From Thermoplasmata archaeon (GTDB lineage Archaea > Thermoplasmatota > Thermoplasmata > Lutacidiplasmatales > UBA184), in contig JBOGRS010000001.1 in the NCBI GenBank assembly GCA_050749685.1, positions 1,920 through 65,919 on the forward strand: a DNA stretch of 64,000 nt, in the 5' to 3' direction. This document shows, one piece after another, positions 1 through 64,000 of the stretch. The notes under the pieces are model-generated. The model searched no databases, had not been told where the DNA came from, and saw only the letters and a program-made list of their open reading frames with translations. The first letter of the stretch is position 1. Each line of letters opens with the position of its first letter. Made by a program: the position numbers and the translations under genes.

Positions 1-524
1 TGTCGATGGCCCCGGTATCGGCCCAGTACCCGTACCTCCTCACCCTCACGGACACCGGTTTCGGCAAGCGGAGCGCGACCCAGGAGTACCGGCGCACGAA
101 GCGCGGGGCGATGGGCGTTCGGACGATCCGCACCGGGGGGCGGAACGGCAACGTGGTCGCCGTCCTCCCGACGAACGACGACTCCGAGCTCCTCGTCACG
201 ACCCAGGACGGGATGACGATCCGCATGATGGTCAAGACGATCCGATCCCAGGGACGGAACACGATGGGGGTGCGCCTCATCCGCCTCGAGGAATCCGACC
301 GCGTCCGGGACGCCGTCGTCCTCGCCGCGTCGATCGAGAACGGCGGGGAGGTCGCGGAGGGTCCGCCGTTGGAGGGCCCCGACGTGACCGGCGCGCCGCC
401 GCCCGCCGGGAACGACTCGGAGGACACCACGCACGAGCCCGCTTTGGAGGAGGACGGAACGGGCCCCGACGGGGAGGACGCCACCCTCCCCGAGGACGAC
501 GATGCGGCGCCGGGCCCGGGGTAG
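1..524 (+). CDS. gyrA: DNA gyrase subunit A, C-terminal part (5' end outside window)
   Basis: The frame is open to the window edge. The translation shows repeated GyrA C-terminal beta-pinwheel blade patterns (YLLTLTDTGFGKRS..GAMGVRTIR; LLVTTQDGMTIRMMV..GVRLIRLEE) followed by an acidic/Pro-rich tail. Stop TAG at 522-524. Confidence 0.8.
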   Translation, partial: SMAPVSAQYPYLLTLTDTGFGKRSATQEYRRTKRGAMGVRTIRTGGRNGNVVAVLPTNDDSELLVTTQDGMTIRMMVKTIRSQGRNTMGVRLIRLEESDRVRDAVVLAASIENGGEVAEGPPLEGPDVTGAPPPAGNDSEDTTHEPALEEDGTGPDGEDATLPEDDDAAPGPG

Positions 525-687
525 GACCGTCCTGCGCTGTCCGCAGTGCGGGTCGACGAAGCTCGAGTACGCCTCCGCGCTCATCACGGGCCAGGTCTAC
601 CACTGCCTCGCGTGCCAGTACGTCGGCTCCCTCGTCCTCGAGAGCGACCTCACCGAAGACGAGGCGCGAGCGTCCCCACCCCCGTAG
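502..687 (+). CDS. small zinc-ribbon protein (61 aa)
   Basis: ATG 502 overlaps the gyrA end by 23 nt. Two Cys pairs (CPQCGS ... CLAC) form a zinc-ribbon pattern. Composition is not Arg-biased, unlike the surrounding shadow ORFs. Confidence 0.45.
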   Translation: MRRRARGRTVLRCPQCGSTKLEYASALITGQVYHCLACQYVGSLVLESDLTEDEARASPPP

Positions 688-729
688 CCGCGCGTCGCGG
701 ACCCGCGCCGCGCCGACGTGGGGTGGATG

Positions 730-2016
730 CTACGCGTCGGGGTCGGAGTAGCCGTCCTCGATCGGCGCGCGCGCGAGACCCGCACGGCCGACGGCGTCGG
801 TGAAACGGAGCGCTCGGACCACGGGAAGCACGTCGTGGACGCGCACGATGTCCGCTCCGTTCGCGGCCGCCAGGACCGCCGCGGCGATCCCCGCCTCGCC
901 GCGCTCCCCGGGCTCGGCTCCCCCGAGGGCGACGCCGAGGAATGACTTTCGCGACGCCCCCACGACGATCGGGAACCCGAGCGAGCGGAACTCCCGCAGG
1001 TGACGGACGAGCTCGAGGTTGTGCTCCGCCGACTTGCCGAAACCGAGGCCCGGGTCGACGAGCAACCGGTCCGGCGGGATCCCGTCGGCGAGCGCTCGCG
1101 CGGTCGCCTCGGCGAGGAATCCGAAGACCTCGGCCCGAAGGTCGGTGTACTCGGCGTTCGCCTGCATCGTCGTCGGGAGCCCTCGCATGTGCATCGCGAT
1201 CGCCGGGGCCCCCGTCGCGAGGAGGACCTCCCGCATCGCGGGCCGCCGCAGCCCCTCGACATCGTTGACGAGGTCCGCCCCCGCCTCGAGGGCGCGGGAC
1301 GCGACGCTCGGATGCCGGGTGTCGACCGAGATCGGAACGCGCAGTTCGCCGTGCAAGGCCGCAACGACCGGCGCGATCCTCCGCCACTCCTCCTCCTCCG
1401 CGACCTCGCTCGCCCCCGGACGCGTCGACTCCCCTCCCACGTCGAGGAGGTCCGCCCCTTCGGCGACGAGCGTGCGCGCGTGGGCGATGGCCGTGTCCGG
1501 GTCGAGGAACGCCCCCCCGTCCGAGAACGAGTCGGGCGTGACGTTGACGACCCCCATGACGAGCGTCCTTTCGCCGACCACGACCGACCGGTGGACACCG
1601 TGGACCGTCCGCGGCGCCGTGGAGGTCGCGTGGTGGAGCGCCTGGTCGACGGCGTCCGCGATCGCCGTGAGGTGGAAGGGCTGGCGGCGCAGCTTGGGGA
1701 GGAGGCGACGATACTGTCCCAGCGTCGCGAGAAGGACGACGGACGTGTGCGGGACGGAGTGGTCGGCGATCCCGCGGTCGTGCGCCGCATCGCCGCCCAC
1801 CGCGAGCATCTCCTGCTTCAGGAGGGGCGCCGCCTTGAGGGACACGTCGTCGAGGCGGACCGGGAAGATGCGGGCCTTGCGGGTCATGATCCCCACCCCC
1901 TCCGGATCGCAGTGCGTGCGCTGGATCTCCTGGGCGATCTCGCGGAAGCGTTCGACGTCGAGCACCCGGGCGCGGTAGCGCGAGCTCGGTGAAGGGGCCA
2001 CGGTCCGGGCGGCCAC
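730..2016 (-). CDS. folP: dihydropteroate synthase with ~150-aa N-terminal extra domain
   Basis: Pterin-binding DHPS core motifs are present: LVMGVVNVTPDSFSDGG, DLLDVGGESTRPGA, ISVDT, LVDPGLGFGK, VGASRKSF. GTG start at 2016. Residues 1-~150 carry no DHPS motif. Confidence 0.85.
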   Translation of the reverse strand: MAARTVAPSPSSRYRARVLDVERFREIAQEIQRTHCDPEGVGIMTRKARIFPVRLDDVSLKAAPLLKQEMLAVGGDAAHDRGIADHSVPHTSVVLLATLGQYRRLLPKLRRQPFHLTAIADAVDQALHHATSTAPRTVHGVHRSVVVGERTLVMGVVNVTPDSFSDGGAFLDPDTAIAHARTLVAEGADLLDVGGESTRPGASEVAEEEEWRRIAPVVAALHGELRVPISVDTRHPSVASRALEAGADLVNDVEGLRRPAMREVLLATGAPAIAMHMRGLPTTMQANAEYTDLRAEVFGFLAEATARALADGIPPDRLLVDPGLGFGKSAEHNLELVRHLREFRSLGFPIVVGASRKSFLGVALGGAEPGERGEAGIAAAVLAAANGADIVRVHDVLPVVRALRFTDAVGRAGLARAPIEDGYSDPDA

Positions 2017-2038
2017 GTCCGGTCGAGCCGCCCGCCCG

Positions 2039-2045
2039 ATTAAAG
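2039..2045 (+). promoter_or_regulatory. TATA-like box (ATTAAAG) upstream of the P-loop kinase locus
   Basis: AT-rich heptamer in GC-rich divergent intergenic DNA. ATG 2067 lies ~25 nt downstream, which is archaeal leaderless geometry. Confidence 0.35.
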
Positions 2046-2115
2046 CGCTCCCGCCCGCTCGAAGTTATGCGTTCGCGTCGCCGTCGCCCCGCGGGGGACG
2101 AGCGCGTCGGCGTGG

Positions 2116-2778
2116 ATCATCGCCCTCGAAGGCCCGTCGGGCGTCGGGAAGTCGACGGCCGCGCGGCGGCTGGCGCGGGCGACCTCCTCCCACCTCGTAC
2201 GGGAGGCCGTCGAGCGGCTGCGACCCCCGGCGTCCCTGCGGTACCGAACGCGGACCGGACTCGAGGCGCTCGAGCTCCGTCTCGCCGAGGAGGAAGGGCG
2301 ACGCTACCACGACGCCGTGCGGCGGCGGGAGCGCGGGCAACCGGTGGTCCTCGACACGTCGACCCTCGGCCCTCTCACCTACGCCTGGGGCCTGCGGAAC
2401 GTCCGGGGGAGGCAGCATGACGTCGTCCCGTCCGTGCGACGCTGGTTCCGCAACGCCCTCGCGTCGGACCGATGGGGGTTGCCGGACCTCACGATCTACC
2501 TCGATGCTTCGCCCGAGGTCGTGGCCGCGCGGCTCGCCGGGGCGACGGCGACCCATCCCGCCGACCTCGCCGCGCGGCACTTCGCCGTGGCACGCTGGGA
2601 ACGGCGCTTCTGGTGCGGTCGCGCCGCCCGGGTGGCCCCGTCCCACGTCGCCACGATCGACGCGGGCGGGGACCGAGAGGACGTGATCGCGACCCTCCTC
2701 GATCGGATCGAACGTCGTGGCACGCTGCGGCCGTTGCCCTCCGCCCGCGCCCGTCGGCTCGTGAACGCGTTGAGGTGA
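2116..2778 (+). CDS. P-loop (d)NMP/nucleoside kinase-like protein, 5' end unresolved (possible frameshift)
   Basis: Walker A ALEGPSGVGKST at 2122-2157, VVLDTS strand, and an IYLDASPEVVAARL segment as in dTMP-kinase-like folds. This frame has a stop at 2041-2043 and no ATG/GTG/TTG before GTG 2317, which lies downstream of the P-loop. The start coordinate given is simply the ATC codon preceding the P-loop strand. Confidence 0.5.
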   Translation: MIALEGPSGVGKSTAARRLARATSSHLVREAVERLRPPASLRYRTRTGLEALELRLAEEEGRRYHDAVRRRERGQPVVLDTSTLGPLTYAWGLRNVRGRQHDVVPSVRRWFRNALASDRWGLPDLTIYLDASPEVVAARLAGATATHPADLAARHFAVARWERRFWCGRAARVAPSHVATIDAGGDREDVIATLLDRIERRGTLRPLPSARARRLVNALR

Positions 2779-2845
2779 TCGCGTCGCGCCCTGTCGGACC
2801 GGGCAACTGTTAAGTGGGGTACCGGGTCTGCCCGACGCTCCGCCG

Positions 2846-3058
2846 ATGAAGCCCCTCGACGTCCTCCAGCAAAGCCTGCACAAGCGGGTCCTGGTGGAGA
2901 TGAAGGGCGGGCGGTCGTTCCGGGGGGTCCTCGACGGGTTCGACCAGCACCTCAACCTGGTGCTCTCGACCGCCGAGGAGGTGGTCGAGGACGTGGTGAC
3001 ACCCCGCGCGGGCCTCACCCTCTTGCGCGGCGACAGCATCGTCTACATCTCACCGTAA
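2846..3058 (+). CDS. Sm-like (LSm) archaeal protein
   Basis: 70 aa. Sm1 motif GVLDGFDQHLNLVL and Sm2 motif LLRGDSIVYI. Confidence 0.9.
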   Translation: MKPLDVLQQSLHKRVLVEMKGGRSFRGVLDGFDQHLNLVLSTAEEVVEDVVTPRAGLTLLRGDSIVYISP

Positions 3059-3079
3059 GGCACTTCGGAGGAACCGCAC

Positions 3080-3241
3080 ATGGGAAAGGGAACACCGGCA
3101 CGACGCGGCGGAAAGATCGTCCACGTGATCTGCCGCCGGTGCGGCAAGCACTCCTACCATCGTCAGAAGGGCGTCTGCGCGTCCTGCGGCTTCGGTGACA
3201 CGGCGCGTCGCCGCGGCTTCAGCTGGGCGAAGCTCAAGTAG
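3080..3241 (+). CDS. rpl37e: 50S ribosomal protein L37e
   Basis: Not in the ORF track (53 aa). ATG 3080, TAG 3239-3241. MGKGTPARRGGKIVHVICRRCGKHSYHRQKGVCASCGFG.. with the C4 zinc ribbon CRRCG..CASCG. Lies 21 nt after the Sm gene, the conserved archaeal Sm-L37e pair. Confidence 0.9.
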   Translation: MGKGTPARRGGKIVHVICRRCGKHSYHRQKGVCASCGFGDTARRRGFSWAKLK

Positions 3242-3818
3242 GCGGGGTCGCGGGACCCCGCGTCCACCCCGGGGGGCGGGGGCGGGAAACCCACGGGTTC
3301 GCGTCGAGCGCGAAGCGAAGCGTCCGGTCGCGGGCCTTGAGGATGCCGACCCGCGGCCCGAGGAGGGTCCTCTCGGCCCGCCGACGATGCCCGGCCGAGA
3401 TCGTCACCGGTCCCTCGATGAGGTCGGTCCCGTCGAGCGCGAGGGGGATGTGCAGCGCGCGGCACAGGCGTCCCGGACCGCTCGGGTCGTCGTCGAGCCC
3501 CGCGACGGGCTCGGCGGCGCGGAACAGGACCGCTTCGCCGCGTCGCGCCACCGCATTCGCGCAGACCACCTGGTGGATGCGGAACACGTAGAGCGTTCCG
3601 GGTCGCTCGAACATCGAACGGTTCCGCCGGGTCGGGCCGGCAAACGCGTGGCTCGCCGGATCCCTCCGGACATACGCCTCGGTCTCGACGACCCTCGCGA
3701 CCTTGCGACCGTGCGGGGTCCGGTGGGCGATGAGGGTCCCGAGAAGCGCGCGAGCGACCTGCCGCGCCGGCCGGTCGAAGAACGCCCGCGGGATCGCCCG
3801 GTACGCGGGATCGTCCAT
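3234..3818 (-). CDS. mpg: DNA-3-methyladenine glycosylase (AAG/Mpg family)
   Basis: Internal ATG 3818 (MDDPAYRAIPRAFF..) was chosen because the upstream part of the track ORF is Arg/Ser shadow. The core VVETEAYVRRDPASHAFAGPTRRNRSMFERPGTLYVFRIH matches the Mpg pattern (ETEAY..D.ASH..T.RN..MF..G..YVY). Confidence 0.8.
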   Translation of the reverse strand: MDDPAYRAIPRAFFDRPARQVARALLGTLIAHRTPHGRKVARVVETEAYVRRDPASHAFAGPTRRNRSMFERPGTLYVFRIHQVVCANAVARRGEAVLFRAAEPVAGLDDDPSGPGRLCRALHIPLALDGTDLIEGPVTISAGHRRRAERTLLGPRVGILKARDRTLRFALDANPWVSRPRPPGWTRGPATPPT

Positions 3819-3831
3819 GCGAGGTCGACCG

Positions 3832-4941
3832 CTACAGAAGGTGGCCGCGGTCGAGGAGCGGCGTCTCGTCGACCGCCACGGTCGCCTCGGCGAGGACGAT
3901 CCACGAGAGGAACGGACACCGATTCCGTCCGCCGTACGCGCGATTGTCGCCGACGGCGATCGTGACCGCACCCGCCTCCTGGTCCTCGACCTGGGGCAGA
4001 CCGGCGCCGATCTTCGGATTGAGCCCGATCGAAACGAGGCCGACGACATCCTTGCCCTTCGGCGCGTCGCGGTACGCGGTCTCGAAGGTCGGCTGGCCGT
4101 CGGTGTACCACGCGTTCGCGAGGTGGCCCGCATGCACCTCCCACTGGCCCCCTTCGACCCGGCCTCCGCGCAGGTAGCTCGGACGGTTCGCGACCGCGAT
4201 CCCCTCGGCGCTCGCCTCGTCGATCGCCACGATCACCGTCCCCGGAGGGGACGTCGTGAGGTTGTGGCCGAGGTCCAGGTCGGAACGGTCGATGACGCCA
4301 TCCTCGACGGTCGGGGTGCGCTGGCGGAGCTTCGCGCGGACCTCGCTACCGTTCGCGGCGGTGATGTGGAGCCGGTGCCCGCTCTTGAGGCGCTGGGCGA
4401 CGCCGCGGGCCTGGCGCTGGATCTCGGCGAAATCGACCTCGACCGTGGCCCGTAGGAGGCCCTGCCTCCACTCCGGGCCCCGTACGCCCCAGAACTCCGC
4501 CTGCGGGTCGGAGGCATAACCCAGCATGCTACGCACCCCGCGCAGGCGCGCCGACTTGGCACGGCGGTACCACTCCGCGTTGTACGTCGTGAGCGCGCTG
4601 CGATGCGTCGGAGGAAGCTGGTGGAAGCGAGGACGGTCCTCCGGTCCGGGGAAGAAGACGTAGGCGTGGGTCTTCCCGAGGGCGCCCCACTCGTGGCCGC
4701 CCACGCGGCTCCACCGTCCGACGGCCGGGGCGACGTCCAGGCTGCGCCAGTACGCGGCCTCGTCCTCGACGAGGAGCATCGGGTGGGCGCCCCGCCGACG
4801 CGCCTCCACGACGCATGCGGTCGAGTACGGGAGCGAATGGGTCCACGTCTCGATGATGACGTTCTCGCCGCGCCGCACATTGAGCTCCGGGCCGAGCAGG
4901 ACCTTCGCGAGCTCGGCGGGGCCCGGGGCGTCGGACGGCAT
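3832..4941 (-). CDS. M29-family (AmpS/PepS-like) aminopeptidase
   Basis: 369 aa, ATG 4941. The N-terminus LNVRRGENVIIETWTHSLPYSTACVVEARRRGAHPMLLVED and the C-terminal Gly-rich metal-site region (AVGDNRAYGG) resemble the aminopeptidase T / COG2309 layout. Confidence 0.6.
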   Translation of the reverse strand: MPSDAPGPAELAKVLLGPELNVRRGENVIIETWTHSLPYSTACVVEARRRGAHPMLLVEDEAAYWRSLDVAPAVGRWSRVGGHEWGALGKTHAYVFFPGPEDRPRFHQLPPTHRSALTTYNAEWYRRAKSARLRGVRSMLGYASDPQAEFWGVRGPEWRQGLLRATVEVDFAEIQRQARGVAQRLKSGHRLHITAANGSEVRAKLRQRTPTVEDGVIDRSDLDLGHNLTTSPPGTVIVAIDEASAEGIAVANRPSYLRGGRVEGGQWEVHAGHLANAWYTDGQPTFETAYRDAPKGKDVVGLVSIGLNPKIGAGLPQVEDQEAGAVTIAVGDNRAYGGRNRCPFLSWIVLAEATVAVDETPLLDRGHLL

Positions 4942-4965
4942 CGTGGCGGGATGGTGGGGGTACCC

Positions 4966-6324
4966 TTAAACCTTCGACCGCCGCCCCGACGCGCCCTCGC
5001 AAAGGCCCGTCACGGACCCGGGCGGACGGTGGCGCACGCGCCCGACGAGCACGGTCGACCGGCCCAGGCGCGGCAGCGCCCGCACGACCTCCGCGAGGAG
5101 CTCTTCACCCCGGTCGAACGGTGGCGGATATCCGAGCGACGGGATCCCCCGCGGGAACGACCTCGCCCACCCGGGATCGCCGACGGCGCGATGCACCACC
5201 TCGCTGACGCGGCGCAACCGCGCCACGTCCGAGAGGTCGCGGCGCAGGGCGCGGTCGACCCGGAGCCGGGCCCACGCGGCGAGCAGCCGATCGAGCTTCT
5301 CCGGCCGGTGACGTCGTGTACGACGCCCCGTGCCCATCGCCCCATTGAAGTAGAGGAACGGTCCGCCGAGGTCGAGGGCCTCGAGCAGCGTACGGCTCCC
5401 CGTCACGATCCGAACCTCGGCGCGCACGAAACGACGCCGCCACATGGCCGGCGGGCTTCGCCCGATGGTCTCCCATCGGGGGTGGCCGTTCGCGCCCGTC
5501 GGGGGCGGACCCCCCCCGCGCACGACGAGACGCGTCCGAGGTGCGTCACGGTCGAGCGCCGCGGCGATCGCCGCGAGCAGTCGCGAGGCGCTCGACGCGC
5601 TCACCCGGGCGACCCATGCGCCGGGACGCGTGGGGGACGGGGGGCGCGCCGGCCCCGCCGCGCGTACGGCGCGGGGGTAGACGATCGGACCGACCTGGAC
5701 CGCGTTCGGGAACTCGCGGGCGAATGCCCGGGAGGGGAGGAAGGACGCGTGGAGGTGCAGGACGTTCGAGACCCCGTAGCCGCGGAAGCGAACGTAGTCG
5801 TGGTGGAAGCGGGCCACCTCGGCGTCGAGTTCCCCGCGCGCCAGGCGGCGTCGGACGACCCGGGTCGCGACCCCGCCCTCCCGGTAGCGCTCGAAGGTCT
5901 GCTGGCGGCTCGTGAGGGTGCGCGCGAACTCCTCGAGGCTGAGGTGCAGCGTTCGATCCCGACCGTAGGCCGATTCCACGAGGCCCGACTCCGTCGCCCA
6001 GGTTCCGGCCCTGCCGAGAGGACCTCGGCGCTCGGGGGCGGAGGTGACGCCCCAGGACGGGCTCACGGTGACGGCCCACGGCGAGGAGCGCGCGGGACGG
6101 TCGACGCGGACGATCCTCGGCCAGTCCCACGGTCCGTCGACGTCGCGGGGGAGCGGCCGCCCCCGCGCGCGGAAGAGGAAGAGGCTCTGCCCGTCGACCG
6201 CCAGCCGTCGCCCTACGGTGAGCACCTCCTCGATGTCCCCCAGCCCTCCGCCCAGTACCGCCGGGAACAGGTAGACATCGACCGGTCGTTCCGTGGGGCC
6301 GGTAGGCGGGATCGCGCTAGGCAT
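4966..6324 (-). CDS. uncharacterised 452-aa protein, weak GT-B glycosyltransferase-like signature
   Basis: ATG 6324 overlaps the upstream GNAT stop (6317-6319) by 8 nt. Composition is ordinary. N-terminal VDVYLFPAVLGGGLGDIEEV and C-terminal IVTGSRTLLEALDLGGPFLYF resemble the two half-site motifs of GT-B enzymes. The function is not established. Confidence 0.55.
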   Translation of the reverse strand: MPSAIPPTGPTERPVDVYLFPAVLGGGLGDIEEVLTVGRRLAVDGQSLFLFRARGRPLPRDVDGPWDWPRIVRVDRPARSSPWAVTVSPSWGVTSAPERRGPLGRAGTWATESGLVESAYGRDRTLHLSLEEFARTLTSRQQTFERYREGGVATRVVRRRLARGELDAEVARFHHDYVRFRGYGVSNVLHLHASFLPSRAFAREFPNAVQVGPIVYPRAVRAAGPARPPSPTRPGAWVARVSASSASRLLAAIAAALDRDAPRTRLVVRGGGPPPTGANGHPRWETIGRSPPAMWRRRFVRAEVRIVTGSRTLLEALDLGGPFLYFNGAMGTGRRTRRHRPEKLDRLLAAWARLRVDRALRRDLSDVARLRRVSEVVHRAVGDPGWARSFPRGIPSLGYPPPFDRGEELLAEVVRALPRLGRSTVLVGRVRHRPPGSVTGLCEGASGRRSKV

Positions 6325-7261
6325 GAAGAGGATGGTAGAGCGTGTCGACCCGGTAGGCGCTCGAGAATCCAGCGCGTTCGAGCAGCTCGAGGGCGGCCGG
6401 AAGGTGATCCGGCACCTCCGTCACCACCCGCGCGGCGCCGCGGCCGGCGATCCACGCGAGGGCATGGCGCACGAGCGCGCCTGCCTCCGGCGAAGGGACG
6501 GCGGGACCCAGGACCGGCGCGGTCAGGTTCGCCGACGCCATCGCGCGGCTCACCGTCGCCCGCAGGAAGGCGGTCGGGCCCGACCCGTCGTCCAGGACCC
6601 ATGCCCTCGATTCGGAGCCGAGCGCCCGCAGGAGAGCGGGCGGCAGGCGGAACTGGCCGGCGTCGACCGGCAGGACCTCGGCGATGCGGGGGGGAAGGGT
6701 GCGTTCGGCGACGGCGCGAAGCGCCACGGCGTCCTCGCGCCGGAAGTCGCGCAACGAACGAGGTTGCGCGTCGTCGGCCCCGGTCGCGGGAGGTCCGATC
6801 GGGCGGAGGAACACGGTGTGGGACCTCAGCGGGAGATACCCCTCCGACGCGTAGAGCGCGCGGGCCGGCGCGTTCTCCGTGAGCACGTCGAGGAGCGCGT
6901 AGGCGCGACCGGCGTCGCGGGACTCCGCGTGGGCACGGCGGAGCAGTCGACGGGCGAACCCGCGTCGACGGAACGGTGGGTCGACGGCGACCCCGCTCAC
7001 GTAACCGGCGCGCTGCGTGAACGTGAGCAGCGTCGTGGCCACCACGCGGTGGTCGACCTCGATGACGAAGAAGCGCGCGATCGGCCGTCGGAGCGCCCGC
7101 GCGACCGCGAGGAGGATCCGAACGTCCCATCGGAAGAGCCGACGCACGAGACGCTCCATCGCGACCGGGTCGGTGCCGAGGATCTTGTCCTCCTCGGGAA
7201 AGTGGGCCTTCAGGAACTCGAGGTAGCGGGGCGCGTCCTTCGGACGGAAGTCCCTCAGCAT
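6317..7261 (-). CDS. GNAT-family N-acetyltransferase (two GNAT-like halves)
   Basis: Internal ATG 7261 (MLRDFRPKDAPRYLEF..) was chosen. Acetyl-CoA motif VAVDPPFRRRGFARRLLRRA. The start overlaps the HEAT gene stop (7255-7257) by 7 nt. Confidence 0.7.
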   Translation of the reverse strand: MLRDFRPKDAPRYLEFLKAHFPEEDKILGTDPVAMERLVRRLFRWDVRILLAVARALRRPIARFFVIEVDHRVVATTLLTFTQRAGYVSGVAVDPPFRRRGFARRLLRRAHAESRDAGRAYALLDVLTENAPARALYASEGYLPLRSHTVFLRPIGPPATGADDAQPRSLRDFRREDAVALRAVAERTLPPRIAEVLPVDAGQFRLPPALLRALGSESRAWVLDDGSGPTAFLRATVSRAMASANLTAPVLGPAVPSPEAGALVRHALAWIAGRGAARVVTEVPDHLPAALELLERAGFSSAYRVDTLYHPLHA

Positions 7262-8739
7262 CCGATCTCGTCCTCGTCGGCCGACGCCGGGAGCGCCGTT
7301 TCGAAGAGGAGACGCAGGGTGGGCGGGGTCCCGCCCTTGGGGGTCTCGGGCTCGGGGAGGCGGGCGAGGCGCTCGAGGTCGTCCTCGGTGACGCGGGCGC
7401 GCGCCTCGAGGATCGCCCGGGCGACGAACGGGTCGAACTCCCCCTGCCCTAGGCGGCCCAACGCCTGGATGATCGTGTCGAAGAGTCGTCCCTCGGCGTC
7501 GCTCAGGAGGCGGACCGCCCCCTCCCCCTCCGCGATCATCCGGTGCTCGCCCCGGGACGGATGCACCTGGCGGAGGAGCGCGACGAGCCCCTCGCGCGCG
7601 CCGTCGTCCCGAAGGCGTCCGAGCGCCCAGGCCGCGGCGAGACGGACCTCGGCGATCGGGTGGCGGAGCTCCTCGCGGATCCGCGGCGCCGCCTCGGTCA
7701 TGTCGAGGAGTCCGAGCGCGTAGATCGCCCCGCGCCGGGGCCACGGGTGAGGATCCTCGAGAACGCCCAAGAGGGCGGCGAGGTCGTCGGCGCCGCCGAC
7801 CCGGCCGAGGCAGTCCGTCGCCGCACCGCGCACCGACCAGAGCGGGTCGCTGAGCGCCTCCACGGCGACGGGGTGGCCTTCGGGCGCCCCCAGGTCGCCG
7901 ATCGCATGGAGCGCGCAGACGCGCATCCATCCTCGGTCGTCCGCCGCGTGACGGATCACCGCGGGCACGGCACGTCGATCCCCGATCCTCCCGAGCGCGA
8001 TCAGGATCGCCGGCTTGCCCCAGTTCTCCTCCTTCTCGAGACGCTCGAGGAGCGTCGGCACCGACCCTCCGTCCTTGAGCGTTCCCAGGACGACCGCCGT
8101 GGCGATGCGCACGCGACGGGAGGGGTCGTCAAGGAGCGGGCGGATGAGGTCGGGTACCGAGGGGTCGCCGCTGCGGCCGAGCCCGAACGTCGCCTCGCGT
8201 CGTACGCGGTCGTTCGGGTCCGCGAGCGCCATCACGAGGGCGGGCGTGGACGCGGGATGGGGCCATCGACCGAACGCCGCGAGGGCGGCCCGCCGGACGT
8301 TCGCGTCGGCATCGTGCAGGAGCGGGGCGAGGGCGGGGCGCGAACGCGCGTCGCCCACCGTCCAGAGGGACCAGGCCGCGTGCTCGCGCACGCGCTCGCT
8401 CGCGTCCCCGAGGGCATGCTCGAGCGGTTCGCGACTCTCCCGCCGTCCGATCCCGCCCAGCGCCTCCGCGGCGCTCGAGCGGACGTTCGCGTCCGGGTCG
8501 TGCAGGGAGGCCTCGAGCGCGCTGCGACCGCGCGCGTCCTTGCGGCGGCCCAGCGCGACGGCCGCGGCCTGGCGGAGGCGCGCGTCCGGGTCGGCGAGCG
8601 CGACCAGCAGGGTCTCGGGATCCCCGGCCGACCCTTCCTCGACGAGGGAACGGATCTCGGCGAGCCGCGTCTCCACGCTGCGCCGGTCCCGGTGCGCGAA
8701 CGGCGGGACCTTCCTCCCGCGTCGGAGCCGAGAGACCAC
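7255..8739 (-). CDS. HEAT-repeat (PBS-lyase HEAT-like) protein
   Basis: 494 aa, GTG 8739. About a dozen tandem ~31-aa units of the form L.DPD..VR..AA.ALG..GD. Confidence 0.8.
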   Translation of the reverse strand: MVSRLRRGRKVPPFAHRDRRSVETRLAEIRSLVEEGSAGDPETLLVALADPDARLRQAAAVALGRRKDARGRSALEASLHDPDANVRSSAAEALGGIGRRESREPLEHALGDASERVREHAAWSLWTVGDARSRPALAPLLHDADANVRRAALAAFGRWPHPASTPALVMALADPNDRVRREATFGLGRSGDPSVPDLIRPLLDDPSRRVRIATAVVLGTLKDGGSVPTLLERLEKEENWGKPAILIALGRIGDRRAVPAVIRHAADDRGWMRVCALHAIGDLGAPEGHPVAVEALSDPLWSVRGAATDCLGRVGGADDLAALLGVLEDPHPWPRRGAIYALGLLDMTEAAPRIREELRHPIAEVRLAAAWALGRLRDDGAREGLVALLRQVHPSRGEHRMIAEGEGAVRLLSDAEGRLFDTIIQALGRLGQGEFDPFVARAILEARARVTEDDLERLARLPEPETPKGGTPPTLRLLFETALPASADEDEIGC

Positions 8740-8761
8740 GGACCCCGAAGGAGGTCCCGCC

Positions 8762-11146
8762 TCAAAAGGGGGCGCCCACGACGCTCCCCTCCGCGGCCCG
8801 AAGGGCGGCCGCCCGCCGCTCCTTCGCGTCGCTCCCCCCGCGGCCCGGGAGGTCCCCGAGCGCGCGCTGCCCGACGGACTCCGCCGCGCGGTAGCGATCG
8901 CGCTCGGGCGCCTCCACGGGGGCGTGCCACCGCACCAGGAGCTCGGTGCGGCGGACGCCGAGCGGGCCCAGGAAGGTCTCGGCCGTCCGGGCGAGGAGGT
9001 CGAGGTAGGCGGCGACGTCGTACTCCTCGTCGCCGTCGAGCGCCTCGGCGACCTTCACCCGGTGGCGCCACGACCGGGACGACCGGTCGGTGACCAGGTA
9101 GCGGACCGTCTCGCCGGCGGAGCGCGCGGCCCCCCCGTCGGCGAGCTGACGAAGCGCCGCGACGGTATCGGTGAACGTCACGAACGCATCGAGCGGCTGG
9201 GCGATGCGGTGGGCGATCAGCAGCTCCCCGCGCGGCCACGACCCCTCGGCGAGGCGCGCGGCGAACAGGTCCGCGCGCGCGAGCACCCGCGGGAGCGCGC
9301 GCCGCACGCCGTCGGCGTCGCGCGCCTTCGCGAAGAGGTCGAGGAGCTCGCGCTCGAACCCCCGCACGATCCCCGGGGTGTCGTGGCGGCGCGACCCCAC
9401 GCCGCGCAGCTTGTAGGCGCCGCTCTCGTAGAGCCCGTAGTACCGGTTCGGGACGCCCAGACCGTGGGTGACGGCGGGGAGGAAGACGATCCAGCGGTAG
9501 CGTCCCTCGTAGCCGAGCGGCAGGTCGAACTCGCGACCGACCGCCGCCGCGAGCTCCTCGGGCGCGTCGGCCGCGGCGTCGCCCGCGCGCGTGAGCCAGA
9601 GGGAGTCGACGATCCCGTGGACGACGCGGTAGCCGGACGCCTCGACGCGGCGGACGAGGCGGGCGATGAGGTCACGGGCGTAGGCGTTGATCGCCTCGTG
9701 GCACTCGATCCGTCCGAAGCGCGCGTTGCGGTAGCCCTGATACCCGAACGCGGTCACGAGGATCCACTTCAGCATCTTGACCCGACGCTGGAGCCGCGCC
9801 TTCTCCTCGGAAGGACACCCGGGCGCCGCCATGCGCGCCTTGTACGCCATCCGCCGTGCGAGCAGGGGCGCGAGCGTGCGGGGGATGAGCCCCACCCGGC
9901 GCTCGCACGATCGATAGCCCAGCTCCGGCGCCACGCGCCGGCTCGCCGGGCAGCACCGGCACTCGAGCGTCTCCGTCGAGAGGTTGTGGCGCACCATGAT
10001 GTGCGGATACAGGCTCGCGAAGTCGAACTCCTCGACGTGGTCGAAGACCCCCACCGGCGGCAGGAAGATCACCCCGCCGCGGTCGGCCGCGACGAGGTGG
10101 CGCGCCGAACGGAACTCCTCGGCACGGTTCTTCTTCCACGGGATGTGCACGCCGTCGGCGAGCGCGTGGGCCATCTCCATCGCGGTGAACGCGGTGCCCG
10201 GCGACTGGCGGACGATCGTCTGGAGGGAGAGGCGGGAGAGGCGCGCGGCGTCCACGAGTCCCTCCACGTCGGTGTCGTCGAACAGGAAGGAGTTCTCGCG
10301 GTCGATGTGGAAACGTCCGGGGAGGGGGAACGCCGCATCGCTGTGGAGGACGCGCCCGTACGTCGCGAAGGAACGGGCCGCGCGCGCCGGCCGGAACGAC
10401 GCCGGCTCCCGGCCCAGATGGAACTCCGCCTCGGTCAGCCCCACGGCGCGGGCGCGGCGGTAGAGCCAGGGGAGGTCGAACCCGTCCCCGCCCTGGGTGA
10501 AGAGGATGTCCGGGTCCTGCCGGTCGATCTCGCGAACGACCTCGACGAGGAGCCCCACCTCCCCACCCTCGAGGACGGCGTTCCCGACTCGCACGCGAGC
10601 GATCGCCCCGTCGGCGGGTGGGAGACGGCCCCTCCGATGGCCGGCGAGGCCGACCTCGAGCGGGGCGAGGACGAGGGGAGGGGGGGCGTAGTCGATCGTC
10701 TCCGCGGGCTCGGTCGCGACCGGCTCCCCCGCCACCCACCGTACGGGGGCGAACGGGTAGAGCCCGTGCCCGAGGTGGTAGAGCTGCGGCGCGGAGAGGT
10801 CCACGTCATAGAGCGTCAGGCGATGGTAGTCGCCGAGCGCGTCCACGGCGTGGGCGACCCGACGCCGGTCCGAGTTGCGCCGCGCGGTGACCGCGAGCAG
10901 GTGACGACGGCGTCGGTCGAAGAGCGACGGGCGGCCGGTCCACGGCGTGACCGACGCGACGCCGGGGACCGACGGGAGCGCCCGCGCGACCTCGGCGAGG
11001 AGGTCGCGGGGGCCGTCGACCAGGATCGGAGGGCGGAAGGGGCGGCGCTCGGGCCGGACGTGGCCGCTCGCCGCGTCCTTCACCCAGAGGACGACGTCAC
11101 GGCCGTCGCGATCGTCGGTGATGTCGAGCAGCCAGCCGTCGGGCAT
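8762..11146 (-). CDS. polB: family B DNA polymerase, divergent (exonuclease motifs degenerate, variant motif C; PolB2-like)
   Basis: 794 aa, ATG 11146. ExoII-like GGDGFDLPWLYRRA; motif A EFDFASLYPHIMVRHN; motif B-like KMLKWILVTAFGYQGYRNARF; motif C region VVHGIVDSLWL; downstream YKLRGVGSRRHDTPGIV (KxY/RRD region). The ExoI position reads VLAPLEVGL, with no DxE aspartate. Confidence 0.85.
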   Translation of the reverse strand: MPDGWLLDITDDRDGRDVVLWVKDAASGHVRPERRPFRPPILVDGPRDLLAEVARALPSVPGVASVTPWTGRPSLFDRRRRHLLAVTARRNSDRRRVAHAVDALGDYHRLTLYDVDLSAPQLYHLGHGLYPFAPVRWVAGEPVATEPAETIDYAPPPLVLAPLEVGLAGHRRGRLPPADGAIARVRVGNAVLEGGEVGLLVEVVREIDRQDPDILFTQGGDGFDLPWLYRRARAVGLTEAEFHLGREPASFRPARAARSFATYGRVLHSDAAFPLPGRFHIDRENSFLFDDTDVEGLVDAARLSRLSLQTIVRQSPGTAFTAMEMAHALADGVHIPWKKNRAEEFRSARHLVAADRGGVIFLPPVGVFDHVEEFDFASLYPHIMVRHNLSTETLECRCCPASRRVAPELGYRSCERRVGLIPRTLAPLLARRMAYKARMAAPGCPSEEKARLQRRVKMLKWILVTAFGYQGYRNARFGRIECHEAINAYARDLIARLVRRVEASGYRVVHGIVDSLWLTRAGDAAADAPEELAAAVGREFDLPLGYEGRYRWIVFLPAVTHGLGVPNRYYGLYESGAYKLRGVGSRRHDTPGIVRGFERELLDLFAKARDADGVRRALPRVLARADLFAARLAEGSWPRGELLIAHRIAQPLDAFVTFTDTVAALRQLADGGAARSAGETVRYLVTDRSSRSWRHRVKVAEALDGDEEYDVAAYLDLLARTAETFLGPLGVRRTELLVRWHAPVEAPERDRYRAAESVGQRALGDLPGRGGSDAKERRAAALRAAEGSVVGAPF

Positions 11147-11175
11147 CGTGCTCCGGTCCCGTCGAGGGGAGCGCG

Positions 11176-11418
11176 TCAGGCCGGACGCCCGGAGGACGGA
11201 CGGTCCGAGGGAGGCTCGGGCGACGCCCGGGGGTCGGTCGCGGCCATCCGACGGGCGAGGTCGAGCAGGACGGAGAGCAGGATCGACTCGAGCAGGTCCG
11301 GGCTCCCGACGTACGTCGCCTGGGCGGCGTAACGGCGCGCCCCCGTCTGGATCGCGCGGAACGCCGCGCGCTCCTCGGGCGTCGTGAGGAGGCGACCGAA
11401 CGCGTCCCAGCGTTTCAT
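11176..11418 (-). CDS. small helical hypothetical protein (80 aa)
   Basis: ATG 11418 overlaps the TGA of the upstream RecA-like gene (ATGA at 11415-11418). It ends 29 nt before the polB ATG. MKRWDAFGRLLTTPEERAAFRAIQTGARRYAAQATYVGSPDLLESILLSVLLDLARRM.. An in-frame GTG at 11463 is an alternative start. Confidence 0.5.
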   Translation of the reverse strand: MKRWDAFGRLLTTPEERAAFRAIQTGARRYAAQATYVGSPDLLESILLSVLLDLARRMAATDPRASPEPPSDRPSSGRPA

Positions 11419-12308
11419 CCTCTCCTCGAGCGCCTGGCGGTACGTCGGAACGGTGCGGCCCACGTCGTCACCTCCTCGGACCCGGTGTCCGTGAACTCCT
11501 CGAGCCCGCGCTGGCCGGGGGAGCGCAGGACGACCGTGAGGCGGCTGCCGTCCCGGTATCCCTCGAGGCGGAGTCCGTCCGCGTGGGGGGCGAGGCGGAC
11601 GAGGTCGAACCAGCGCGGCCCGTGCTCCTTGAGACCGGGGAAGCGGGAGAACCCACCGGTGACCGCGAGGAGGAGCGGGCAACGGGCGGCGCGCGCGACC
11701 TCGCCGAGCGTCCGGGCGACGTGGCGGAGGAGAGGGGCCCGCTCCTCCTCGGGGACCTCGTCGGTCAGGAAGAGCGTCGACGGTTCGTGGGCGACGAGCA
11801 GGCTCGGGCGACGCCGTCGCACCTCGTCCGACCAGGCGTCGACCAGCGCGACCAGTTGGTAGGCCGTGAACGCCCGGGCGAGACGGATGCGGGCGAGCAC
11901 CCGCTCCGGGTCCAGACCGAGGGCGCGGCCGGTCTCCCCGACACGGTAGGGATGGAACCGGTTCGTCCCCTCGAGAAGGGAGACCTTCCCGCCGGCGCGC
12001 ACGCTCGCCGCATAGACGAGCTCGAGGAGCGGCTCGGTCGCCGACGGAGGGCCGACCCAGAGCGTCGCCTCCCCCGGGCTGAAGCGACGATCGAGCCAGT
12101 CGAAGAGCGGAGGGGCGGAGGGGAGGACGTGACGCGATCCCGTGCGTCGTGCCACCCTTTCCCCCCGGAGCCGAGGGACGGCGCGGGGGGGCCGCTCGAC
12201 GGCGGTGAGCCATGCGTCCACGGACGGGGAAAGGATCCCCTCCTCGGCGATCGCCGGCGTCGCCGGGGTCGGCGGGTCGGACGCGAGCGTCATCGTAGCC
12301 TCCCCCAC
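11415..12308 (-). CDS. RecA/RadB-fold protein with degenerate Walker A (predicted non-ATPase)
   Basis: 297 aa. The layout parallels RadB/RecA cores: LFDWLDRRFSPGEATLWVGPPSATEPLLELVYA (P-loop position reads GPPSATEP, no GK[ST]), KVSLLEGTNRFHPYRVGETGRALGLDPERVLARIRLARAFTAYQ, then Walker-B-like SLLVAHEPSTLFL. GTG 12308 or ATG 12293 could be the start. CTTAAG TATA-like box at 12327-12332. Confidence 0.6.
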   Translation of the reverse strand: MGEATMTLASDPPTPATPAIAEEGILSPSVDAWLTAVERPPRAVPRLRGERVARRTGSRHVLPSAPPLFDWLDRRFSPGEATLWVGPPSATEPLLELVYAASVRAGGKVSLLEGTNRFHPYRVGETGRALGLDPERVLARIRLARAFTAYQLVALVDAWSDEVRRRRPSLLVAHEPSTLFLTDEVPEEERAPLLRHVARTLGEVARAARCPLLLAVTGGFSRFPGLKEHGPRWFDLVRLAPHADGLRLEGYRDGSRLTVVLRSPGQRGLEEFTDTGSEEVTTWAAPFRRTARRSRRG

Positions 12309-12404
12309 GGGAACGCGGGGTGCCGCCCTTAAGGGGGGTGACGGGGGAGGCGGAAACGGGTCGGGGGGCTCGCGTTTCCGCGCCCTTCCAACCCGCGTCC
12401 GGCA

Positions 12405-12629
12405 CTAGGTCGGACGAAGTTTCTCGAGCGCCTCGGGGTCGCTGAGGTAGAGCTCGGCGTGGCCGCACTTGCGGCACACGTGCGCCTCGAAGCGGCCGAC
12501 GCTCGAGATCTCGCCCCAGCGCAGGGCGAGAAAGGCGGTGCCGGTGATGCCCCCTCCGGTCATGACGCGGACGACGCGGCGGACATCCTCGCTGCCACAG
12601 GCCGGGCAGGGGCGAACGGTCGCGGGCAT
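12405..12629 (-). CDS. small zinc-ribbon protein (74 aa)
   Basis: Internal ATG 12629 (MPATVRPCPACGSED..FEAHVCRKCGHAELYL). Two CxxC pairs separated by ~40 aa. The upstream part of the track ORF is Arg/Pro shadow. Confidence 0.55.
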   Translation of the reverse strand: MPATVRPCPACGSEDVRRVVRVMTGGGITGTAFLALRWGEISSVGRFEAHVCRKCGHAELYLSDPEALEKLRPT

Positions 12630-12700
12630 AACGGGCACCGGCGATAACCACGGGCCGGGCGATAAACCCCGTGGCGACGCCGGTGGGCGCCGCGGGGCCC

Positions 12701-13267
12701 CTACCGGGCGAGGGAGGGCGTCCGCCCGCCGGGAGCGAGCCCGACGAGCTCGAGGATCTCGTCGTGCGAGCGCGCGAAGTCGCGCCGCGGCGTCGCGGCC
12801 ACGTCGACGAACTGGAGCTCGGTCCACGCGGGATGTCGCGGCGCCTGCGCGGTCGCCGCCGTACCTCGGAAGAGGAACTGGAGGTCCCAGTGGTACCGTT
12901 TCTCCGGGAAGCGTCGGGGCGGGTAGACCTCCGATGCGATGCGGACCGGCTCGAGGATGGCGCGGATCCCTCCCACCTGCTCGGTAAGGATCCGTTGCGC
13001 CGCCGCTTCCGGTCCTTCGCCGAGCAGGAGCTGGGAGGACGGGAGCATCCATCCGTGCCGGTGGGCCTCGACGCGCTCCGGGCCGAGACCCCCCAGATGG
13101 TCCCACGGAGCGGCGGGGTTCATCCGTCCGGCGAGGACGTGATCGGGCTCCCCCGGCGGGGAGAGGACGAGGAAGGAGGAAAGGCAGATCCCATCCTCGG
13201 GGATCGCAAGGACGCTGAACGGCTCGGTTCCTCGTGTGAACCGGCAGAAGACGCGCTGGGTCGCCAT
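12701..13267 (-). CDS. NUDIX-fold protein with degenerate Nudix box
   Basis: Internal ATG 13267 (MATQRVFCRF..). The segment LLLGEGPEAAAQRILTEQVGG aligns to the Nudix box Gx5Ex7REuxEExGu, but with RI and EQ in place of RE and EE. Confidence 0.45.
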   Translation of the reverse strand: MATQRVFCRFTRGTEPFSVLAIPEDGICLSSFLVLSPPGEPDHVLAGRMNPAAPWDHLGGLGPERVEAHRHGWMLPSSQLLLGEGPEAAAQRILTEQVGGIRAILEPVRIASEVYPPRRFPEKRYHWDLQFLFRGTAATAQAPRHPAWTELQFVDVAATPRRDFARSHDEILELVGLAPGGRTPSLAR

Positions 13268-13422
13268 GGCCGTGCGAGCATGTCCCCCCCGATAAATCGC
13301 TCGGGGCCGCGGGCCGCCGCCGAGGACCGGGACATCGTCTCGCCGTGGTCGGGCGCGTCGCTCCGCGAGGGAATCTTTATCCCGAGCGGGCCGCCTAGAA
13401 ATCCTCCTCGGGGGGTGAGCGC

Positions 13423-13626
13423 GTGCCGATGTGCCCGACCTGCGGGAAGCCGATGTCACCGGGCTTCCTCGGTTCGGAGAGCTTCATCGGCGGATCGAAA
13501 TGGTTCCTCGAACGCACGCGACTCGCCTTCGGCGGCGAGGAAGTGGCCAAGCCCAACACGTTCGGGATGGTCTACATCGCCGGCTTCCGCTGCCGGGAGT
13601 GCCGGACCCTCCAACTCCAGTACTGA
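13423..13626 (+). CDS. small zinc-ribbon protein (67 aa)
   Basis: MCPTCGKPM...FRCRECRTLQLQY. Same CxxC...CxxC architecture as 12405-12629. GTG 13423 or ATG 13429 could be the start. Confidence 0.55.
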   Translation: MPMCPTCGKPMSPGFLGSESFIGGSKWFLERTRLAFGGEEVAKPNTFGMVYIAGFRCRECRTLQLQY

Positions 13627-13652
13627 GCGCGATCGGTCGGGCCCCGAGACGC

Positions 13653-14417
13653 TCAGTCCAGGCGCGACGCTCCCGGGGGCGGGGGGAGGTCGAGATGCTC
13701 GACCATCCAGCGGCAGTTCGCGACGGCGTCGCCCCGGAAGTGGTTGTTGAAGAACCCGTAGACCGTCGGCACCTCGCCCGAGAGCCGCGTGAGACGCTCG
13801 ACCCAGGGAAGGAGTTCCTTCTCGGAGTAGAGATAATCGTACCAGATGGGCCGGCCGTGGCCGTGCCACCGCACGTAGGTGAACGACGCCGTCGTCTCGA
13901 GGTGCGTCGGAAGGTGGGGTTCGTCGACGATCACGTAGGCGAGACCATGATCGCGCAAGAGCGCGTACGACGCGTCGCACATCCACGATCGTTCGCGGAA
14001 CTCGACGGCGACGGGAAGGTCGCGGGGGAGCGTCGCGTAGAACGCTCGGACCGTCGCGGGCTCGAACGGGAGCGACGGCGGAAGCTGGAGGAGCGCGGCG
14101 GCGAACTTCCCCGCGTCCTGGAGCGGCTTGACCACCTGGAGGAACTGGTGGAGCTCGGTCTCCGCGCCCACGAGGCGGCGTTCGTGCGTGATCGTCTGGG
14201 GGAACTTGGCGGCGAAGCGGAACCCGGCCGGGGTCCGTCGCGCCCATGACGTCGCGACGGAGGGGGAAGGGAGACGATAGAACGTCGAGTTCACCTCGAC
14301 GATCGGAAAGACCTTCGCGTAGTAGCGCAGCCGATCCGCGACCCCATGGGGCGGGTAGAACCGGCCGACCCACTCCGGGTAATCCCACCCGCTCGTTCCG
14401 AGGAGGAGCTCGCCCAC
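13653..14417 (-). CDS. DUF72 (UPF0759) family protein
   Basis: 254 aa, GTG 14417. LLLGTSGWDYPEWVGRFYP, VEVNSTFYRLP, FRFAAKFPQ.ITH and VAVEFRERSW are typical DUF72 strands. Confidence 0.8.
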   Translation of the reverse strand: MGELLLGTSGWDYPEWVGRFYPPHGVADRLRYYAKVFPIVEVNSTFYRLPSPSVATSWARRTPAGFRFAAKFPQTITHERRLVGAETELHQFLQVVKPLQDAGKFAAALLQLPPSLPFEPATVRAFYATLPRDLPVAVEFRERSWMCDASYALLRDHGLAYVIVDEPHLPTHLETTASFTYVRWHGHGRPIWYDYLYSEKELLPWVERLTRLSGEVPTVYGFFNNHFRGDAVANCRWMVEHLDLPPPPGASRLD

Positions 14418-14551
14418 GATCCGCCGAACGCCCGCGCGCTCTTAGCGCCCGAGGCGGGTCCGGGACCGGCCTTCACGCCGACCGACGCGTCGATTCGGGC
14501 GAAACCCTTTATACACACCCCGGGTAGAACTTTCCCGAGGTCGAACCCGAG

Positions 14552-14830
14552 ATGGTCCAAGTCGATATCGCGATCGAGAAGTGCACCGGATGCGCTCATT
14601 GCCGCGACGTCTGCCCGGTGAACGTTTTCGAGCTCAAGCCCAAGGATCAGTTCCCCGAGGTCGTCGATGACCCGGCCGTCGGGGCGAAGTTCCAGTTCCG
14701 CGGCGAGAAATCGGTCGCCATCAACGGACCCGAGTGCATCGTCTGCGAGGCCTGCCTATTCGAGTGCGAAGGCGAGTGCATCACGATCACCGACGACGAA
14801 GGCCACGTCCACAACTCGACCTACAAGTAG
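14552..14830 (+). CDS. 2x[4Fe-4S] ferredoxin-like protein
   Basis: CTGCAHCRDVCP and CIVCEACLFEC cluster motifs. 92 aa. Confidence 0.8.
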   Translation: MVQVDIAIEKCTGCAHCRDVCPVNVFELKPKDQFPEVVDDPAVGAKFQFRGEKSVAINGPECIVCEACLFECEGECITITDDEGHVHNSTYK

Positions 14831-14973
14831 GCCCGTGCGCCTACCGGCCCGGACCCCCGTAGGGGTCCGGTGACGGCGCCGAACCACGCCGGGCGACCTT
14901 CCGTCCGACGCCCTGCCCGGATGCCTGCGGGGGGATCGCCGCATCCGCCGACCGGTGCGGCGCTGGGCAGGTG

Positions 14974-14980
14974 TTAAATA
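14974..14980 (+). promoter_or_regulatory. TATA-like box (TTAAATA) for the atpFABDHI unit
   Basis: AT heptamer 26-32 nt upstream of GTG 15006 in otherwise GC-rich spacer. Confidence 0.4.
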
Positions 14981-15005
14981 GAACGTTTCCCCGCCGGGGA
15001 GCGCC

Positions 15006-15344
15006 GTGACGGATGCCCCTCCCCGCGCCGGTCGTACGATCGTGCTAGGCGAGCGCGAGCTCGCGATCGGGTTCCGTCTCATCGGTCTCGCGGACGTCGT
15101 CGAGGTCACCCGCGAGACCGCGGCGGCCGAGTTCCAGCGGGTGATGGCGAGCGGGGAGTTCAGCCTCGTCATCGCCAGCCAGTCGATCCGCTCGACGCTC
15201 TCGGAGAGCCAGCGGGCGCACGCCGACGCGTCGCTCGCGCCGCTCGTCGTCTTCGTACCCACGCCGACGGGGGAGTACGAGATCGAGGGGATCGACAAGC
15301 TCGCGAAGCGCGTTCTCGGCGTTTCGCTGAGCGTGACCAGCTGA
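15006..15344 (+). CDS. atpF: A-type ATP synthase subunit F
   Basis: 112 aa. [25 protein letters not shown] matches the AtpF N-terminal pattern. Lies immediately upstream of atpA. Confidence 0.8.
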
Positions 15345-15363
15345 GTTCCGGGGAAGAGGCAAC

Positions 15364-17121
15364 ATGGGAGTCGTCGCACGCGTGTCCGGTCCGGTCGTCG
15401 TCGCCGAGGGTCTCACGGGCGCCAAGATGTACGACGTCGTGCGCGTCGGTACTCTCGGTCTCGTCGGGGAGATCATCCGCCTCATGGGGGGGACGGCGAC
15501 CGTCCAGGTCTATGAGGACACGACCGGCGTGCGCCCGGGCGACCCCGTCGAGAACACCGGCCAGGCGCTCTCCGTCGAGCTCGGCCCCGGTCTCCTCAAG
15601 TCGATCTACGACGGCGTCCAGCGTCCCCTCGACGTCCTCCAGAAGGAGCTCGGCGACTTCATCACGCGCGGGTTCGTCGCCCCGCCGCTCGACGAGAAGG
15701 CGAAGTGGGAGTTCAGCGCCGTCGCCAAGGTCGGCGCGACGGTGCGCCCCGGCGCGATCCTCGGGACGGTCCAGGAGACCCCGCTCATCCTCCACAAGAT
15801 CATGGTCCCCCCCGGCGTCGAGGGGACGGTCGAGACCCTCGCGAGCGGGACGTACACGATCCGTGACCCGATCGGCGCGATCACGACCTCGGCCGGCCGC
15901 CGGCCGCTCGCCTTGACGCAGAAGTGGGTCGTTCGGGTGCCGCGCCCGGTCCAGCAGAAGCTGGCCCCGGGGATCCCGCTCCTCACCGGCCAGCGCGTCA
16001 TCGACACGTTCTTCCCCGTCGCGAAGGGCGGCACGGCGTGCATCCCCGGTCCGTTCGGGTCCGGGAAGACGGTGACGCAGCAGCAGCTCGCGAAGTGGGC
16101 CGACTCGGACATCGTCGTCTACGTCGGGTGCGGCGAGCGGGGGAACGAGATGACCGAGGTGCTGGCCACGTTCCCGAACCTGCAGGACCCGAAGTCGGGC
16201 CGGCCGCTCATGGAACGGACGATCCTCATCGCGAACACGTCGAACATGCCGGTCGCCGCGCGCGAGGCGAGCGTCTACACGGGGATCACGATCGCCGAGT
16301 ACTACCGCGACATGGGCTACGACGTCGCCCTCATGGCCGATTCGACAAGCCGCTGGGCCGAGGCGATGCGGGAGATCTCCGGCCGCCTCGAGGAGATGCC
16401 GGGCGAGGAGGGCTACCCGGCCTACCTGGGCCGTCGCGTCGCCGAGTTCTACGAGCGCGCGGGGCGTGTGATCACGCTCTCCCCCGAAGGACGCCCGGGT
16501 TCGGTCACCGTCGTGGGCGCCGTCTCGCCGCCGGGAGGGGACTTCTCCGAACCCGTGAGTCAGAACACGCTACGCGTTACGCGCGTCTTCTGGGCGCTCG
16601 ACGCCGCGCTCGCCTCGCGCCGCCACTTCCCGTCGATCAACTGGCTGCAGAGCTACTCGCTCTACGTCGGCGACATCGAGCCGTACTACCGCAGCGAGAT
16701 CGCGAAGGACTTCCTCCCGCTGCGCCAGCGGGCCCTCGAGGTTCTCCAGCAGGAGTCCGAGCTCCAGGAGATCGTCCAGTTGGTCGGGGTCGACGCCCTT
16801 CCCGAACGGGAGAAGGGGGTGCTCGACGTCGCCCGGATGCTGCGCGAGGACTACCTCCAGCAGAGCGCCTACGACGACGTCGACACCTACACGTCCATCC
16901 AGAAGCAGTACCGGATGCTCCGGGCGATCCTCTCCTTCGGGGAGCGGGAGCAGGAGGCGATCCAGAAGGGCGCCACCGTCGCCCAGCTCACGAAGCTCCC
17001 GGTCCGATCGAAGCTCTCGCGGATGAAGTGGATCCCCGAGAAGGACCTCGGGCCGTCCTTCGACACGCTCGAGCTCGAGATGAACCAGTCCGTGGCCGCC
17101 GTCGCGTCGGGAGGGGGGTAA
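15364..17121 (+). CDS. atpA: A-type ATP synthase catalytic subunit A
   Basis: 585 aa. Walker [38 protein letters not shown]-type segment, no intein. Confidence 0.95.
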
Positions 17122-17123
17122 CG

Positions 17124-18548
17124 ATGGCGCGCAGCACGCCCGCGAACGTTCCTTCGGCGAAGGTCCCGGTCGACTACCGGACGATCGACCGCGTCAGCGG
17201 CCCCCTCCTGTTCGTCCGCGACGTCCAGAACGCCGCCTACGGCGAGATCGTCGAGATCGCGCTCCCCGATGGCACCCGCCGGCAGGGGCAGGTCCTGGAC
17301 TCCCGTAAGGGGCTCGCCATCGTGCAGGTCTTCGGGCCGACGATGGGGATGAACCTCACCTCGACCTCCGTCAAGTTCCTGGGCGAGGTCGCCCGCCTCC
17401 CCGTCTCCGACGAGATGCTGGGCCGCGTCTTCACCGGCTTGGGCGAGCCCCGCGACGGAGGTCCGCGCATCGTGAGCGAGCAACAGCTCGAGATCGTCGG
17501 GAACGCGATGAATCCCTACTCCCGCGAGGAGCCGAGCGAGTTCATCCAGACCGGGCTATCGAACATCGACGTGATGAACACGCTCGTGCGCGGCCAGAAG
17601 CTCCCGATCTTCTCGGGCGCGGGCCTCCCCCACAACCAGGTGGCGGCCCAGATCGTCCGGCAGGCGAAGCTCCGCGGCTCCGACGAGAGCTTTGCCGTCG
17701 TCTTCGCCGCGATGGGGATCACGAGCGAGGAGGCGAACTTCTTCCTGCGCGAGCTCGAGAGCACGGGGGCGCTCGAGCGCACCGTCGTCTTCCTCAACCT
17801 CTCGAGCGACCCGTCCATGGAGCGTGTCGTGACGCCCCGCATGGCGCTCACGACCGCCGAGTTCCTCGCCTACGAGCGCGACATGCACATCCTGGTCGTG
17901 ATGACGGACATGACGAACTACTGCGAGGCGCTGCGCGAGATCGCGAGCGCGCGCGAGGAGGTGCCCGGACGCCGCGGCTACCCGGGATATCTCTACACCG
18001 ACCTCGCGACGCTCTACGAGCGTGCCGGCAAGATCCACGGGCGCAAGGGGTCGATCACCCAGCTGCCCATCCTGACGATGCCCGCCGATGACATCACCCA
18101 CCCGATCCCGGACCTCACCGGCTACATCACCGAAGGACAGATCGTGGCGAGCCGCGACCTGCAGCGCCGCGGCGTCTATCCCCCGATCGACGTGCTCGTC
18201 TCCCTCTCGCGCCTGATGAACCAAGGGATCGGCAAGGGCCGAACGCGCGACGACCACCGCGGGGTCGCCGACCAGCTCTACGCGAGCTACGCGACGGGCA
18301 AGGACCAGCGCGCGCTGTCGGCGATCGTCGGCGAGGAGTCGCTCAGCGAGACGGACCGGATCTACCTCAGGATCGCCGATCGCTTCGAGAAGGAGTTCGT
18401 CAACCAGCGGCCCGACGAGGACCGCTCGATCGACCAGAGCCTCGCGATCGCCTGGGATATCCTCTCCGACCTCCCCGAGGCCGAGCTCAAGCGGATCAAG
18501 CCCGAGTTCATCCAGCAGTACCGCCTCTCGCGGACCCCGGGGGCCTAG
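17124..18548 (+). CDS. atpB: A-type ATP synthase subunit B
   Basis: ATG 17124, 2 nt after the atpA stop. [14 protein letters not shown].., [38 protein letters not shown]. Confidence 0.95.
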
Positions 18549-18577
18549 ACCCCGACCTCGCACGGGGGAGCGGGACG

Positions 18578-19225
18578 ATGGCGCAGGAGACGATCCGACC
18601 GACCCGGCTCGAGCTCCTGCGCACGCGCCGCCGCATCGTGCTCGCGCGTAAGGGGCTCAAGTTGCTCAAGCTCAAGCGCTCCGCGCTCATCGCCGAGTTC
18701 TTCAGCCTCTCGAAGGAGGCGATGGCGCTGCGAGGGGACCTCCAGAAGAAGATCGCCCGCGGCTACGATGCGATCCGGATGGCGGAGATCATGGAGGGCG
18801 CGACGCGCCTCGAGAGCATCTCGATGCTCCTGGTCGCGCTCCACCCGGTGCGCGTCGACACGAAGAACGTCATGGGCGTCAAGACGCCGCGCGTCGACGC
18901 CGGGCGCTTCGCCCCGATCCCCGCCGAGTCGCTCCTCGACCTGCCCACGTCGATCAACGAATCCGTCCGCCACTTCCAGGGGATCTACCAGGTCGTCCTC
19001 GACATCGCCGAGAAGGAGAACGCGCTACGCCGCCTCCTCCACGAGATCGAGAAGACGAAGCGCCGCGCGAGCGCGATCGAGAACGTGCTGATCCCCCGCC
19101 TGCAGGCGACGGTCCGCTACATCAAGTTCCAGTTCGACGAGCTCGAACGCGACGCGTTCTCGATGCTGAAGACGGTCAAGCGCAAGATGGAAGCCGAGGA
19201 GGCCGCGGCCAATGTTCCCGCGTAA
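18578..19225 (+). CDS. atpD: A-type ATP synthase subunit D
   Basis: 215 aa. N-terminus IRPTRLELLRTRRRIVLARKGLKLLKLKR, typical of subunit D. Confidence 0.85.
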   Translation: MAQETIRPTRLELLRTRRRIVLARKGLKLLKLKRSALIAEFFSLSKEAMALRGDLQKKIARGYDAIRMAEIMEGATRLESISMLLVALHPVRVDTKNVMGVKTPRVDAGRFAPIPAESLLDLPTSINESVRHFQGIYQVVLDIAEKENALRRLLHEIEKTKRRASAIENVLIPRLQATVRYIKFQFDELERDAFSMLKTVKRKMEAEEAAANVPA

Positions 19226-19342
19226 CTCCGCCCAGCGCAAGTGGGCCTGGACGATGCGGCTGAGCGTCCTCGTCAAGCTCCTCGCGCTCGCGCTCGTCCT
19301 CCTCCTCCTCGACGGCACCCTGAGGGGACTCTGGTGAATCCG

Positions 19343-19726
19343 ATGGCAACGAACGCATCGACGGCGGCGACGGGCGGGAGCGGATCGATCGACGCCTTGC
19401 GCCACCTCAAGGAGCTCGAGACCGAGGCGGAGGCGAGGCTGCGCGCGGCCGTCGAGCAAGGCGAGCGGGAGCTCTCCCAGCTGCGCTCCGAGATCGAGGC
19501 TTCGGTCCATGCCGCACGGGTCGAGGCCGACCGGACGCGCGAGGCATTGCTCCAGGCCGAGCGCGCCCGCATCGAGGCCGAGGCCGAGAGGATCGTCGCG
19601 GCCGGTAGGACGGCGGCCGAGGCGATCGAACATGGGGCCGCGAAGGACCTTCGGGCGATCTCGGAGGAGATCCTGAACCGCGTCGTCGGTCAGTTCCGCC
19701 CGCCGGCGGGCAAAGGACGGGAGTAG
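19343..19726 (+). CDS. atpH: putative A-type ATP synthase subunit H (coiled-coil stalk protein)
   Basis: ATG 19343 (GTG 19334 is an alternative). 127 aa, Ala/Glu/Arg-rich coiled coil (LKELETEAEARLRAAVEQGERELSQLRSEIE..), directly upstream of atpI as in canonical atpH-atpI order. The assignment rests on position and composition only. Confidence 0.5.
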   Translation: MATNASTAATGGSGSIDALRHLKELETEAEARLRAAVEQGERELSQLRSEIEASVHAARVEADRTREALLQAERARIEAEAERIVAAGRTAAEAIEHGAAKDLRAISEEILNRVVGQFRPPAGKGRE

Positions 19727-19732
19727 GCGGAC

Positions 19733-21703
19733 GTGCCGTTCCTTCGCCCCGTCCCGATGGCCAAGGTCGGCATCATCGGCCTCAAGGACGACCGCGCGGC
19801 CATCCTGGGCGTCCTGCATGACTTCGGCGTCGTCCAGGTCGAACCGATCGGCAAGGAGGCCCTCGCCCACCTCGATCCGGAGCACGCGAGCGACCTCGGT
19901 CGCCAGGTCGCCGACCAGCTCATCCGGTTCCGCGGGCTTCGTTCCGCCCTCCCCCCCTCGCCCGCGGGGGTCCCGCGAGCGTTCCCGTCGCTCCCGGCGC
20001 TCTTCGAGGCCGCGAAGGCCGTCCCGATCGACGACGAGGTGGGCGCGCTCAAGCGCGATGAGGACCACCGGCTCACCGAGCTCAAGGACGTCGACGACAC
20101 GATCGGGCTCCTCCGACGCCACCCTTACTACGCCGACCGGTACGACTACCTCACCGGGAAGAACGTCCTCGCGTTCTTCGGCGAGGCGCCCGCGCCCGCC
20201 TACCGAAGGCTGCGCGACCGCGTCCCCGCGTCGGCGGACGCCCACTTCCTGGACGCGCCGGCCGATGACGGGGTGCGCTTCCTGCTCGCGCTGCGCTCCG
20301 ACCAGGCCGACGCCGTCGTCCGCCTGGCCCAAGAGGCGGGGATCACGCTCACGGCCGCCCCGCGGATCACGGGGACGGCGTCCCAGGCCCTTCCGGAGCT
20401 TACCGCGCGGCGTCAGGAGATCGACCGAAGGCTGGTCGAGATCCGCGCCCGCCTTTCCGAGCTCTCCCAACAGTGGTACCCGACCGTCCTGGCCCTGGAG
20501 GAAGGGTTCGCGATCGAGAACCGCAAGCTCGACGTCTACACCCGCCTCGGCGCCGGCCGCGCGACGTTCGCCCTGGAGGGGTGGGTGCCGCAACGCCACC
20601 GCGACGAGCTCGAGCGGCGCCTCGCGACCGTGACCGAGGGGCGCACCCACACCTACACGTTGGTGACGGACGAGGAGCCGCCCACGCTGATGGACAACCC
20701 GAAGGGAGTGCGGTGGTACGAGTTCTTCATCCGGTTCTACTCGCTCCCCGTCGCGTCGGAGTGGGACCCGACGTGGGTCTTCGCGATCGTCTTCCCGATC
20801 TTCTTTGGATTCATGCTCGCGGACATCGGCTACGGCCTCACGATCCTCCTCGTCTCCCTGTGGATGATCGCGGGATTCCCCGGACGGCGCTACCTCCCCA
20901 GGTCGATCAAGAACTTCGTCAAGATGATCATGGGGCCGGACGCGATGCGCTCGCTCGCCTACGCGATCGTCCCGGGGACGATCCTCGCGATCGGGCTCGG
21001 GGTCGCGTCCGACGAGTTCTTCGGGTTCCACCTGTTGAACTACCTCTTCGGGTTCCACGCGCTCTACGATCCGGTCGCGTCGATCGGCAAGCTCCTCCTC
21101 CTCGCCGGGTTTATCGGTCTCGGCATGGTCCTTCTCGGGTTCTTCCTCGGGGTCGTCAACGCCTACGCCCACCGACACCTCCGCGAGGCGCTGGCGAAGG
21201 CGGGGGGGATGATCACCTCGGTCGGTGTCGCCGGGCTCGGCCTCGCGGTGATCTACAAGGACCCGACGAGCCTCGTCGCCGGGTTCGTCGCGGTGTCGAT
21301 CGTCGGCCTCGCCATGATGTTCGCCGAGGGCGCGCAGCACGCGATCATGGGGGCGATCGAGGTCGTGAGCCACATCCTGTCGTTCACGCGCTTGGTGGGC
21401 ATCCTGCTCGCGTCGGTGATCCTGGCGCTCGTGATCAACTCGGTCGCCTACGGGCTCCTCCAGGGCCATAGCCCGCTCGGCGTCGTCGGCGGGATCATCC
21501 TGGGCCTGCTCATCCTGATCGCCGGACAGACGTTCAACGTCATCCTTGGGGTCTTCGAGCCCGGGATCCAAGGAGCGCGGCTCATCTTCGTCGAGCACTT
21601 CTCGAAGTTCTACGGCGGCAACGGTCGCCCGTTCCGGCCGTTCGCGTCCTCGCGGGTCCACACGCTCCCGACGAATGGCGGCCGCGCCGGCGAGCGCCCG
21701 TAG
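19733..21703 (+). CDS. atpI: A-type ATP synthase subunit I (membrane a-subunit)
   Basis: 656 aa. Soluble N-terminal half, then multi-TM C-terminal half with the SFTRLVGILLAS helix (conserved Arg). Confidence 0.85.
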   Translation: MPFLRPVPMAKVGIIGLKDDRAAILGVLHDFGVVQVEPIGKEALAHLDPEHASDLGRQVADQLIRFRGLRSALPPSPAGVPRAFPSLPALFEAAKAVPIDDEVGALKRDEDHRLTELKDVDDTIGLLRRHPYYADRYDYLTGKNVLAFFGEAPAPAYRRLRDRVPASADAHFLDAPADDGVRFLLALRSDQADAVVRLAQEAGITLTAAPRITGTASQALPELTARRQEIDRRLVEIRARLSELSQQWYPTVLALEEGFAIENRKLDVYTRLGAGRATFALEGWVPQRHRDELERRLATVTEGRTHTYTLVTDEEPPTLMDNPKGVRWYEFFIRFYSLPVASEWDPTWVFAIVFPIFFGFMLADIGYGLTILLVSLWMIAGFPGRRYLPRSIKNFVKMIMGPDAMRSLAYAIVPGTILAIGLGVASDEFFGFHLLNYLFGFHALYDPVASIGKLLLLAGFIGLGMVLLGFFLGVVNAYAHRHLREALAKAGGMITSVGVAGLGLAVIYKDPTSLVAGFVAVSIVGLAMMFAEGAQHAIMGAIEVVSHILSFTRLVGILLASVILALVINSVAYGLLQGHSPLGVVGGIILGLLILIAGQTFNVILGVFEPGIQGARLIFVEHFSKFYGGNGRPFRPFASSRVHTLPTNGGRAGERP

Positions 21704-21757
21704 GCGGACCGACGCGACCCGTCGGTCGTCGCTCCCGCTTTCGGTGGGCGCGTCGGA

Positions 21758-22834
21758 TCAGACCCGCGCGAGGACGAGCAGGTTCGTGAGCGCGGACGCG
21801 CTCACGCCATAGACCTTGCCGTAGATGATGCGCCGAAGGTCGGTGCGCTCGAGCTCGGCGAGGAGGAGGTAGGTGAAGATCATCGCGAGCGAGAGAGGGT
21901 AGGTCCGAAGTCGCTTGAGCTCGCGCAGTGCGCGGTCCCGCGAGAGCTCCACCTCGTAGCCGGTGAGGCTGCGGCTCTCCTGGTAGGCCCCGTTGCCCTC
22001 GGCGAGGGTCGGGAAGCGCGGTTGCAGCGCGCCCACGAGCTCGGGGACGCTGCGGGCACCGTAGGCCTCGAGGGCCGCCGCCCGCGGGAACTGGCCCCCC
22101 TCGAGGAAGCGCGCCTCGACGGTCGCGACGGGCAGGTCCCCGTCCTTCCCCTTCAGGAGGAGGAGCGCGTTGCGCTGGTCGATCTCGCCCTGGACGAACC
22201 CGCGTACGACCCACTCGTCCCCCTGGAAGAACCGGCTCGCCTCGAGCAGGCGCTGGTAGTAGTCGCGGTCGAGCGCCTGGAGGAGCGGGAAGATGTCCTT
22301 CGTGCGTTCGTAGGTGTCCATGAGGGGGAGGAGGACCGAGCCGTAGCCGAACTTGACCAGGCTCGAGGCGATCGCCTCGAGGGACGGCTGGGCGAGGAGG
22401 AGGCGGAAATCGTCGATCGTCATCGTGCCGGCGAACAACCCGGCCGGGATCTCGCGGCTCGACACGAGGAAGACCTCGGCGTCGGACACCGCGCGTCCCT
22501 GGGCCTTCGCGGAGAGGATGAGGCCGATGTTCTGGAGGTCCCATCGCCTCAGGTAGGCGCCGACCACCGGCTTGCCCGCGAACGGGGACGCCTCCAGGGC
22601 GAGGCGGTTGCGGCGCACGAACGTCCGGTTGATCGCGATCTCGAGGAGCTGGCTCCCTTTGTAGGACGCCGCGGCCTGGACCAGCTCGGGTCCGTACGGC
22701 GACGCCTCGAGCGACTTCGCGATCTCGTTGACGTCCTTCGCGTTGACGAGGGCGGTGTAGCTCTCGCGCGCGAGGAAGCTCGGAAGCTGCGCCTTGAGGC
22801 GGCCGAGCGAACTCGCGTACGGGGAGCCGGCCAT
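21758..22834 (-). CDS. atpC: A-type ATP synthase subunit C (d-type)
   Basis: 358 aa, all-helical, with tandem-repeat architecture. Follows atpE on the minus strand. Confidence 0.75.
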   Translation of the reverse strand: MAGSPYASSLGRLKAQLPSFLARESYTALVNAKDVNEIAKSLEASPYGPELVQAAASYKGSQLLEIAINRTFVRRNRLALEASPFAGKPVVGAYLRRWDLQNIGLILSAKAQGRAVSDAEVFLVSSREIPAGLFAGTMTIDDFRLLLAQPSLEAIASSLVKFGYGSVLLPLMDTYERTKDIFPLLQALDRDYYQRLLEASRFFQGDEWVVRGFVQGEIDQRNALLLLKGKDGDLPVATVEARFLEGGQFPRAAALEAYGARSVPELVGALQPRFPTLAEGNGAYQESRSLTGYEVELSRDRALRELKRLRTYPLSLAMIFTYLLLAELERTDLRRIIYGKVYGVSASALTNLLVLARV

Positions 22835-22851
22835 CGCCTTCGCCCGGCCCT

Positions 22852-23406
22852 CTACGCGGCGAGGAGCTCGCGGACGCGGTCCTCGCGCAGCCGCAAGAGC
22901 TCATCGAACGTCAGGTTGAGCCGCTTCGCGCCGTCGTGCGTCTCGGCGACGAGCCCGCCCATGATCGGGAGCGGCGTGGTGTCGAACGCCTTCCCGGCGA
23001 CCGACTTGAGGAGCGCGGCGTCCTTTTCGCGCCCGCGCACCCGGATCGCCTTCCCCAGACGGTCGACGGCGAAGGCGTACATGCGCTTCACCACGATCGG
23101 ATACTCGTCCGTCGCCGTGTAGCCGGCGAGCAACGTGCGGGCCCTCTCGAGCGCCTCCCCCATCTGACGCTCGCGGGCCTCGTAGGCGAGCTTGCGGGCG
23201 GTGAGCTTCGCGCTCGCGAGCTTCTGCGCGCGCTCGCGGGCGGCGTCCAATTGGGCCGTGCGTTCGGATTCCTCGCGCACCCGTGCGAGGCGTCGATCGC
23301 GGTCGGCGAGGAGCTGACCCTTCGCCCCCTCGATCCGGGAGCGTTCGCGGGCGAGCTCGGCCTCCGCCCGCGCGCGGATCTCCTCGACGAGTCGTTCGAG
23401 GGTCAT
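22852..23406 (-). CDS. atpE: A-type ATP synthase subunit E
   Basis: 184 aa. N-terminal long coiled coil (LERLVEEIRARAEAELARERSRIEGAK..) plus a C-terminal globular part. Sits between atpK and atpC. Confidence 0.7.
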   Translation of the reverse strand: MTLERLVEEIRARAEAELARERSRIEGAKGQLLADRDRRLARVREESERTAQLDAARERAQKLASAKLTARKLAYEARERQMGEALERARTLLAGYTATDEYPIVVKRMYAFAVDRLGKAIRVRGREKDAALLKSVAGKAFDTTPLPIMGGLVAETHDGAKRLNLTFDELLRLREDRVRELLAA

Positions 23407-23424
23407 GCCGACCGCGCCCTCGTC

Positions 23425-23643
23425 TTACAGGATGTTGAGGAGCAGGATGATCCCCAGCACGAACCCGATGATCCAGAGCGTCTCGGGAATGACGAAGAAG
23501 AACAGCACCTGGCCGAACTTCTCCGGCTTCTCGGCGATGATCCCCATCCCGGCCGCCCCGATCCCGGACTGGGCCATCCCGGTTCCGATGAGTCCTCCGG
23601 CGATGGCGATCCCGGCCGCGAGCGTCTGGAAATCCGTAGGCAT
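23425..23643 (-). CDS. atpK: A-type ATP synthase proteolipid subunit K
   Basis: 72 aa. Two TM helices: a Gly-rich helix 1 (AAGIAIAGGLIGTGMAQSGIGAAG) and the carboxylate helix FFFVIPETLWIIGFV. Confidence 0.85.
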   Translation of the reverse strand: MPTDFQTLAAGIAIAGGLIGTGMAQSGIGAAGMGIIAEKPEKFGQVLFFFVIPETLWIIGFVLGIILLLNIL

Positions 23644-23822
23644 GAACGGGAACTCCCGGGCCGCGCAGAAAGGTCGGGTATATAACGCAAAGGACCGGCG
23701 CGTGACGGTGATGAAGGTCGACCCCCCGACGAACCCCCTCGGATCGAGGCCCCCGCGGGCGCCACGGTCGCTTGGGAGGGGACGGAGATATACCCACCCG
23801 CGCCTCCCGGGCCCGGACCGGC

Positions 23823-24533
23823 ATGACGAACACGAACCTCCACCAGCTTTCGGACCAGCTCACGCGGGACCTCAACCTCACCGGTCCGCCGATCCAGATC
23901 AGCTATCTCGAGCATGCCCCCGCGGGGGTCACCGCGCATCCCGGGGGCGCCCCATCGGTCTGCACCTTCTTCGCCGAGGGTCAGCGGTCGCCCTTCTACG
24001 TCGACCTGAAGGGCCACGAGGCGTGCGAGATCGGCGCCTTCGTCCTGGGGATCGCCCCGGCGGGCGAGCTCGGAGGCCGACTCATGGCGACGATCGGCGC
24101 GATGCAGAAGGAAGGCTACCTTCAGGCGGGCGAGGAAGCCAAGGTCCCCCACAACGCTTCGGCCCCCGCGTTCGTCGCCTACGGGCCGCTCGGCTCCCTC
24201 CCGATGCCCCCGACGGACGTCCTCCTCCTCGCAACGCCGGCATCGGCGATGCTCGCGCTCGAGGCGTCCCCCCAACCCGCGCCGATGAACGGGCGCCCGA
24301 TGTGCGCCATCGTCCCGATCCTGAACCAGGGCGCCCCGGTGGCGGTCTCGCTCGGGTGCACGGGCTCGCGCATCTACACGCAGATGGGGGACGACCGCCT
24401 GGTCGTCGGCGTGCGCGGCGACTACCTCGAGAGGTTCGCGGCGGACGTGCGGAAGATCCGTGCGGCCAACGCGTGGGTCGACGGGGAAGACTCCCGTCGC
24501 CGCGCCGAGGCGACCCACCCCTTCACTCGCTAG
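23823..24533 (+). CDS. DUF169 family protein
   Basis: ATG 23823 (MTNTNLHQLSDQLTRDLNL..), 236 aa. The overall pattern (..CTFF..G..F......H..C..G..VLG..; ..RPMCA..P....G...VSLGC.G.R.Y) is typical of DUF169. GATATAC box ~30 nt upstream. Confidence 0.6.
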   Translation: MTNTNLHQLSDQLTRDLNLTGPPIQISYLEHAPAGVTAHPGGAPSVCTFFAEGQRSPFYVDLKGHEACEIGAFVLGIAPAGELGGRLMATIGAMQKEGYLQAGEEAKVPHNASAPAFVAYGPLGSLPMPPTDVLLLATPASAMLALEASPQPAPMNGRPMCAIVPILNQGAPVAVSLGCTGSRIYTQMGDDRLVVGVRGDYLERFAADVRKIRAANAWVDGEDSRRRAEATHPFTR

Positions 24534-25380
24534 GCGGAGGCGGCTCGTGGGGGAGCGCCCCGGTCGGGGTTTCGCGGAGGACGTCATCGGGGGGGCTCGA
24601 ACCCTTCGCCCCGTTTCGACGCCGTCGGGCCACCACGACCACGGCGGCGAGGACGACGATCACGATCCCGCCGATCGGGGCGTAGGCGGCGACCGGGGAG
24701 AGCCCGAAAAGGCCGGCGGCCGCTGCGATGGTGAACGACGTCGACGCCGTCGTGACGCCGCCGCGCGCGTCGGTCACCGTTACGGTGACCGTATGCGTCC
24801 CGGAGGAGCGCGTGGTGCAGTTGAGCCGCGAGGCGTTCACGCTCCTCGTCGCCGACGGGAGGGCCGCACTCGGGGCCGATGGGAGGAAGGTCCCCGAGCT
24901 CGTCGCCGGACCAGGAGAAGAGGACCGGCACCGTCAGCAGGTCCGGAGTCGTATGGACACCGCCACCGGCGTCCGTCGCACGGGCGTTCACAAGATAGAC
25001 CCCCGGGGTGGTGTAGGTGTGCTCCGTGGTGGTCAGGCCACCCGTCGCGGTGGATCCATCGCCAAAGTCCCACCGGACGCTCCCGTCCATGCTCCCGTTC
25101 GGGAGCTCCGCGAAGAACGGCACCGCCACGCCCGCCATCCCCCGCGCCACGGAGGTCGTGATCCGTAGGTCGCGGGACGCGACCGGACTCGCCGCGAGGG
25201 AGGCGGAAACCCCCCTTCGTTCGACCGCGCCTACACCCGCGCTTCGATCGAGGTCGGCAGCGCGCTCAGCAGGAGCCCGACCGCGATCATTACCATGATC
25301 GTCCCCGTTACGCGAAGGACCGGGCGCTCGTTCCCTCGCGCCGCCGTCGGGACATGGTGCGTCGCCCCCGCCGGGCCCAT
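24523..25380 (-). pseudogene. PKD-domain cell-surface protein interrupted by two frame changes
   Basis: Three consecutive frames carry one coherent protein. The first is an N-terminal anchor/signal MGPAG..RPVLRVTGTIMVMIAVGLLLSALPTSIEARV (stop at 25231-33). The second is PKD domain 1 ..SLAASPVASRDLRITTSV..VRWDFGDGSTATGGLTTTEHTYTTPGVYLVNARATDAGGG... The third is PKD domain 2 ..NCTTRSSGTHTVTVTVTDARGGVTTASTSFTI plus the C-terminal TM LSPVAAYAPIGGIVIVVLAAVVVVARRRR. Confidence 0.6.
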
Positions 25381-25430
25381 GGCGCCTTCCGAACGACCGG
25401 TCGCGTGAAAGGGTTTCGGAATCGGGGCCG

Positions 25431-25907
25431 TCAGCCGGGCGACGTGGGATCGACCGGCGACCCCGAACGTATTCGGTCCGGTCGCCCGTTCCGCCACAGC
25501 ACGACCGCCGCGGCGAGGGCGATGCCGTTCGCGATGTAGGTTCCGAGGCAGACCGGACAGATGGCCCCGATCTCGAAGGTCTCTAGGGCGAAGAGGTAGA
25601 CCGAGAGGATCAGACCCAACGTCGACAGCGCAAGGAACGCCTTGAGCCACGACCGGTCCCACGTACGGTAGAGCGGGACGTCCACGGCGATCATCGCGAG
25701 GAATCCCCCGATGCCGTACCAGTAGTCCGCGATACCGAGGGTGGTCGTGCGGCCGCTCTCGACCACCTTGCCGCAGGAGAAGAACGCGGTGAACGAGCAC
25801 GACGACTGGGCCGCTGGATTGACCGTCTCGTAGGCGGCGTAGATCGAGAGGAGGAGGCCGGCGCCCAGCGCGACCGGAATGAGGGCGTGCAGGTTCTCGG
25901 CCTTCAT
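25431..25907 (-). CDS. vitamin K epoxide reductase (VKOR) family membrane protein
   Basis: 158 aa, 4-5 TM. Loop Cys pair SCSFTAFFSCGKV and active-site CPVC in a TM helix. Confidence 0.75.
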   Translation of the reverse strand: MKAENLHALIPVALGAGLLLSIYAAYETVNPAAQSSCSFTAFFSCGKVVESGRTTTLGIADYWYGIGGFLAMIAVDVPLYRTWDRSWLKAFLALSTLGLILSVYLFALETFEIGAICPVCLGTYIANGIALAAAVVLWRNGRPDRIRSGSPVDPTSPG

Positions 25908-25913
25908 CGCTCC

Positions 25914-27029
25914 CTACGAGATCTGGTTGAGGTCGCCCTGGACGAGGGGATCGTTCGCGAGGCCGGTGGGCTGCCCGTGATCGAGCTTCACGAGGAACGC
26001 CATCATGTAGTACGCCGGCGGGCCCACCGCGGTCCACGCGGATCCGGATTGATTGGCGATCTCCTGCTGGACGGTCGACGCCGACATGCCGTCCAGTTGG
26101 CCCGGGTCGACGAGCGTCCCGCTGTGAAGGTAGATCCCGCCCAGGACGACGAACGGGAGCCCGCCCGCGTCGTAGGCGCTCACGTACGCCTGCTCGATGC
26201 ACTGGCCGAGCGGCGGGTCGGCGACCTGAGCATCGTTCGTGTCCTCCGCGACCTGAAGGGTCACGTACCGGCTCTGGAGCGTGGCCGAGGCAAGGACGAC
26301 CTCGGGGGTGTTCGGATAGTTGTCCGTCGAGGACGAATGCCCGTAGGAGAGTCCCGAGAGCGAGCCGAACTTCTCGAGCGCGACGGTCATCGCCCAGCTG
26401 GAGGCGGAGCAGTACGGGCACGCGACGGAGCCGTAGAAGAAGAACACGGGCGCGGCGTTCGACGACCAGAGCGAGGCGCTCGACTTCTCCCAGCCACCGG
26501 GCTCCGACGTGAGCGCCGGCGAGAGGAGCGGACATCCCTGGGTGATGGCGGCGAGACCGAACATCCCCGGGACGACGAACCCCAGCATGACGCCCGAGAC
26601 CACGGCCGAGCGGTAGGTCGAGGTCCAGCGTTCGGACGTGCGCAGGAGCCCGAACGAGAGGAGGAAGCCGAAGATCGCGAGAAGGAGTCCGATCGTCGGG
26701 ATCGCCGCGAGGTACGTCCCCACCGGGGACGGGAAGACGAAGGCGAGGACGAACCATATCGCGAGGAGCGGGACGGCGACGTACGCGATCCGCGTCACGC
26801 GTCCCCAGAACGCGGGCTTCCCCTCGGTGGACGCGTCCGCCCCCCCGTCGTCGGGTCGGCCGGAACGGCGCCGGCGCGTCGAGCGGCGCTGGTGGTAGAG
26901 GGCCCGCAGGGCGTGGCCGGGGTCGCCCGCGTTCGCGTCATGGTGGAAGTCGGCCCGGGGGTCGCGGACGATCCGGTCCCAGTCCCACCCCTTCGACCTG
27001 AGGCGTTCGACAGCCTCCCAGTCCACCAT
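25914..27029 (-). CDS. membrane-anchored thioredoxin-like DUF929 protein (CPYC)
   Basis: 371 aa. N-terminal cytoplasmic part, TM helices, then the extracytoplasmic domain FFFYGSVACPYCSASSWAM. Ends 6 nt before the VKOR start. Confidence 0.6.
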   Translation of the reverse strand: MVDWEAVERLRSKGWDWDRIVRDPRADFHHDANAGDPGHALRALYHQRRSTRRRRSGRPDDGGADASTEGKPAFWGRVTRIAYVAVPLLAIWFVLAFVFPSPVGTYLAAIPTIGLLLAIFGFLLSFGLLRTSERWTSTYRSAVVSGVMLGFVVPGMFGLAAITQGCPLLSPALTSEPGGWEKSSASLWSSNAAPVFFFYGSVACPYCSASSWAMTVALEKFGSLSGLSYGHSSSTDNYPNTPEVVLASATLQSRYVTLQVAEDTNDAQVADPPLGQCIEQAYVSAYDAGGLPFVVLGGIYLHSGTLVDPGQLDGMSASTVQQEIANQSGSAWTAVGPPAYYMMAFLVKLDHGQPTGLANDPLVQGDLNQIS

Positions 27030-27113
27030 CCGAGGCCGCGAGGCCGGGGCGACTACATCTCACTTTCACCTCCTCGCGGCGGCCTAATACGCGCCGTGGG
27101 CTACCGCCGTGGG

Positions 27114-28016
27114 ATGCGCCTCACCTTCCTCGGGACCGCCGGTTCGTGGCCGACCAAGGAGCGCTCCGCGAGCGCGATCGCGCTCGACACGGACTCCGAG
27201 CTCGTGCTGCTCGACTGCGGCGAGGGGACGCAGCGCCAGTTCTTCCAGTCGTCCGCGTCGTTCATGCGCGTGCGCCGCGTCTTCATCACGCATTTCCACG
27301 GGGACCACTTCTTGGGCCTCCCCGGGCTCATCCAGAGCATGTGCCTCAACCACCGGAGCGAGCCGCTCGATCTCTACGGCCCTCCGGACGCCCGCGAGAT
27401 GTTCGAGCGGGTGCTTCGGATGGGCTACTTCACGCTCCGCTTCCCGGTCGAGATCCACCCGCTCGAGGCGGGTGCAGAGGTCGAGTTGCCCGGCTATACG
27501 GTCCGCACGGCGCTCGCCCAGCACCCCGTCCCGACGCTGGCCTACCGGATCGACGAGCAGGCGAAACGGGGACGCTTCGACGCTCCGCTCGCCCGCTCGC
27601 TCGGGATCCGCGGTCCGGACTTCGCCCGGCTGGAGGCGGGCGAGGCGGTCCGCGTCGGCGAACGCGTCATCCGGCCCGAGGACGTCATGGGACCCGCTCG
27701 GCCCGGGCGATCGATCGTCTACTCCGGGGACAGCGCGCCGTGCGAGGCGATCCGTCGGCTCGCGGACCGATCGACGCTGCTCATCCATGAGGCGACCACC
27801 GCATCCGACCTCGAGGCCGAGGCGAACCGCTGGGGCCACACGTCGGCCCGCCAGGCCGCCGAGATCGCCCTCGAGGCGCGGGCCGAGGGGCTCTTCCTGA
27901 CCCACTTCTCGTCCCGGTACAAGGAGCTCGACGCTCTCGAGGCCGAGGCGAGGTCGATCTTCGTCGGGGCCCAAGCGGCGCGCGACCTCCTCGACCACAC
28001 GGTCCGTCAACCATGA
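27114..28016 (+). CDS. rnz: ribonuclease Z
   Basis: ATG 27114 (MRLTFLGTAGSWPT). Metallo-beta-lactamase motif ITHFHGDHFLGLPGL and C-terminal LFLTHFSSRY. Confidence 0.85.
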   Translation: MRLTFLGTAGSWPTKERSASAIALDTDSELVLLDCGEGTQRQFFQSSASFMRVRRVFITHFHGDHFLGLPGLIQSMCLNHRSEPLDLYGPPDAREMFERVLRMGYFTLRFPVEIHPLEAGAEVELPGYTVRTALAQHPVPTLAYRIDEQAKRGRFDAPLARSLGIRGPDFARLEAGEAVRVGERVIRPEDVMGPARPGRSIVYSGDSAPCEAIRRLADRSTLLIHEATTASDLEAEANRWGHTSARQAAEIALEARAEGLFLTHFSSRYKELDALEAEARSIFVGAQAARDLLDHTVRQP

Positions 28017-29281
28017 CCGCGGCCGACCTGCTCGTCACCGGGATCGGGGACCTCGCGACGCTGAGCGTCGGTCCGGTCCCGCGGACCGGCCGCGCGATGG
28101 GGGAGATCGGCCGCATCGAGCGCGCCGCCCTCGCGGTGTCGGCCGGGCGCTTCAGCTTCGTCGGATCTGAGGCGGCCGCCCGACGGAACGTCCGGGTGCG
28201 GCGCGGCGGGCAGCGCATCGACCTCGCGGGGGCGAGCGTACTTCCCGGGCTCGTCGACGCGCACACCCATGTCCTCTTCGCCGGCGACCGTTCGGACGAG
28301 CTCGCCCGTAAGGTCGCCGGGGCGAGCTACCTCGAGATCGCGCGACACGGCGGAGGTCTCCTCGCAACGGTGCGCGCCACCCGCCGCGCATCGCGCCCGA
28401 CGCTCCTCGATGGGACGGGCGCCCGCCTGGGGAGGATGCTGGCCCACGGAGCGACCACGATCGAGGTGAAGAGCGGATACGCGCTGGACCACGCGGGCGA
28501 GCTTCGCCTCCTGTCGCTCGTCCCCGAGCTCGCGCGCCGGACCGGTCTCACCCTCGTGCCGACGTACCTGGGCGCCCACGCGATCCCGCCCCGGTACGCG
28601 CGACGTCCGGACGACTACGTCCGCACGATCGTCACGCGCACGCTCCCCGAGGTCGCACGTCGCCGTCTCGCCGCGTACTGCGACGTATTCTGCGAACCCG
28701 GATTCTTTACCCCCGCCCAGGCGCGCCGGATCCTCCGCACGGCCCTCGCCCTCGGCCTCGGGGCGAAGGTTCACGCCGAGGAATTCGTCTGGTCGGGAGG
28801 AGCGCGCCTCGCCGCCCGCCTTCATGCGACCAGCGCGGACCATCTCCTCGTCGCACGGCCCTCCGACCTCGTGGGGCTCGCCCGCTCGGGCGTGACCGCC
28901 GTCCTCCTCCCCGTGAGCCCGTTCGCGGCGTTCACCGGCATGCACGCTCCCGGCCGCGCTCTCGTCGACGCCGGGGTCCCGGTCGCCCTCGGGAGCGACC
29001 TATCGCCGAGCGCGTGGGTCGAATCGATGCCGCTCGTCCTCGCCCACGCCGTCTACAGCGCCCGCCTCACCCCGACGGAAGCGATCACGGCGGCGACGGT
29101 GAACGCGGCCCACGCGGTGGGTCGCTCGGCGAGCGCCGGACAGATCGCCGTCGGCCGCCCTGCGGAGTTCGTCGCCTTCGACCTACCGTCCGTCGAGCAC
29201 GTCGCCTACCGGATCGGGACCCGACCGAGCCTTGTTTCACGTCAGGGATTGCCGGTTTCTCCGAGGGAAGTCCGAGAGTAG
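28013..29281 (+). CDS. hutI: imidazolonepropionase-like amidohydrolase
   Basis: 422 aa, ATGA overlap with rnz. LPGLVDAHTHVLFAGDR, GATTIEVKSGYAL, VHAEE, GSDLSP are HutI-type metal ligand segments. Confidence 0.75.
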   Translation: MTAADLLVTGIGDLATLSVGPVPRTGRAMGEIGRIERAALAVSAGRFSFVGSEAAARRNVRVRRGGQRIDLAGASVLPGLVDAHTHVLFAGDRSDELARKVAGASYLEIARHGGGLLATVRATRRASRPTLLDGTGARLGRMLAHGATTIEVKSGYALDHAGELRLLSLVPELARRTGLTLVPTYLGAHAIPPRYARRPDDYVRTIVTRTLPEVARRRLAAYCDVFCEPGFFTPAQARRILRTALALGLGAKVHAEEFVWSGGARLAARLHATSADHLLVARPSDLVGLARSGVTAVLLPVSPFAAFTGMHAPGRALVDAGVPVALGSDLSPSAWVESMPLVLAHAVYSARLTPTEAITAATVNAAHAVGRSASAGQIAVGRPAEFVAFDLPSVEHVAYRIGTRPSLVSRQGLPVSPREVRE

Positions 29282-29326
29282 GTTCAAATAGGAGCGGTTT
29301 CCTTCTCGCCGGCGAGGTCGCCCACA

Positions 29327-29542
29327 ATGGCGGAGCGCGTTGGAAAAGAGCAGATCACCCGAGAGAAGGGATACCTGTACTACCTAGGCAAGGACGGGTA
29401 CCTCTGGAAGACCCCGACCAAGCTCAACAAGTCGGGAAGGAAGTCGAAGGTCGGCTCCGAGAAGATTACTCGGGCGGACGGCTACATGTACTTCCTCGAC
29501 AAGAAGGGATACATCGCCCGCGCCAAGATGAAGAACGCCTGA
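29327..29542 (+). CDS. small Lys/Tyr-rich basic protein with internal duplication (71 aa)
   Basis: MAERVGKEQITREKGYLYYLGKDGYLWKTPTKLNKSGRKSKVGSEKITRADGYMYFLDKKGYIARAKMKNA. Has its own TATA-like TTCAAATAGG at 29283-29292. Locally lower GC. 13 Lys versus 5 Arg in an otherwise Arg-preferring genome. Confidence 0.6.
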   Translation: MAERVGKEQITREKGYLYYLGKDGYLWKTPTKLNKSGRKSKVGSEKITRADGYMYFLDKKGYIARAKMKNA

Positions 29543-29675
29543 ACGGTTTCCCCCCGTTCCCCCCCGGGAACCTCTCTTTCGGGAGAGGTTCCTTTACCCT
29601 TTCCCTCCGATGTCCCCGGTCCCGCGGACCCAACCTCCTTATCGCAGAACGACCTCGACCCCGCGAGGGCGCCCG

Positions 29676-29852
29676 ATGAGCTGTCGGAACGACACCGGCG
29701 ATCCGCATCGGTGCGACCGGTGCGGCGAGGTCCTCTGGGTCGCCGACGACGGCTGGTTCTGCGGGGAGTGCGGCGTCACGATGCCCTGCACGATGCGGGT
29801 GGTCCCGCCGGTCGGCACGACGCCGTCGATATCGCGCCGGTCGGGTCTCTGA
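29676..29852 (+). CDS. possible small zinc-ribbon protein (58 aa)
   Basis: ATG 29676; CDRCGEVLWVADDGWFCGECG. No other support, so it could be a chance ORF. Confidence 0.3.
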   Translation: MSCRNDTGDPHRCDRCGEVLWVADDGWFCGECGVTMPCTMRVVPPVGTTPSISRRSGL

Positions 29853-30155
29853 CCGCCGAGAATCGGCACGCGCGCGTCCCACGGGCGACGAACGACGCAC
29901 GCTCGGACCAAGCGCACTTATAGCCCGACGCGCTACGCGCGCCTCGGAGGGTTCGCGACGGGTGTCCGGAGCGACCGCGCCAGCATTCTTCAGGGCATTC
30001 CCGCACGGAGAAACGGCCTCCTATCGGGGGCGTTTCATCCGCCGCGAGGGCGGTCCTTAAGTTGGGGCGCGCTCGTGTACGGCCGACGGAACGACGTCCC
30101 ATCGTGACCGATACCCCGAGACGGCGGACCGTCCAAGCACAGGAGTGATCCATCC

Positions 30156-32930
30156 ATGGCCCTAGCGAAGAAGCGCACCGCATCCCCGCCGGAGGAGTCC
30201 GCCCACCGGTCCCCCGTCCGTCCGGGACGCGAGCCGATCCCCGTCCCCAAGCTCGTCCCCCGCGGCAAGACGGCGTTCGACACCGTCGAGTGGCGGACCC
30301 ACGACTCGGTCATCAAGAATGCCGAGGGCAAGGTGATCTTCGAGCGCAAGGGGATCCACGCCCCCGCGACCTGGACGGACAATTCGATCAACATCGCCGC
30401 GTCGAAGTACTTCCGCGTCATCGACGGTCGGCGCGAGAACAGCGTCGACGGCATGATCCGCCGGGTCACCCACTGGATCGCCCAGCGAGGGCTCGAGCTC
30501 GGCTACCTCGACACGACGGAGGAGTCGACGATCCTCGCGGAGAGCCTCTCCTACCTCATGGTGCAGCAGATGGCGGCGTTCAACAGCCCCGTCTGGTTCA
30601 ACGTCGGCGTCCGCCACCCGCCGCAGTGCTCGGCGTGCTTCATCCAGTCGGTCTCCGACGACATGGACTCGATCCTCAATCTCGCGACGAGTGAGGGCCG
30701 CCTCTTCAAGGGCGGGAGCGGGACGGGCTCGAACCTCTCGGCGCTGCGCGGCAGCCACGAACGGCTGAGCGGAGGGGGGATCGCTTCCGGCCCGGTCTCG
30801 TTCATGCGCGCGTTCGACGCGATGGCCGGCGTCATCAAGTCGGGGGGGACGACGCGACGCGCGGCGAAGATGGTCATCCTCAACATGGACCACCCCGACA
30901 TCGTCGATTTCATCGAGTGCAAGGTCCGCGAGGAGGACAAGGCGTACGCCCTGATCCGGGAAGGATACTCGCCGAACTTCGACGGGACGGACCCGGACTC
31001 GGCCTACGCGTCGATCGCCTACCAGAACGCGAACCACTCGGTGCGCATCCCGGACTCCTTCATGGAGGCGGTCCAGCGCGATTCCGAATGGCGCACCTAC
31101 AACCGGACCGACCACTCGGTCGCGGCGACGATCAAGGCGCGCGACCTCTGGCGCAAGCTCGCCTACGCGGCGTGGCGCTGCGGGGACCCGGGCGTACAGT
31201 TCGACGACATCACCAACGACTGGCACACCAGCCCGATGTCCGGCCGCATCAACGCATCCAACCCGTGCAGCGAGTACCTCTTCCTCGACGACACCGCCTG
31301 CAACCTCGCGTCGATCAATCTGATGAAGTTCCTCGACGACGCCGGACGCTTCGACGCCGAGCTCTTCCGCGCCGCGGTCCGGACGATGATCCTCGCGATG
31401 GAGATCCTCGTCGACGCGTCGAGCTACCCCACGGCGTCGATCGCGCAGAACTCCCACGACTACCGCCCGCTGGGACTCGGCTATGCGAACCTGGGGTCGC
31501 TCCTGATGCACTACGGGCTCCCGTATGATTCCGAGGCGGGGCGCACCCTCGCGGCCGGCGTGAGCGCCTACCTCTCCGCCGAGGGCTACCACATGTCGGC
31601 CGAGATCGCGAAGCGGATGGGGCCATTCCCCGGGTTCGACCGGAACCGCGCCCCGATGCTCCGCGTGATGGGCAAGCACGCGAAGGGTGCCGAGAAGATC
31701 CCGCTCAACGACCCTCGCGCGACCGACCTCGTGAAGTCGAGCGTCGACCGGTGGCACGAGACGGTCAAGGCGGGCGAGCTCTGGGGCTACCGCAACGCCC
31801 AGATCTCCGTGATCGCGCCGACCGGGACGATCGGTCTTCTCATGGGGTGCGACACGCTCGGGCTCGAGCCCGAGCTCTCCCTCGTCAAGACCAAGAACCT
31901 CGTGGGCGGCGGGACGATGCGCATGGTCAACCACACGGTGGAAGACGCGCTCCACGCCCTCGGCTACCCGGCCGGCGCGATCCTCGCCATCCGCAAGCAC
32001 ATCGAGGCGACCGGGACCATCGAGGGTGCCCCCGGGCTCAAGCCCGAGCACGTCCCGGTCTTCGACTGCGCGCTCGCCCCGATGGGGGGGACGCGCACGA
32101 TCGCGCCGATGGGCCACCTCAAGATGCTCGGGGCCGTCCAGCCGTTCCTCTCGGGCGGCGCGTCGAAGACGATCAACCTCCCTCACGACGCGACGGTCGA
32201 GGACATCGAGAAGATCTATCTCGAAGGATGGAAGCTCGGGATCAAGTCGATCGCGCTCTACCGCGACGGGTGCAAGGCGAGCCAGCCGTACGAGACCGGA
32301 AAGGGCCGCTCGGCGGTGACCCAGGGCGTCCGCGCCCCGGCGCGCGAGCGCCTTCCGGACGAGCGGAAGGCGATCACCCACCACTTCCAGGTCGGCGGCC
32401 ACGACGGCTACGTAACGGTCGGCCTCTACCCGGACGGCCGCCCCGGCGAGCTCTTCTTCCGCGTGACGAAGGAAGGGTCGACGGTGAACGGCCTCATGGA
32501 CTCGCTCGGGATCTCGATGTCGATGGCGCTGCAGCACGGCGTCCCGTTAAAGGACCTCGTGCGCAAGCTCGCCCACATGCGTTTCGAGCCGGCGGGAGCG
32601 ACGAACAACCCGCGGGTACGCTTCGCGAAATCGATCCCCGACTACGTCGCGCGGTGGATGGCGATCGAGTTCCTGACCGAGGACGAACGACGCTCGATCG
32701 GCCTCGAGGGCCCGTCGGCGGAGGGGAGCGGGGATCCCCACGCTCCCGCGAAGGGCGCGGCGACGGTCGCGAAGTTCGAAACGAAGCCGCTCGACGCGTT
32801 CGACGCGACGGCGCCGCGCGGGGGGATGAGCGAGGACGCTCCGTCCTGCCACGTTTGCGGTGGGATCATGGTCCGCTCGGGGACGTGCTACGCGTGCACG
32901 GTCTGCGGGGCGACGAGCGGCTGCTCGTAG
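30156..32930 (+). CDS. nrdJ: class II (adenosylcobalamin-dependent) ribonucleotide reductase
   Basis: 924 aa. NIAASKYFR, SACFI, GGSGTGSNLS.LRG, active-site SNPCSEYLFLDDTACNLASINL, GGASKTINLP, C-terminal zinc ribbon CHVCGG..CYACTVCG. No intein. Confidence 0.9.
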   Translation: MALAKKRTASPPEESAHRSPVRPGREPIPVPKLVPRGKTAFDTVEWRTHDSVIKNAEGKVIFERKGIHAPATWTDNSINIAASKYFRVIDGRRENSVDGMIRRVTHWIAQRGLELGYLDTTEESTILAESLSYLMVQQMAAFNSPVWFNVGVRHPPQCSACFIQSVSDDMDSILNLATSEGRLFKGGSGTGSNLSALRGSHERLSGGGIASGPVSFMRAFDAMAGVIKSGGTTRRAAKMVILNMDHPDIVDFIECKVREEDKAYALIREGYSPNFDGTDPDSAYASIAYQNANHSVRIPDSFMEAVQRDSEWRTYNRTDHSVAATIKARDLWRKLAYAAWRCGDPGVQFDDITNDWHTSPMSGRINASNPCSEYLFLDDTACNLASINLMKFLDDAGRFDAELFRAAVRTMILAMEILVDASSYPTASIAQNSHDYRPLGLGYANLGSLLMHYGLPYDSEAGRTLAAGVSAYLSAEGYHMSAEIAKRMGPFPGFDRNRAPMLRVMGKHAKGAEKIPLNDPRATDLVKSSVDRWHETVKAGELWGYRNAQISVIAPTGTIGLLMGCDTLGLEPELSLVKTKNLVGGGTMRMVNHTVEDALHALGYPAGAILAIRKHIEATGTIEGAPGLKPEHVPVFDCALAPMGGTRTIAPMGHLKMLGAVQPFLSGGASKTINLPHDATVEDIEKIYLEGWKLGIKSIALYRDGCKASQPYETGKGRSAVTQGVRAPARERLPDERKAITHHFQVGGHDGYVTVGLYPDGRPGELFFRVTKEGSTVNGLMDSLGISMSMALQHGVPLKDLVRKLAHMRFEPAGATNNPRVRFAKSIPDYVARWMAIEFLTEDERRSIGLEGPSAEGSGDPHAPAKGAATVAKFETKPLDAFDATAPRGGMSEDAPSCHVCGGIMVRSGTCYACTVCGATSGCS

Positions 32931-32946
32931 CGGGCGGCGCGCTCCG

Positions 32947-33339
32947 TCACACGAGCGCGTAGCGGGCGAGACCGACCAGGTCGGTGATCGGGAGCCGGGG
33001 CGTCGCCATCGGCCCTCCCTTTCCCCAGCTCGCCTCGAGCGCCCCCTGATCGAACCCCTTCACGTCGCCACTCTCGTGCGCGGTCAGGCGACGGGGCAGC
33101 CCGCGGCGGTCGATCTCGAGGAGGAGGACGAGGGCGCCCACCGGGCCCGAATCGACCATGAAGGTGGGGGACGAACGGGGACCCGACCGCACGACGGTCG
33201 CCTCCTCGTCGTGGAGGTGGGCGATGCGTCGCGCTCCCTTCGGCCGAGACCCCGTCGCATCGCGCCAGGCGATCTCGGCGCCCGCCGCACGAAATCGCAC
33301 GAGGAGCCCTTCGTCGACGGGGATCGCGCCCGGGGTCAT
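32947..33339 (-). CDS. hypothetical protein (130 aa)
   Basis: ATG 33339 overlaps the TGA of the upstream gene (ATGA at 33336-33339). Ordinary composition (MTPGAIPVDEGLLVRFRAAGAEIAWRD..FMVDSGPVGALVLLLEIDRRGLP..). The rest of the track ORF is shadow. Confidence 0.5.
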   Translation of the reverse strand: MTPGAIPVDEGLLVRFRAAGAEIAWRDATGSRPKGARRIAHLHDEEATVVRSGPRSSPTFMVDSGPVGALVLLLEIDRRGLPRRLTAHESGDVKGFDQGALEASWGKGGPMATPRLPITDLVGLARYALV

Positions 33340-34238
33340 GCCGCCCCCGCGGGGAGACGACCCTTCCAAAGACGGCAGTCCGGACGAACGGCGCACGGGG
33401 CGCATACCGCGATGTCCCTCGTCTTCGGGCAATCCCCCGAGATCCCGGTGTGGCACAGGACGAAGTCGTACTTGATGGGGTCGCGCGCATCGATCCGTCG
33501 GAGCGCGTCGGTGACCTCCTCGACGGTCGCCCACGAGCGCGTGCGGCGCTGCGTCAGCCCGAGGTGGTAGGCGATCCAGTACACGTGCTGGTCGAGCGGG
33601 ATCCGCAGCGAGGACGCCTCGACCCCCTTCCAGACCCCGAGGTCCGGGTAGTCGGAGCGGACCATCCAGCGGACGAACAGGACGAGGCGCTTGCACGGGC
33701 TGCCCGCGTCGAGCGGGCTCGGGAAAAGCGCACGATAGCCCCGGGGCGTTCCGGGGGCATCGGCCGGACCTCGGAGGGCGTGGGCGAGGGCGTCGAGCCC
33801 GTGGGCAAAGTCCCCGTCGAAGTCCGCGCTCCCGCGCCGGAAGACCGCCTCGAGCGACCCGGCGTCCGCATAGACCGCCTTGAGGCGTCGCGCGAGGTAG
33901 GCCAGCTGGTCGCCGCGGATCCAACGGTGGCGGAAGTCCGAGAGCGCCGCGGCGGTCCGGGGCGAGGCGGAGCGATCGACGAAGGCAGGAAGGTCCCCTC
34001 CCGCTCGCTGCACGAACCGCGCGAACGCGCTGCGGATCGAGGCCGTGGTGCCGATCGCGAGGGTCGCCGCGTAGATCCCCGCGATCTCCGCGGCCCTCGG
34101 GTCGGAGGCGAACGGTCGGACGCACGAGAGCGGGTCCTGCGCGAGCGACCGGTCGAACGGGAAGCTCCCGAAGAGCCGGTTCAGGTGATCGGGAAACCCC
34201 GGCGAGGGATGATGGGCCCGCGGCACGACGACGGGCAT
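33336..34238 (-). CDS. TIGR02757/DUF2400-like protein (HhH-GPD superfamily, C-terminal Cys cluster)
   Basis: Internal ATG 34238 (MPVVVPRAHHPSPGFPDHLNRLF..), 300 aa. IPLDQHVYWIAYHLGL (HhH-type pvDtHv..) and C-terminal CHTGISGDC..CAPCAVRPDC. Confidence 0.6.
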   Translation of the reverse strand: MPVVVPRAHHPSPGFPDHLNRLFGSFPFDRSLAQDPLSCVRPFASDPRAAEIAGIYAATLAIGTTASIRSAFARFVQRAGGDLPAFVDRSASPRTAAALSDFRHRWIRGDQLAYLARRLKAVYADAGSLEAVFRRGSADFDGDFAHGLDALAHALRGPADAPGTPRGYRALFPSPLDAGSPCKRLVLFVRWMVRSDYPDLGVWKGVEASSLRIPLDQHVYWIAYHLGLTQRRTRSWATVEEVTDALRRIDARDPIKYDFVLCHTGISGDCPKTRDIAVCAPCAVRPDCRLWKGRLPAGAA

Positions 34239-34330
34239 CGACCCGGGCGATTTACCCTTGTCCGCGGGGGACGGATGGGCGCCGAGCCTCTCGAAGCGAC
34301 GGGTATGTAGCCGTCGGACCTCGTGGGACC

Positions 34331-35125
34331 GTGCGGGACCCGGTGGGGGAGGTGGTCGAAGGGATCGACCGCGCGTGGCTCGAGCGAGCGGCGCGGGCGG
34401 ATCCGGTCGCGCACGCGTTCGCGGTCTACGACATCCTCTACGCTCCCGAGCGCGTACGGTTCGTCTCGCTTCGCGAGGACGGTACGACGACGGCCTACCT
34501 CCTGCTCTGGTACGGGGGTCCGGTACCGGTCGTCCACTGGGTGGGGCTTCCGCCCACCTGGCCGCGCCTCCTGAGCGGAGTCCCCGGCCGGCCCCTCCTC
34601 GCCATCGTCCCGACGGCGGTCGCCGGACCCCTCCGCGAGCGGTTGGGCCCGGGCGAGACGTACCCGATCGAGGTCCTCGCGCGCCCGCCCCACCGTCCGC
34701 CCCCCGCGCCCGTGGACCCCGCACGCGTTCGACCGCTGGAACGGTCGCAGACCTCCCTCCTGCGCGCCCTCTGCGACGACGAGCCCGAGCTCGCGGCCTC
34801 CGCCTACCGGACGATCGACGTCGGGGCCGAGCCGGTCTGGGGCGCGTTCGACGGCGACCGCCTCGTCGGCGTCGCACGGACCGCCGTCGCGCTACCGACG
34901 GTGTGGATGATCGGCGGGGTCTTTACGCGCCCGTCCGTCCGCCGCCGGGGGTTCGGCCACGAACTCACCGCTGCCGTGACGCGCGCCGCGATCGCCGCCG
35001 GGGCGCTTCCGGCGCTCGGGGTGCGCACGGACAACCGGCCCGCACGACGGATCTACGATCGCCTCGGCTTCGCGCCGGTGGACCACCGCATCTGGCTCGA
35101 CGCCGGCGCGCATCTCGCCCCCTAG
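34331..35125 (+). CDS. GNAT-family acetyltransferase
   Basis: 264 aa. C-terminal GNAT core GGVFTRPSVRRRGFGHELTAAVTRAA..RRIYDRLGF. Confidence 0.7.
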   Translation: MRDPVGEVVEGIDRAWLERAARADPVAHAFAVYDILYAPERVRFVSLREDGTTTAYLLLWYGGPVPVVHWVGLPPTWPRLLSGVPGRPLLAIVPTAVAGPLRERLGPGETYPIEVLARPPHRPPPAPVDPARVRPLERSQTSLLRALCDDEPELAASAYRTIDVGAEPVWGAFDGDRLVGVARTAVALPTVWMIGGVFTRPSVRRRGFGHELTAAVTRAAIAAGALPALGVRTDNRPARRIYDRLGFAPVDHRIWLDAGAHLAP

Positions 35126-35174
35126 ATCGACCCCCGCCTTTTTCCGAGGCATCGGGCTACCCCGGGCCACCGCG

Positions 35175-36866
35175 ATGTCGACGAACCTCGCGCTTGCCGA
35201 GTCGCTCCGGGAGATCGCCGACCTCCTCGACCTTCAGGGAGAGCGGTTCAAGCCGGAGGCCTACCGCCGCGCGGCGCGCTCGCTCGAGGCGCTCGCCGAG
35301 GATCTCCGCACGGTGGCGGGCCGCGGCGGGCTCGAAGAGATCCCCGGGGTCGGCGAGGCGATCGCCGAGAAGATCCGCGAGTTCCTGCGTTCGGGATCGG
35401 TGCCGTACCTCGACCGTCTACGTCGCGACCTTCCCCCCGGCCTCGTTGAGATCATGCACCTCCCCGGGTTGGGCCCGAAGACCACCCGACGATTCTGGAT
35501 CGAGCTCGGGATCGAGGGCCCGGCCGAACTCGCGGAGGCGATCGAGACGGGGCGCCTCGCCGGCGTGAAGGGCTTCGGTCCGCGCAAGATCGAGCTCATC
35601 CGGTCGGCCCTCGCGGCCCGGGGGACGTCGGGGCAGCGTGTCGGCCTCCTCGCGGCCCACCGCGTGGCCGAGAGGATCCTCGCGGCGCTCCGCGCGAACC
35701 CGGCCGTCGACCGTGTCGAGGCGGCCGGGAGCCTACGTCGGCGGCGCGAGAGCATCGGCGACCTCGACATCCTCGTCACGTCGACCGACCCCGAGCGCGT
35801 CTTCGACGCCTTCACCGCGTTCCCGGAGGTGACTTCGGTCACCCTTCGCGGACCCACGAAGGAGACGGTCGTGTGGTCCGGCGGTCTCCAGGTCGACCTA
35901 CGTGTGGTCGAGCCGTCCTCGTTCGGCGCCGCGTTGCAGTACTTCACCGGGTCGAAGGACCACAACGTCCACCTCCGCGGGATCGCCCGCGACCGCGGGC
36001 TCAAGGTGAACGAGTACGGCGTCTTTCGGGGGGAGGAGCGTGTCGCGAGCGCGACCGAGGAGGACGTCTACGCCCGACTGGACCTTCCGTGGATCCCTCC
36101 GGAGATCCGCGAGAACCACGGGGAGATCGAAGCGGCGGCGAAGCACGCGCTCCCCCACCTGGTCGAGGCCACGGACCTCCAAGGGACGTACCACGTCCAC
36201 GTCGGTCGCGACATCACCTCCGCGGGGATCGCCCGCATCGAAGATGCCCTGCGCGCGCGACGCCTCGCCTACGTCGGACTCGTGGTCGGAGTCCCTCCCG
36301 GCTCCCGCGACGTCGGGTCCCCGCCCGCGGTCCTCCCACGGTCTTCGTCGACGTCGGACCCGCCCTCCCCTCGGCGGAGTCTCCGGATCGGGTGGGGCTT
36401 CGAGATCGACCTACCGACCTCGGGCGTCCTCCCCGACGCCTCCGAGGAGTGGGACTTCTGGGTCGGGCGGCCCGCGTCCGGTGCCGACGCTCCGACGTCG
36501 CGCCCGGACCGCCCTCCCCTCGTCCTCGCGCATCTTACCTACGGCGCGACCACCGGGGGGGGAACGCCGGAGGGGCCCGCGGGATGGGTGAGCCTCGCCC
36601 GCGCGTGGGACGCCGCCCTCGACCTCGCCCCGGAGGGCCCGCTCGATTCGACCGGGATGAAGGCCGCTCGCGCGGCGGGCGTGCCGGTCCACCTCGCCCC
36701 CGCGGCCGATCCGCGCGAACCGTTCGAAGGGCTCGACCTCTCGCTCGGGGTGGCCCGTCGTGGCTGGGCGGAAAAGGGCGACATCTTGAACGCCCGCCCG
36801 ATGGTCCAACGGTCGGCGGGCGGGGCGAGCCGTGGCGCGCGGACACCTCCGCGACCCTCGTCCTAA
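35175..36866 (+). CDS. polX: family X DNA polymerase with degenerate C-terminal PHP domain
   Basis: 563 aa. HhH segments (IPGVGEAIAEKI, LPGLGPKT), catalytic GSLRRRRESIGDLDILV and VDLRVV, YFTGSKDHN. The PHP half keeps HVH and ARRGW..DILN but lacks several His/Asp ligands. Confidence 0.85.
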   Translation: MSTNLALAESLREIADLLDLQGERFKPEAYRRAARSLEALAEDLRTVAGRGGLEEIPGVGEAIAEKIREFLRSGSVPYLDRLRRDLPPGLVEIMHLPGLGPKTTRRFWIELGIEGPAELAEAIETGRLAGVKGFGPRKIELIRSALAARGTSGQRVGLLAAHRVAERILAALRANPAVDRVEAAGSLRRRRESIGDLDILVTSTDPERVFDAFTAFPEVTSVTLRGPTKETVVWSGGLQVDLRVVEPSSFGAALQYFTGSKDHNVHLRGIARDRGLKVNEYGVFRGEERVASATEEDVYARLDLPWIPPEIRENHGEIEAAAKHALPHLVEATDLQGTYHVHVGRDITSAGIARIEDALRARRLAYVGLVVGVPPGSRDVGSPPAVLPRSSSTSDPPSPRRSLRIGWGFEIDLPTSGVLPDASEEWDFWVGRPASGADAPTSRPDRPPLVLAHLTYGATTGGGTPEGPAGWVSLARAWDAALDLAPEGPLDSTGMKAARAAGVPVHLAPAADPREPFEGLDLSLGVARRGWAEKGDILNARPMVQRSAGGASRGARTPPRPSS

Positions 36867-37774
36867 CCGGTCCCGCGCCCCGCGCACGCGACGCACCGGT
36901 GGCGCACGACAGCATCGAGCGGCTTCCAGTAGCAGTCGTCGCAGAGCGGGCGGCCGCACCCCGCGCAGCACGGAACGGTGCTCCCCCCGAGGAGTCCGGC
37001 CCCGCAGGAGGCACACGAGCGGTGCGGTGGATGGAGCGAAGGGCGCGGGGCGGGCGGCTCGAGGGCCGCCTTGGCCACCGCGCCGGAGCGGCTCAAGCTG
37101 AGTTCGGGGTGCTCGCCGCGACCGAGCTCGCGGAGATGCGACCCGAGCCAACCCACGTGACGCTCCACGGCGGGGACCTGGACCTCGGGGATCGGGGGCC
37201 GGTGGTGGGCGTGCGCCTCGACCTCCCGTCGCAACCGGTCGACCTCCATCTGAAGGGCGGGGTTCTCGGGGTCCGACGATCGGTCGGCAATCCCACCCCC
37301 CTCGAGGGCCGAGAACGGTAGCGAGGTCGCGAACGGCGGAGGCGGGAGCGGCGGGGGCGTACGAAGGTCCGTCGATTCGTCCCAGGCCGAGCGGGCGACG
37401 GCCCCGGGGATCGAGACCGTCGGGAGGTCGGGGACCCGGAAGGTCGGAGGTCGCGTCGGGTAGTTCGCGGCGGGAACGCCCGCTCGAGCCGCCTCGTCCC
37501 ACGGCGCGCCATCGCGCGGGGATCCGTCCGCGGGCGGGGCCGCGCCCAACGCAGGGGGCGTCGCACGCGGGCCCGTCGCCTTCGGGCGAGGGAGACGCGA
37601 CCGCATCATCTCCGTGGCGCCGACGACGACTATGAGCGCGCCCACCCCAAGCAGCCCGAGCGGCAGGGGCGACGAGGGAAGGGCGATGGGGGACCCCGGG
37701 ACGGCGGTGAGGGCGCCCACGGCGCATAGGGCGGACCCGCCCACGAGGGCGGCGAGCGCGGTCCAGGTCGGCAC
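36863..37774 (-). CDS. membrane protein with Pro-rich linker and C-terminal Cys-rich zinc-binding module
   Basis: 303 aa, GTG 37774. Two N-terminal TM helices, a coiled segment ALQMEVDRLRREVEAH, and C-terminal CASCG..CCAGCG..CDDC..CVAC. Confidence 0.5.
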   Translation of the reverse strand: MPTWTALAALVGGSALCAVGALTAVPGSPIALPSSPLPLGLLGVGALIVVVGATEMMRSRLPRPKATGPRATPPALGAAPPADGSPRDGAPWDEAARAGVPAANYPTRPPTFRVPDLPTVSIPGAVARSAWDESTDLRTPPPLPPPPFATSLPFSALEGGGIADRSSDPENPALQMEVDRLRREVEAHAHHRPPIPEVQVPAVERHVGWLGSHLRELGRGEHPELSLSRSGAVAKAALEPPAPRPSLHPPHRSCASCGAGLLGGSTVPCCAGCGRPLCDDCYWKPLDAVVRHRCVACAGRGTG

Positions 37775-37906
37775 GCGTCCCTCCGTTCACGCCGGGCCCG
37801 GGGGGCGAGTCTTCGGCCGGGCGTTGGGAGGCGGGTACCGGGACGCTTCGGCACGAGGCATGCGGAACCCACCCGGCCCGGGCATCATAGGTCCGCGCTA
37901 TCTGCC

Positions 37907-38356
37907 TTGTGCCGGACCGGTCCCCCCCGTCGTGCGGGTGGAGGCATCGCCTCTTGTACCTGGGCCGACGAGCCGTCGGAGGTGTACGCCTACCCCTCCC
38001 GTCGGCGCCCGCGACCCCGCCGGGACGCCGTCCCGCCCACGGCGCCCGGGCCGCCCAAGCGTTCCCACGCGGCGGCGTACGCCGCGCTCGTCGTCCTCGT
38101 CCTCGGGATCTACCTCGGCCATTACACGATCCTCGTCCCCGCCGGGCTCGGCATCTCCCTGCTGTTCACGGCGGGGTCGTTCCTCTCGGCCCGGCTCAAC
38201 CCGCTCTCGATCGGCTTCTACCTCACGACGAAGCCGAGCTGGTCGGCGATCCTGCTCGTCTTCCTGAGCGCGCTCGCCCTCCTCGGGGCCGCGTACTACG
38301 AGTTCGTCCACGGCCTTGCGCCGATCGTTCCGAGCCTCAATGCGAGCGGTCCGTAG
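37907..38356 (+). CDS. small integral membrane protein (start uncertain)
   Basis: Three predicted TM helices (AAYAALVVLVLGIYLGHYTILV, GLGISLLFTAGSFL, WSAILLVFLSALALLGAAYY). TTG 37907 or GTG 37982 could be the start. Confidence 0.45.
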   Translation: MCRTGPPRRAGGGIASCTWADEPSEVYAYPSRRRPRPRRDAVPPTAPGPPKRSHAAAYAALVVLVLGIYLGHYTILVPAGLGISLLFTAGSFLSARLNPLSIGFYLTTKPSWSAILLVFLSALALLGAAYYEFVHGLAPIVPSLNASGP

Positions 38357-38368
38357 CGGCGCGTCCGC

Positions 38369-39274
38369 TCACGCCGCGATCATCCGGTCGATCGCCGTGC
38401 GCGCGCGCCGTGCCGTCTCGGCGGGCACGTCGATCACGTACTGGTTGAGCGCGAGCGAATCGCGGATGTCCGGTAGGTCGACCTGCTTCATGAACGGACA
38501 GATCGCCGCCTCCGAGAGCGCGGTGAACTTCGTCGCGTCGTTGAGCCGACGCATTCTCGGGAGTATGCCGACCTCGGTCGCCACGAGGACCTCGGGCGCA
38601 CGGGTCTCCTTCGCGTAGCGGATCATCCCGTCGGTCGAGAGGATCCGGTCGATCACGGGGAGGGCCGCCGTCGAGCACCCGCACTCCGGATGCGCGATCA
38701 CCTCGGCGCCCGGGTGCTCCCTGCGGGCGCGCTCGACATCGGCGGGGCGCATGCGCGCGTGCACGAAGCAGTCGCCGGACCAGATGTGCATCGCGCGTCC
38801 GGTCTTCTGCTGGACGTACTGGCCCAGGAACATGTCCGGGAGGAACAGGATCTCCTTCCCCGCCGGGACCTGTTCCACGATGCGTACCGCGTTCGAGCTC
38901 GTGCAGCAGTAGTCCGATTCGGCCTTTACCTCGGCCGATGTGTTGACGTAGGAGACCACGACCGCGCCGGGGTGCTCGCGCTTCCAGGCGCGGAGCTCGT
39001 CGGCGGTGATCGCGTCGGCGAGGCTGCACCCCGCCGCAAGATCGGGGAGGAGGACCGTCTTCTCCGGGCTCAGGATCTTGGCCGTCTCGGCCATGAACCG
39101 CACCCCGGCGAAGACGATCACGTCCGCGTCGGTCTCGGCGGCCTTGCGCGAAAGGTAGAGCGAGTCGCCGACGAAGTCGGCGATCTCCTGGACCGGGGCC
39201 ACCTGGTAGTTGTGGGCGAGCAGGACCGCATGGCGCTCGCGACGCAGCCGGTCGATTTCCTCGATGAGCGACAT
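38369..39274 (-). CDS. nadA: quinolinate synthase
   Basis: 301 aa. AHNYQ, DFVGDSL, FAGVRFMAETAKIL, VSYVNTSA, HPECG and CPFMK are all NadA hallmarks. Confidence 0.9.
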   Translation of the reverse strand: MSLIEEIDRLRRERHAVLLAHNYQVAPVQEIADFVGDSLYLSRKAAETDADVIVFAGVRFMAETAKILSPEKTVLLPDLAAGCSLADAITADELRAWKREHPGAVVVSYVNTSAEVKAESDYCCTSSNAVRIVEQVPAGKEILFLPDMFLGQYVQQKTGRAMHIWSGDCFVHARMRPADVERARREHPGAEVIAHPECGCSTAALPVIDRILSTDGMIRYAKETRAPEVLVATEVGILPRMRRLNDATKFTALSEAAICPFMKQVDLPDIRDSLALNQYVIDVPAETARRARTAIDRMIAA

Positions 39275-39294
39275 CGCTCCCCCGTCCGACGAAA

Positions 39295-40221
39295 TCAGGG
39301 CCGGGCGACTCTTAACGCGTCGGGCCGGACGCGACGCCGTCGCACGGGGCGGAGCCGGAGGTGGAACGGCAGCGCCCGGGCGGAGTGGGTGAGTGCTCCG
39401 AGGCTGGCCGCGTCGGCGCCGCTGGTGCGGTACCGACCGACCGACTCGGGGGTGATCCCGCCCGAGACCTCGACCCAGACGCCCTTGCGGCGGCCGTGGG
39501 CTTCGAGGTCCCGGAGGATCCCTCGGACTTGGGCGGGAGGGGCGTTGTCGATGAGGAGCGCGTCGGCTCCGGCGCGGACCGCCGCGAGCGCGGAGCGCGC
39601 GTCCCGGACCTCCACCTGAAGGGACCGTGGGCGGCCGGCGCCGGCCTTCAGCCGCGCGACGGCGTCAGCGAGCGGAACGAGGGCGAGGTGGTTGTTCTTG
39701 AGGAGGAGGCCGTCGGAGAGATCCCGACGGTGGGGGTGGCCCCCTCCGTGGACGACCGCGGCCTTCTCGAGGTCGCGCAATCCCGGTAGGGTCTTGCGGG
39801 TCGCGTAGATCGCGAGGCGGTGGCCCGGCCCGCTCGCCCGTCGGACGGCGAGCGCGGTCGCGCTCGCGACGCCCGAGAGGTGCATGAGAAGGTTGAGGAG
39901 GGTGCGCTCCGCGGCCAGGATGGCGCGCGCGTCGCCGTCGATCCGAAGCACCGCTTGGCCGCGCCGTATCCGCTCGCCGTCCTGAGCGAGCGGCGTGACC
40001 GCGAGCCCGAGCGCCCGGGCGACGGCCGCCGCGACGGTCGACCCCGAGAGGACCCCCTCGTCCTGGGCGATGACGCGCGCGGTCGCGGGAACGGGTTCCG
40101 GGAGGAGGGCGCGCGTCGTGCGATCGCGGTGGGCACGATCCTCCGCCAGCGCGCGGCGGACGAGGCTCGTCCACCCGACCTCGGCCGTCGGGGTGGCGCT
40201 AGGAGGAGGTTTCGGTCGCAC
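39295..40221 (-). CDS. nadC: nicotinate-nucleotide pyrophosphorylase (carboxylating)
   Basis: 308 aa. AERTLLNLLMHLSGVA, TRKT.PGLR, EK.AV..GGG..HR..L.D..L.K.NH, EVSGGIT. Confidence 0.85.
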   Translation of the reverse strand: MRPKPPPSATPTAEVGWTSLVRRALAEDRAHRDRTTRALLPEPVPATARVIAQDEGVLSGSTVAAAVARALGLAVTPLAQDGERIRRGQAVLRIDGDARAILAAERTLLNLLMHLSGVASATALAVRRASGPGHRLAIYATRKTLPGLRDLEKAAVVHGGGHPHRRDLSDGLLLKNNHLALVPLADAVARLKAGAGRPRSLQVEVRDARSALAAVRAGADALLIDNAPPAQVRGILRDLEAHGRRKGVWVEVSGGITPESVGRYRTSGADAASLGALTHSARALPFHLRLRPVRRRRVRPDALRVARP

Positions 40222-42652
40222 GGTCCGCCTCCGCGTCGTGGAGCCGCCGAGTGAGCGACTCGAAGTCGTGGGTGAGGTCCGGGCGCACCTGGACGATCCG
40301 CCGGCGGGCGAGGTCGTCCGCCCTCTCGCGAGCCTTCGTGCGGTCGCCCCGTCCGAGGGCGACCTCCGCGAGGCGGAGGCTCACGTCGAGCTCGTCGGCC
40401 GGCGTGTTGAGGTCGCGGACGAGCCGGAACGCCTCCAGGAGCTCGATCTCGGCGGCGTTCCACTCCTTCCGGTCGATGAGGATCTTGCCGGCGACGATGA
40501 GCGCCTGCGTGAGGCCGAATCGATCCCCGATCCTCTCGAGGATGGCCCGCGATCGGTTGTTCGCCACGGCGGCGCCCGTGAGGTCGTTGAGCTCGCGCTT
40601 GAGGTCGGCGATGTTGAACAGCGACCAGCCGACCCGGCGCAGGTCGTGGGCCCCCTCGGCGAGCGCCTGCGCCTCGGCGAGGACGACGAGCCCCTCGGGG
40701 GTGCGGCCGTGCTGGCTCAAGACCACGCCCAGGAAGAGGAGGGCGTAGGCCGCCTCCCCGCGGTCGCCCCGCGCGACCAGTTCCTCGCGCGCCTGGCGGT
40801 AGGCCGCGATCGCCTCCTCCACGCGGCCCGGAATCATCCCGAGGACATTGGCGCGACGTACCGACTCGAGCGCCATCTCACGGGGGTCGCCGAGCTCCTT
40901 CGCGAGCGCGAGGGCCGCGTCGTGCTGGGCGAGCGACTCGACGTAGCGCCCGCGGTAGTAGAGGAGCTCGCCGCGGATGCGGTGGGCCGCGATCGTCGTC
41001 ACCGGGCTCGCCCTAACCTCGGCCGACCCGAGAAGCTCCTCGGTGAGCCCATCGGCCTCGTCCCATCGGCCCTGGTCCGCCAGGACGCGCACGGCGTGGA
41101 TCCGCAGGAACGCCCGCTGGGTCGGGGTGCCGGCCCGGACCAGGTCCGGGCGGTCGAGCGCCTCCCTCAGGAGACGCTCGGCGGGGCGGAGCTCGCCCAT
41201 CCGGTCGAGCTGGGACGCGAGCTCGAGCGTCATCTCGAGTTCGCCCGCGAGGTCGTGGGGGAGGGCGCGCCGATGCGCCTCGATCGCCCGTTCGAGGTGC
41301 TGGCGCGCCATCGCGGGCGAGTACGACCGCGCGGCGAACTCGGCGGCGAGGCGATTGAAGAGCGCGGCGCGCTCGTCGACCTTGCCGAGGTAGTAATGGC
41401 GGGCGAGGGCGAAGATCGTCTCGACGTCGGCCCCGCCCGTCGCCTCGAGCGCCTCGGCCGCCCGTCGGTGAAGAAGGCGTCGGCGCGTGTCGGTGAGCCC
41501 GGCGTAGACCTCGGCGCGGAGCGCTTCGTGGGTGAACTCGATGAGCTCGTTGCCGCGCTCGCGCAGGATTCCCCGCGCGACCAGACGTTCGACGCTCTCG
41601 GCGAGCCGTTCCTCCTCCTCGCCGCTCGCCCGCTGCAGCAGGGAGAACGGAAACTGGCGCCCGAGGACCGCGCCCACGGTCATCGCGCGGTTCTCCTCCT
41701 CGTCGAGCGTCGGGAGCTGCTGGGCGAGGTACTGGGCGAGCTCGACCGGCGAGGCGTTCTCGACGAGCCCCTCGGGCGCCGGGGTCGGGCCGATCGAACG
41801 ACGCTGGCGGAGCAACTGCTCGATGAAGAGCGGGTTCCCCCCCGTCTGGGAGTGCCAGCGCGTGACGTCCTCGACCGCGACGTTCCGCCCCGCATCCACG
41901 ACCCGGACGAACTCACCGACCTCGCTCGCCAAGAGGGGACGGACGGTGATCACCCCCGCCTCGCCTCCCCGCGTCAGGTGTTCGATCGCGACCCTTCGGC
42001 TATCCGAGAGCGATGCGGCGGGGACGCTCGTCACGACGAGCCAGAGGGCGCTCGCGGCGAGCTGGGGGACGAGGAACTCGAGGAACTCCATCGACGCTTC
42101 ATCGGCCCGGTGAAGGTCCTCCAACAGGACGAGGGTCGGGGATTCGCGCGCGAGGCCCAGGAGCCCATCGGTGAGGTCGGCGAACATCCGCGAGCGGCTC
42201 GCTTCCGTCGATCCCTCGGCGGGACCGAGCGCATCGAGCAGGTCTTCCGTGCGCGCCCACCGGTCGGCACCCGTCGCGGACTCGGTCCGGGGCGCGAACC
42301 CGAGGAGGACCGACGGGGACGGTTCCGGGAGCGCGAACGCGAGGTCCGAGGTGCCCCGGTCGATCGACCCTCCCGTCGGCATCTCGGGCTGGCCGGCGGG
42401 CCGGATGCTGCGCACGAGATGGAGCGGAGGAGGGTTGTCGAGGGAGAGGGCCCGGCCGACGAGGACGTGCATCCCCTGCTGCCGGGACGGGTCGATCAGG
42501 CCCAGGGCGAGCGTCGTCTTGCCGACGCCCGACTCCCCCTCGATGATCGTGAGGCCGCCGCGCCCCCCGATCGCTTCGTCAAGCCGTCGACGCAGCGCTT
42601 CCGCCGCTTCGGGGCGGCCGATGAACGGCGGTGCGTTCTGGGCCCCCGGCAC
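40199..42652 (-). CDS. STAND/AAA_16-type ATPase with C-terminal TPR array
   Basis: 817 aa. FIGRPEAAEALRRRLDEAIGGRGGLTIIEGESGVGKTTLA (Walker A), VLLEDLHRADE (Walker B), then ~400 aa of TPR-like helical repeats. No HTH or effector domain was recognised. Confidence 0.8.
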   Translation of the reverse strand: MPGAQNAPPFIGRPEAAEALRRRLDEAIGGRGGLTIIEGESGVGKTTLALGLIDPSRQQGMHVLVGRALSLDNPPPLHLVRSIRPAGQPEMPTGGSIDRGTSDLAFALPEPSPSVLLGFAPRTESATGADRWARTEDLLDALGPAEGSTEASRSRMFADLTDGLLGLARESPTLVLLEDLHRADEASMEFLEFLVPQLAASALWLVVTSVPAASLSDSRRVAIEHLTRGGEAGVITVRPLLASEVGEFVRVVDAGRNVAVEDVTRWHSQTGGNPLFIEQLLRQRRSIGPTPAPEGLVENASPVELAQYLAQQLPTLDEEENRAMTVGAVLGRQFPFSLLQRASGEEEERLAESVERLVARGILRERGNELIEFTHEALRAEVYAGLTDTRRRLLHRRAAEALEATGGADVETIFALARHYYLGKVDERAALFNRLAAEFAARSYSPAMARQHLERAIEAHRRALPHDLAGELEMTLELASQLDRMGELRPAERLLREALDRPDLVRAGTPTQRAFLRIHAVRVLADQGRWDEADGLTEELLGSAEVRASPVTTIAAHRIRGELLYYRGRYVESLAQHDAALALAKELGDPREMALESVRRANVLGMIPGRVEEAIAAYRQAREELVARGDRGEAAYALLFLGVVLSQHGRTPEGLVVLAEAQALAEGAHDLRRVGWSLFNIADLKRELNDLTGAAVANNRSRAILERIGDRFGLTQALIVAGKILIDRKEWNAAEIELLEAFRLVRDLNTPADELDVSLRLAEVALGRGDRTKARERADDLARRRIVQVRPDLTHDFESLTRRLHDAEADRATETSS

Positions 42653-42684
42653 GATCGTCCACGAGCGTGCGCCCGTCTATAGCC

Positions 42685-43857
42685 TCAGCGACGCGGCGAC
42701 GCCGCGAGGAACGGGAGCGCGGTGACGCGCGCGGCGACGGCCTGGCCCCGCAGGTCGAGGGTGAGGGCGGTGCCGACCTCGGCGAGCGGCGGGGGAAGGT
42801 AGGCGAGCGCGATCCCCTTCCCGAGGGTCGGGGAGATCCCCCCGCTCGTCACGACGCCCACCACCGCATCGCCGTCGCGCACCGGGGTGCCATGGCGGGG
42901 GATCGCCCCCGGGGTCGACACCTCGAGCCCCACGAGGTGCCCGGGGAGCCCTTTCGCGCGCTGGGCTTCGAGGGCGTCGCGTCCGACGAACGGATGGTCG
43001 AACTCGACGAAGCGGTCCTGCCCCGCCTCGAGCGGTGTGCGATCGAGGTGGAAGTCCTGGCCGCTCAGCAGGTACCCCTTCTCGAGCCGCAGCGTGTCGC
43101 GCGCCCCGAGCCCGCACGGGACGACCCCGTGCTCGGCGAGCCTCTCGGCGAGACCGACGGCATCGGCGCCCGCAACGAACACCTCGTAGCCGAGCTCGCC
43201 GGTGTAGCCGGTCCGGCTCACGACGATCGACGTGTCGAGACCTCCCGGGAACTCGATCCCGAGGCGACCGTCGGCCCCGCCGGAACCCGGTCGCTTCGGG
43301 AAGACGCGCGCGTGGTAGAACCCAAGCCCGGCGAGCGAGATGCCGAGCTCGGACTCGAGGGCCGAGCGCGAGCGCGGGCCCTGGACCGCGAGGATCGCGG
43401 CGGCCCCGTTCAGATGGAGGACCTCGGTGTCCGGCCGGCGATGCTCGCGCAGGAGGTCGAAGACGGCCGGTGCGTGCGCGGCGTTCGGAACGACCAGAAA
43501 GGTCCGATCGGTCTCGGTGCCGGCGTCCAACCGTGAGATGAGCAGGTCGTCGAAGATCGCCCCCGTGGCGTCGAGGAGGAAACTGTAGCGGCACTGCCCG
43601 GGGGCGATGCGCTCGACATTCGCCGTCGTACGACGCGACAGAAGCTTCGCGGCGGTCCCTCCCGAGACGGGGAGAATGCCCATGTGGGAGACGTCGAACA
43701 TCCCCACGGCCGAACGGACCGCCGCGTGCTCCGCCAGGATGCCCGTGTAGTAGAGCGGCATTTCCCACCCCGCGAACGGCACGAGATGGGCCCGATGCGC
43801 CGCGTGGAACGGGGCGAGGGGGGTCCTCAGGAGGGGGGCGGCCGCCGCGTCGCTCAC
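42685..43857 (-). CDS. gcvT: aminomethyltransferase (glycine-cleavage T / GcvT family)
   Basis: GTG 43857 overlaps the purP stop (GTGA). FAGWEMPLYYTGILAEHAAVRSAVGMFDVSHMG, SRTGYTGELGYEVF, GLGARDTLRLE. Confidence 0.8.
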   Translation of the reverse strand: MSDAAAAPLLRTPLAPFHAAHRAHLVPFAGWEMPLYYTGILAEHAAVRSAVGMFDVSHMGILPVSGGTAAKLLSRRTTANVERIAPGQCRYSFLLDATGAIFDDLLISRLDAGTETDRTFLVVPNAAHAPAVFDLLREHRRPDTEVLHLNGAAAILAVQGPRSRSALESELGISLAGLGFYHARVFPKRPGSGGADGRLGIEFPGGLDTSIVVSRTGYTGELGYEVFVAGADAVGLAERLAEHGVVPCGLGARDTLRLEKGYLLSGQDFHLDRTPLEAGQDRFVEFDHPFVGRDALEAQRAKGLPGHLVGLEVSTPGAIPRHGTPVRDGDAVVGVVTSGGISPTLGKGIALAYLPPPLAEVGTALTLDLRGQAVAARVTALPFLAASPRR

Positions 43858-45011
43858 GTCACGATCTCCCGAAGGCGATCGGTCTCGATCGCCCGACGGA
43901 CCTCGAGGGCGATCCGCCGGCCGCTGCTCATGGGGGAACGGTGGAGCGCGTTCCCGTACGGGTGGCCGAGGGCGAGATGGATGTTCGTTCCACCGCCGAT
44001 CCTCACCGCGACGTCGAAGACCCACGGGTGGCCGTCCTCGTCGAGACACGTCTGCAGACAGAAGGGCCCGATGATCCCGGGCGGAGATCGGGCGCGCGCC
44101 GCGTCGACGAACGCCTCCCCCAGGCGGAAGACCTCCTCGAGGATCGATTCGCGCACCGTGAGCGTCCCGTGGCCCACGACGGTGTAGCGCGGCGCGGCGC
44201 CCCCGTGGGGCAGCTCGAGCTGCTGGGCCGCGGGGAGCCGGACGAGCCCGTCGAGCGAACTTTCCCGACGCTCGTCGACCCCGAGGAGCTCGAGCCCGTC
44301 GGAGCGCGGCGCGAGCGGGGAGAAGAAGAAATTGAAGTTGAAGACCGGGCCGATCACGTAGCGCTCGATCCGCGCCCGCGCGAGGTCCTCGGGTCGGATC
44401 GTCCCATCGCCGACGAGCCGGGCGCTCTTGGCGGCGTACTCGGCGGGGCTCGCCACGGTGAAGAACCCGCGCTCGAGCCGGTGCGTGGCGTGGGGGAGCT
44501 TCACGATGCACAGTCCATCGATCGCGTCCGGCGACCCGACGCGCGTCGGGGTGGGGATCCCGGCGGCCTCGAGGACGGTGTAGTAGTTCTCGCGCTCGGT
44601 GCGTTCCTCCAGGCGGAGAAGGTGCCTCGACCCGACGAGGGGCACGCGGAACTCGTCCTCCAGGACCTCGAGCGGGACGTAGGAGCTCAACGCACGGTTC
44701 GGCACGACGAGGACGCGCGCTTCGCGCAGGCGCGCCTGGGCGTCGGGCTGGGCGAGGTCGGCAAAGCGAGGATAGCTCCACACCTCGTCGACGCACCCCC
44801 GTTCGACCCGACCGTCGTGGTCCCGGTGCGTGCGGAAGTAGCGGGAGTAGGTCGACGCGCGCCCGTCCTGCGCCAGGACGAGGGTAGCGAAGCCCTCCGA
44901 GAGCGCCCCGTCGCAGATGTCGAGGGCGCTGTGCGACCCGACGGCGGCGAGCGTCGGTGCCGTTCCGTATCCGGCCACGACCTCCTGCAGGAGCGCGCGC
45001 TCGAGGGCCAC
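43854..45011 (-). CDS. purP: 5-formaminoimidazole-4-carboxamide ribonucleotide (FAICAR) synthetase, ATP-grasp
   Basis: 385 aa. LAAVGSHSALDI, VVPNRAL.SYV, ERYVIGPVFNFNFFFSP, GPFCLQ. Archaeal PurP pattern. Confidence 0.8.
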   Translation of the reverse strand: MALERALLQEVVAGYGTAPTLAAVGSHSALDICDGALSEGFATLVLAQDGRASTYSRYFRTHRDHDGRVERGCVDEVWSYPRFADLAQPDAQARLREARVLVVPNRALSSYVPLEVLEDEFRVPLVGSRHLLRLEERTERENYYTVLEAAGIPTPTRVGSPDAIDGLCIVKLPHATHRLERGFFTVASPAEYAAKSARLVGDGTIRPEDLARARIERYVIGPVFNFNFFFSPLAPRSDGLELLGVDERRESSLDGLVRLPAAQQLELPHGGAAPRYTVVGHGTLTVRESILEEVFRLGEAFVDAARARSPPGIIGPFCLQTCLDEDGHPWVFDVAVRIGGGTNIHLALGHPYGNALHRSPMSSGRRIALEVRRAIETDRLREIVT

Positions 45012-45024
45012 GTCCCCCCCTGAC

Positions 45025-47223
45025 TCACACGAGTTTAAGGACTCGTGCCACGCGCTCGGGGGTGGCGGGAAGCTCGAGGACCCGTGCCCCGGTGGCGTCG
45101 GCGATCGCGTTGGCGACGGCGGCCGCGACGGGGATGATCGCAGGCTCGCCGACCCCCTTCGCGCCGAATGGTCCAGCGCCCCGGAAGCCCTCGATCGTTC
45201 GGACCTCGATCGGCGGCACCTCGCCGAGCGTCGGGACGCGATAGTCGAGGAGTCCGGGGTTGAGGAGGCGGCCCTCCGGGGTCCAGAGCGACTCCTCGGT
45301 GAGCGCCTCCCCGAGGCCCATCGCCACGGCGCCCTCGACCTGGGCCTGCACCATCGCGGGGTCGAGGGCGACGCCCACGTCCAGGAACGCCGCGGAGCGG
45401 ATGGGCCGGACCCGGCCCGTTTGGCGGTCGACCTCGACCTCGCAGAGGTTCACGCTCGCCGTGAAGTCGGTGTACGGGTAGAACGTCCCCGAAAGGACGC
45501 GGGACTCGTCCATCTCCCCGGAGCGGCCGTAGTGCTTCCCTTCGGCGACGAGCCCTCCCTGGGCGCGTTCCTCCGGGGTGAAAAGCTCGACGACCGATCG
45601 CGACCGTCTTCCCGCGAGCGCCACGATCCGGTCGCGTCGGCGGGCGAGGCGCACCGGCTCGGTCGCTCCCCACCGCTCGGCGAGGGTGGTCGCGATCGTG
45701 CGCGCCGCCTGCTCGACGGCCTGCCCGAGAGCCCCGACGGTCCGGCTGCCGAAGACCCCGGAGTCGAACGGCGCGTGCGCGGTATCCATGGCCTCGACCC
45801 GCACCACGTCCTCGGGAAGTCCGAGCACGCGCACGGCGACCTGGGTGAGCCCCCCGAGGACGCTCCCGCTCCCGATGTCGTGCTCGACCTGCTCGATCAC
45901 GAGCTCGCGGTCGCTCAAGCGAAGGCGCGCCTCGCCTCCCGCCCCCGTGCCCGTGGACCAGAATCCGCAGCCGATCCCGAGCCCGTGGTGCGCGGGGAGG
46001 TCGCGGCGCCACCGCTCGGAGAGCTCCTTCGCCTTCCCGAGGGCCTCGCGGAGCCCGAACGGACCGACGCGCTGGCCGAGCAGGGTCCGGTCCCCTTCCG
46101 TCCACGCGTGCGCGAGGCGGAAGTCGACCGGGTCCGCACCGAGCCGACGCGCGAGCCCGTCCATGTGGGATTCGGCGGCGAACGCGCACTGCGGGGCGAA
46201 CGGCGCGCGATGCGGGCCGAACGGGGGTTTGTTCGTTCGTACGGCGTAGCCTTCGAGCTCGAACGCTCCCACCCGATACGGCCCGGAGAGGAAGCCGATT
46301 GCGAACCCGGTGGCGAAATCGCGGCCGGGGAGGGACGCCCCGGCGTCGAGGAGCAATCGGACGCGGCGCCCGGTGATCGCCCCGTCGCGGACCGCCGTGT
46401 CGAGGCGGATCACCGAGGGCAGGGTGGAGCGGGCGAGGAGGAACTCCTCCCGGTACGACAGCTCCAGCTTCACCGGTCGACCGGACGCCGCGGCGAGGAG
46501 GAGCGCGTACGGCTCGAGGAAGGCGGACGCCTTGCCCCCGAACCCGCCCCCGACCCACGTGCCGTCCACGACGACCGAGGATTCCGGGACCGCGAGGAGC
46601 GTGGAGACATCCTCTCTCACGGCAAACGGGCTCTGGGTGGAGGTGCGGACCGACCAGCGCCCGTCCGTGACGCTCGCGAGACACGCGTGCGGTTCGAGGG
46701 CGACCTGCTGGATGCCGCTCGTCCGGTACGTCTCCGAGTAGAGGAGGTCCGCGTTCGTGAACGCCGCCGCGAGGTCGCCCTCGCGGGCGTGGACGTGGGC
46801 GATCACGTGGGGGGCGTGCTCCGCCTCGGGGCCCGGCCACTCCGGGAAGATCTCCTCGAGATCGGCGGCCACGGGGCGTTCGTCCACCTCGATGCGGACG
46901 GCGCGGACCCCGGCGCGCGCCGCCGCGAGCGTCTCGGCCGCCACCGCCGCGACGGGCTGAAAGCGGTAAAGGATCTCGGGGTCGGGGAAGATCGGGCGCT
47001 CGGGGTCGCCACCCCCCTTCGGAACGAGCGCGCGCACCTCCTTCGGTCCGATCGCGGCGACCACGCCCGGGACCTGCCGGGCCGGTGCGAGGTCGAGCGT
47101 GCGGACGTCACCGTGGGCGCTGGGCGCGAGGACGAGCGCCCCCCAGAGCATGCCCGAGGCCTCCAGGTCCGGTCCGTACTCGACCCGGCCTTCCACCTTC
47201 GGGCGGGCGTCGGGTCGGGTCAT
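45025..47223 (-). CDS. molybdopterin-binding large subunit of xanthine dehydrogenase/CoxL-family hydroxylase
   Basis: ATG 47223 overlaps the small-subunit stop (ATGA). 732 aa. ..KVEGRVEYGPDL.., GGGFGGK, QSPF..R, GSR, GEPAIIPVAAAVANAI. Confidence 0.8.
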   Translation of the reverse strand: MTRPDARPKVEGRVEYGPDLEASGMLWGALVLAPSAHGDVRTLDLAPARQVPGVVAAIGPKEVRALVPKGGGDPERPIFPDPEILYRFQPVAAVAAETLAAARAGVRAVRIEVDERPVAADLEEIFPEWPGPEAEHAPHVIAHVHAREGDLAAAFTNADLLYSETYRTSGIQQVALEPHACLASVTDGRWSVRTSTQSPFAVREDVSTLLAVPESSVVVDGTWVGGGFGGKASAFLEPYALLLAAASGRPVKLELSYREEFLLARSTLPSVIRLDTAVRDGAITGRRVRLLLDAGASLPGRDFATGFAIGFLSGPYRVGAFELEGYAVRTNKPPFGPHRAPFAPQCAFAAESHMDGLARRLGADPVDFRLAHAWTEGDRTLLGQRVGPFGLREALGKAKELSERWRRDLPAHHGLGIGCGFWSTGTGAGGEARLRLSDRELVIEQVEHDIGSGSVLGGLTQVAVRVLGLPEDVVRVEAMDTAHAPFDSGVFGSRTVGALGQAVEQAARTIATTLAERWGATEPVRLARRRDRIVALAGRRSRSVVELFTPEERAQGGLVAEGKHYGRSGEMDESRVLSGTFYPYTDFTASVNLCEVEVDRQTGRVRPIRSAAFLDVGVALDPAMVQAQVEGAVAMGLGEALTEESLWTPEGRLLNPGLLDYRVPTLGEVPPIEVRTIEGFRGAGPFGAKGVGEPAIIPVAAAVANAIADATGARVLELPATPERVARVLKLV

Positions 47224-47696
47224 CCGACCTCCGATCGCGCCCGACGGACCGCGCGCGCGATCGCCGCATAGCCGGTGCACCGGCACAGGTTGCCCTCGAG
47301 GTCGCGCAGGACCGGTGCGTCGTCCTCGCCCGCGCGCGGTTCCTTGAGGCGGCCGGTGAGCGCCATCACGAAACCCGGCGTGCAGTAGCCGCACTGGACC
47401 GCGCCCTCCGACACGAACGCGTCCTGGACGACGCGGCCGACCGGGTCCCGGCTGATCCCTTCCACGGTGAGGATCGCCGTTCCGTCGAGCTCGTGCGTCA
47501 GGGCGAGGCACGCGAGCGTGGTGCGCTCGTCGACGAGGATCGTGCACGCTCCGCACGCCCCGCTGCGGCAACCCTCCTTGGTCCCCTTGAGGTGGAGGCG
47601 CCAGCGCAGTGTGTCGAGCAGGCGTTCGGCGTCCGGGACGTCCTCGAGCTCGACCCGACGGCCGTTGACCTTCAGGCGAAGGACGGCGTGCGTCAC
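47220..47696 (-). CDS. [2Fe-2S] small subunit of molybdenum hydroxylase
   Basis: GTG 47696 overlaps the FAD-subunit stop (GTGA). CRSGACGACT, CGYCTPG, CRCTGY. Confidence 0.85.
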   Translation of the reverse strand: MTHAVLRLKVNGRRVELEDVPDAERLLDTLRWRLHLKGTKEGCRSGACGACTILVDERTTLACLALTHELDGTAILTVEGISRDPVGRVVQDAFVSEGAVQCGYCTPGFVMALTGRLKEPRAGEDDAPVLRDLEGNLCRCTGYAAIARAVRRARSEVG

Positions 47697-48562
47697 CGCG
47701 GCCTCCGTCGCACCGCGCGTACGGGGGGTGGGAGAAGGTCGGCACGCCGAACCGCCTGACGGACGAGCGTCGCGACGAGACGCCGACGATACGCCTCGGT
47801 CGCGCGCTTGTCGGTGACGAACGGGGCGTGTTCGGAGGCCTGCTGGGCCGCGAACTCGATCTCGAGGTCGCTCGGGTGACGGGCGGTCAGCGCCCCCTCC
47901 GACTCGGGGAGACGGATCGCGCGCGGAGGCAGCCCGCCGAGCGCGACGCGCCAGCCCCCGCGGCCCGTCGGCGCCGCCGCCGCGACCCCGACCTGGGAGA
48001 TGTCGTTCGCCGGTCGAACCCGCTGCCAGACGTAGGCGCACGGCGACGCCTCGGGAATCGTCACGGAGTGGATGAGCTCCCCCCGCGCGAGGGTCGTCTG
48101 GCGCGAACCGACGAGGAAGCGGTCGAGCGGGGTGGTGCGGGCGCCGCCGGGGCCGAGCACGTTGACGCGCGCGTCGAGCGCGAGGAGGACCGGAAGAAGG
48201 TCGGACGCGGGTGCGGCGCGGCCGACGTTCCCCCCGAGGGTCGCGCGGTGGCGCAGGGCGACGCTCCCGACGGCCCCGAGCGCGTCGAAGAGGCCCGGAA
48301 GTTCGCGTCGCACCCTCGGGTCGGCCTCGAGCTCGCTCAGCGGCAGGGTGCTCCCGACGGTGAGCTCGCGGTCCCGCCACGTCCGAAAGCTCCACGGAAG
48401 CCGACGCAGGGAGACGACCCGCTTCGGGTTCGTTCTCCCGTCATCGAGGTCGAGCAGGAGGTCCGTGCCGCCGGCGATCGCGACCGCGTCCCCTTCGCTC
48501 CCGGCCGCCAGGAGGTCGAACGCCTCCTTCGGGTCCTTCGGAGCGACGAGCGCGAAGTCCAT
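47693..48562 (-). CDS. FAD-binding medium subunit of molybdenum hydroxylase
   Basis: ATG 48562 (MDFALVAPKD..), 289 aa. IAGGTDLL and ATLGGNV motifs. Confidence 0.8.
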   Translation of the reverse strand: MDFALVAPKDPKEAFDLLAAGSEGDAVAIAGGTDLLLDLDDGRTNPKRVVSLRRLPWSFRTWRDRELTVGSTLPLSELEADPRVRRELPGLFDALGAVGSVALRHRATLGGNVGRAAPASDLLPVLLALDARVNVLGPGGARTTPLDRFLVGSRQTTLARGELIHSVTIPEASPCAYVWQRVRPANDISQVGVAAAAPTGRGGWRVALGGLPPRAIRLPESEGALTARHPSDLEIEFAAQQASEHAPFVTDKRATEAYRRRLVATLVRQAVRRADLLPPPVRAVRRRPR

Positions 48563-48655
48563 GCTCCCCGCAGCGGAGTCGGCGGGAAAAGCGTTTGTCG
48601 CCGTCCCCCGCCCGGTCCTTTTATCCCCACATCGACTTCTCCGCGGGAGCCCGCC

Positions 48656-49177
48656 ATGCCTTTCGAGCTCGCGCTCCGCTACAGCACTCCGCTCACGCCG
48701 ATTCCGGAGCTCGAGGAAGTGCTGCGCGAGTTCCTCCGGCTGATCGGCTATCTCCCCGTGGGCGAGGAGGGTCGAGGCACCGAAGGGCCGATCGCGCAGA
48801 GCCTCGCCTACCGCCTCGTGCGCGACTGCCTGCTGAAGGACCCCGCGCGACCGTGGTACGTCGAGGAGCTCATCGCGGTCCTGGGCACGTCGAAGGCGAC
48901 GGTCTACCGGCACATCAACAAGCTGAAGTCCCTCGACCTTCTGGAGGAGGTCGGGGGGATTGCCGACGGGAAGGGGCGCAAGGCCTACCGGCTCCGCTAC
49001 GGGAACCTGGCCCGCGCGTGGGACTTCACCGAGGCGAACGCCCAGAACGCCCTGCGTCGATATCGGGAGACCGTGGACCATTTGCAGCGATTGATCGAAC
49101 GAGCCCGGGAGGAGAACGCCCTCAAGAGCACGACCACGGCGAAACCGATCGCGCGCGACAAGGCGGGGGGACGATGA
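48656..49177 (+). CDS. winged-helix transcriptional regulator
   Basis: ATG 48656, 173 aa. wHTH WYVEELIAVLGTSKATVYRHINKLKSLDLLEEV...KAYRL. CTTTTATC box at 48618-48625. Divergent from the hydroxylase operon. Confidence 0.6.
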   Translation: MPFELALRYSTPLTPIPELEEVLREFLRLIGYLPVGEEGRGTEGPIAQSLAYRLVRDCLLKDPARPWYVEELIAVLGTSKATVYRHINKLKSLDLLEEVGGIADGKGRKAYRLRYGNLARAWDFTEANAQNALRRYRETVDHLQRLIERAREENALKSTTTAKPIARDKAGGR

Positions 49178-49485
49178 GCCCGGACGCGAGCGGTGCCGCC
49201 GCGAAGAAGGTGAGCGTGGCGCTCACCGTGGGGTCGAAGGTCCGCGTCCGCAGCGCCGGGAGCCAGGACGAGGCGCTCATCTCGGTCGGGACCTTCCGCG
49301 GGCTCGTGAGCGTCGGAGGGGACAACTCGCTCGCGATCGAGCTCGAGGGAGGGGCGAGCGACGAGAAGGGCCACATCCGGCTCATCCCGACGAACGCTCT
49401 GTTCGCGGTGGACATCCTCGAGGCGGCGAAGCCCGCCGAAGAGGAGAAACGGACCGAACCGGGCGCCACCGCCTACTTCCGGTAG
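49174..49485 (+). CDS. hypothetical small beta-rich protein (103 aa)
   Basis: ATGA overlap with the regulator gene. MSPDASGAAAKKVSVALTVGSKVRVRSAGSQDEALISVGTFRGLVSVGGDNSLAIELEGG..IRLIPTNALFAVDILE. Confidence 0.5.
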   Translation: MSPDASGAAAKKVSVALTVGSKVRVRSAGSQDEALISVGTFRGLVSVGGDNSLAIELEGGASDEKGHIRLIPTNALFAVDILEAAKPAEEEKRTEPGATAYFR

Positions 49486-49496
49486 CGGGACGCGGA

Positions 49497-49604
49497 CGGG
49501 CTTGCTGGGAGTGTCGCGTCGCCGGGCGCCGGCCCGCCGACGTTTCGAACCCAGGTCTTTGGCTTCGAAGGCCAAAAGGATAGTCCAGACTACCCTACAA
49601 GCCC
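49497..49604 (-). tRNA. tRNA-Arg (anticodon UCG) with 33-nt insertion in the T-loop (candidate non-canonical intron)
   Basis: Minus strand 49604->49497: GGGCTTG-TA-GGGT-AGTCTGGACT-ATCC-TT-TTGGC-CTTCGAA-GCCAA-AGAC-CTGGG-TTCGAA[insert 49543..49511]T-CCCAG-CAAGCCC-G. Acceptor stem 7/7, D stem 4/4 (one GU), anticodon stem 5/5. The T stem is 5/5 only after the insert is removed. U8, A14, GG18-19, U33 and TTC54-56 all fit. No encoded CCA. Confidence 0.7.
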
Positions 49605-49628
49605 GCGGGCGGCGTTAGCCCCGGTCGC

Positions 49629-49637
49629 GTATTTGGG
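49629..49637 (-). promoter_or_regulatory. TATA-like box (CCCAAATAC on minus strand) for the tRNA gene
   Basis: Lies 25-33 nt upstream of the inferred tRNA 5' end at 49604. Confidence 0.4.
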
Positions 49638-49658
49638 CGTTCCCCCGACGCGAGCGCC

Positions 49659-52600
49659 TCAGGTCGGCGGGGCCGTTACCGAGGGTGCCGCCGGGCCGTA
49701 CGTCTCGAGCGTCGTCTGGGCGAGCGCGCCCGGGAAGAGGGTGGCGAGGGACGACTCGAGCAGCTGGATGCGCTGGCGCAGATAGTCGGTGACCCCCGGA
49801 GTCGCGGCGAGACGCTGGGAGAGTCCCAGGTACTTCTTGACCGCCCCCTCGTAGACGGTCGGCAGGAGGTCGCCGCCGCACGGCGTGGCCCGAGCGCTCG
49901 CGGCCGAGCAGCGACCGGTGAGCGGCGGCCGGCGGTAGGACTCGCCGCAGACCTTGCAACGGAACTTCTGGGTCGCGAAGCTCTTCATGTTGCCCATGAG
50001 GTCGGGCAGGAAGTGCGAGTTGAGGACCAACGTGACCGCATCGGCAACGTCGACGCTGCGCAGCTGGACCGTGAGCGTGAGCGCCTGCTCCACGATCCGA
50101 CCCATCGACCCCGCCTCGCGATAGGCGGAGTAGACCGGCCCGCCGGCGATGTCCGTCGTATCGTGGGTGAATCCGGCGCCGCGGAACGGGTCGTCCCGGG
50201 CGAGGCGCCGCGCCATCGTCTCGATGAGCGGCTCCACCTCCTTCGGGCTTTTCCCGAGGGCCGCCGCGCGGTAGAGGGCGAGGGGATAGCGGGTGACGAG
50301 GTCGACGTTGTGGGCCTCCTTGTCGACCTCCGTCGGGTCGAGGCGGGTCGTGAGGACGAGCGGCTTATCCATGAGGGCGCCGCGGCTTTGGGGAAGGTAG
50401 GCCCGCGAGAAGTTGAGGAGCGCGTCCATGAGGAGCGTCACCGAGTCCTCGTCGCCGTCGCAGTTGCGGCGCTTGGCGGCGTGGAAGACCGGGTGCGCGA
50501 AACACGCCTCGGCCTCCGTGAACCCCACGATCCGTCCGGCGACCCCTCCGGACGTGTGCGGGGCGAGGGCGACGACGATCGCCCCGATGAGGTCTTCCGG
50601 CCGGCCGGCCCGGTAGAACGCGTCCGTCGCGTAGAGGCGCACCAGCTCGTCGTCGACGAATTGGGCGAGGTGCAGGAGGTAGGTCCCGCACGACCGCGAC
50701 ACGATGATGTCCTGGGGTCGCAGCTCGACCAGTTGGTCGCCCTCGGTGAGGGGAGCTCCCGTCCAGTCCATCGCGTACCCGAGGGCGTGCGCCGCTTCGA
50801 TCGACAGTCCGATCTCGCGGGGCCGAACGTGCGTGAGCGGGAGGTCGGTGAGGTCGAAGCGCGCGGTGCCGTCCTGATAGACCGAGATCCCGTGGGAAGC
50901 GCGCAGGATCCCCTTCTCGAGGATCTCGGGGACCTTGCCGGGGGAGGTGAGTCCCTTGACCCCCTTGACCTCGGGGACCTTGCGCAGGTGCAGGCGGGAC
51001 GTCGCTTCGGCCCAGATCGGTGCGACGGGAAGGAGCTCGTTCACGACGTCGCCGGTCGCTTCGGTGTGGGTCCCGCACGGGCAGCGGAGCCAGACCGTCC
51101 CCTTCCCGCACGCGGGACAGACGCGACGACCGAGCGGCACCTTCACGCCCTGCGCGAGCGTGCGTCGCGCCGCCTCGGCGACGGAGCGCTGGGCCCCTCC
51201 CGCGTCGCCCAGCGGGAAGAGAACGTGGACGTTCGGGCTCATCTTGCGCTGACGCGCCTTCTCGGGGCGGCCCACCCGTGCACCGACGCGGGTCGGGGCC
51301 CGCGCCCGAACCTCCACGCCGCTCCATCGGCTCACGAGGGCGATCGGGTCGTCGCCCAGCGGTTCGACGGGGCTCCGCCGGGCGATCGCACCACGCTCGA
51401 GGGCGAGGCCGAGCCCGGCGAGGAAGGCGGGAGCGAGTCCGGGGTCGACGACGAGATTGCCCGTCGTGCCGCGGGCGTGGAGGACGCCGAGCCGCACGAT
51501 CCGTTCGCGCTCGGGATCGTCCCAGGGAAGGTGGAGCGTCTCCTCCGTCCAGCTCCCGTGGCGCTCGACGAACCCGGAGAGCTCGCCCAGCTCCGACGTG
51601 GTGAGGTCGTGCCAGAAGAGGAGGTAGCGGGGATGGAGCGGGATCCCGTTCTCGCGCGCGACGGCGAGAGCTTCGGCCCACGTGGGTGCGAGGAGCTGAG
51701 GGCCCTCGGGGACGCCGCGTGCCCGAGCCTCCTCGAGGTGCCAGTCGAGGGTGTAGGCCGCGGGGGCGAGGGGACGGTTGTTCTCGAGGAATTCGCCGAA
51801 CGGGACGAGGAGCGCGCCCAGGTCGATGATGCGCGATACCTCGGGAAGGATCGCCTCCGCGTGTCGGAGGTCGTGGACGGCGGTCACGGTGCCGTCGGTG
51901 AGCTCCACGATCGGACCCTCGATCGTGTCGCAGAGGCCCATCGCCGCGGCCTTTCCCGGGAACTCGAGCTTGATCTGGGTGCCGACGGCGACGAAGCGGC
52001 GAAGGATCACCATCGTGGCCGGGTTGATGGCGCACGCGGCGAGGCCCGACGTGCGCGCGCGGCCGTAGGTGAGACGGAACCCGCCGGGGCGATGCGGGTA
52101 GCCCAAGATCGGGCGGCCGCCGAGCGCCTCGGCGAGGTACTTCGGCGAGGCGCTCGCCTCGGCATCGAGGCTCTTGTGCCGGCCCAACTGCTGGAGGAAC
52201 TCCCACCCCGGGACGCCGAGGCGTTCGACAATCTTGCGGATCTTCTCCGACTTCTGACAGAGTCCCTCGGCGATCACGAGGCACATGCCGCCCCGGATCC
52301 CGTTCGTCGTGACGCGCGGGAGGTTGCGGAAGGCGCTCACCTCGGCATCGCCTTCGGTGGCCTCGCCCGAGATGCACACGGGGACGTTGCGCGCGACCGC
52401 CTCGATCTCGAGAGCGCTCGGTACGTACTGGAGGTGCTGAAGGTGCTTGTAGAGCGGGATCTCCTCCTGGTACCGGCCGATCTCGTCCGGGTCCGGCCGG
52501 TACTCCGACAGACCGAGGTCGCGGCGGACCAGGTCCGCGAGGAGGACGGAGAGCGCTTGGGCCGTTCCACCGGCCGCACGGATCGGGCCGGCGTAGTAGA

Positions 52601-53003
52601 GTTCCACGTACGGCGTGCCGGCGCGCGACTCCCTCAGGTGGACCTCGGCCAATCCCTCGAGGGGCGCGACCAGGATGCCCTCCGTGAGGATCGCGAGCCC
52701 GACGCGCAGCGCGCGGTCGATCCTCGCTTCGAGCCCGTCCTCCCGCGACGCGTCCGACGCGAGACGTCGGGCCATCGTGAGCGCGACGTCCTCACGCGAC
52801 ATCGTCTTCGACAGGTCGCGGATCTCGGTGGAGATCCCGTCGAGGTGAAGGTGGCCGAGCAACTTCTCGACGCGCATCGCCATGTCCTGCGCGCGAGGGA
52901 TCTCGGGGGTGAGCTCAGGGTCGAGCCCCTGCCGCCGAGCCTTCTCCGCCGCGTCGTAGGCGCGCCCGACGGCGCTCTCGATACGAGCGAAGTACGCCTG
53001 CAC
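49659..53003 (-). CDS. DNA polymerase II (PolD) large subunit DP2
   Basis: GTG 53003 was chosen. VQAYFARIESAVGRAYDAAEKARRQGLDPELTPEIPRAQDMAMRVEKLLG is a typical DP2 N-terminus, and the 55 upstream codons of the track ORF are Arg/Ser-rich. Zn modules CPACGKGTVWLRCPCG and FRCKVCGESYRRPP..CGGDL. 1114 aa, no intein. Confidence 0.9.
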   Translation of the reverse strand: MQAYFARIESAVGRAYDAAEKARRQGLDPELTPEIPRAQDMAMRVEKLLGHLHLDGISTEIRDLSKTMSREDVALTMARRLASDASREDGLEARIDRALRVGLAILTEGILVAPLEGLAEVHLRESRAGTPYVELYYAGPIRAAGGTAQALSVLLADLVRRDLGLSEYRPDPDEIGRYQEEIPLYKHLQHLQYVPSALEIEAVARNVPVCISGEATEGDAEVSAFRNLPRVTTNGIRGGMCLVIAEGLCQKSEKIRKIVERLGVPGWEFLQQLGRHKSLDAEASASPKYLAEALGGRPILGYPHRPGGFRLTYGRARTSGLAACAINPATMVILRRFVAVGTQIKLEFPGKAAAMGLCDTIEGPIVELTDGTVTAVHDLRHAEAILPEVSRIIDLGALLVPFGEFLENNRPLAPAAYTLDWHLEEARARGVPEGPQLLAPTWAEALAVARENGIPLHPRYLLFWHDLTTSELGELSGFVERHGSWTEETLHLPWDDPERERIVRLGVLHARGTTGNLVVDPGLAPAFLAGLGLALERGAIARRSPVEPLGDDPIALVSRWSGVEVRARAPTRVGARVGRPEKARQRKMSPNVHVLFPLGDAGGAQRSVAEAARRTLAQGVKVPLGRRVCPACGKGTVWLRCPCGTHTEATGDVVNELLPVAPIWAEATSRLHLRKVPEVKGVKGLTSPGKVPEILEKGILRASHGISVYQDGTARFDLTDLPLTHVRPREIGLSIEAAHALGYAMDWTGAPLTEGDQLVELRPQDIIVSRSCGTYLLHLAQFVDDELVRLYATDAFYRAGRPEDLIGAIVVALAPHTSGGVAGRIVGFTEAEACFAHPVFHAAKRRNCDGDEDSVTLLMDALLNFSRAYLPQSRGALMDKPLVLTTRLDPTEVDKEAHNVDLVTRYPLALYRAAALGKSPKEVEPLIETMARRLARDDPFRGAGFTHDTTDIAGGPVYSAYREAGSMGRIVEQALTLTVQLRSVDVADAVTLVLNSHFLPDLMGNMKSFATQKFRCKVCGESYRRPPLTGRCSAASARATPCGGDLLPTVYEGAVKKYLGLSQRLAATPGVTDYLRQRIQLLESSLATLFPGALAQTTLETYGPAAPSVTAPPT

Positions 53004-53027
53004 GCTCGACCGAGTCGCTCCCCTTCG

Positions 53028-53033
53028 CTTAAA
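53028..53033 (-). promoter_or_regulatory. TATA-like box (TTTAAG on minus strand) for DP2
   Basis: 25-30 nt upstream of GTG 53003, which is leaderless geometry. Confidence 0.4.
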
Positions 53034-53251
53034 CGTAACCCGTGACGGCCACGTCGGAGCTCGCGCCCCCCGTCCGCTCCGTCGTGATCGCGTCGACCCG
53101 CTCTCGAGCGACGGCCACCTCGTTGGGTACGTCGACGCGAAACCCGTCGAGGCACGACGGCGAGTCAAAACAAACGTTTAAGTAGGAATTCTCGAGATGC
53201 TTCCCCAGAGCGTATGACGCTCGTCTGACAAACAGCGCGAGGAACAGAACG

Positions 53252-54385
53252 ATGAAGTCCATCATTCAGGAAGCGATTGCGAAGCACCAGGAGAACCAGG
53301 CGCTGGTCGAGGAGAAGAAGCCGGCCGACGCCCAGTTCGTCAATCCGGACGACGCCGAACTCGCGAAGCTGGCGGAGACCCTCAAGGTCAACATCCGAAT
53401 CGTCGGATGCGGCGGCGGGGGATCCAACACGATCAATCGATGCGTTGAGGAAGGGATCCAGGGCGCCGAAATGTGCGCCATCAACACCGATGCGAAGCAC
53501 CTTCTCACGATCCACGCTCCCCGCAAGATCCTCATCGGGCGCCGCGCCACGAAGGGTCTGGGCGCGGGGGCTCGGCCCGAGATCGGCGAGGAAGCGGCCC
53601 GGGAGAACGAGGAGGAGCTACGCGCCTTCCTCAACGGCGGTCACATCGTCTTCGTCACCGCCGGGATGGGCGGAGGCACCGGGACCGGCTCCGCGCACCT
53701 GGTCGCGCGCCTCGCGAAGGAAGCCGGCGCGCTCACGATGGGCATCGTCACCCTCCCGTTCTCGGGAGAGGGAGCGGCCCGCATGGAGCAGGCCCGTGAC
53801 GGGTTGGAGCGCCTGCGGCGCGTCTGCGACACGACCATCGTCATCCAGAACGACAAGCTCCTCGAACTCGTCCCGCGCATGCCGCTCGACGCGGCGTTCA
53901 AGCTGGCCGACGCGGTCCTGATGACCGCGATCAAGGGCATCACGGAGATCGTCACGAAGCCCGGGCTCGTCAACCTCGACTATGCCGACATCATGACCGT
54001 CATGAAGGACGGCGGCGTCGCCTTGATCGGGCTGGGCGAGAGCGAGAGCGCGACCGACCGGGTGACCGAGGCCGTCACCGAGGCGCTCACCTCCCCGCTC
54101 CTCGGCGCGGTCGAGCTCAAGGACGCCCAGGGCGCGCTCGTGCGCGTCATCGGCGGACCGACGATGACCGTCTCCGAGGCCGAGAAGGCCGCGGCCCTCG
54201 TCGGGGCAAAGATCTCCAAGCGCGCGCGCATCATCTGGGGCTGCTCGGTCGAAAACTCTCCGGACATGGAGAACACCATCAAGGTGCTCCTCATCATCAC
54301 GGGAGTCCGAGCCGCCAGTCTCCTGGGCCAGAAGGGAGGCTACGCTGCCGGTGAGTCCGAGGAAGTCATCGACCTCGTCCGGTAG
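53252..54385 (+). CDS. ftsZ: cell division protein FtsZ
   Basis: 377 aa. VGCGGGGSNTINR, GLGAGARPEIG, FVTAGMGGGTGTGSA, NDKL. Confidence 0.95.
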   Translation: MKSIIQEAIAKHQENQALVEEKKPADAQFVNPDDAELAKLAETLKVNIRIVGCGGGGSNTINRCVEEGIQGAEMCAINTDAKHLLTIHAPRKILIGRRATKGLGAGARPEIGEEAARENEEELRAFLNGGHIVFVTAGMGGGTGTGSAHLVARLAKEAGALTMGIVTLPFSGEGAARMEQARDGLERLRRVCDTTIVIQNDKLLELVPRMPLDAAFKLADAVLMTAIKGITEIVTKPGLVNLDYADIMTVMKDGGVALIGLGESESATDRVTEAVTEALTSPLLGAVELKDAQGALVRVIGGPTMTVSEAEKAAALVGAKISKRARIIWGCSVENSPDMENTIKVLLIITGVRAASLLGQKGGYAAGESEEVIDLVR

Positions 54386-54725
54386 GCCCGTCGCGCTTCG
54401 CCCCCGCTATCTCGCGATCGAGGTGGCGGGGGACCAACCCCTTTCGCCCCGCTACCTCGAAGGGGCCCTCGTCGCGCGGTTGGGCCTGCTCGACGTTCCC
54501 GGGCGCGTCCGGCTCATCCGGGCCGAGGGGAACCGGGCCTTGGTCGAGGTGCCCCACCGGGCGGTCGCGGCCGCACGGATCGCGTGGACCGGGGCGTGGA
54601 CGACGGACCGGGGGGCCCCGCTTGCGACCGTCACGCGCCGCACGTACGGTACCCTCGTCAAAGGGAAGGTCTGGCTCCGGGGCGCCCGGCCCGGATCGTC
54701 CCGTCGGCTCGGCCGGGAGGTTTAA
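54351..54725 (+). CDS. rnp2: RNase P protein component 2 (Pop5/Rpp14 family)
   Basis: LRPRYLAIEVAGD..LSPRYLEGALVARLGLLDVPGRVRLIRAEGNRALVEVPHRAV..ATVTRRTYGTLVKGK follows the Pop5 pattern (RxRYl.fe...; ..G.givrc.h....; .vsGTlkk). The only in-frame start is GTG 54351, overlapping ftsZ by 35 nt. Confidence 0.6.
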   Translation: MSPRKSSTSSGRPVALRPRYLAIEVAGDQPLSPRYLEGALVARLGLLDVPGRVRLIRAEGNRALVEVPHRAVAAARIAWTGAWTTDRGAPLATVTRRTYGTLVKGKVWLRGARPGSSRRLGREV

Positions 54726-54728
54726 GTA
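54721..54728 (+). promoter_or_regulatory. TATA-like box (TTTAAGTA) for the pilin-like gene
   Basis: Overlaps the Pop5 stop codon. TTG 54755 and GTG 54773 lie 27-45 nt downstream. Confidence 0.4.
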
Positions 54729-54772
54729 CGGTGAGCGGGCGTACTCACGGGTGCTTGGGGGAACTGCCGACC

Positions 54773-56314
54773 GTGCTACGCTCCCGCCGTGGCTGGCGTT
54801 TGCGCACCATCCGCCAACGTCGCGGGCGGGCGCGCAAAGGTCAGGTCGCCGCGGTCGCGACCATCCTGGGGCTCCTCATGGTCGTCTCGTTCATCGCGAA
54901 CTACGTCCTGCTCCAGCTGCCGGGCGAGATGTCGACGGTCGAGCTCGAGCATGAGGCCCAGGTCGAGAACCAGCTCTCGCGACTCCAGGCGACGGTCCTC
55001 GCCGAGGCGGCCCATCCGAGCACCCTACTCGCCCTCTCGAGCCCGGTGACCCTCGGCTCGGGATCGAGCCCGCCGTTCGGCCCCCCGACGCCCGGGGCGA
55101 TCTCTCCCGAAGCCGACGCCGTACGCACCTCGGGCGTCTACCAGATCGCCCAGGTGGTGCCCGCGCCGCCCGCGTGGAACCTCGGGTCCTCGTGCGCAAA
55201 CGGCTTCGGCCAACCGTGCGCGGGCAACAGCAACACCTTCTTCTACAACTACTCGGGCAACGGCTCGATCCTCGACATCAAGGTGACCGGCGGGAACAAC
55301 GCCGTCGTCTACAACTTCACGGGGAGCAACGACACGGTGACGATCACCGCGCTCGGGAACTCGGTCCAGAGCCTCATCGTTGTCGTGAACGGCTCGGACG
55401 ACGCCTTCACCTTCGTCAAGGGCGGCTCCACGAACAAGAACCCCGTGGCGAGCTTCATCTTCTTCGGGGAGAGGGACACGATGAGCCTCGACCCCAGCAG
55501 CGCGATAAACGGGAACATCGCGATCACCGTGGCGTTCGTCGGGACCCTCTCCCAGCTCTGCCCCTACGGCAACCTCTCGAACACCGACCGGATGAGGTCG
55601 AACGGGACCGCGGGAAATAGCGGGCTCACCGTCAACGTCTCGTGGTGGAACGCCGTGGGGTACGTCTCCCCGCGCCATGTCATGACCTATCCGGGCGGGA
55701 TCTCGTCCCAGACGATCGGCTTCCAGAACGAGACCGGCTACGTTCAGTGCGCCTTCACGAAGTCGTACCCCTCTACCTACACCACTCTCCATGAGGGCGG
55801 GCTGGTCGTGCACCTCTACAACCGCTACCAGCCGGGGGCCGACGTCGTCTACGAGGACGGCGCGATCATCCTCGCACAGCAGGGGGGCTCGGGCGTCATG
55901 CTGAGCCCGCCTCCGTTCACGACGGCCTCCTCCCCCTCCGGGCTGAGCGCGAAGTTCACGCTCGTGAACCTCCTCTCCGGTTTCGCGAGCCAGTCCGGGG
56001 TGACGACGGCCGCCGTCACCTCCCAGCTCCTTGCCGTCCATACGGTCTCGATCCACAGCGGCGTCGGAGGGTTCTTCCTCTCGAGCCCGTTCTTCATCAA
56101 CGTCACGACCCTCTACCCGACGGCGTGGCTCTCCTACTTCACAAGCCACGGCCAGCTCTTCCCGGGGGGCGCGAGCTGCGTGCCCATCTCGGTGATCCCG
56201 GCACCGTACACCTGCCTCAACCCCCCGCCGGGCATCGCGGTGAACATCGACTCCGCGGTCGTCGCCCAGTCGATCACGGTGACGGAGATCACCGCGACGC
56301 TCGGCCTCGACTAG
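54773..56314 (+). CDS. secreted/surface protein with class III (type IV pilin-like) signal peptide, sequon-rich
   Basis: N-terminus (M)LRSRRGWRLRTIRQRRGRARKGQVAAVATILGLLMVVSFIANYVLL has a basic n-region, KG|Q, then a hydrophobic helix. The mature part is Asn/Ser/Thr/Gly-rich with at least ten N-x-S/T sequons (NYS, NGS, NFT, NDT, NGS, NLS, NGT, NVS, NET, NVT). Start is GTG 54773 or TTG 54755. Confidence 0.65.
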   Translation: MLRSRRGWRLRTIRQRRGRARKGQVAAVATILGLLMVVSFIANYVLLQLPGEMSTVELEHEAQVENQLSRLQATVLAEAAHPSTLLALSSPVTLGSGSSPPFGPPTPGAISPEADAVRTSGVYQIAQVVPAPPAWNLGSSCANGFGQPCAGNSNTFFYNYSGNGSILDIKVTGGNNAVVYNFTGSNDTVTITALGNSVQSLIVVVNGSDDAFTFVKGGSTNKNPVASFIFFGERDTMSLDPSSAINGNIAITVAFVGTLSQLCPYGNLSNTDRMRSNGTAGNSGLTVNVSWWNAVGYVSPRHVMTYPGGISSQTIGFQNETGYVQCAFTKSYPSTYTTLHEGGLVVHLYNRYQPGADVVYEDGAIILAQQGGSGVMLSPPPFTTASSPSGLSAKFTLVNLLSGFASQSGVTTAAVTSQLLAVHTVSIHSGVGGFFLSSPFFINVTTLYPTAWLSYFTSHGQLFPGGASCVPISVIPAPYTCLNPPPGIAVNIDSAVVAQSITVTEITATLGLD

Positions 56315-56345
56315 CGGGCGCAATCGCGGCGACGACACCGTTATC

Positions 56346-57953
56346 TTGCCTCGCCCCTCCCGGTCAAGGGTACCGGTAGTGGCTCCGTCGGGCGACGGTC
56401 GGGTCACGGTCCGGCGGTCTCTTCTTTCCGTCGACGACAAGCGCGGACTGGCCGACCTGGGTCAGGCGCTCCTCCGCCACCGCGTCGAGGTCCTGGCCAC
56501 CCAGAGCACCCGCCGCTTCCTCGAATCCCAGGGCATCCCGACCCGACCGGCCGAGGAGCTCACGGGCATCGGGAGCTGGTTCGGGGGCCGGATCAAGACG
56601 CTCCACCCGGGAATCCTCGGCGGTATCCTCGCTCCCCGCACTCCGGACGGAGCGGCCGAGCTCGAGCAACGCCGGCTGCTGCCGATCGACCTCGTGGTCG
56701 CGAATCTCTACCCCTACGCCCGCCACCTCGCCGAGGACCCCCGGGCCGACGATCGCGAGGAGTACATCGACATCGGGGGGTCGACCCTCCTGCGCGCGGC
56801 CGCCAAGAACCACGCCGCGGTGACCGTGGCGAGCGACCCGTCGGAGTACGGCGAGATCATCGCCGAGCTCGACGCCTACGATGGCGGGACCACGGCCGCC
56901 CTCAGGGAACGCCTCGCCGTCGCGGCGTTCCGTCGCACGGCCCTCTACGACGACACGATCGCGCGTACCCTCCTCCTGGGCCCGTCGACCGGGGAGGGAA
57001 GCGACCCTTTTCCCGAGGAGATCGTCTTCGCGCGTGATGCGACGAGACTCCGCTACGGGGAGAACCCCCACCAGTCGGCCGCCGCCTACCGGCTCACGTC
57101 CCCGCCCGACGCGATGCCGCGGCTCGACGTGGAGGTCGTGAAGGGTCCGTCCCTCTCCTTCACGAACCTCCTCGACCTCGAGACCGCCCTCGGTACGGTC
57201 GCCGAGTTCCCGACGCCCAGCGCCGCGGTCGTGAAGCACGCGACGCCCTGCGGCGTCGCTTCGGGCGCGACGCTCGGAGAGGCGATCGAGAGGGCGGTCG
57301 CCACCGACCCCATCGCCCGCTACGGCTGCGTGATCGCGGTCAATCGCCCCCTCGCACCGGGGGACGAGTCCGCGCTGCGCGGAGTGTTCGTCGACCTCAT
57401 CGCGGCGCCCGACATCCCGTCGGAGGTCGCCGTGGCGTTCGAGCGACGCCCGAAGCTCAAGGTCGTGCGTGCCGCCCCGCCCCCGCTCGACCGTCCCCGG
57501 TGGGAGGCGCATAGCGCGGCGGGCCGTCTCCTCCTCCAGGAGGCCGACCGGCGCGAGCTCGTGCCCTCCGATTTCCGCGCCGTCACGTCCTCCACGGCGT
57601 CCGGGACCGAGGCCTGCTCGCTCGATTTCGCCTGGCGGGTCGTGCGTCACGCCAAGTCGAACGCCGTCGTGCTCGCCCAGGGCTCGACGACCGTCGGGAT
57701 CGGCTCCGGTCAGCCGACGCGCGTCAAGGCCGTCGAGCTCGCGGTCGAGGTCGCGGGTGCGAGGGCGAAGGGTGCGGTCCTCGCGTCGGACGCGTTCTTC
57801 CCCTTTCCGGACGGTGTCGAGATCGCCGGAGCGGCCGGGGTGCGCGCCATCCTCCAGCCCGGAGGCAGCGTGCGCGATGCCGAGGTGATCGCGGTCGCCG
57901 AGAAGTTCGGGATCGCGATGTACTTCACCGGCTGGCGCGTCTTCCGTCACTGA
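56346..57953 (+). CDS. purH: bifunctional AICAR transformylase / IMP cyclohydrolase
   Basis: LLSVDDKRGLADLGQAL, GGRIKTLHPGILGGIL, ENPHQ.AA.Y, KH..PCG, GSGQ.RV..., QPGGS.RD. TTG 56346 or GTG 56379 could be the start. Confidence 0.85.
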   Translation: MPRPSRSRVPVVAPSGDGRVTVRRSLLSVDDKRGLADLGQALLRHRVEVLATQSTRRFLESQGIPTRPAEELTGIGSWFGGRIKTLHPGILGGILAPRTPDGAAELEQRRLLPIDLVVANLYPYARHLAEDPRADDREEYIDIGGSTLLRAAAKNHAAVTVASDPSEYGEIIAELDAYDGGTTAALRERLAVAAFRRTALYDDTIARTLLLGPSTGEGSDPFPEEIVFARDATRLRYGENPHQSAAAYRLTSPPDAMPRLDVEVVKGPSLSFTNLLDLETALGTVAEFPTPSAAVVKHATPCGVASGATLGEAIERAVATDPIARYGCVIAVNRPLAPGDESALRGVFVDLIAAPDIPSEVAVAFERRPKLKVVRAAPPPLDRPRWEAHSAAGRLLLQEADRRELVPSDFRAVTSSTASGTEACSLDFAWRVVRHAKSNAVVLAQGSTTVGIGSGQPTRVKAVELAVEVAGARAKGAVLASDAFFPFPDGVEIAGAAGVRAILQPGGSVRDAEVIAVAEKFGIAMYFTGWRVFRH

Positions 57954-57964
57954 GGTGGGCCGAC

Positions 57965-58813
57965 TCACCCTACGGGCGTCCCGCCGTCGCCGTCGGACGC
58001 GGGACGAGGAGGCGCAAGCTCGAGCGCCCGGCGTACGATCGGCCCGGCCGCCAGACCGAGGAGGCGTCCCGCGCCCCACACGAGCGGTACCGACACCCTT
58101 CGGCGGGGGCGGTGGAGCGCCCCCACGACCGCCGATGCCACCGTCTCGGGCTCGAGCACGAAGCGGGGGTGGTCCCGATGGAGGCGTTCGAGGGGCGCCT
58201 CGACGTCGCCGGGGCGCCGGCCGAGGTCCGTGCGCACGAAGATCGGCTCGACGACGGTAGAACGCACGCCGCGCCGGCGCACTTCGAGGTCGAGACCGAA
58301 GGAGAAGGCGCGCAGCGCGGACTTCGTCGCGGAGTAGACGAGGAGCCGACGGGCGGGGAAGTCCGCGGCGCCGCTCCCGAGGTGGATGAATCGGCCCCGC
58401 CCGCGCTCGAGCATCTTCGGCAGGAGCGCGTGCGTGAGGCGCATCGGTCCCAGCAGGTTGACCTCCACCTGGTGATCGAGGTCGTCGCGCGCGAGGCGCT
58501 CGAAGCGATGGGCGTGAGCGATGCCCGCGTTGTTCACGAGCGCGAACGGGACCCGCCCGTCGCGCTCGACGTGGGCAATCAGCTGATCGGGGGCCCGAGG
58601 GTCGGCGACGTCGAGCGCCAGCGTCGCGACCGTCGCACCTTGGTCGCGAAGAACCTGCGCCACGGATCCGAGAGCGGCCGGCGCGCGCGCCACGAGCAGG
58701 AGGTGAAGGCTCTCGCGGGCCAGCGCGACGCTCACCGCCCGGCCGATCCCGCGCGACGCCCCGGTGACGACGACGAGCTCCCCGGCGAGGGAATCGTTCG
58801 GTCGAGCGGCCAT
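57965..58813 (-). CDS. short-chain dehydrogenase/reductase (SDR)
   Basis: VVVTGASRGIGRA, NNAG, YSATK. Confidence 0.8.
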   Translation of the reverse strand: MAARPNDSLAGELVVVTGASRGIGRAVSVALARESLHLLLVARAPAALGSVAQVLRDQGATVATLALDVADPRAPDQLIAHVERDGRVPFALVNNAGIAHAHRFERLARDDLDHQVEVNLLGPMRLTHALLPKMLERGRGRFIHLGSGAADFPARRLLVYSATKSALRAFSFGLDLEVRRRGVRSTVVEPIFVRTDLGRRPGDVEAPLERLHRDHPRFVLEPETVASAVVGALHRPRRRVSVPLVWGAGRLLGLAAGPIVRRALELAPPRPASDGDGGTPVG

Positions 58814-58832
58814 CGTCCGAGGCGAGAGAACG

Positions 58833-59174
58833 TCAGGCGAAGGCGAAGTGACGGCGCAGGATCGTGCGGAACTCGGTGGGTCCGACCGGGCCGATCTCCC
58901 GTCCCTTCTCGCGTCCGCGCTCGACGAAGAGGTACGTCGGGATCGAGTGGATCCCGAAGCTTCGCGTGACGCTGTCCGACTCGTCGACGTTCACCTTCGT
59001 GAACTTGACGCGCCCCACGAGACTCTCGGAGAGCTCTCGGAGGACCGGCTCGGCGGTGCGGCACGGCGCGCACCAGTCCGCGTAGAAGTCCACGACCACG
59101 GGCAGGGTGCTTCGGATCACCTCGCGATCGAACGTCGCGTCCGTCACGAGCATGACCTTGGGATCCTCCGTCAT
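58833..59174 (-). CDS. trxA: thioredoxin
   Basis: 113 aa. VVVDFYADWCAPCR, KVNVDE, SIPT. Confidence 0.85.
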   Translation of the reverse strand: MTEDPKVMLVTDATFDREVIRSTLPVVVDFYADWCAPCRTAEPVLRELSESLVGRVKFTKVNVDESDSVTRSFGIHSIPTYLFVERGREKGREIGPVGPTEFRTILRRHFAFA

Positions 59175-59209
59175 CCACTTCCCCCGGACGGTTCGAACCC
59201 CGCGTTGCC

Positions 59210-59215
59210 TTTAAT
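59210..59215 (+). promoter_or_regulatory. TATA-like box (TTTAAT) upstream of mutY
   Basis: 26-31 nt upstream of GTG 59241, in the divergent trx/mutY spacer. Confidence 0.35.
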
Positions 59216-59240
59216 CCTATCCTCGTTGCGGTCGACCCAC

Positions 59241-60368
59241 GTGGCGCGAAGCGACGTCGCCCGTTCCTCCCACCGTACGGTCCGACGGGCGGCGATCGCC
59301 CCTCGACTGATCGGGTGGTACCGGCGCTCCCATCGACCCTGGCCGTGGCGCCGCGACCGCGACCCGTACAGGGTCTGGGTCGCCGAGGTGATCCTCCAAC
59401 AGACGCGGGTCGCGCAGGCCGCTCCGTACTTCGTCCGGTTCCTGGAACGGTTCCCGACGGTCCGCGACCTCGCCCGCGCGCGCGAGGAGGAGGTCCTCAA
59501 GGTCTGGGAAGGGGCCGGATACTACGCCCGCGCCCGTCGGCTCCACGAGGCGGCACGCCGTCTGGTCGACCGATGGAACGCGAGACTGCCCGAGCGCGTG
59601 GAGGACCTCGAAGAGCTCCCGGGCGTGGGACCCTACATCGCCCGCGCCGTCGCGTCGATCGCCTACGGTGTGCCGGTCCTCGCGCTCGACGCGAACGGCC
59701 GACGGGTCGCGGCCCGGCTCCTCGCCGACGGGACCGACCCGTGGACGTCCGCCGGCCACGCACGCCTCGCGGAATTCCTCGACGGCGAGCGACCGGCACG
59801 TTCGAGCGGGGAGTTCAACGAAGCCGTGATGGAGTTGGGGGAGACCGTCTGCCTCCCGCGGAGGCCGCGGTGCGGGGTCTGTCCCCTCTCCGACGTGTGC
59901 CGAGGTCGGTGGCTGGACGATCCCGGATCGATCCCTGCGCGCCGGCCCCGGACGCGGCCCCATGTCGTCGCCGCGATCCTGGCCGTCGCCCACCACGGCC
60001 GATGGCTCCTCCAGCGCCGTCCGCCGAATGGACTGCTGGGCGGACTCTGGGAACTTCCGGGAGGCAAGGTGCGTTCTCACGAGACCCCGCGCGCCGCCGC
60101 CGCGCGCGAAAGCCGCGAGGAATTGGGGTGGGTGCCCCGGCATCTCCGGAAGATCGGAACGGTCCACCACGGGTACAGCCACTTCACCGTCGACCTGCAT
60201 CTCTTCGCGGCGTTCCCGACGAAGCGACCTTCCTCGGGTCGGTGGCACGGGACCCCCCGTCGGTGGGTCACCCTCCCGGAGCTCGAGAAGCTCCCCATCC
60301 CTCGAGCTACGCGGAAGATGGTCCCGCTGCTGGCCGCCCAGCAGGGTAGAGCTTCCCGGGGTTCATGA
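59241..60368 (+). CDS. mutY: A/G-specific adenine DNA glycosylase (MutY family) with C-terminal NUDIX-like domain
   Basis: PYRVWVAEVILQQTRV, LPGVGPYIARAVASIAYG, Fe-S loop CLPRRPRCGVCPLSDVC (C-x6-C-x2-C-x5-C), then GLLGGLWELPGG (MutT-like domain). Confidence 0.8.
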   Translation: MARSDVARSSHRTVRRAAIAPRLIGWYRRSHRPWPWRRDRDPYRVWVAEVILQQTRVAQAAPYFVRFLERFPTVRDLARAREEEVLKVWEGAGYYARARRLHEAARRLVDRWNARLPERVEDLEELPGVGPYIARAVASIAYGVPVLALDANGRRVAARLLADGTDPWTSAGHARLAEFLDGERPARSSGEFNEAVMELGETVCLPRRPRCGVCPLSDVCRGRWLDDPGSIPARRPRTRPHVVAAILAVAHHGRWLLQRRPPNGLLGGLWELPGGKVRSHETPRAAAARESREELGWVPRHLRKIGTVHHGYSHFTVDLHLFAAFPTKRPSSGRWHGTPRRWVTLPELEKLPIPRATRKMVPLLAAQQGRASRGS

Positions 60369-61707
60369 TCCCGTCCGGGTCGCACGCCCGCTTGACCGCG
60401 TCCATCCACGCGATCGCGGCCGGGGGGTGTTCGACGAGCATCACCTCCCGCTTGAGGAGCCCCACGCCGTGCTCGGCGACGACCGTGCCTCCGAGCGCCC
60501 AGACGCCTTCCCAGAGGGCCCGACGTAGCCGGTCGGCGTCCGCCCCCGCCGGATCGACGCCGAAGTTCGGATGCAGGTGGCCATCCCCCAGGTGGCCGTA
60601 GACCCATACGGGAACGTGGTGCGCCTCCGCGACCCGGTGGACGAGACGGAAGAGCTCGGGGAGGCGCTCGAGCGGGACCGCGACGTCCTCGCGGACGCGC
60701 CATCCCACCTCCTCATCGAGGACCGCACCGCTCTGGCCCCGAAGGTCCCAAAGCTCGTCGGCCTCGGGAACGACGGTCGCGTCCTCGCGCACTCCCGAGT
60801 CCGTGAGGATCGTCCCGACGGCCCGAAGGTCCGCTTCCTCGCGGTCCGTCGTCGATTCAACCTCGAGGAGGACCCACGGACCGTCGGGGGCGAGTCGACG
60901 ATGGGCGGAGCGTACGAGGGCGGCGGCCGCCGCGCGGTCGACATACTCGATCGCGGCGAGGCGCGGTCCGCCGCGCGCCGTATCGGCCCGGAGCGCGAGG
61001 TCGGCCGCCCGTGCCTCGTCGCCCACCGGGACGATGAGCGCGATACGCCGGGACGGCACCGGGGCGAGGTGCACGACGACCTCGGTCACGATCCCGAGGG
61101 TCCCCTCGCTCCCCACCAGGTATCCCACCGGGTCGGGACCGGCGGAGCGCTTGCGGGCCGCCGTTCCGACGCGGACGACCTCTCCGGTACCCAGGACCAC
61201 GGTGAGCCCGCAGGTCCACGCCCGCGTCGGGCCGTAGCGGTACGATCGGGGTCCGGAAGCGTTCGTCCCGACGTTCCCGCCGATCGTCGTGCTGCCCCAC
61301 GAGCCCGGATTCGGCGGAAAGAAGAGACCCCACCGGGCCGCGGCCCTCTGGAGGTCGCGATTGATCACGCCCGGCCCGACGCGAGCGCGCCGCTCCACCG
61401 GGTCGATCTCGATGGGTGCGGTCCATTCCGACATGTCCACCACGACGGCGCCGTCCACGGGAACGGACTCGCCGTCGAGCGACGTCCCCCCTCCCCGGGG
61501 GAGGAGCGGCACCTGGTACCTCCGCGCCCATGCCACGATGTTCGTCACATCGGCGACCCCCTGGGGCCGGACCGCGGCGCACGGCACGCCGCGGAGGTGG
61601 GAAGCGTCCCCCTGCCATTGAGTGAGACGCGCCGGATCGTCGACGATCGACCCGGCGAACGAACGTCGCAACTCGGCGATCGCGGTCGTCGGCGGGAGGA
61701 GGACCAT
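60307..61707 (-). CDS. FAD-linked oxidase (GlcD / D-lactate dehydrogenase family)
   Basis: ATG 61707 (MVLLPPTTAIAELR..), 466 aa. LLPRGGGTSLDGESVP, GVINRDL, GSEGTLGIVTE, GHLGDGHLHPN, AEHGVGL.K, DP.GIMNPGK. The 3' end overlaps mutY convergently by 62 nt. Confidence 0.8.
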   Translation of the reverse strand: MVLLPPTTAIAELRRSFAGSIVDDPARLTQWQGDASHLRGVPCAAVRPQGVADVTNIVAWARRYQVPLLPRGGGTSLDGESVPVDGAVVVDMSEWTAPIEIDPVERRARVGPGVINRDLQRAAARWGLFFPPNPGSWGSTTIGGNVGTNASGPRSYRYGPTRAWTCGLTVVLGTGEVVRVGTAARKRSAGPDPVGYLVGSEGTLGIVTEVVVHLAPVPSRRIALIVPVGDEARAADLALRADTARGGPRLAAIEYVDRAAAAALVRSAHRRLAPDGPWVLLEVESTTDREEADLRAVGTILTDSGVREDATVVPEADELWDLRGQSGAVLDEEVGWRVREDVAVPLERLPELFRLVHRVAEAHHVPVWVYGHLGDGHLHPNFGVDPAGADADRLRRALWEGVWALGGTVVAEHGVGLLKREVMLVEHPPAAIAWMDAVKRACDPDGIMNPGKLYPAGRPAAGPSSA

Positions 61708-61730
61708 ATCCCCCCAAGGTGCGGGAGCGT

Positions 61731-62141
61731 TTACGTCTGCGAGTACGGGGGCAGTGACGCGCCCGGGCCCGCGGGCGACTCCAGGAGGGAGGCCGGCGCT
61801 ACCGCCTCGATGAGCTCGTGGACCGCGAACGGGCGGCGGACGAGCGCCGCGATGCCGGCCTCTCGCGCCAGTTCCTCGACGCGGGCCCCCCGGCTCGGCG
61901 TCAGGAGGACGGCGCGCAGTCCCGGATGGTGACGGAGGGCGATCCGCACCGCGTCCCGCCACGCCGGCTCCTCGAGGTTGACGTCGAGCACGAGGACGTC
62001 GGGCGGGGGAGAATCCGGCATGCGTTCGAGGTACGCCTCGTTGGCCCCCTCGCCTAAGACCCGTTGTCGATGCAACCGAAGCAATCCCCGTAGGAGGAGA
62101 CGGGTCTCCTCGCTGCCCCCGACGATAATGACGTTCGTCAT
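61731..62141 (-). CDS. stand-alone CheY-like receiver domain protein
   Basis: ATG 62141 (MTNVIIVGGSEETRLLL..DVLVLDVNL..AVLLTPS..ALVRRPF), 136 aa. The acceptor Asp context is present. The acidic pair is EE and the conserved Lys position reads Arg. Confidence 0.65.
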   Translation of the reverse strand: MTNVIIVGGSEETRLLLRGLLRLHRQRVLGEGANEAYLERMPDSPPPDVLVLDVNLEEPAWRDAVRIALRHHPGLRAVLLTPSRGARVEELAREAGIAALVRRPFAVHELIEAVAPASLLESPAGPGASLPPYSQT

Positions 62142-62547
62142 ACGTTGGCCCGGACCTCCGCCGTCCGTGCGTCCTGCCCCTTCTCCCACCCGGCGGGAGT
62201 CCGTCCGGGATCGACTCCCGGACGGCTGGGCAGCGCTCCGAACGACGTTAGTAGGCGCTTCTCCTCGCTCCAACTGAGCGGGGGGGGTATAACCAACTTG
62301 TCGTGGAAAGGATTTGACCGTCTCACGCCTACCGGACGGCGAGACCGTGGCGGATTCGGGGCACGTTCCACCTTCCGGGGGGGTAAGAAACTATATAGTC
62401 TTGCCCGGACATACTGCTTTTGGCCTCGGGCGTCGGGCGTGCGACCGCAGGGTGGCATCGTCCACAGGACCCTGCGCGCACGACCGGCGCCTTCCCTTTC
62501 CATTGCGCCGATAGGTTCTTTTGCCCACGACCGGGTCCCCAGCCTCG

Positions 62548-63303
62548 ATGTCGCCGTTGTGGGGAGCCTCACGGTCCGACCGGGAGCGCCTCCTCGTGAC
62601 CCTCCGCTCGCTCGGACCGACGTCGGTGGCGGGCCTCTCCGCCGCGCTCTCGTGGTCGGAGCGAAAGACCGAGCGGACGATCCGCGAGATCAGTACGCGG
62701 CATGAGGCGGCGCTCGACTTTGACGCTCGGGCCCGGTCGATCGGCTTCGCGGTGGCCCACGGCCGCCGCCCCGCGACGCCCCCGCCGTCCCCCGTGGTCG
62801 AAGGGTCGATCCCCGCGTCGGGGTCGTCCGCCTCCGAGGGACCGTCGCCTCCCTCTCCGTCCGCCGCTCCGATCGCGCGCACCGTCGGCCCGATGGGAAC
62901 GTGCGACGCGTGCGGCGTGCGCATGGTGCCGACGGGAACGGGTACCACCCTCTACTGCCCGGCGTGCGGACGCCTTGCGACCATCCGTCGACCGTCGGCG
63001 ACGCGCCCCGCGGCGACGATGCCGCCTCCGTCGCCCCCGCCCCCCTCCCCGCCCCCGTCGGCCTCTCGTCACAGCGGTCCGATCCCTCCCGCGGCCGACG
63101 ACCGTCGTGCCCAGGAGATGTTCGCGGCCTGGGTGACCTCCCAGCCGATCCCTTGCCCGCGGTGCCATACGCCGCTCAATCACCGTGGCGTCGCCGAGTA
63201 CAGTTGCCCCTCGTGCGGGGAAAGGGTCCACTTCGGTGGGCCCCGCATGCCCTCGGCCACCTCCCCCGCCCGCTCCGCCGCGGCCGCGCCGCCGACGCCG
63301 TGA
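62548..63303 (+). CDS. putative regulator: N-terminal winged helix, two zinc ribbons, Pro-rich linkers
   Basis: ATG 62548. RERLLVTLRSLGPTSVAGLSAALSWSERKTERTIREI (wHTH-like); CDACG..CPACG and CPRCH..CPSCG ribbons; PPPSPPPPSPPPS linker. Confidence 0.5.
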   Translation: MSPLWGASRSDRERLLVTLRSLGPTSVAGLSAALSWSERKTERTIREISTRHEAALDFDARARSIGFAVAHGRRPATPPPSPVVEGSIPASGSSASEGPSPPSPSAAPIARTVGPMGTCDACGVRMVPTGTGTTLYCPACGRLATIRRPSATRPAATMPPPSPPPPSPPPSASRHSGPIPPAADDRRAQEMFAAWVTSQPIPCPRCHTPLNHRGVAEYSCPSCGERVHFGGPRMPSATSPARSAAAAPPTP

Positions 63304-63309
63304 GCACCG

Positions 63310-64000
63310 CTAGAACGGGACCTGGGCGCGCACGCGCCGAACGAGCGACCCGTCCGCGACCTGGGCGGCGATGGCGGCGATATCGGCCGCGGGGGAGCGG
63401 TCCTCCGACCACGGCCGGACCTTCTGGCGAAGGGCCGAGAGCGCCGCTTCGCTGCCCCGTCCCGCGGCCATCGGGCGGCGCAGCTCGACGCCCTGGCCCG
63501 CCACGATCCATTCGACCGCGACGACCGTCTGGGCGTTCGCAAGGAGGTGCCGGAGCTTGGCGCCCGCCCACGGACCCATGCTCACGAAATCCTCCTGGTC
63601 GGCGGAGGTGGGGAGGCTCCCGGCGCTCGCCGGGTGCACCAGGGTGAGCCCTTCGTTCACGAGCGCCGCGGCGAGGTACTGGGGGATCATGAATCCGGAG
63701 CTGAGGCCGGCCGTCGAGGCGAGGAACGCGGGGAGGCCCCGGTTGAGGGCCGGGTTGATGAGCCGGGCGATCCGGCGCTCGCTGAACGCGGCGACCTGGT
63801 GGACGGCGAGTCCCAGCGTATCGAGCGCGAGGGCGAGGCTCTCCCCGTGGAAGTTCCCGCCGCTCACGAACTCGTCGCCTTCGAACACGACCGGGTTGTC
63901 CGACACCGCGTTGAGCTCGGCCGCGACGATCCTCGCGGCGAAGTCGAGCGCCAGCTCGGTGGCGGCGAACACCTGGGGAATGCAACGGAGGGTGTAGGGG
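63310..64000 (-). CDS. hutH: histidine ammonia-lyase, C-terminal part (5' end outside window)
   Basis: The frame is open to the window edge. AAELNAVSDNPVVF, GNFHGE, SGFMIPQY.AAAL.NE, SADQEDFVSMG are aromatic amino-acid lyase hallmarks. Confidence 0.85.
   Translation of the reverse strand, partial: PYTLRCIPQVFAATELALDFAARIVAAELNAVSDNPVVFEGDEFVSGGNFHGESLALALDTLGLAVHQVAAFSERRIARLINPALNRGLPAFLASTAGLSSGFMIPQYLAAALVNEGLTLVHPASAGSLPTSADQEDFVSMGPWAGAKLRHLLANAQTVVAVEWIVAGQGVELRRPMAAGRGSEAALSALRQKVRPWSEDRSPAADIAAIAAQVADGSLVRRVRAQVPF

What the first reader, a model, noticed from the sequence alone, without database searches (positions are those of the whole stretch)
8762..12308. Degenerate-exonuclease PolB chained to a Walker-A-less RecA-fold protein and an 80-aa protein: candidate archaeal 'mutasome-like' cassette
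Seen in sequence: three consecutive minus-strand genes are tightly linked. The RecA-like stop overlaps the small ORF's start (ATGA at 11415-11418), and the small ORF ends 29 nt before the polB ATG at 11146. A CTTAAG box upstream of 12308 suggests a dedicated promoter.
The polymerase keeps motif A (DFASLYPH), a Lys-containing motif B (KMLKWILVTAFGYQGY) and one Asp in motif C. However, motif C reads HGIVDSL rather than the usual Y-x-DTDS. The ExoI position reads LAPLEV, so the DxE Asp is missing, and I could not find an ExoIII Y-x3-D.
The first gene has RadB/RecA-like topology, but the P-loop position reads GPPSATEP (no Gly-Lys-Ser/Thr) and the Walker-B strand reads LLVAHEPS.
Established knowledge: archaea carry a divergent PolB2/Dpo2 group with disrupted motifs, and the Sulfolobus member is implicated in damage tolerance. 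Bacteria use imuA (RecA-like) - imuB - dnaE2 cassettes for induced mutagenesis.
Inference: this could be an analogous archaeal module, in which a non-catalytic RecA-fold adaptor and a small subunit recruit a proofreading-deficient B-family polymerase. I do not know whether this three-gene linkage has been described.
Basis: partly seen in the sequence, partly recalled or inferred. Interest (0 to 1): 0.75.

Follow-up and report, generated by a model that had tools for sequence, protein, structure and literature searches.

The report
Known archaeal PolB2 mutasome operon

Summary
The cassette is real. It is the iRadA–PPB2–PolB2 operon first described by Makarova et al. (2013/2014) and modelled as a "PolB2 mutasome" by Timinskas et al. 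(2025). That paper's dataset already lists Thermoplasmata operons of this gene order, with DUF72 upstream and an IVD motif C.

The window comes from a Thermoplasmata MAG. All family hallmarks tested here are present:
- PolB2 has motif C H-G-I-V-D, the D(K/R) motif (D355-R356) preceded by an FxxA-type motif, and no conserved exonuclease carboxylates.
- The RadA-fold protein has its Walker A and B motifs destroyed, has no N-terminal domain, and carries a C-terminal PIP-like QRGLEEF.
- The small protein carries the diagnostic N-terminal MGRT arm.

One correction: the small gene starts at GTG 11463, giving 95 aa and a 49-nt overlap with iRadA. It does not start at the ATG of the "ATGA" overlap.

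The gene order is conserved in 79/79 related species loci and in most loci of distant PolB2 relatives.

Two points are possibly new. In addition, a HEAT–GNAT–unknown gene array follows PolB2 throughout this lineage.

The parts
12353..12378 (-). Inverted repeat GAAAC-N16-GTTTC upstream of the operon. It is a candidate binding site for a dimeric regulator.
   Evidence: 2 matches in the window, 0.21 expected. G[AG]AAC-N15-18-GTTTC lies at a fixed distance from the TATA-like box in 56/74 related loci, against 1 background hit in 1.52 Mb. Function is inferred.
12328..12333 (-). TATA-like box CTTAAG (CTTTAGA in most relatives), 19 nt downstream of GTTTC and about 37 nt upstream of ATG 12293.
   Evidence: GTTTC-N18-20-CTTWAG occurs exactly once, on the coding strand just upstream of iRadA (with one exception, L014), in 60 of 80 related species loci.
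11415..12293 (-). iRadA: catalytically inactive RadA/Rad51-fold protein, 292 aa. The alternative GTG start at 12308 would give 297 aa.
   Evidence: Pfam Rad51 27.7 bits (cut-off 22). AF2 core residues 55-260 have pLDDT >90, and both tails are disordered. The best PDB fold matches are RadA/Rad51/Dmc1 cores, E 3e-11, TM 0.65-0.72. The 100%-identical public protein is 292 aa.
12030..12053 (-). iRadA Walker A position, GPPSATEP (residues 81-88): there is no Gly-Lys-Ser/Thr.
   Evidence: Alignment A2. No Lys is conserved at this position in 28 relatives.
11784..11801 (-). iRadA Walker B position, LLVAHE (residues 165-170): the Asp is replaced by the invariant His169.
   Evidence: Alignment A2.
11493..11513 (-). 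iRadA C-terminal PIP-box-like motif QRGLEEF (residues 261-267), lying where the ordered core gives way to the disordered tail.
   Evidence: Q261 and G263 are invariant and F267 is at least 90% conserved. The tail is disordered. Timinskas 2025 lists an analogous motif, QSHLEAFG, in a Thermoplasmata iRadA. PCNA binding itself is inferred.
11176..11463 (-). PPB2 (arCOG07300 / Pfam DUF8156), 95 aa, GTG start, overlapping the iRadA 3' end by 49 nt.
   Evidence: The GGAGG Shine-Dalgarno sequence is at 11473-11477.
11437..11463 (-). PPB2 N-terminal arm M-G-R-T-V-P-T-Y-R (MGRT motif, Arg3 and Arg9).
   Evidence: G2, R3, T4, P6, T7, Y8 and R9 are invariant in A1. The motif is described in PMC11791011.
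8762..11146 (-). PolB2: B-family DNA polymerase of the PolB2/Dpo2 group, 794 aa.
   Evidence: NCBIfam NF004418 E 1e-125. Pfam DNA_pol_B. AF2 pLDDT 76.8. Full-length fold match to archaeal PolB, E 1.6e-36.
10646..10675 (-). ExoI-equivalent strand LVLAPLEVGL (residues 158-167): no conserved Asp or Glu.
   Evidence: The columns vary within the lineage and across 31 diverse relatives.
10463..10498 (-). ExoII-equivalent segment TQGGDGFDLPWL (residues 217-228): D224 is kept here but is not conserved across the family.
10103..10114 (-). F345-R-S-A348, an FxxA-type (Rad51/RadA oligomerisation-like) motif just before D(K/R).
   Evidence: F/W/Y in 26/31 and A/G in 24/31. The region 338-361 has pLDDT <50 in the monomer model. 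Its role in binding iRadA is taken from the PMC11791011 model and was not tested here.
10079..10084 (-). D355-R356, the PolB2-specific D(K/R) motif.
   Evidence: D in 31/31 and R/K in 31/31. The motif is defined in PMC7544198. It lies 157 residues before motif C, against 148 in S. islandicus.
10001..10024 (-). Polymerase motif A, DFASLYPH (residues 375-382).
   Evidence: D375 is invariant.
9731..9778 (-). Polymerase motif B, KMLKWILVTAFGYQGY (residues 457-472).
9602..9619 (-). Polymerase motif C, HGIVDS (residues 510-515): the first Asp is replaced by Ile, D514 is kept, and the PolB2-typical His510 is present.
   Evidence: H 31/31, I 30/31 and D 31/31.
13653..14417 (-). DUF72 protein, a known enriched neighbour of polB2 operons.
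   Evidence: Pfam DUF72 E 6e-68. It lies upstream on the same strand in most related loci. Enrichment is reported in PMC11791011.
7255..8676 (-). HEAT-repeat protein (473 aa), 85 nt downstream of PolB2. This is a lineage-specific conserved neighbour, and whether it belongs to the operon is uncertain.
   Evidence: 63 related loci. It is absent from distant PolB2 loci.
30010..30061 (+). Second and only other copy of the promoter module (GAAAC-N17-GTTTC-N19-CTTAAG), about 95 nt upstream of the class II ribonucleotide reductase gene (30156-32930, +).
   Evidence: 0 of 100 shuffles give 2 matches. RNR identified by Pfam. Co-regulation is inferred.

Best explanation
This is a chromosomal iRadA-PPB2-PolB2 operon (a "PolB2 mutasome") of an uncultured Thermoplasmata archaeon.

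Shown here:
- The three genes are tightly coupled. iRadA and PPB2 overlap by 49 nt, and a 29-nt gap separates PPB2 from PolB2. Each gene has its own Shine-Dalgarno sequence.
- They sit behind a conserved promoter made of a TATA-like CTTAAG box with an upstream GAAAC-N16-GTTTC repeat.
- All three proteins carry the hallmarks of their families.

Inferred from the family (AlphaFold models by Timinskas 2025; biochemistry and genetics in Sulfolobus):
- PolB2 is the catalytic subunit. It keeps the motif A Asp, the motif B Lys and the second motif C Asp, so it polymerises, but it cannot proofread.
- It extends mismatched or lesion-paired primer ends during damage tolerance.
- Its FxxA-type loop before D355-R356 docks onto the ATPase-dead RadA-fold protein in the way RadA subunits dock onto each other.
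- A PPB2 trimer inserts one MGRT arm into the cleft between PolB2 and iRadA, near the DNA.
- The disordered iRadA tail, carrying QRGLEEF, tethers the complex to PCNA.

Expression is probably induced by DNA damage or replication stress through a regulator that binds the inverted repeat. The same module precedes the ribonucleotide reductase gene.
For: Family assignment:
- PolB2: NCBIfam NF004418 at 1e-125 and a full-length PolB fold.
- PolB2 motifs: motif C H-G-I-V-D and D(K/R) at 355-356, conserved in 31/31 diverse relatives.
- Exonuclease: the catalytic carboxylates are not conserved.
- iRadA: RadA/Rad51 fold at E 3e-11, with both tails disordered. Walker A and B are lost.
- PPB2: 257 homologues, labelled DUF8156, with an invariant MGRTxPTYR N-terminus.

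Linkage:
- 79/79 related species loci have the same order, and 77/79 have the same 49-nt overlap.
- 47 of 80 loci of PolB2s at 30-68% identity show the full trio, and most of the remainder are cut off upstream.

Promoter.

Literature:
- Operon description.
- Heteropentamer model, MGRT arm, Rad51-like docking and PIP motifs in iRadA.
- Thermoplasmata operons of type 1a with DUF72 and IVD in that paper's dataset.
- Dpo2 is an active, exonuclease-free extender polymerase.
- Dpo2 induction is Orc1-2 dependent.
Against: - No complex was modelled here, because single-chain predictions were the only kind available. The stoichiometry and contacts therefore rest on the published models of other species.
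- All functional data come from Sulfolobales, whose PolB2 is shorter and distant.
- This organism is uncultured, so damage induction is untested.
- The PIP-like motif lacks the second aromatic residue and sits about 25 residues from the C-terminus.
- The last 16 residues of iRadA are constrained by the overlapping PPB2 frame, so their conservation says nothing about iRadA function.
- ExoII D224 is retained in this protein, so a residual nuclease activity cannot be formally excluded.
Confidence: 0.85

Rival explanations
1. The complex works mainly in recombination-associated DNA synthesis. As a RadA paralogue, iRadA would cap or dock onto RadA filaments and bring PolB2 to D-loops or stalled forks, rather than acting in classical lesion-bypass extension.
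For: iRadA keeps an intact RadA/Rad51 core fold. Its fold matches include RAD51-paralogue complexes that cap RAD51 filaments. Makarova 2014 proposed roles at stalled forks or in origin-independent initiation.
Against: In the published models the RadA-type docking groove of iRadA is occupied by the PolB2 FxxA-type loop, and PolB2 modelled poorly with active RadA. iRadA lacks the N-terminal domain and oligomerisation linker. Genetics in S. islandicus tie Dpo2 to targeted mutagenesis.
Confidence: 0.1
2. PolB2 is catalytically dead, and the trio is a structural or regulatory complex (the original 'inactivated polymerase' view).
For: The first motif C Asp and the exonuclease residues are lost. This was the view of Rogozin 2008 and Makarova 2014.
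Against: D375, K460, D514, H510 and D355 are invariant or nearly invariant across relatives at 28-67% identity, as expected for a working active site. Sulfolobus Dpo2 with the same I-x-D motif is a robust polymerase.
Confidence: 0.04
3. The adjacency is fortuitous, or the cassette is cargo of a mobile element (for example a self-replicating element with its own PolB).
For: Some divergent PolBs are carried by casposons and plasmids.
Against: GC content is uniform across the region. Flanking chromosomal synteny (DUF72 upstream, HEAT-GNAT downstream, A-type ATPase operon nearby) is conserved in dozens of species. No integrase or terminal repeats were seen nearby. The same trio occurs with PolB2s at 30-40% identity.
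Confidence: 0.01

Closest known systems
PolB2 (Dpo2) mutasome of Saccharolobus/Sulfolobus islandicus: PolB2 + iRadA + PPB2 (arCOG07300)
   Same: The three protein families are the same. Motif C has the same I-x-D substitution with a conserved His. The D(K/R) motif, the dead exonuclease, the Walker-less RadA-fold partner and the MGRT arm of the small subunit are all shared.
   Different: The gene order here is iRadA-PPB2-PolB2 (type 1a), one of several published variants. The order in S. islandicus was not checked here. PolB2 here is a full-size 794 aa protein that aligns over its whole length with ~775-aa archaeal PolBs, N-terminal and exonuclease regions included. This iRadA carries a PIP-like motif. 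No experimental data exist for this lineage.
Thermoplasmata type 1a PolB2 operons in the Timinskas 2025 dataset (e.g. Thermoplasmata archaeon M9B2D: SRAP-DUF72-iRadA-PPB2-PolB2, HGIVDSLWV, iRadA PIP QSHLEAFG)
   Same: The order is the same, DUF72 lies upstream, motif C is IVD, and iRadA has a Q-x-x-L-x-x-F motif.
   Different: No SRAP gene was seen next to DUF72 here. Small Nudix-like and zinc-ribbon genes lie between DUF72 and iRadA. The HEAT-GNAT array downstream and the promoter module are not mentioned in that paper.
E. coli Pol V mutasome (UmuD'2C-RecA-ATP)
   Same: The architecture is analogous: a polymerase docks on a RecA/Rad51-family protein through a filament-like motif, a small oligomeric subunit inserts an N-terminal arm, the clamp is used, and expression is damage-inducible.
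   Different: The polymerase is Y-family. The RecA is the active cellular protein and ATP is required. UmuD' is unrelated to PPB2 and is a dimer. The two polymerases are not homologous.
Bacterial ImuA-ImuB-DnaE2 cassette
   Same: It is a three-gene damage-tolerance cassette with a RecA-like non-recombinase protein and an error-prone replicative-family polymerase lacking proofreading (established knowledge, not tested here).
   Different: The polymerase is C-family, and the adaptor ImuB is an inactive Y-family protein. There is no PPB2 homologue. The analogy is functional only.
Replicative archaeal PolB3/PolB1 (e.g. Pyrococcus, Thermococcus PolB)
   Same: The overall fold is the same (E 1e-36, TM about 0.67-0.70), and motifs A and B are shared.
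   Different: Here the DTD motif is replaced by IVD and the ExoI/III carboxylates are lost. PolB2 also has the D(K/R) and FxxA insert and is linked in an operon with iRadA and PPB2.

Membership tests
PolB2 / Dpo2 group of B-family polymerases | B-family polymerase fold with motifs A and B intact | tested here: met
   Pfam DNA_pol_B 1.5e-18. PDB PolB 1e-38 by sequence and 1.6e-36 by fold. D375 is invariant and K460 is at least 90% conserved.
PolB2 / Dpo2 group of B-family polymerases | Motif C with the first Asp replaced by a hydrophobic residue, the second Asp kept, and a preceding conserved His (H-x-[ILM]-x-D) | tested here: met
   HGIVDS. H510 31/31, I512 30/31, D514 31/31. The feature is described.
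PolB2 / Dpo2 group of B-family polymerases | [quoted passage not shown] | tested here: met
   D355 31/31 and R/K356 31/31. The loop 338-361 has pLDDT <50. Defined.
PolB2 / Dpo2 group of B-family polymerases | Exonuclease domain without its active site | tested here: met
   No conserved acidic residue on the ExoI strand. The ExoII Asp varies. There is no YxxxD. HMMER could not align the ExoI strand to solved PolBs, so this rests on family conservation. Enzymatic inactivity was not tested.
PolB2 / Dpo2 group of B-family polymerases | Rad51/RadA oligomerisation-like beta-alpha motif before D(K/R) that binds iRadA | tested here: inconclusive
   A conserved E-x-F-[KR]-[ST]-[AG] (FxxA-type) sequence is present and is disordered in the monomer model. 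The contact itself needs a complex model.
PolB2 / Dpo2 group of B-family polymerases | Phylogenetic placement inside the PolB2 clade rather than PolB1/PolB3 | not tested
   No tree with labelled PolB1/B2/B3 references was built. Indirect support only: the NCBIfam 'type B' subfamilies score 420 and 349 bits, against at most 124 bits for the 'DNA polymerase I' models.
PolB2 operon (iRadA-PPB2-PolB2) | The three genes are adjacent, co-directional, and conserved across genomes | tested here: met
   79/79 related species loci. 47/80 diverse metagenome loci have the full trio, and most others are truncated upstream.
iRadA (inactivated RadA, arCOG07763/04294/08101) | RadA/Rad51 ATPase-core fold | tested here: met
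   Pfam Rad51 is above its cut-off. Foldseek finds RadA/Rad51/Dmc1 at E 3e-11, TM 0.65-0.72.
iRadA (inactivated RadA, arCOG07763/04294/08101) | ATPase residues (Walker A Lys/Thr, Walker B Asp) missing | tested here: met
   GPPSATEP and LLVAHE. No Lys is conserved, and His169 is invariant.
iRadA (inactivated RadA, arCOG07763/04294/08101) | No N-terminal helical (HhH) domain | tested here: met
   Residues 1-52 are variable, Pro-rich and have pLDDT <50.
iRadA (inactivated RadA, arCOG07763/04294/08101) | C-terminal PCNA-binding motif (present in many members, not all) | tested here: inconclusive
   A conserved GQRG[LMI]EEF fits Q-x-x-L-x-x-F and resembles the QSHLEAFG listed. Binding was not tested, and the second aromatic residue is absent.
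PPB2 (arCOG07300, Pfam DUF8156) | Small (~90 aa) protein with the conserved N-terminal MGRT arm and Arg3/Arg9 | tested here: met
   95 aa, starting MGRTVPTYR. These positions are invariant in A1. The precomputed label is PF26485 DUF8156. The local Pfam copy lacks this model.
PPB2 (arCOG07300, Pfam DUF8156) | Three-helix fold forming a trimer | not tested
Damage-inducible expression (as in Sulfolobales) | Transcript induction after DNA damage, Orc1-2 dependent | not testable with these tools
   Only a conserved promoter module with a GTTTC core was found. No orc1/cdc6 gene was found among the ORFs scanned, which covered only part of the 64-kb window.

The most novel reading that the evidence does not exclude
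The conserved module GAAAC-N16/17-GTTTC-N19-CTT(T/A)A(G/A) would be the operator-promoter of a previously undescribed DNA-damage or replication-stress regulon in this soil Thermoplasmata lineage. The regulon would couple the PolB2 mutasome operon to class II ribonucleotide reductase, and so to dNTP supply. The regulator is unknown. It could be an Orc1/Cdc6-type protein, as in Sulfolobus, whose damage-response element shares the GTTTC core. The co-directional HEAT-GNAT-unknown genes downstream of PolB2 could be lineage-specific extra members of the same transcription unit.
Probability: 0.35. Interest if true: 0.45.

Novelty: already known. Interest (0 to 1): 0.22.

Why it matters
The cassette itself adds no new biology. 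It is one more member of a family whose operon structure, predicted heteropentameric architecture and translesion-extender role are already published.

It is still useful in three ways:
1. The corrected PPB2 start (GTG 11463) shows why by-eye ORF calling misses the MGRT arm, which is the key element of that subunit.
2. The lineage offers a full-size PolB2 with a structurally complete but catalytically dead exonuclease domain, and an iRadA with a PIP-like tail. These could be convenient for biochemical reconstitution.
3. The shared promoter module on the polB2 operon and the RNR gene is a concrete, testable handle on DNA-damage regulation in Thermoplasmatota, where no such regulon is known.

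Tried and rejected
- Pfam scans of the 80-aa and 95-aa small protein found nothing. The local library lacks PF26485/DUF8156, so identification came from the homologue search and the precomputed labels.
- HMMER, with a single sequence or a profile, aligned only the ExoII region and the polymerase half to solved PolBs. The ExoI and ExoIII verdicts therefore rest on the lack of conserved carboxylates across family alignments, not on residue-by-residue superposition.
- I first considered 282-DR-283 (in GRFHIDR) and then 257/258 as the D(K/R) motif. Both were rejected: the residue after D282 is not conserved across the family, and the spacing to motif C does not fit. D355-R356 fits on conservation and on spacing.
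- I considered the HEAT-repeat protein as a general fourth subunit. This was rejected because it occurs only with the close Thermoplasmata relatives and not with PolB2s at 30-42% identity. It remains a lineage-specific neighbour.
- I tried to test whether the RNR promoter copy is conserved in relatives. No fetched locus contains RNR, and the genome and metagenome scan quotas were already used.
- Naming distant PolB2 representatives gave only 'DNA polymerase domain-containing protein' from Thermoplasmatota, Bathyarchaeia and Nitrososphaerota MAGs. This is not a labelled PolB2 reference, so no formal phylogeny was made.
- Rfam found no RNA family in the window.
- The mobile-element idea was rejected on uniform composition and conserved chromosomal synteny.

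Full report
**What is there**

The window is about 72% G+C. It is identical over this region to a contig of a Thermoplasmata archaeon MAG, GCA_974105305.1. On the minus strand lie three tightly packed genes:
- a 292-aa RecA-like gene at 11415-12293; a GTG at 12308 is an alternative start;
- a small gene;
- a 794-aa B-family polymerase at 8762-11146.

- ATGA is at 11418-11415.
- The small ORF's stop is at 11178-11176.
- A 29-nt gap separates it from the polB ATG at 11146.
- CTTAAG is at 12333-12328.

**Correction of the small gene**

The frame of the small ORF stays open upstream of the ATG. A GTG at 11463, preceded by GAGGAGG, gives a 95-aa protein beginning MGRTVPTYRQALEER.
- The homologue search found 257 relatives; the 120 listed are 81-97 aa long and are labelled PF26485 (DUF8156).
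- All sixteen that I aligned begin M/V-GRT-x-PTYRQALEER.
- In 80 species-representative genomes of the same lineage the start codon is ATG (36), GTG (42) or TTG (1), always behind GGAGGTGA.
- In those genomes it overlaps the upstream gene by exactly 49 nt in 77 of 79 cases.

The real gene is therefore 11176-11463. The "ATGA" coupling is an internal Met codon. This matters because the missing 15 residues are the most conserved and functionally central part of the protein (see below).

**The polymerase**

Family and fold:
- It matches Pfam DNA_pol_B.
- It matches NCBIfam's 'type B DNA-directed DNA polymerase' subfamilies much better (420 and 349 bits) than the PolB 'DNA polymerase I' equivalogs (124 bits or less).
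- Its AlphaFold2 model (pLDDT 76.8) superposes over its full length on Pyrococcus, Thermococcus and Pyrobaculum PolB structures (E 1.6e-36, TM about 0.67-0.70).

Conserved positions in alignments of 28 close and 31 diverse relatives, the latter down to 28% identity:
- The motif A Asp (D375) is invariant, and the motif B Lys (K460) is conserved in at least 90% of the 31 diverse relatives.
- Motif C reads H-G-I-V-D-S, with His510 and Asp514 invariant and the first Asp always I/L/M.

The exonuclease active site is degenerate:
- The ExoI strand (LVLAPLEVGL) has no conserved acidic residue.
- The ExoII Asp (D224) is kept in this protein but varies across the family.
- No Y-x3-D exists.

Two PolB2-specific features described in the literature are present:
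- The D(K/R) motif (Kazlauskas 2020) is D355-R356. D is found in 31/31 and R/K in 31/31. It lies 157 residues before motif C, against 148 in S. islandicus.
- It is preceded by a conserved E-x-F-[KR]-[ST]-[AG] stretch, an FxxA-type motif like the Rad51/RadA oligomerisation motif. This stretch lies in a loop (338-361) that is disordered in the monomer model.

**The RecA-like protein**

- It passes the Pfam Rad51 threshold.
- Its model has a confident core (residues 55-260, pLDDT >90) and disordered tails at 1-52 and 264-292.
- The best PDB fold matches are RadA, Rad51 and Dmc1 ATPase cores (E 3e-11, TM 0.65-0.72).
- The Walker A position reads GPPSATEP, with no Lys or Thr.
- The Walker B Asp is an invariant His.
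- There is no N-terminal helical domain.
- A conserved G-Q-R-G-[LMI]-E-E-F (residues 260-267) fits the PCNA-interacting Q-x-x-L-x-x-F pattern.
- The conservation of the last 16 residues is confounded by the overlapping PPB2 frame.

**Linkage**

- In 79 of 79 related species loci that contain all three genes, the order and strand are iRadA-PPB2-PolB2. Two of them have an insertion between PPB2 and PolB2.
- In 80 metagenome loci carrying PolB2s at 30-68% identity, 47 show the full trio and 11 show PPB2-PolB2. Most of the remainder are cut off within about 1 kb upstream.
- A DUF72 gene (13653-14417, E 6e-68) lies upstream on the same strand, here and in most relatives.

**Comparison with what is known**

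This is the published PolB2 operon.
- Makarova and Koonin (2013) and Makarova et al. (2014) described the association of PolB2 with arCOG07300 and inactivated RadA paralogues.
- Timinskas et al. (2025) renamed the partners PPB2 and iRadA and modelled a PolB2:iRadA:PPB2(3) heteropentamer. They described:
  - the MGRT arm of PPB2 inserted between PolB2 and iRadA;
  - the Rad51-like docking of the PolB2 loop preceding D(K/R);
  - clamp-binding motifs that occur mostly in iRadA;
  - enrichment of DUF72, SRAP and orc1/cdc6 nearby.
- Their supplementary table already lists Thermoplasmata operons of type '1a (iRadA-PPB2-PolB2)' with DUF72, HGIVDSLWV and an iRadA motif QSHLEAFG.
- Feng et al. (2022) showed that Sulfolobus Dpo2, which has the same I-x-D motif, is a robust, exonuclease-free polymerase specialised in extending mismatched or lesion-paired termini.
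- Sun et al. (2018) showed that its induction by damage depends on Orc1-2.

**Most likely mechanism**

Shown here:
- The operon anatomy.
- The conserved promoter.
- The family hallmarks in all three proteins.

Inferred by homology:
- Assembly of the heteropentamer.
- PCNA tethering through the iRadA tail.
- Proofreading-free extension of distorted primer ends during damage tolerance.
- Stress-induced expression.

Rival explanations are a role in recombination-coupled synthesis (about 0.1), a purely structural dead polymerase (about 0.04), and chance adjacency or mobile-element cargo (about 0.01).

**Promoter, and what may be new**

The CTTAAG box is part of a conserved module, G[AG]AAC-N15-18-GTTTC-N18-21-CTT[TA]A[AG].
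- The module is found upstream of iRadA in 56 of 74 related loci. The spacers are almost always 16-17 nt and 19 nt. There is a single background hit in 1.52 Mb.
- The shorter pattern GTTTC-N18-20-CTTWAG occurs exactly once in 60 of the 80 related loci. It is always on the coding strand and, with one exception (L014), sits just upstream of iRadA.
- In the 64-kb window the module occurs only twice, where none is expected by chance. The copies are at 12328-12378 and at 30010-30061. The second lies about 95 nt upstream of the class II ribonucleotide reductase gene.
- The GTTTC core resembles the Sulfolobus Orc1-2 element (A-N-T-T-T-C, consensus ...AGTTTC...). That is a resemblance, not a test.
- I could not check RNR promoters in other genomes.

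**Other neighbours**

- PolB2 is followed, after 85 nt, by a 473-aa HEAT-repeat protein, a GNAT acetyltransferase and a 452-aa unknown protein, with 7-8-nt overlaps between them.
- This array is conserved in about 50 relatives but is absent from distant PolB2 loci.
- In the window it continues with an M29-like peptidase and a methylpurine-DNA glycosylase.

**Verdict**

This is a real feature, correctly interpreted in outline. It is an ordinary member of an already described system, so interest is low. The residual interest lies in the shared promoter module.

Noticed in passing
window 30010-30061 (+), upstream of 30156-32930 (+): This is the only other copy in the window of the polB2-operon promoter module (GAAAC-N17-GTTTC-N19-CTTAAG). 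It sits about 95 nt upstream of a class II (B12-dependent) ribonucleotide reductase gene, which suggests co-regulation of dNTP supply with the PolB2 operon.
   Followed up: partly
window 7255-8676, 6317-7261, 4966-6324 (all -); L003-L082: A HEAT-repeat protein (473 aa), a GNAT acetyltransferase (314 aa) and an unknown 452-aa protein follow PolB2 co-directionally, with 7-8-nt overlaps between them. The array is conserved in about 50 related species but is not seen with distant PolB2s. It is not mentioned in the PolB2 mutasome paper. It may be an extended operon or merely lineage synteny.
   Followed up: partly
window 3234-3818 (-) and 3832-4941 (-): A methylpurine-DNA glycosylase (Pur_DNA_glyco, E 1e-42) and an M29-like peptidase continue the same co-directional gene array, about 5 kb downstream of PolB2. 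This places a base-excision repair enzyme in the same cluster.
   Followed up: no
PolB2 residues 255-270 (window ~10337-10384, -): A second loop has very low model confidence but strong conservation ([KR]-S-[YF]-x-x-Y-G; Y263 in 31/31 and G264 in 30/31 diverse relatives). It is probably another partner- or DNA-contact element. Its role is not explained by what I read.
   Followed up: partly
window 49659-53168 (-), 35175-36866 (+): The same 64-kb window also encodes the PolD large subunit DP2 (three DP2 Pfam domains, E down to 5e-128) and a family X DNA polymerase (HHH_8 plus the pol-beta thumb domain). Three different DNA polymerase families therefore lie within 45 kb.
   Followed up: no
window 12405-12629 (-), 12701-13267 (-), 13423-13626 (+): Small genes lie between DUF72 and the operon promoter: a 74-aa zinc-ribbon protein, a 188-aa weak Nudix-like protein, and a DUF6487 protein on the opposite strand. 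The zinc-ribbon gene is kept in only about 5 related loci, so it is probably not part of the system.
   Followed up: partly
representatives P0364, P0365, P0387, P0391, P0400, P0409, P0450, P0499: Several PolB2 relatives are about 1240-1310 aa long, and the match is split right after query residue ~467 (inside motif B). This is the pattern expected for an intein inserted in the polymerase gene.
   Followed up: no
L014 3724-3800; L051, L053: In a few relatives the operon is interrupted. In L014 the promoter module and an ATG lie about 1.5 kb upstream of the iRadA core. In L051 and L053, 1.3-kb and 3.4-kb insertions separate PPB2 from PolB2.
   Followed up: no
window 49530-49603 (-): ARAGORN calls a tRNA-Arg(TCG) here, but the Rfam gathering-threshold scan of the whole window returned no match at all, not even to the tRNA family.
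   Followed up: no
window 40199-42652 (-): An 817-aa STAND-like protein (AAA_16 ATPase plus MalT-like TPR region), probably a signal-transducing regulator. No link to the operon was examined.
   Followed up: no
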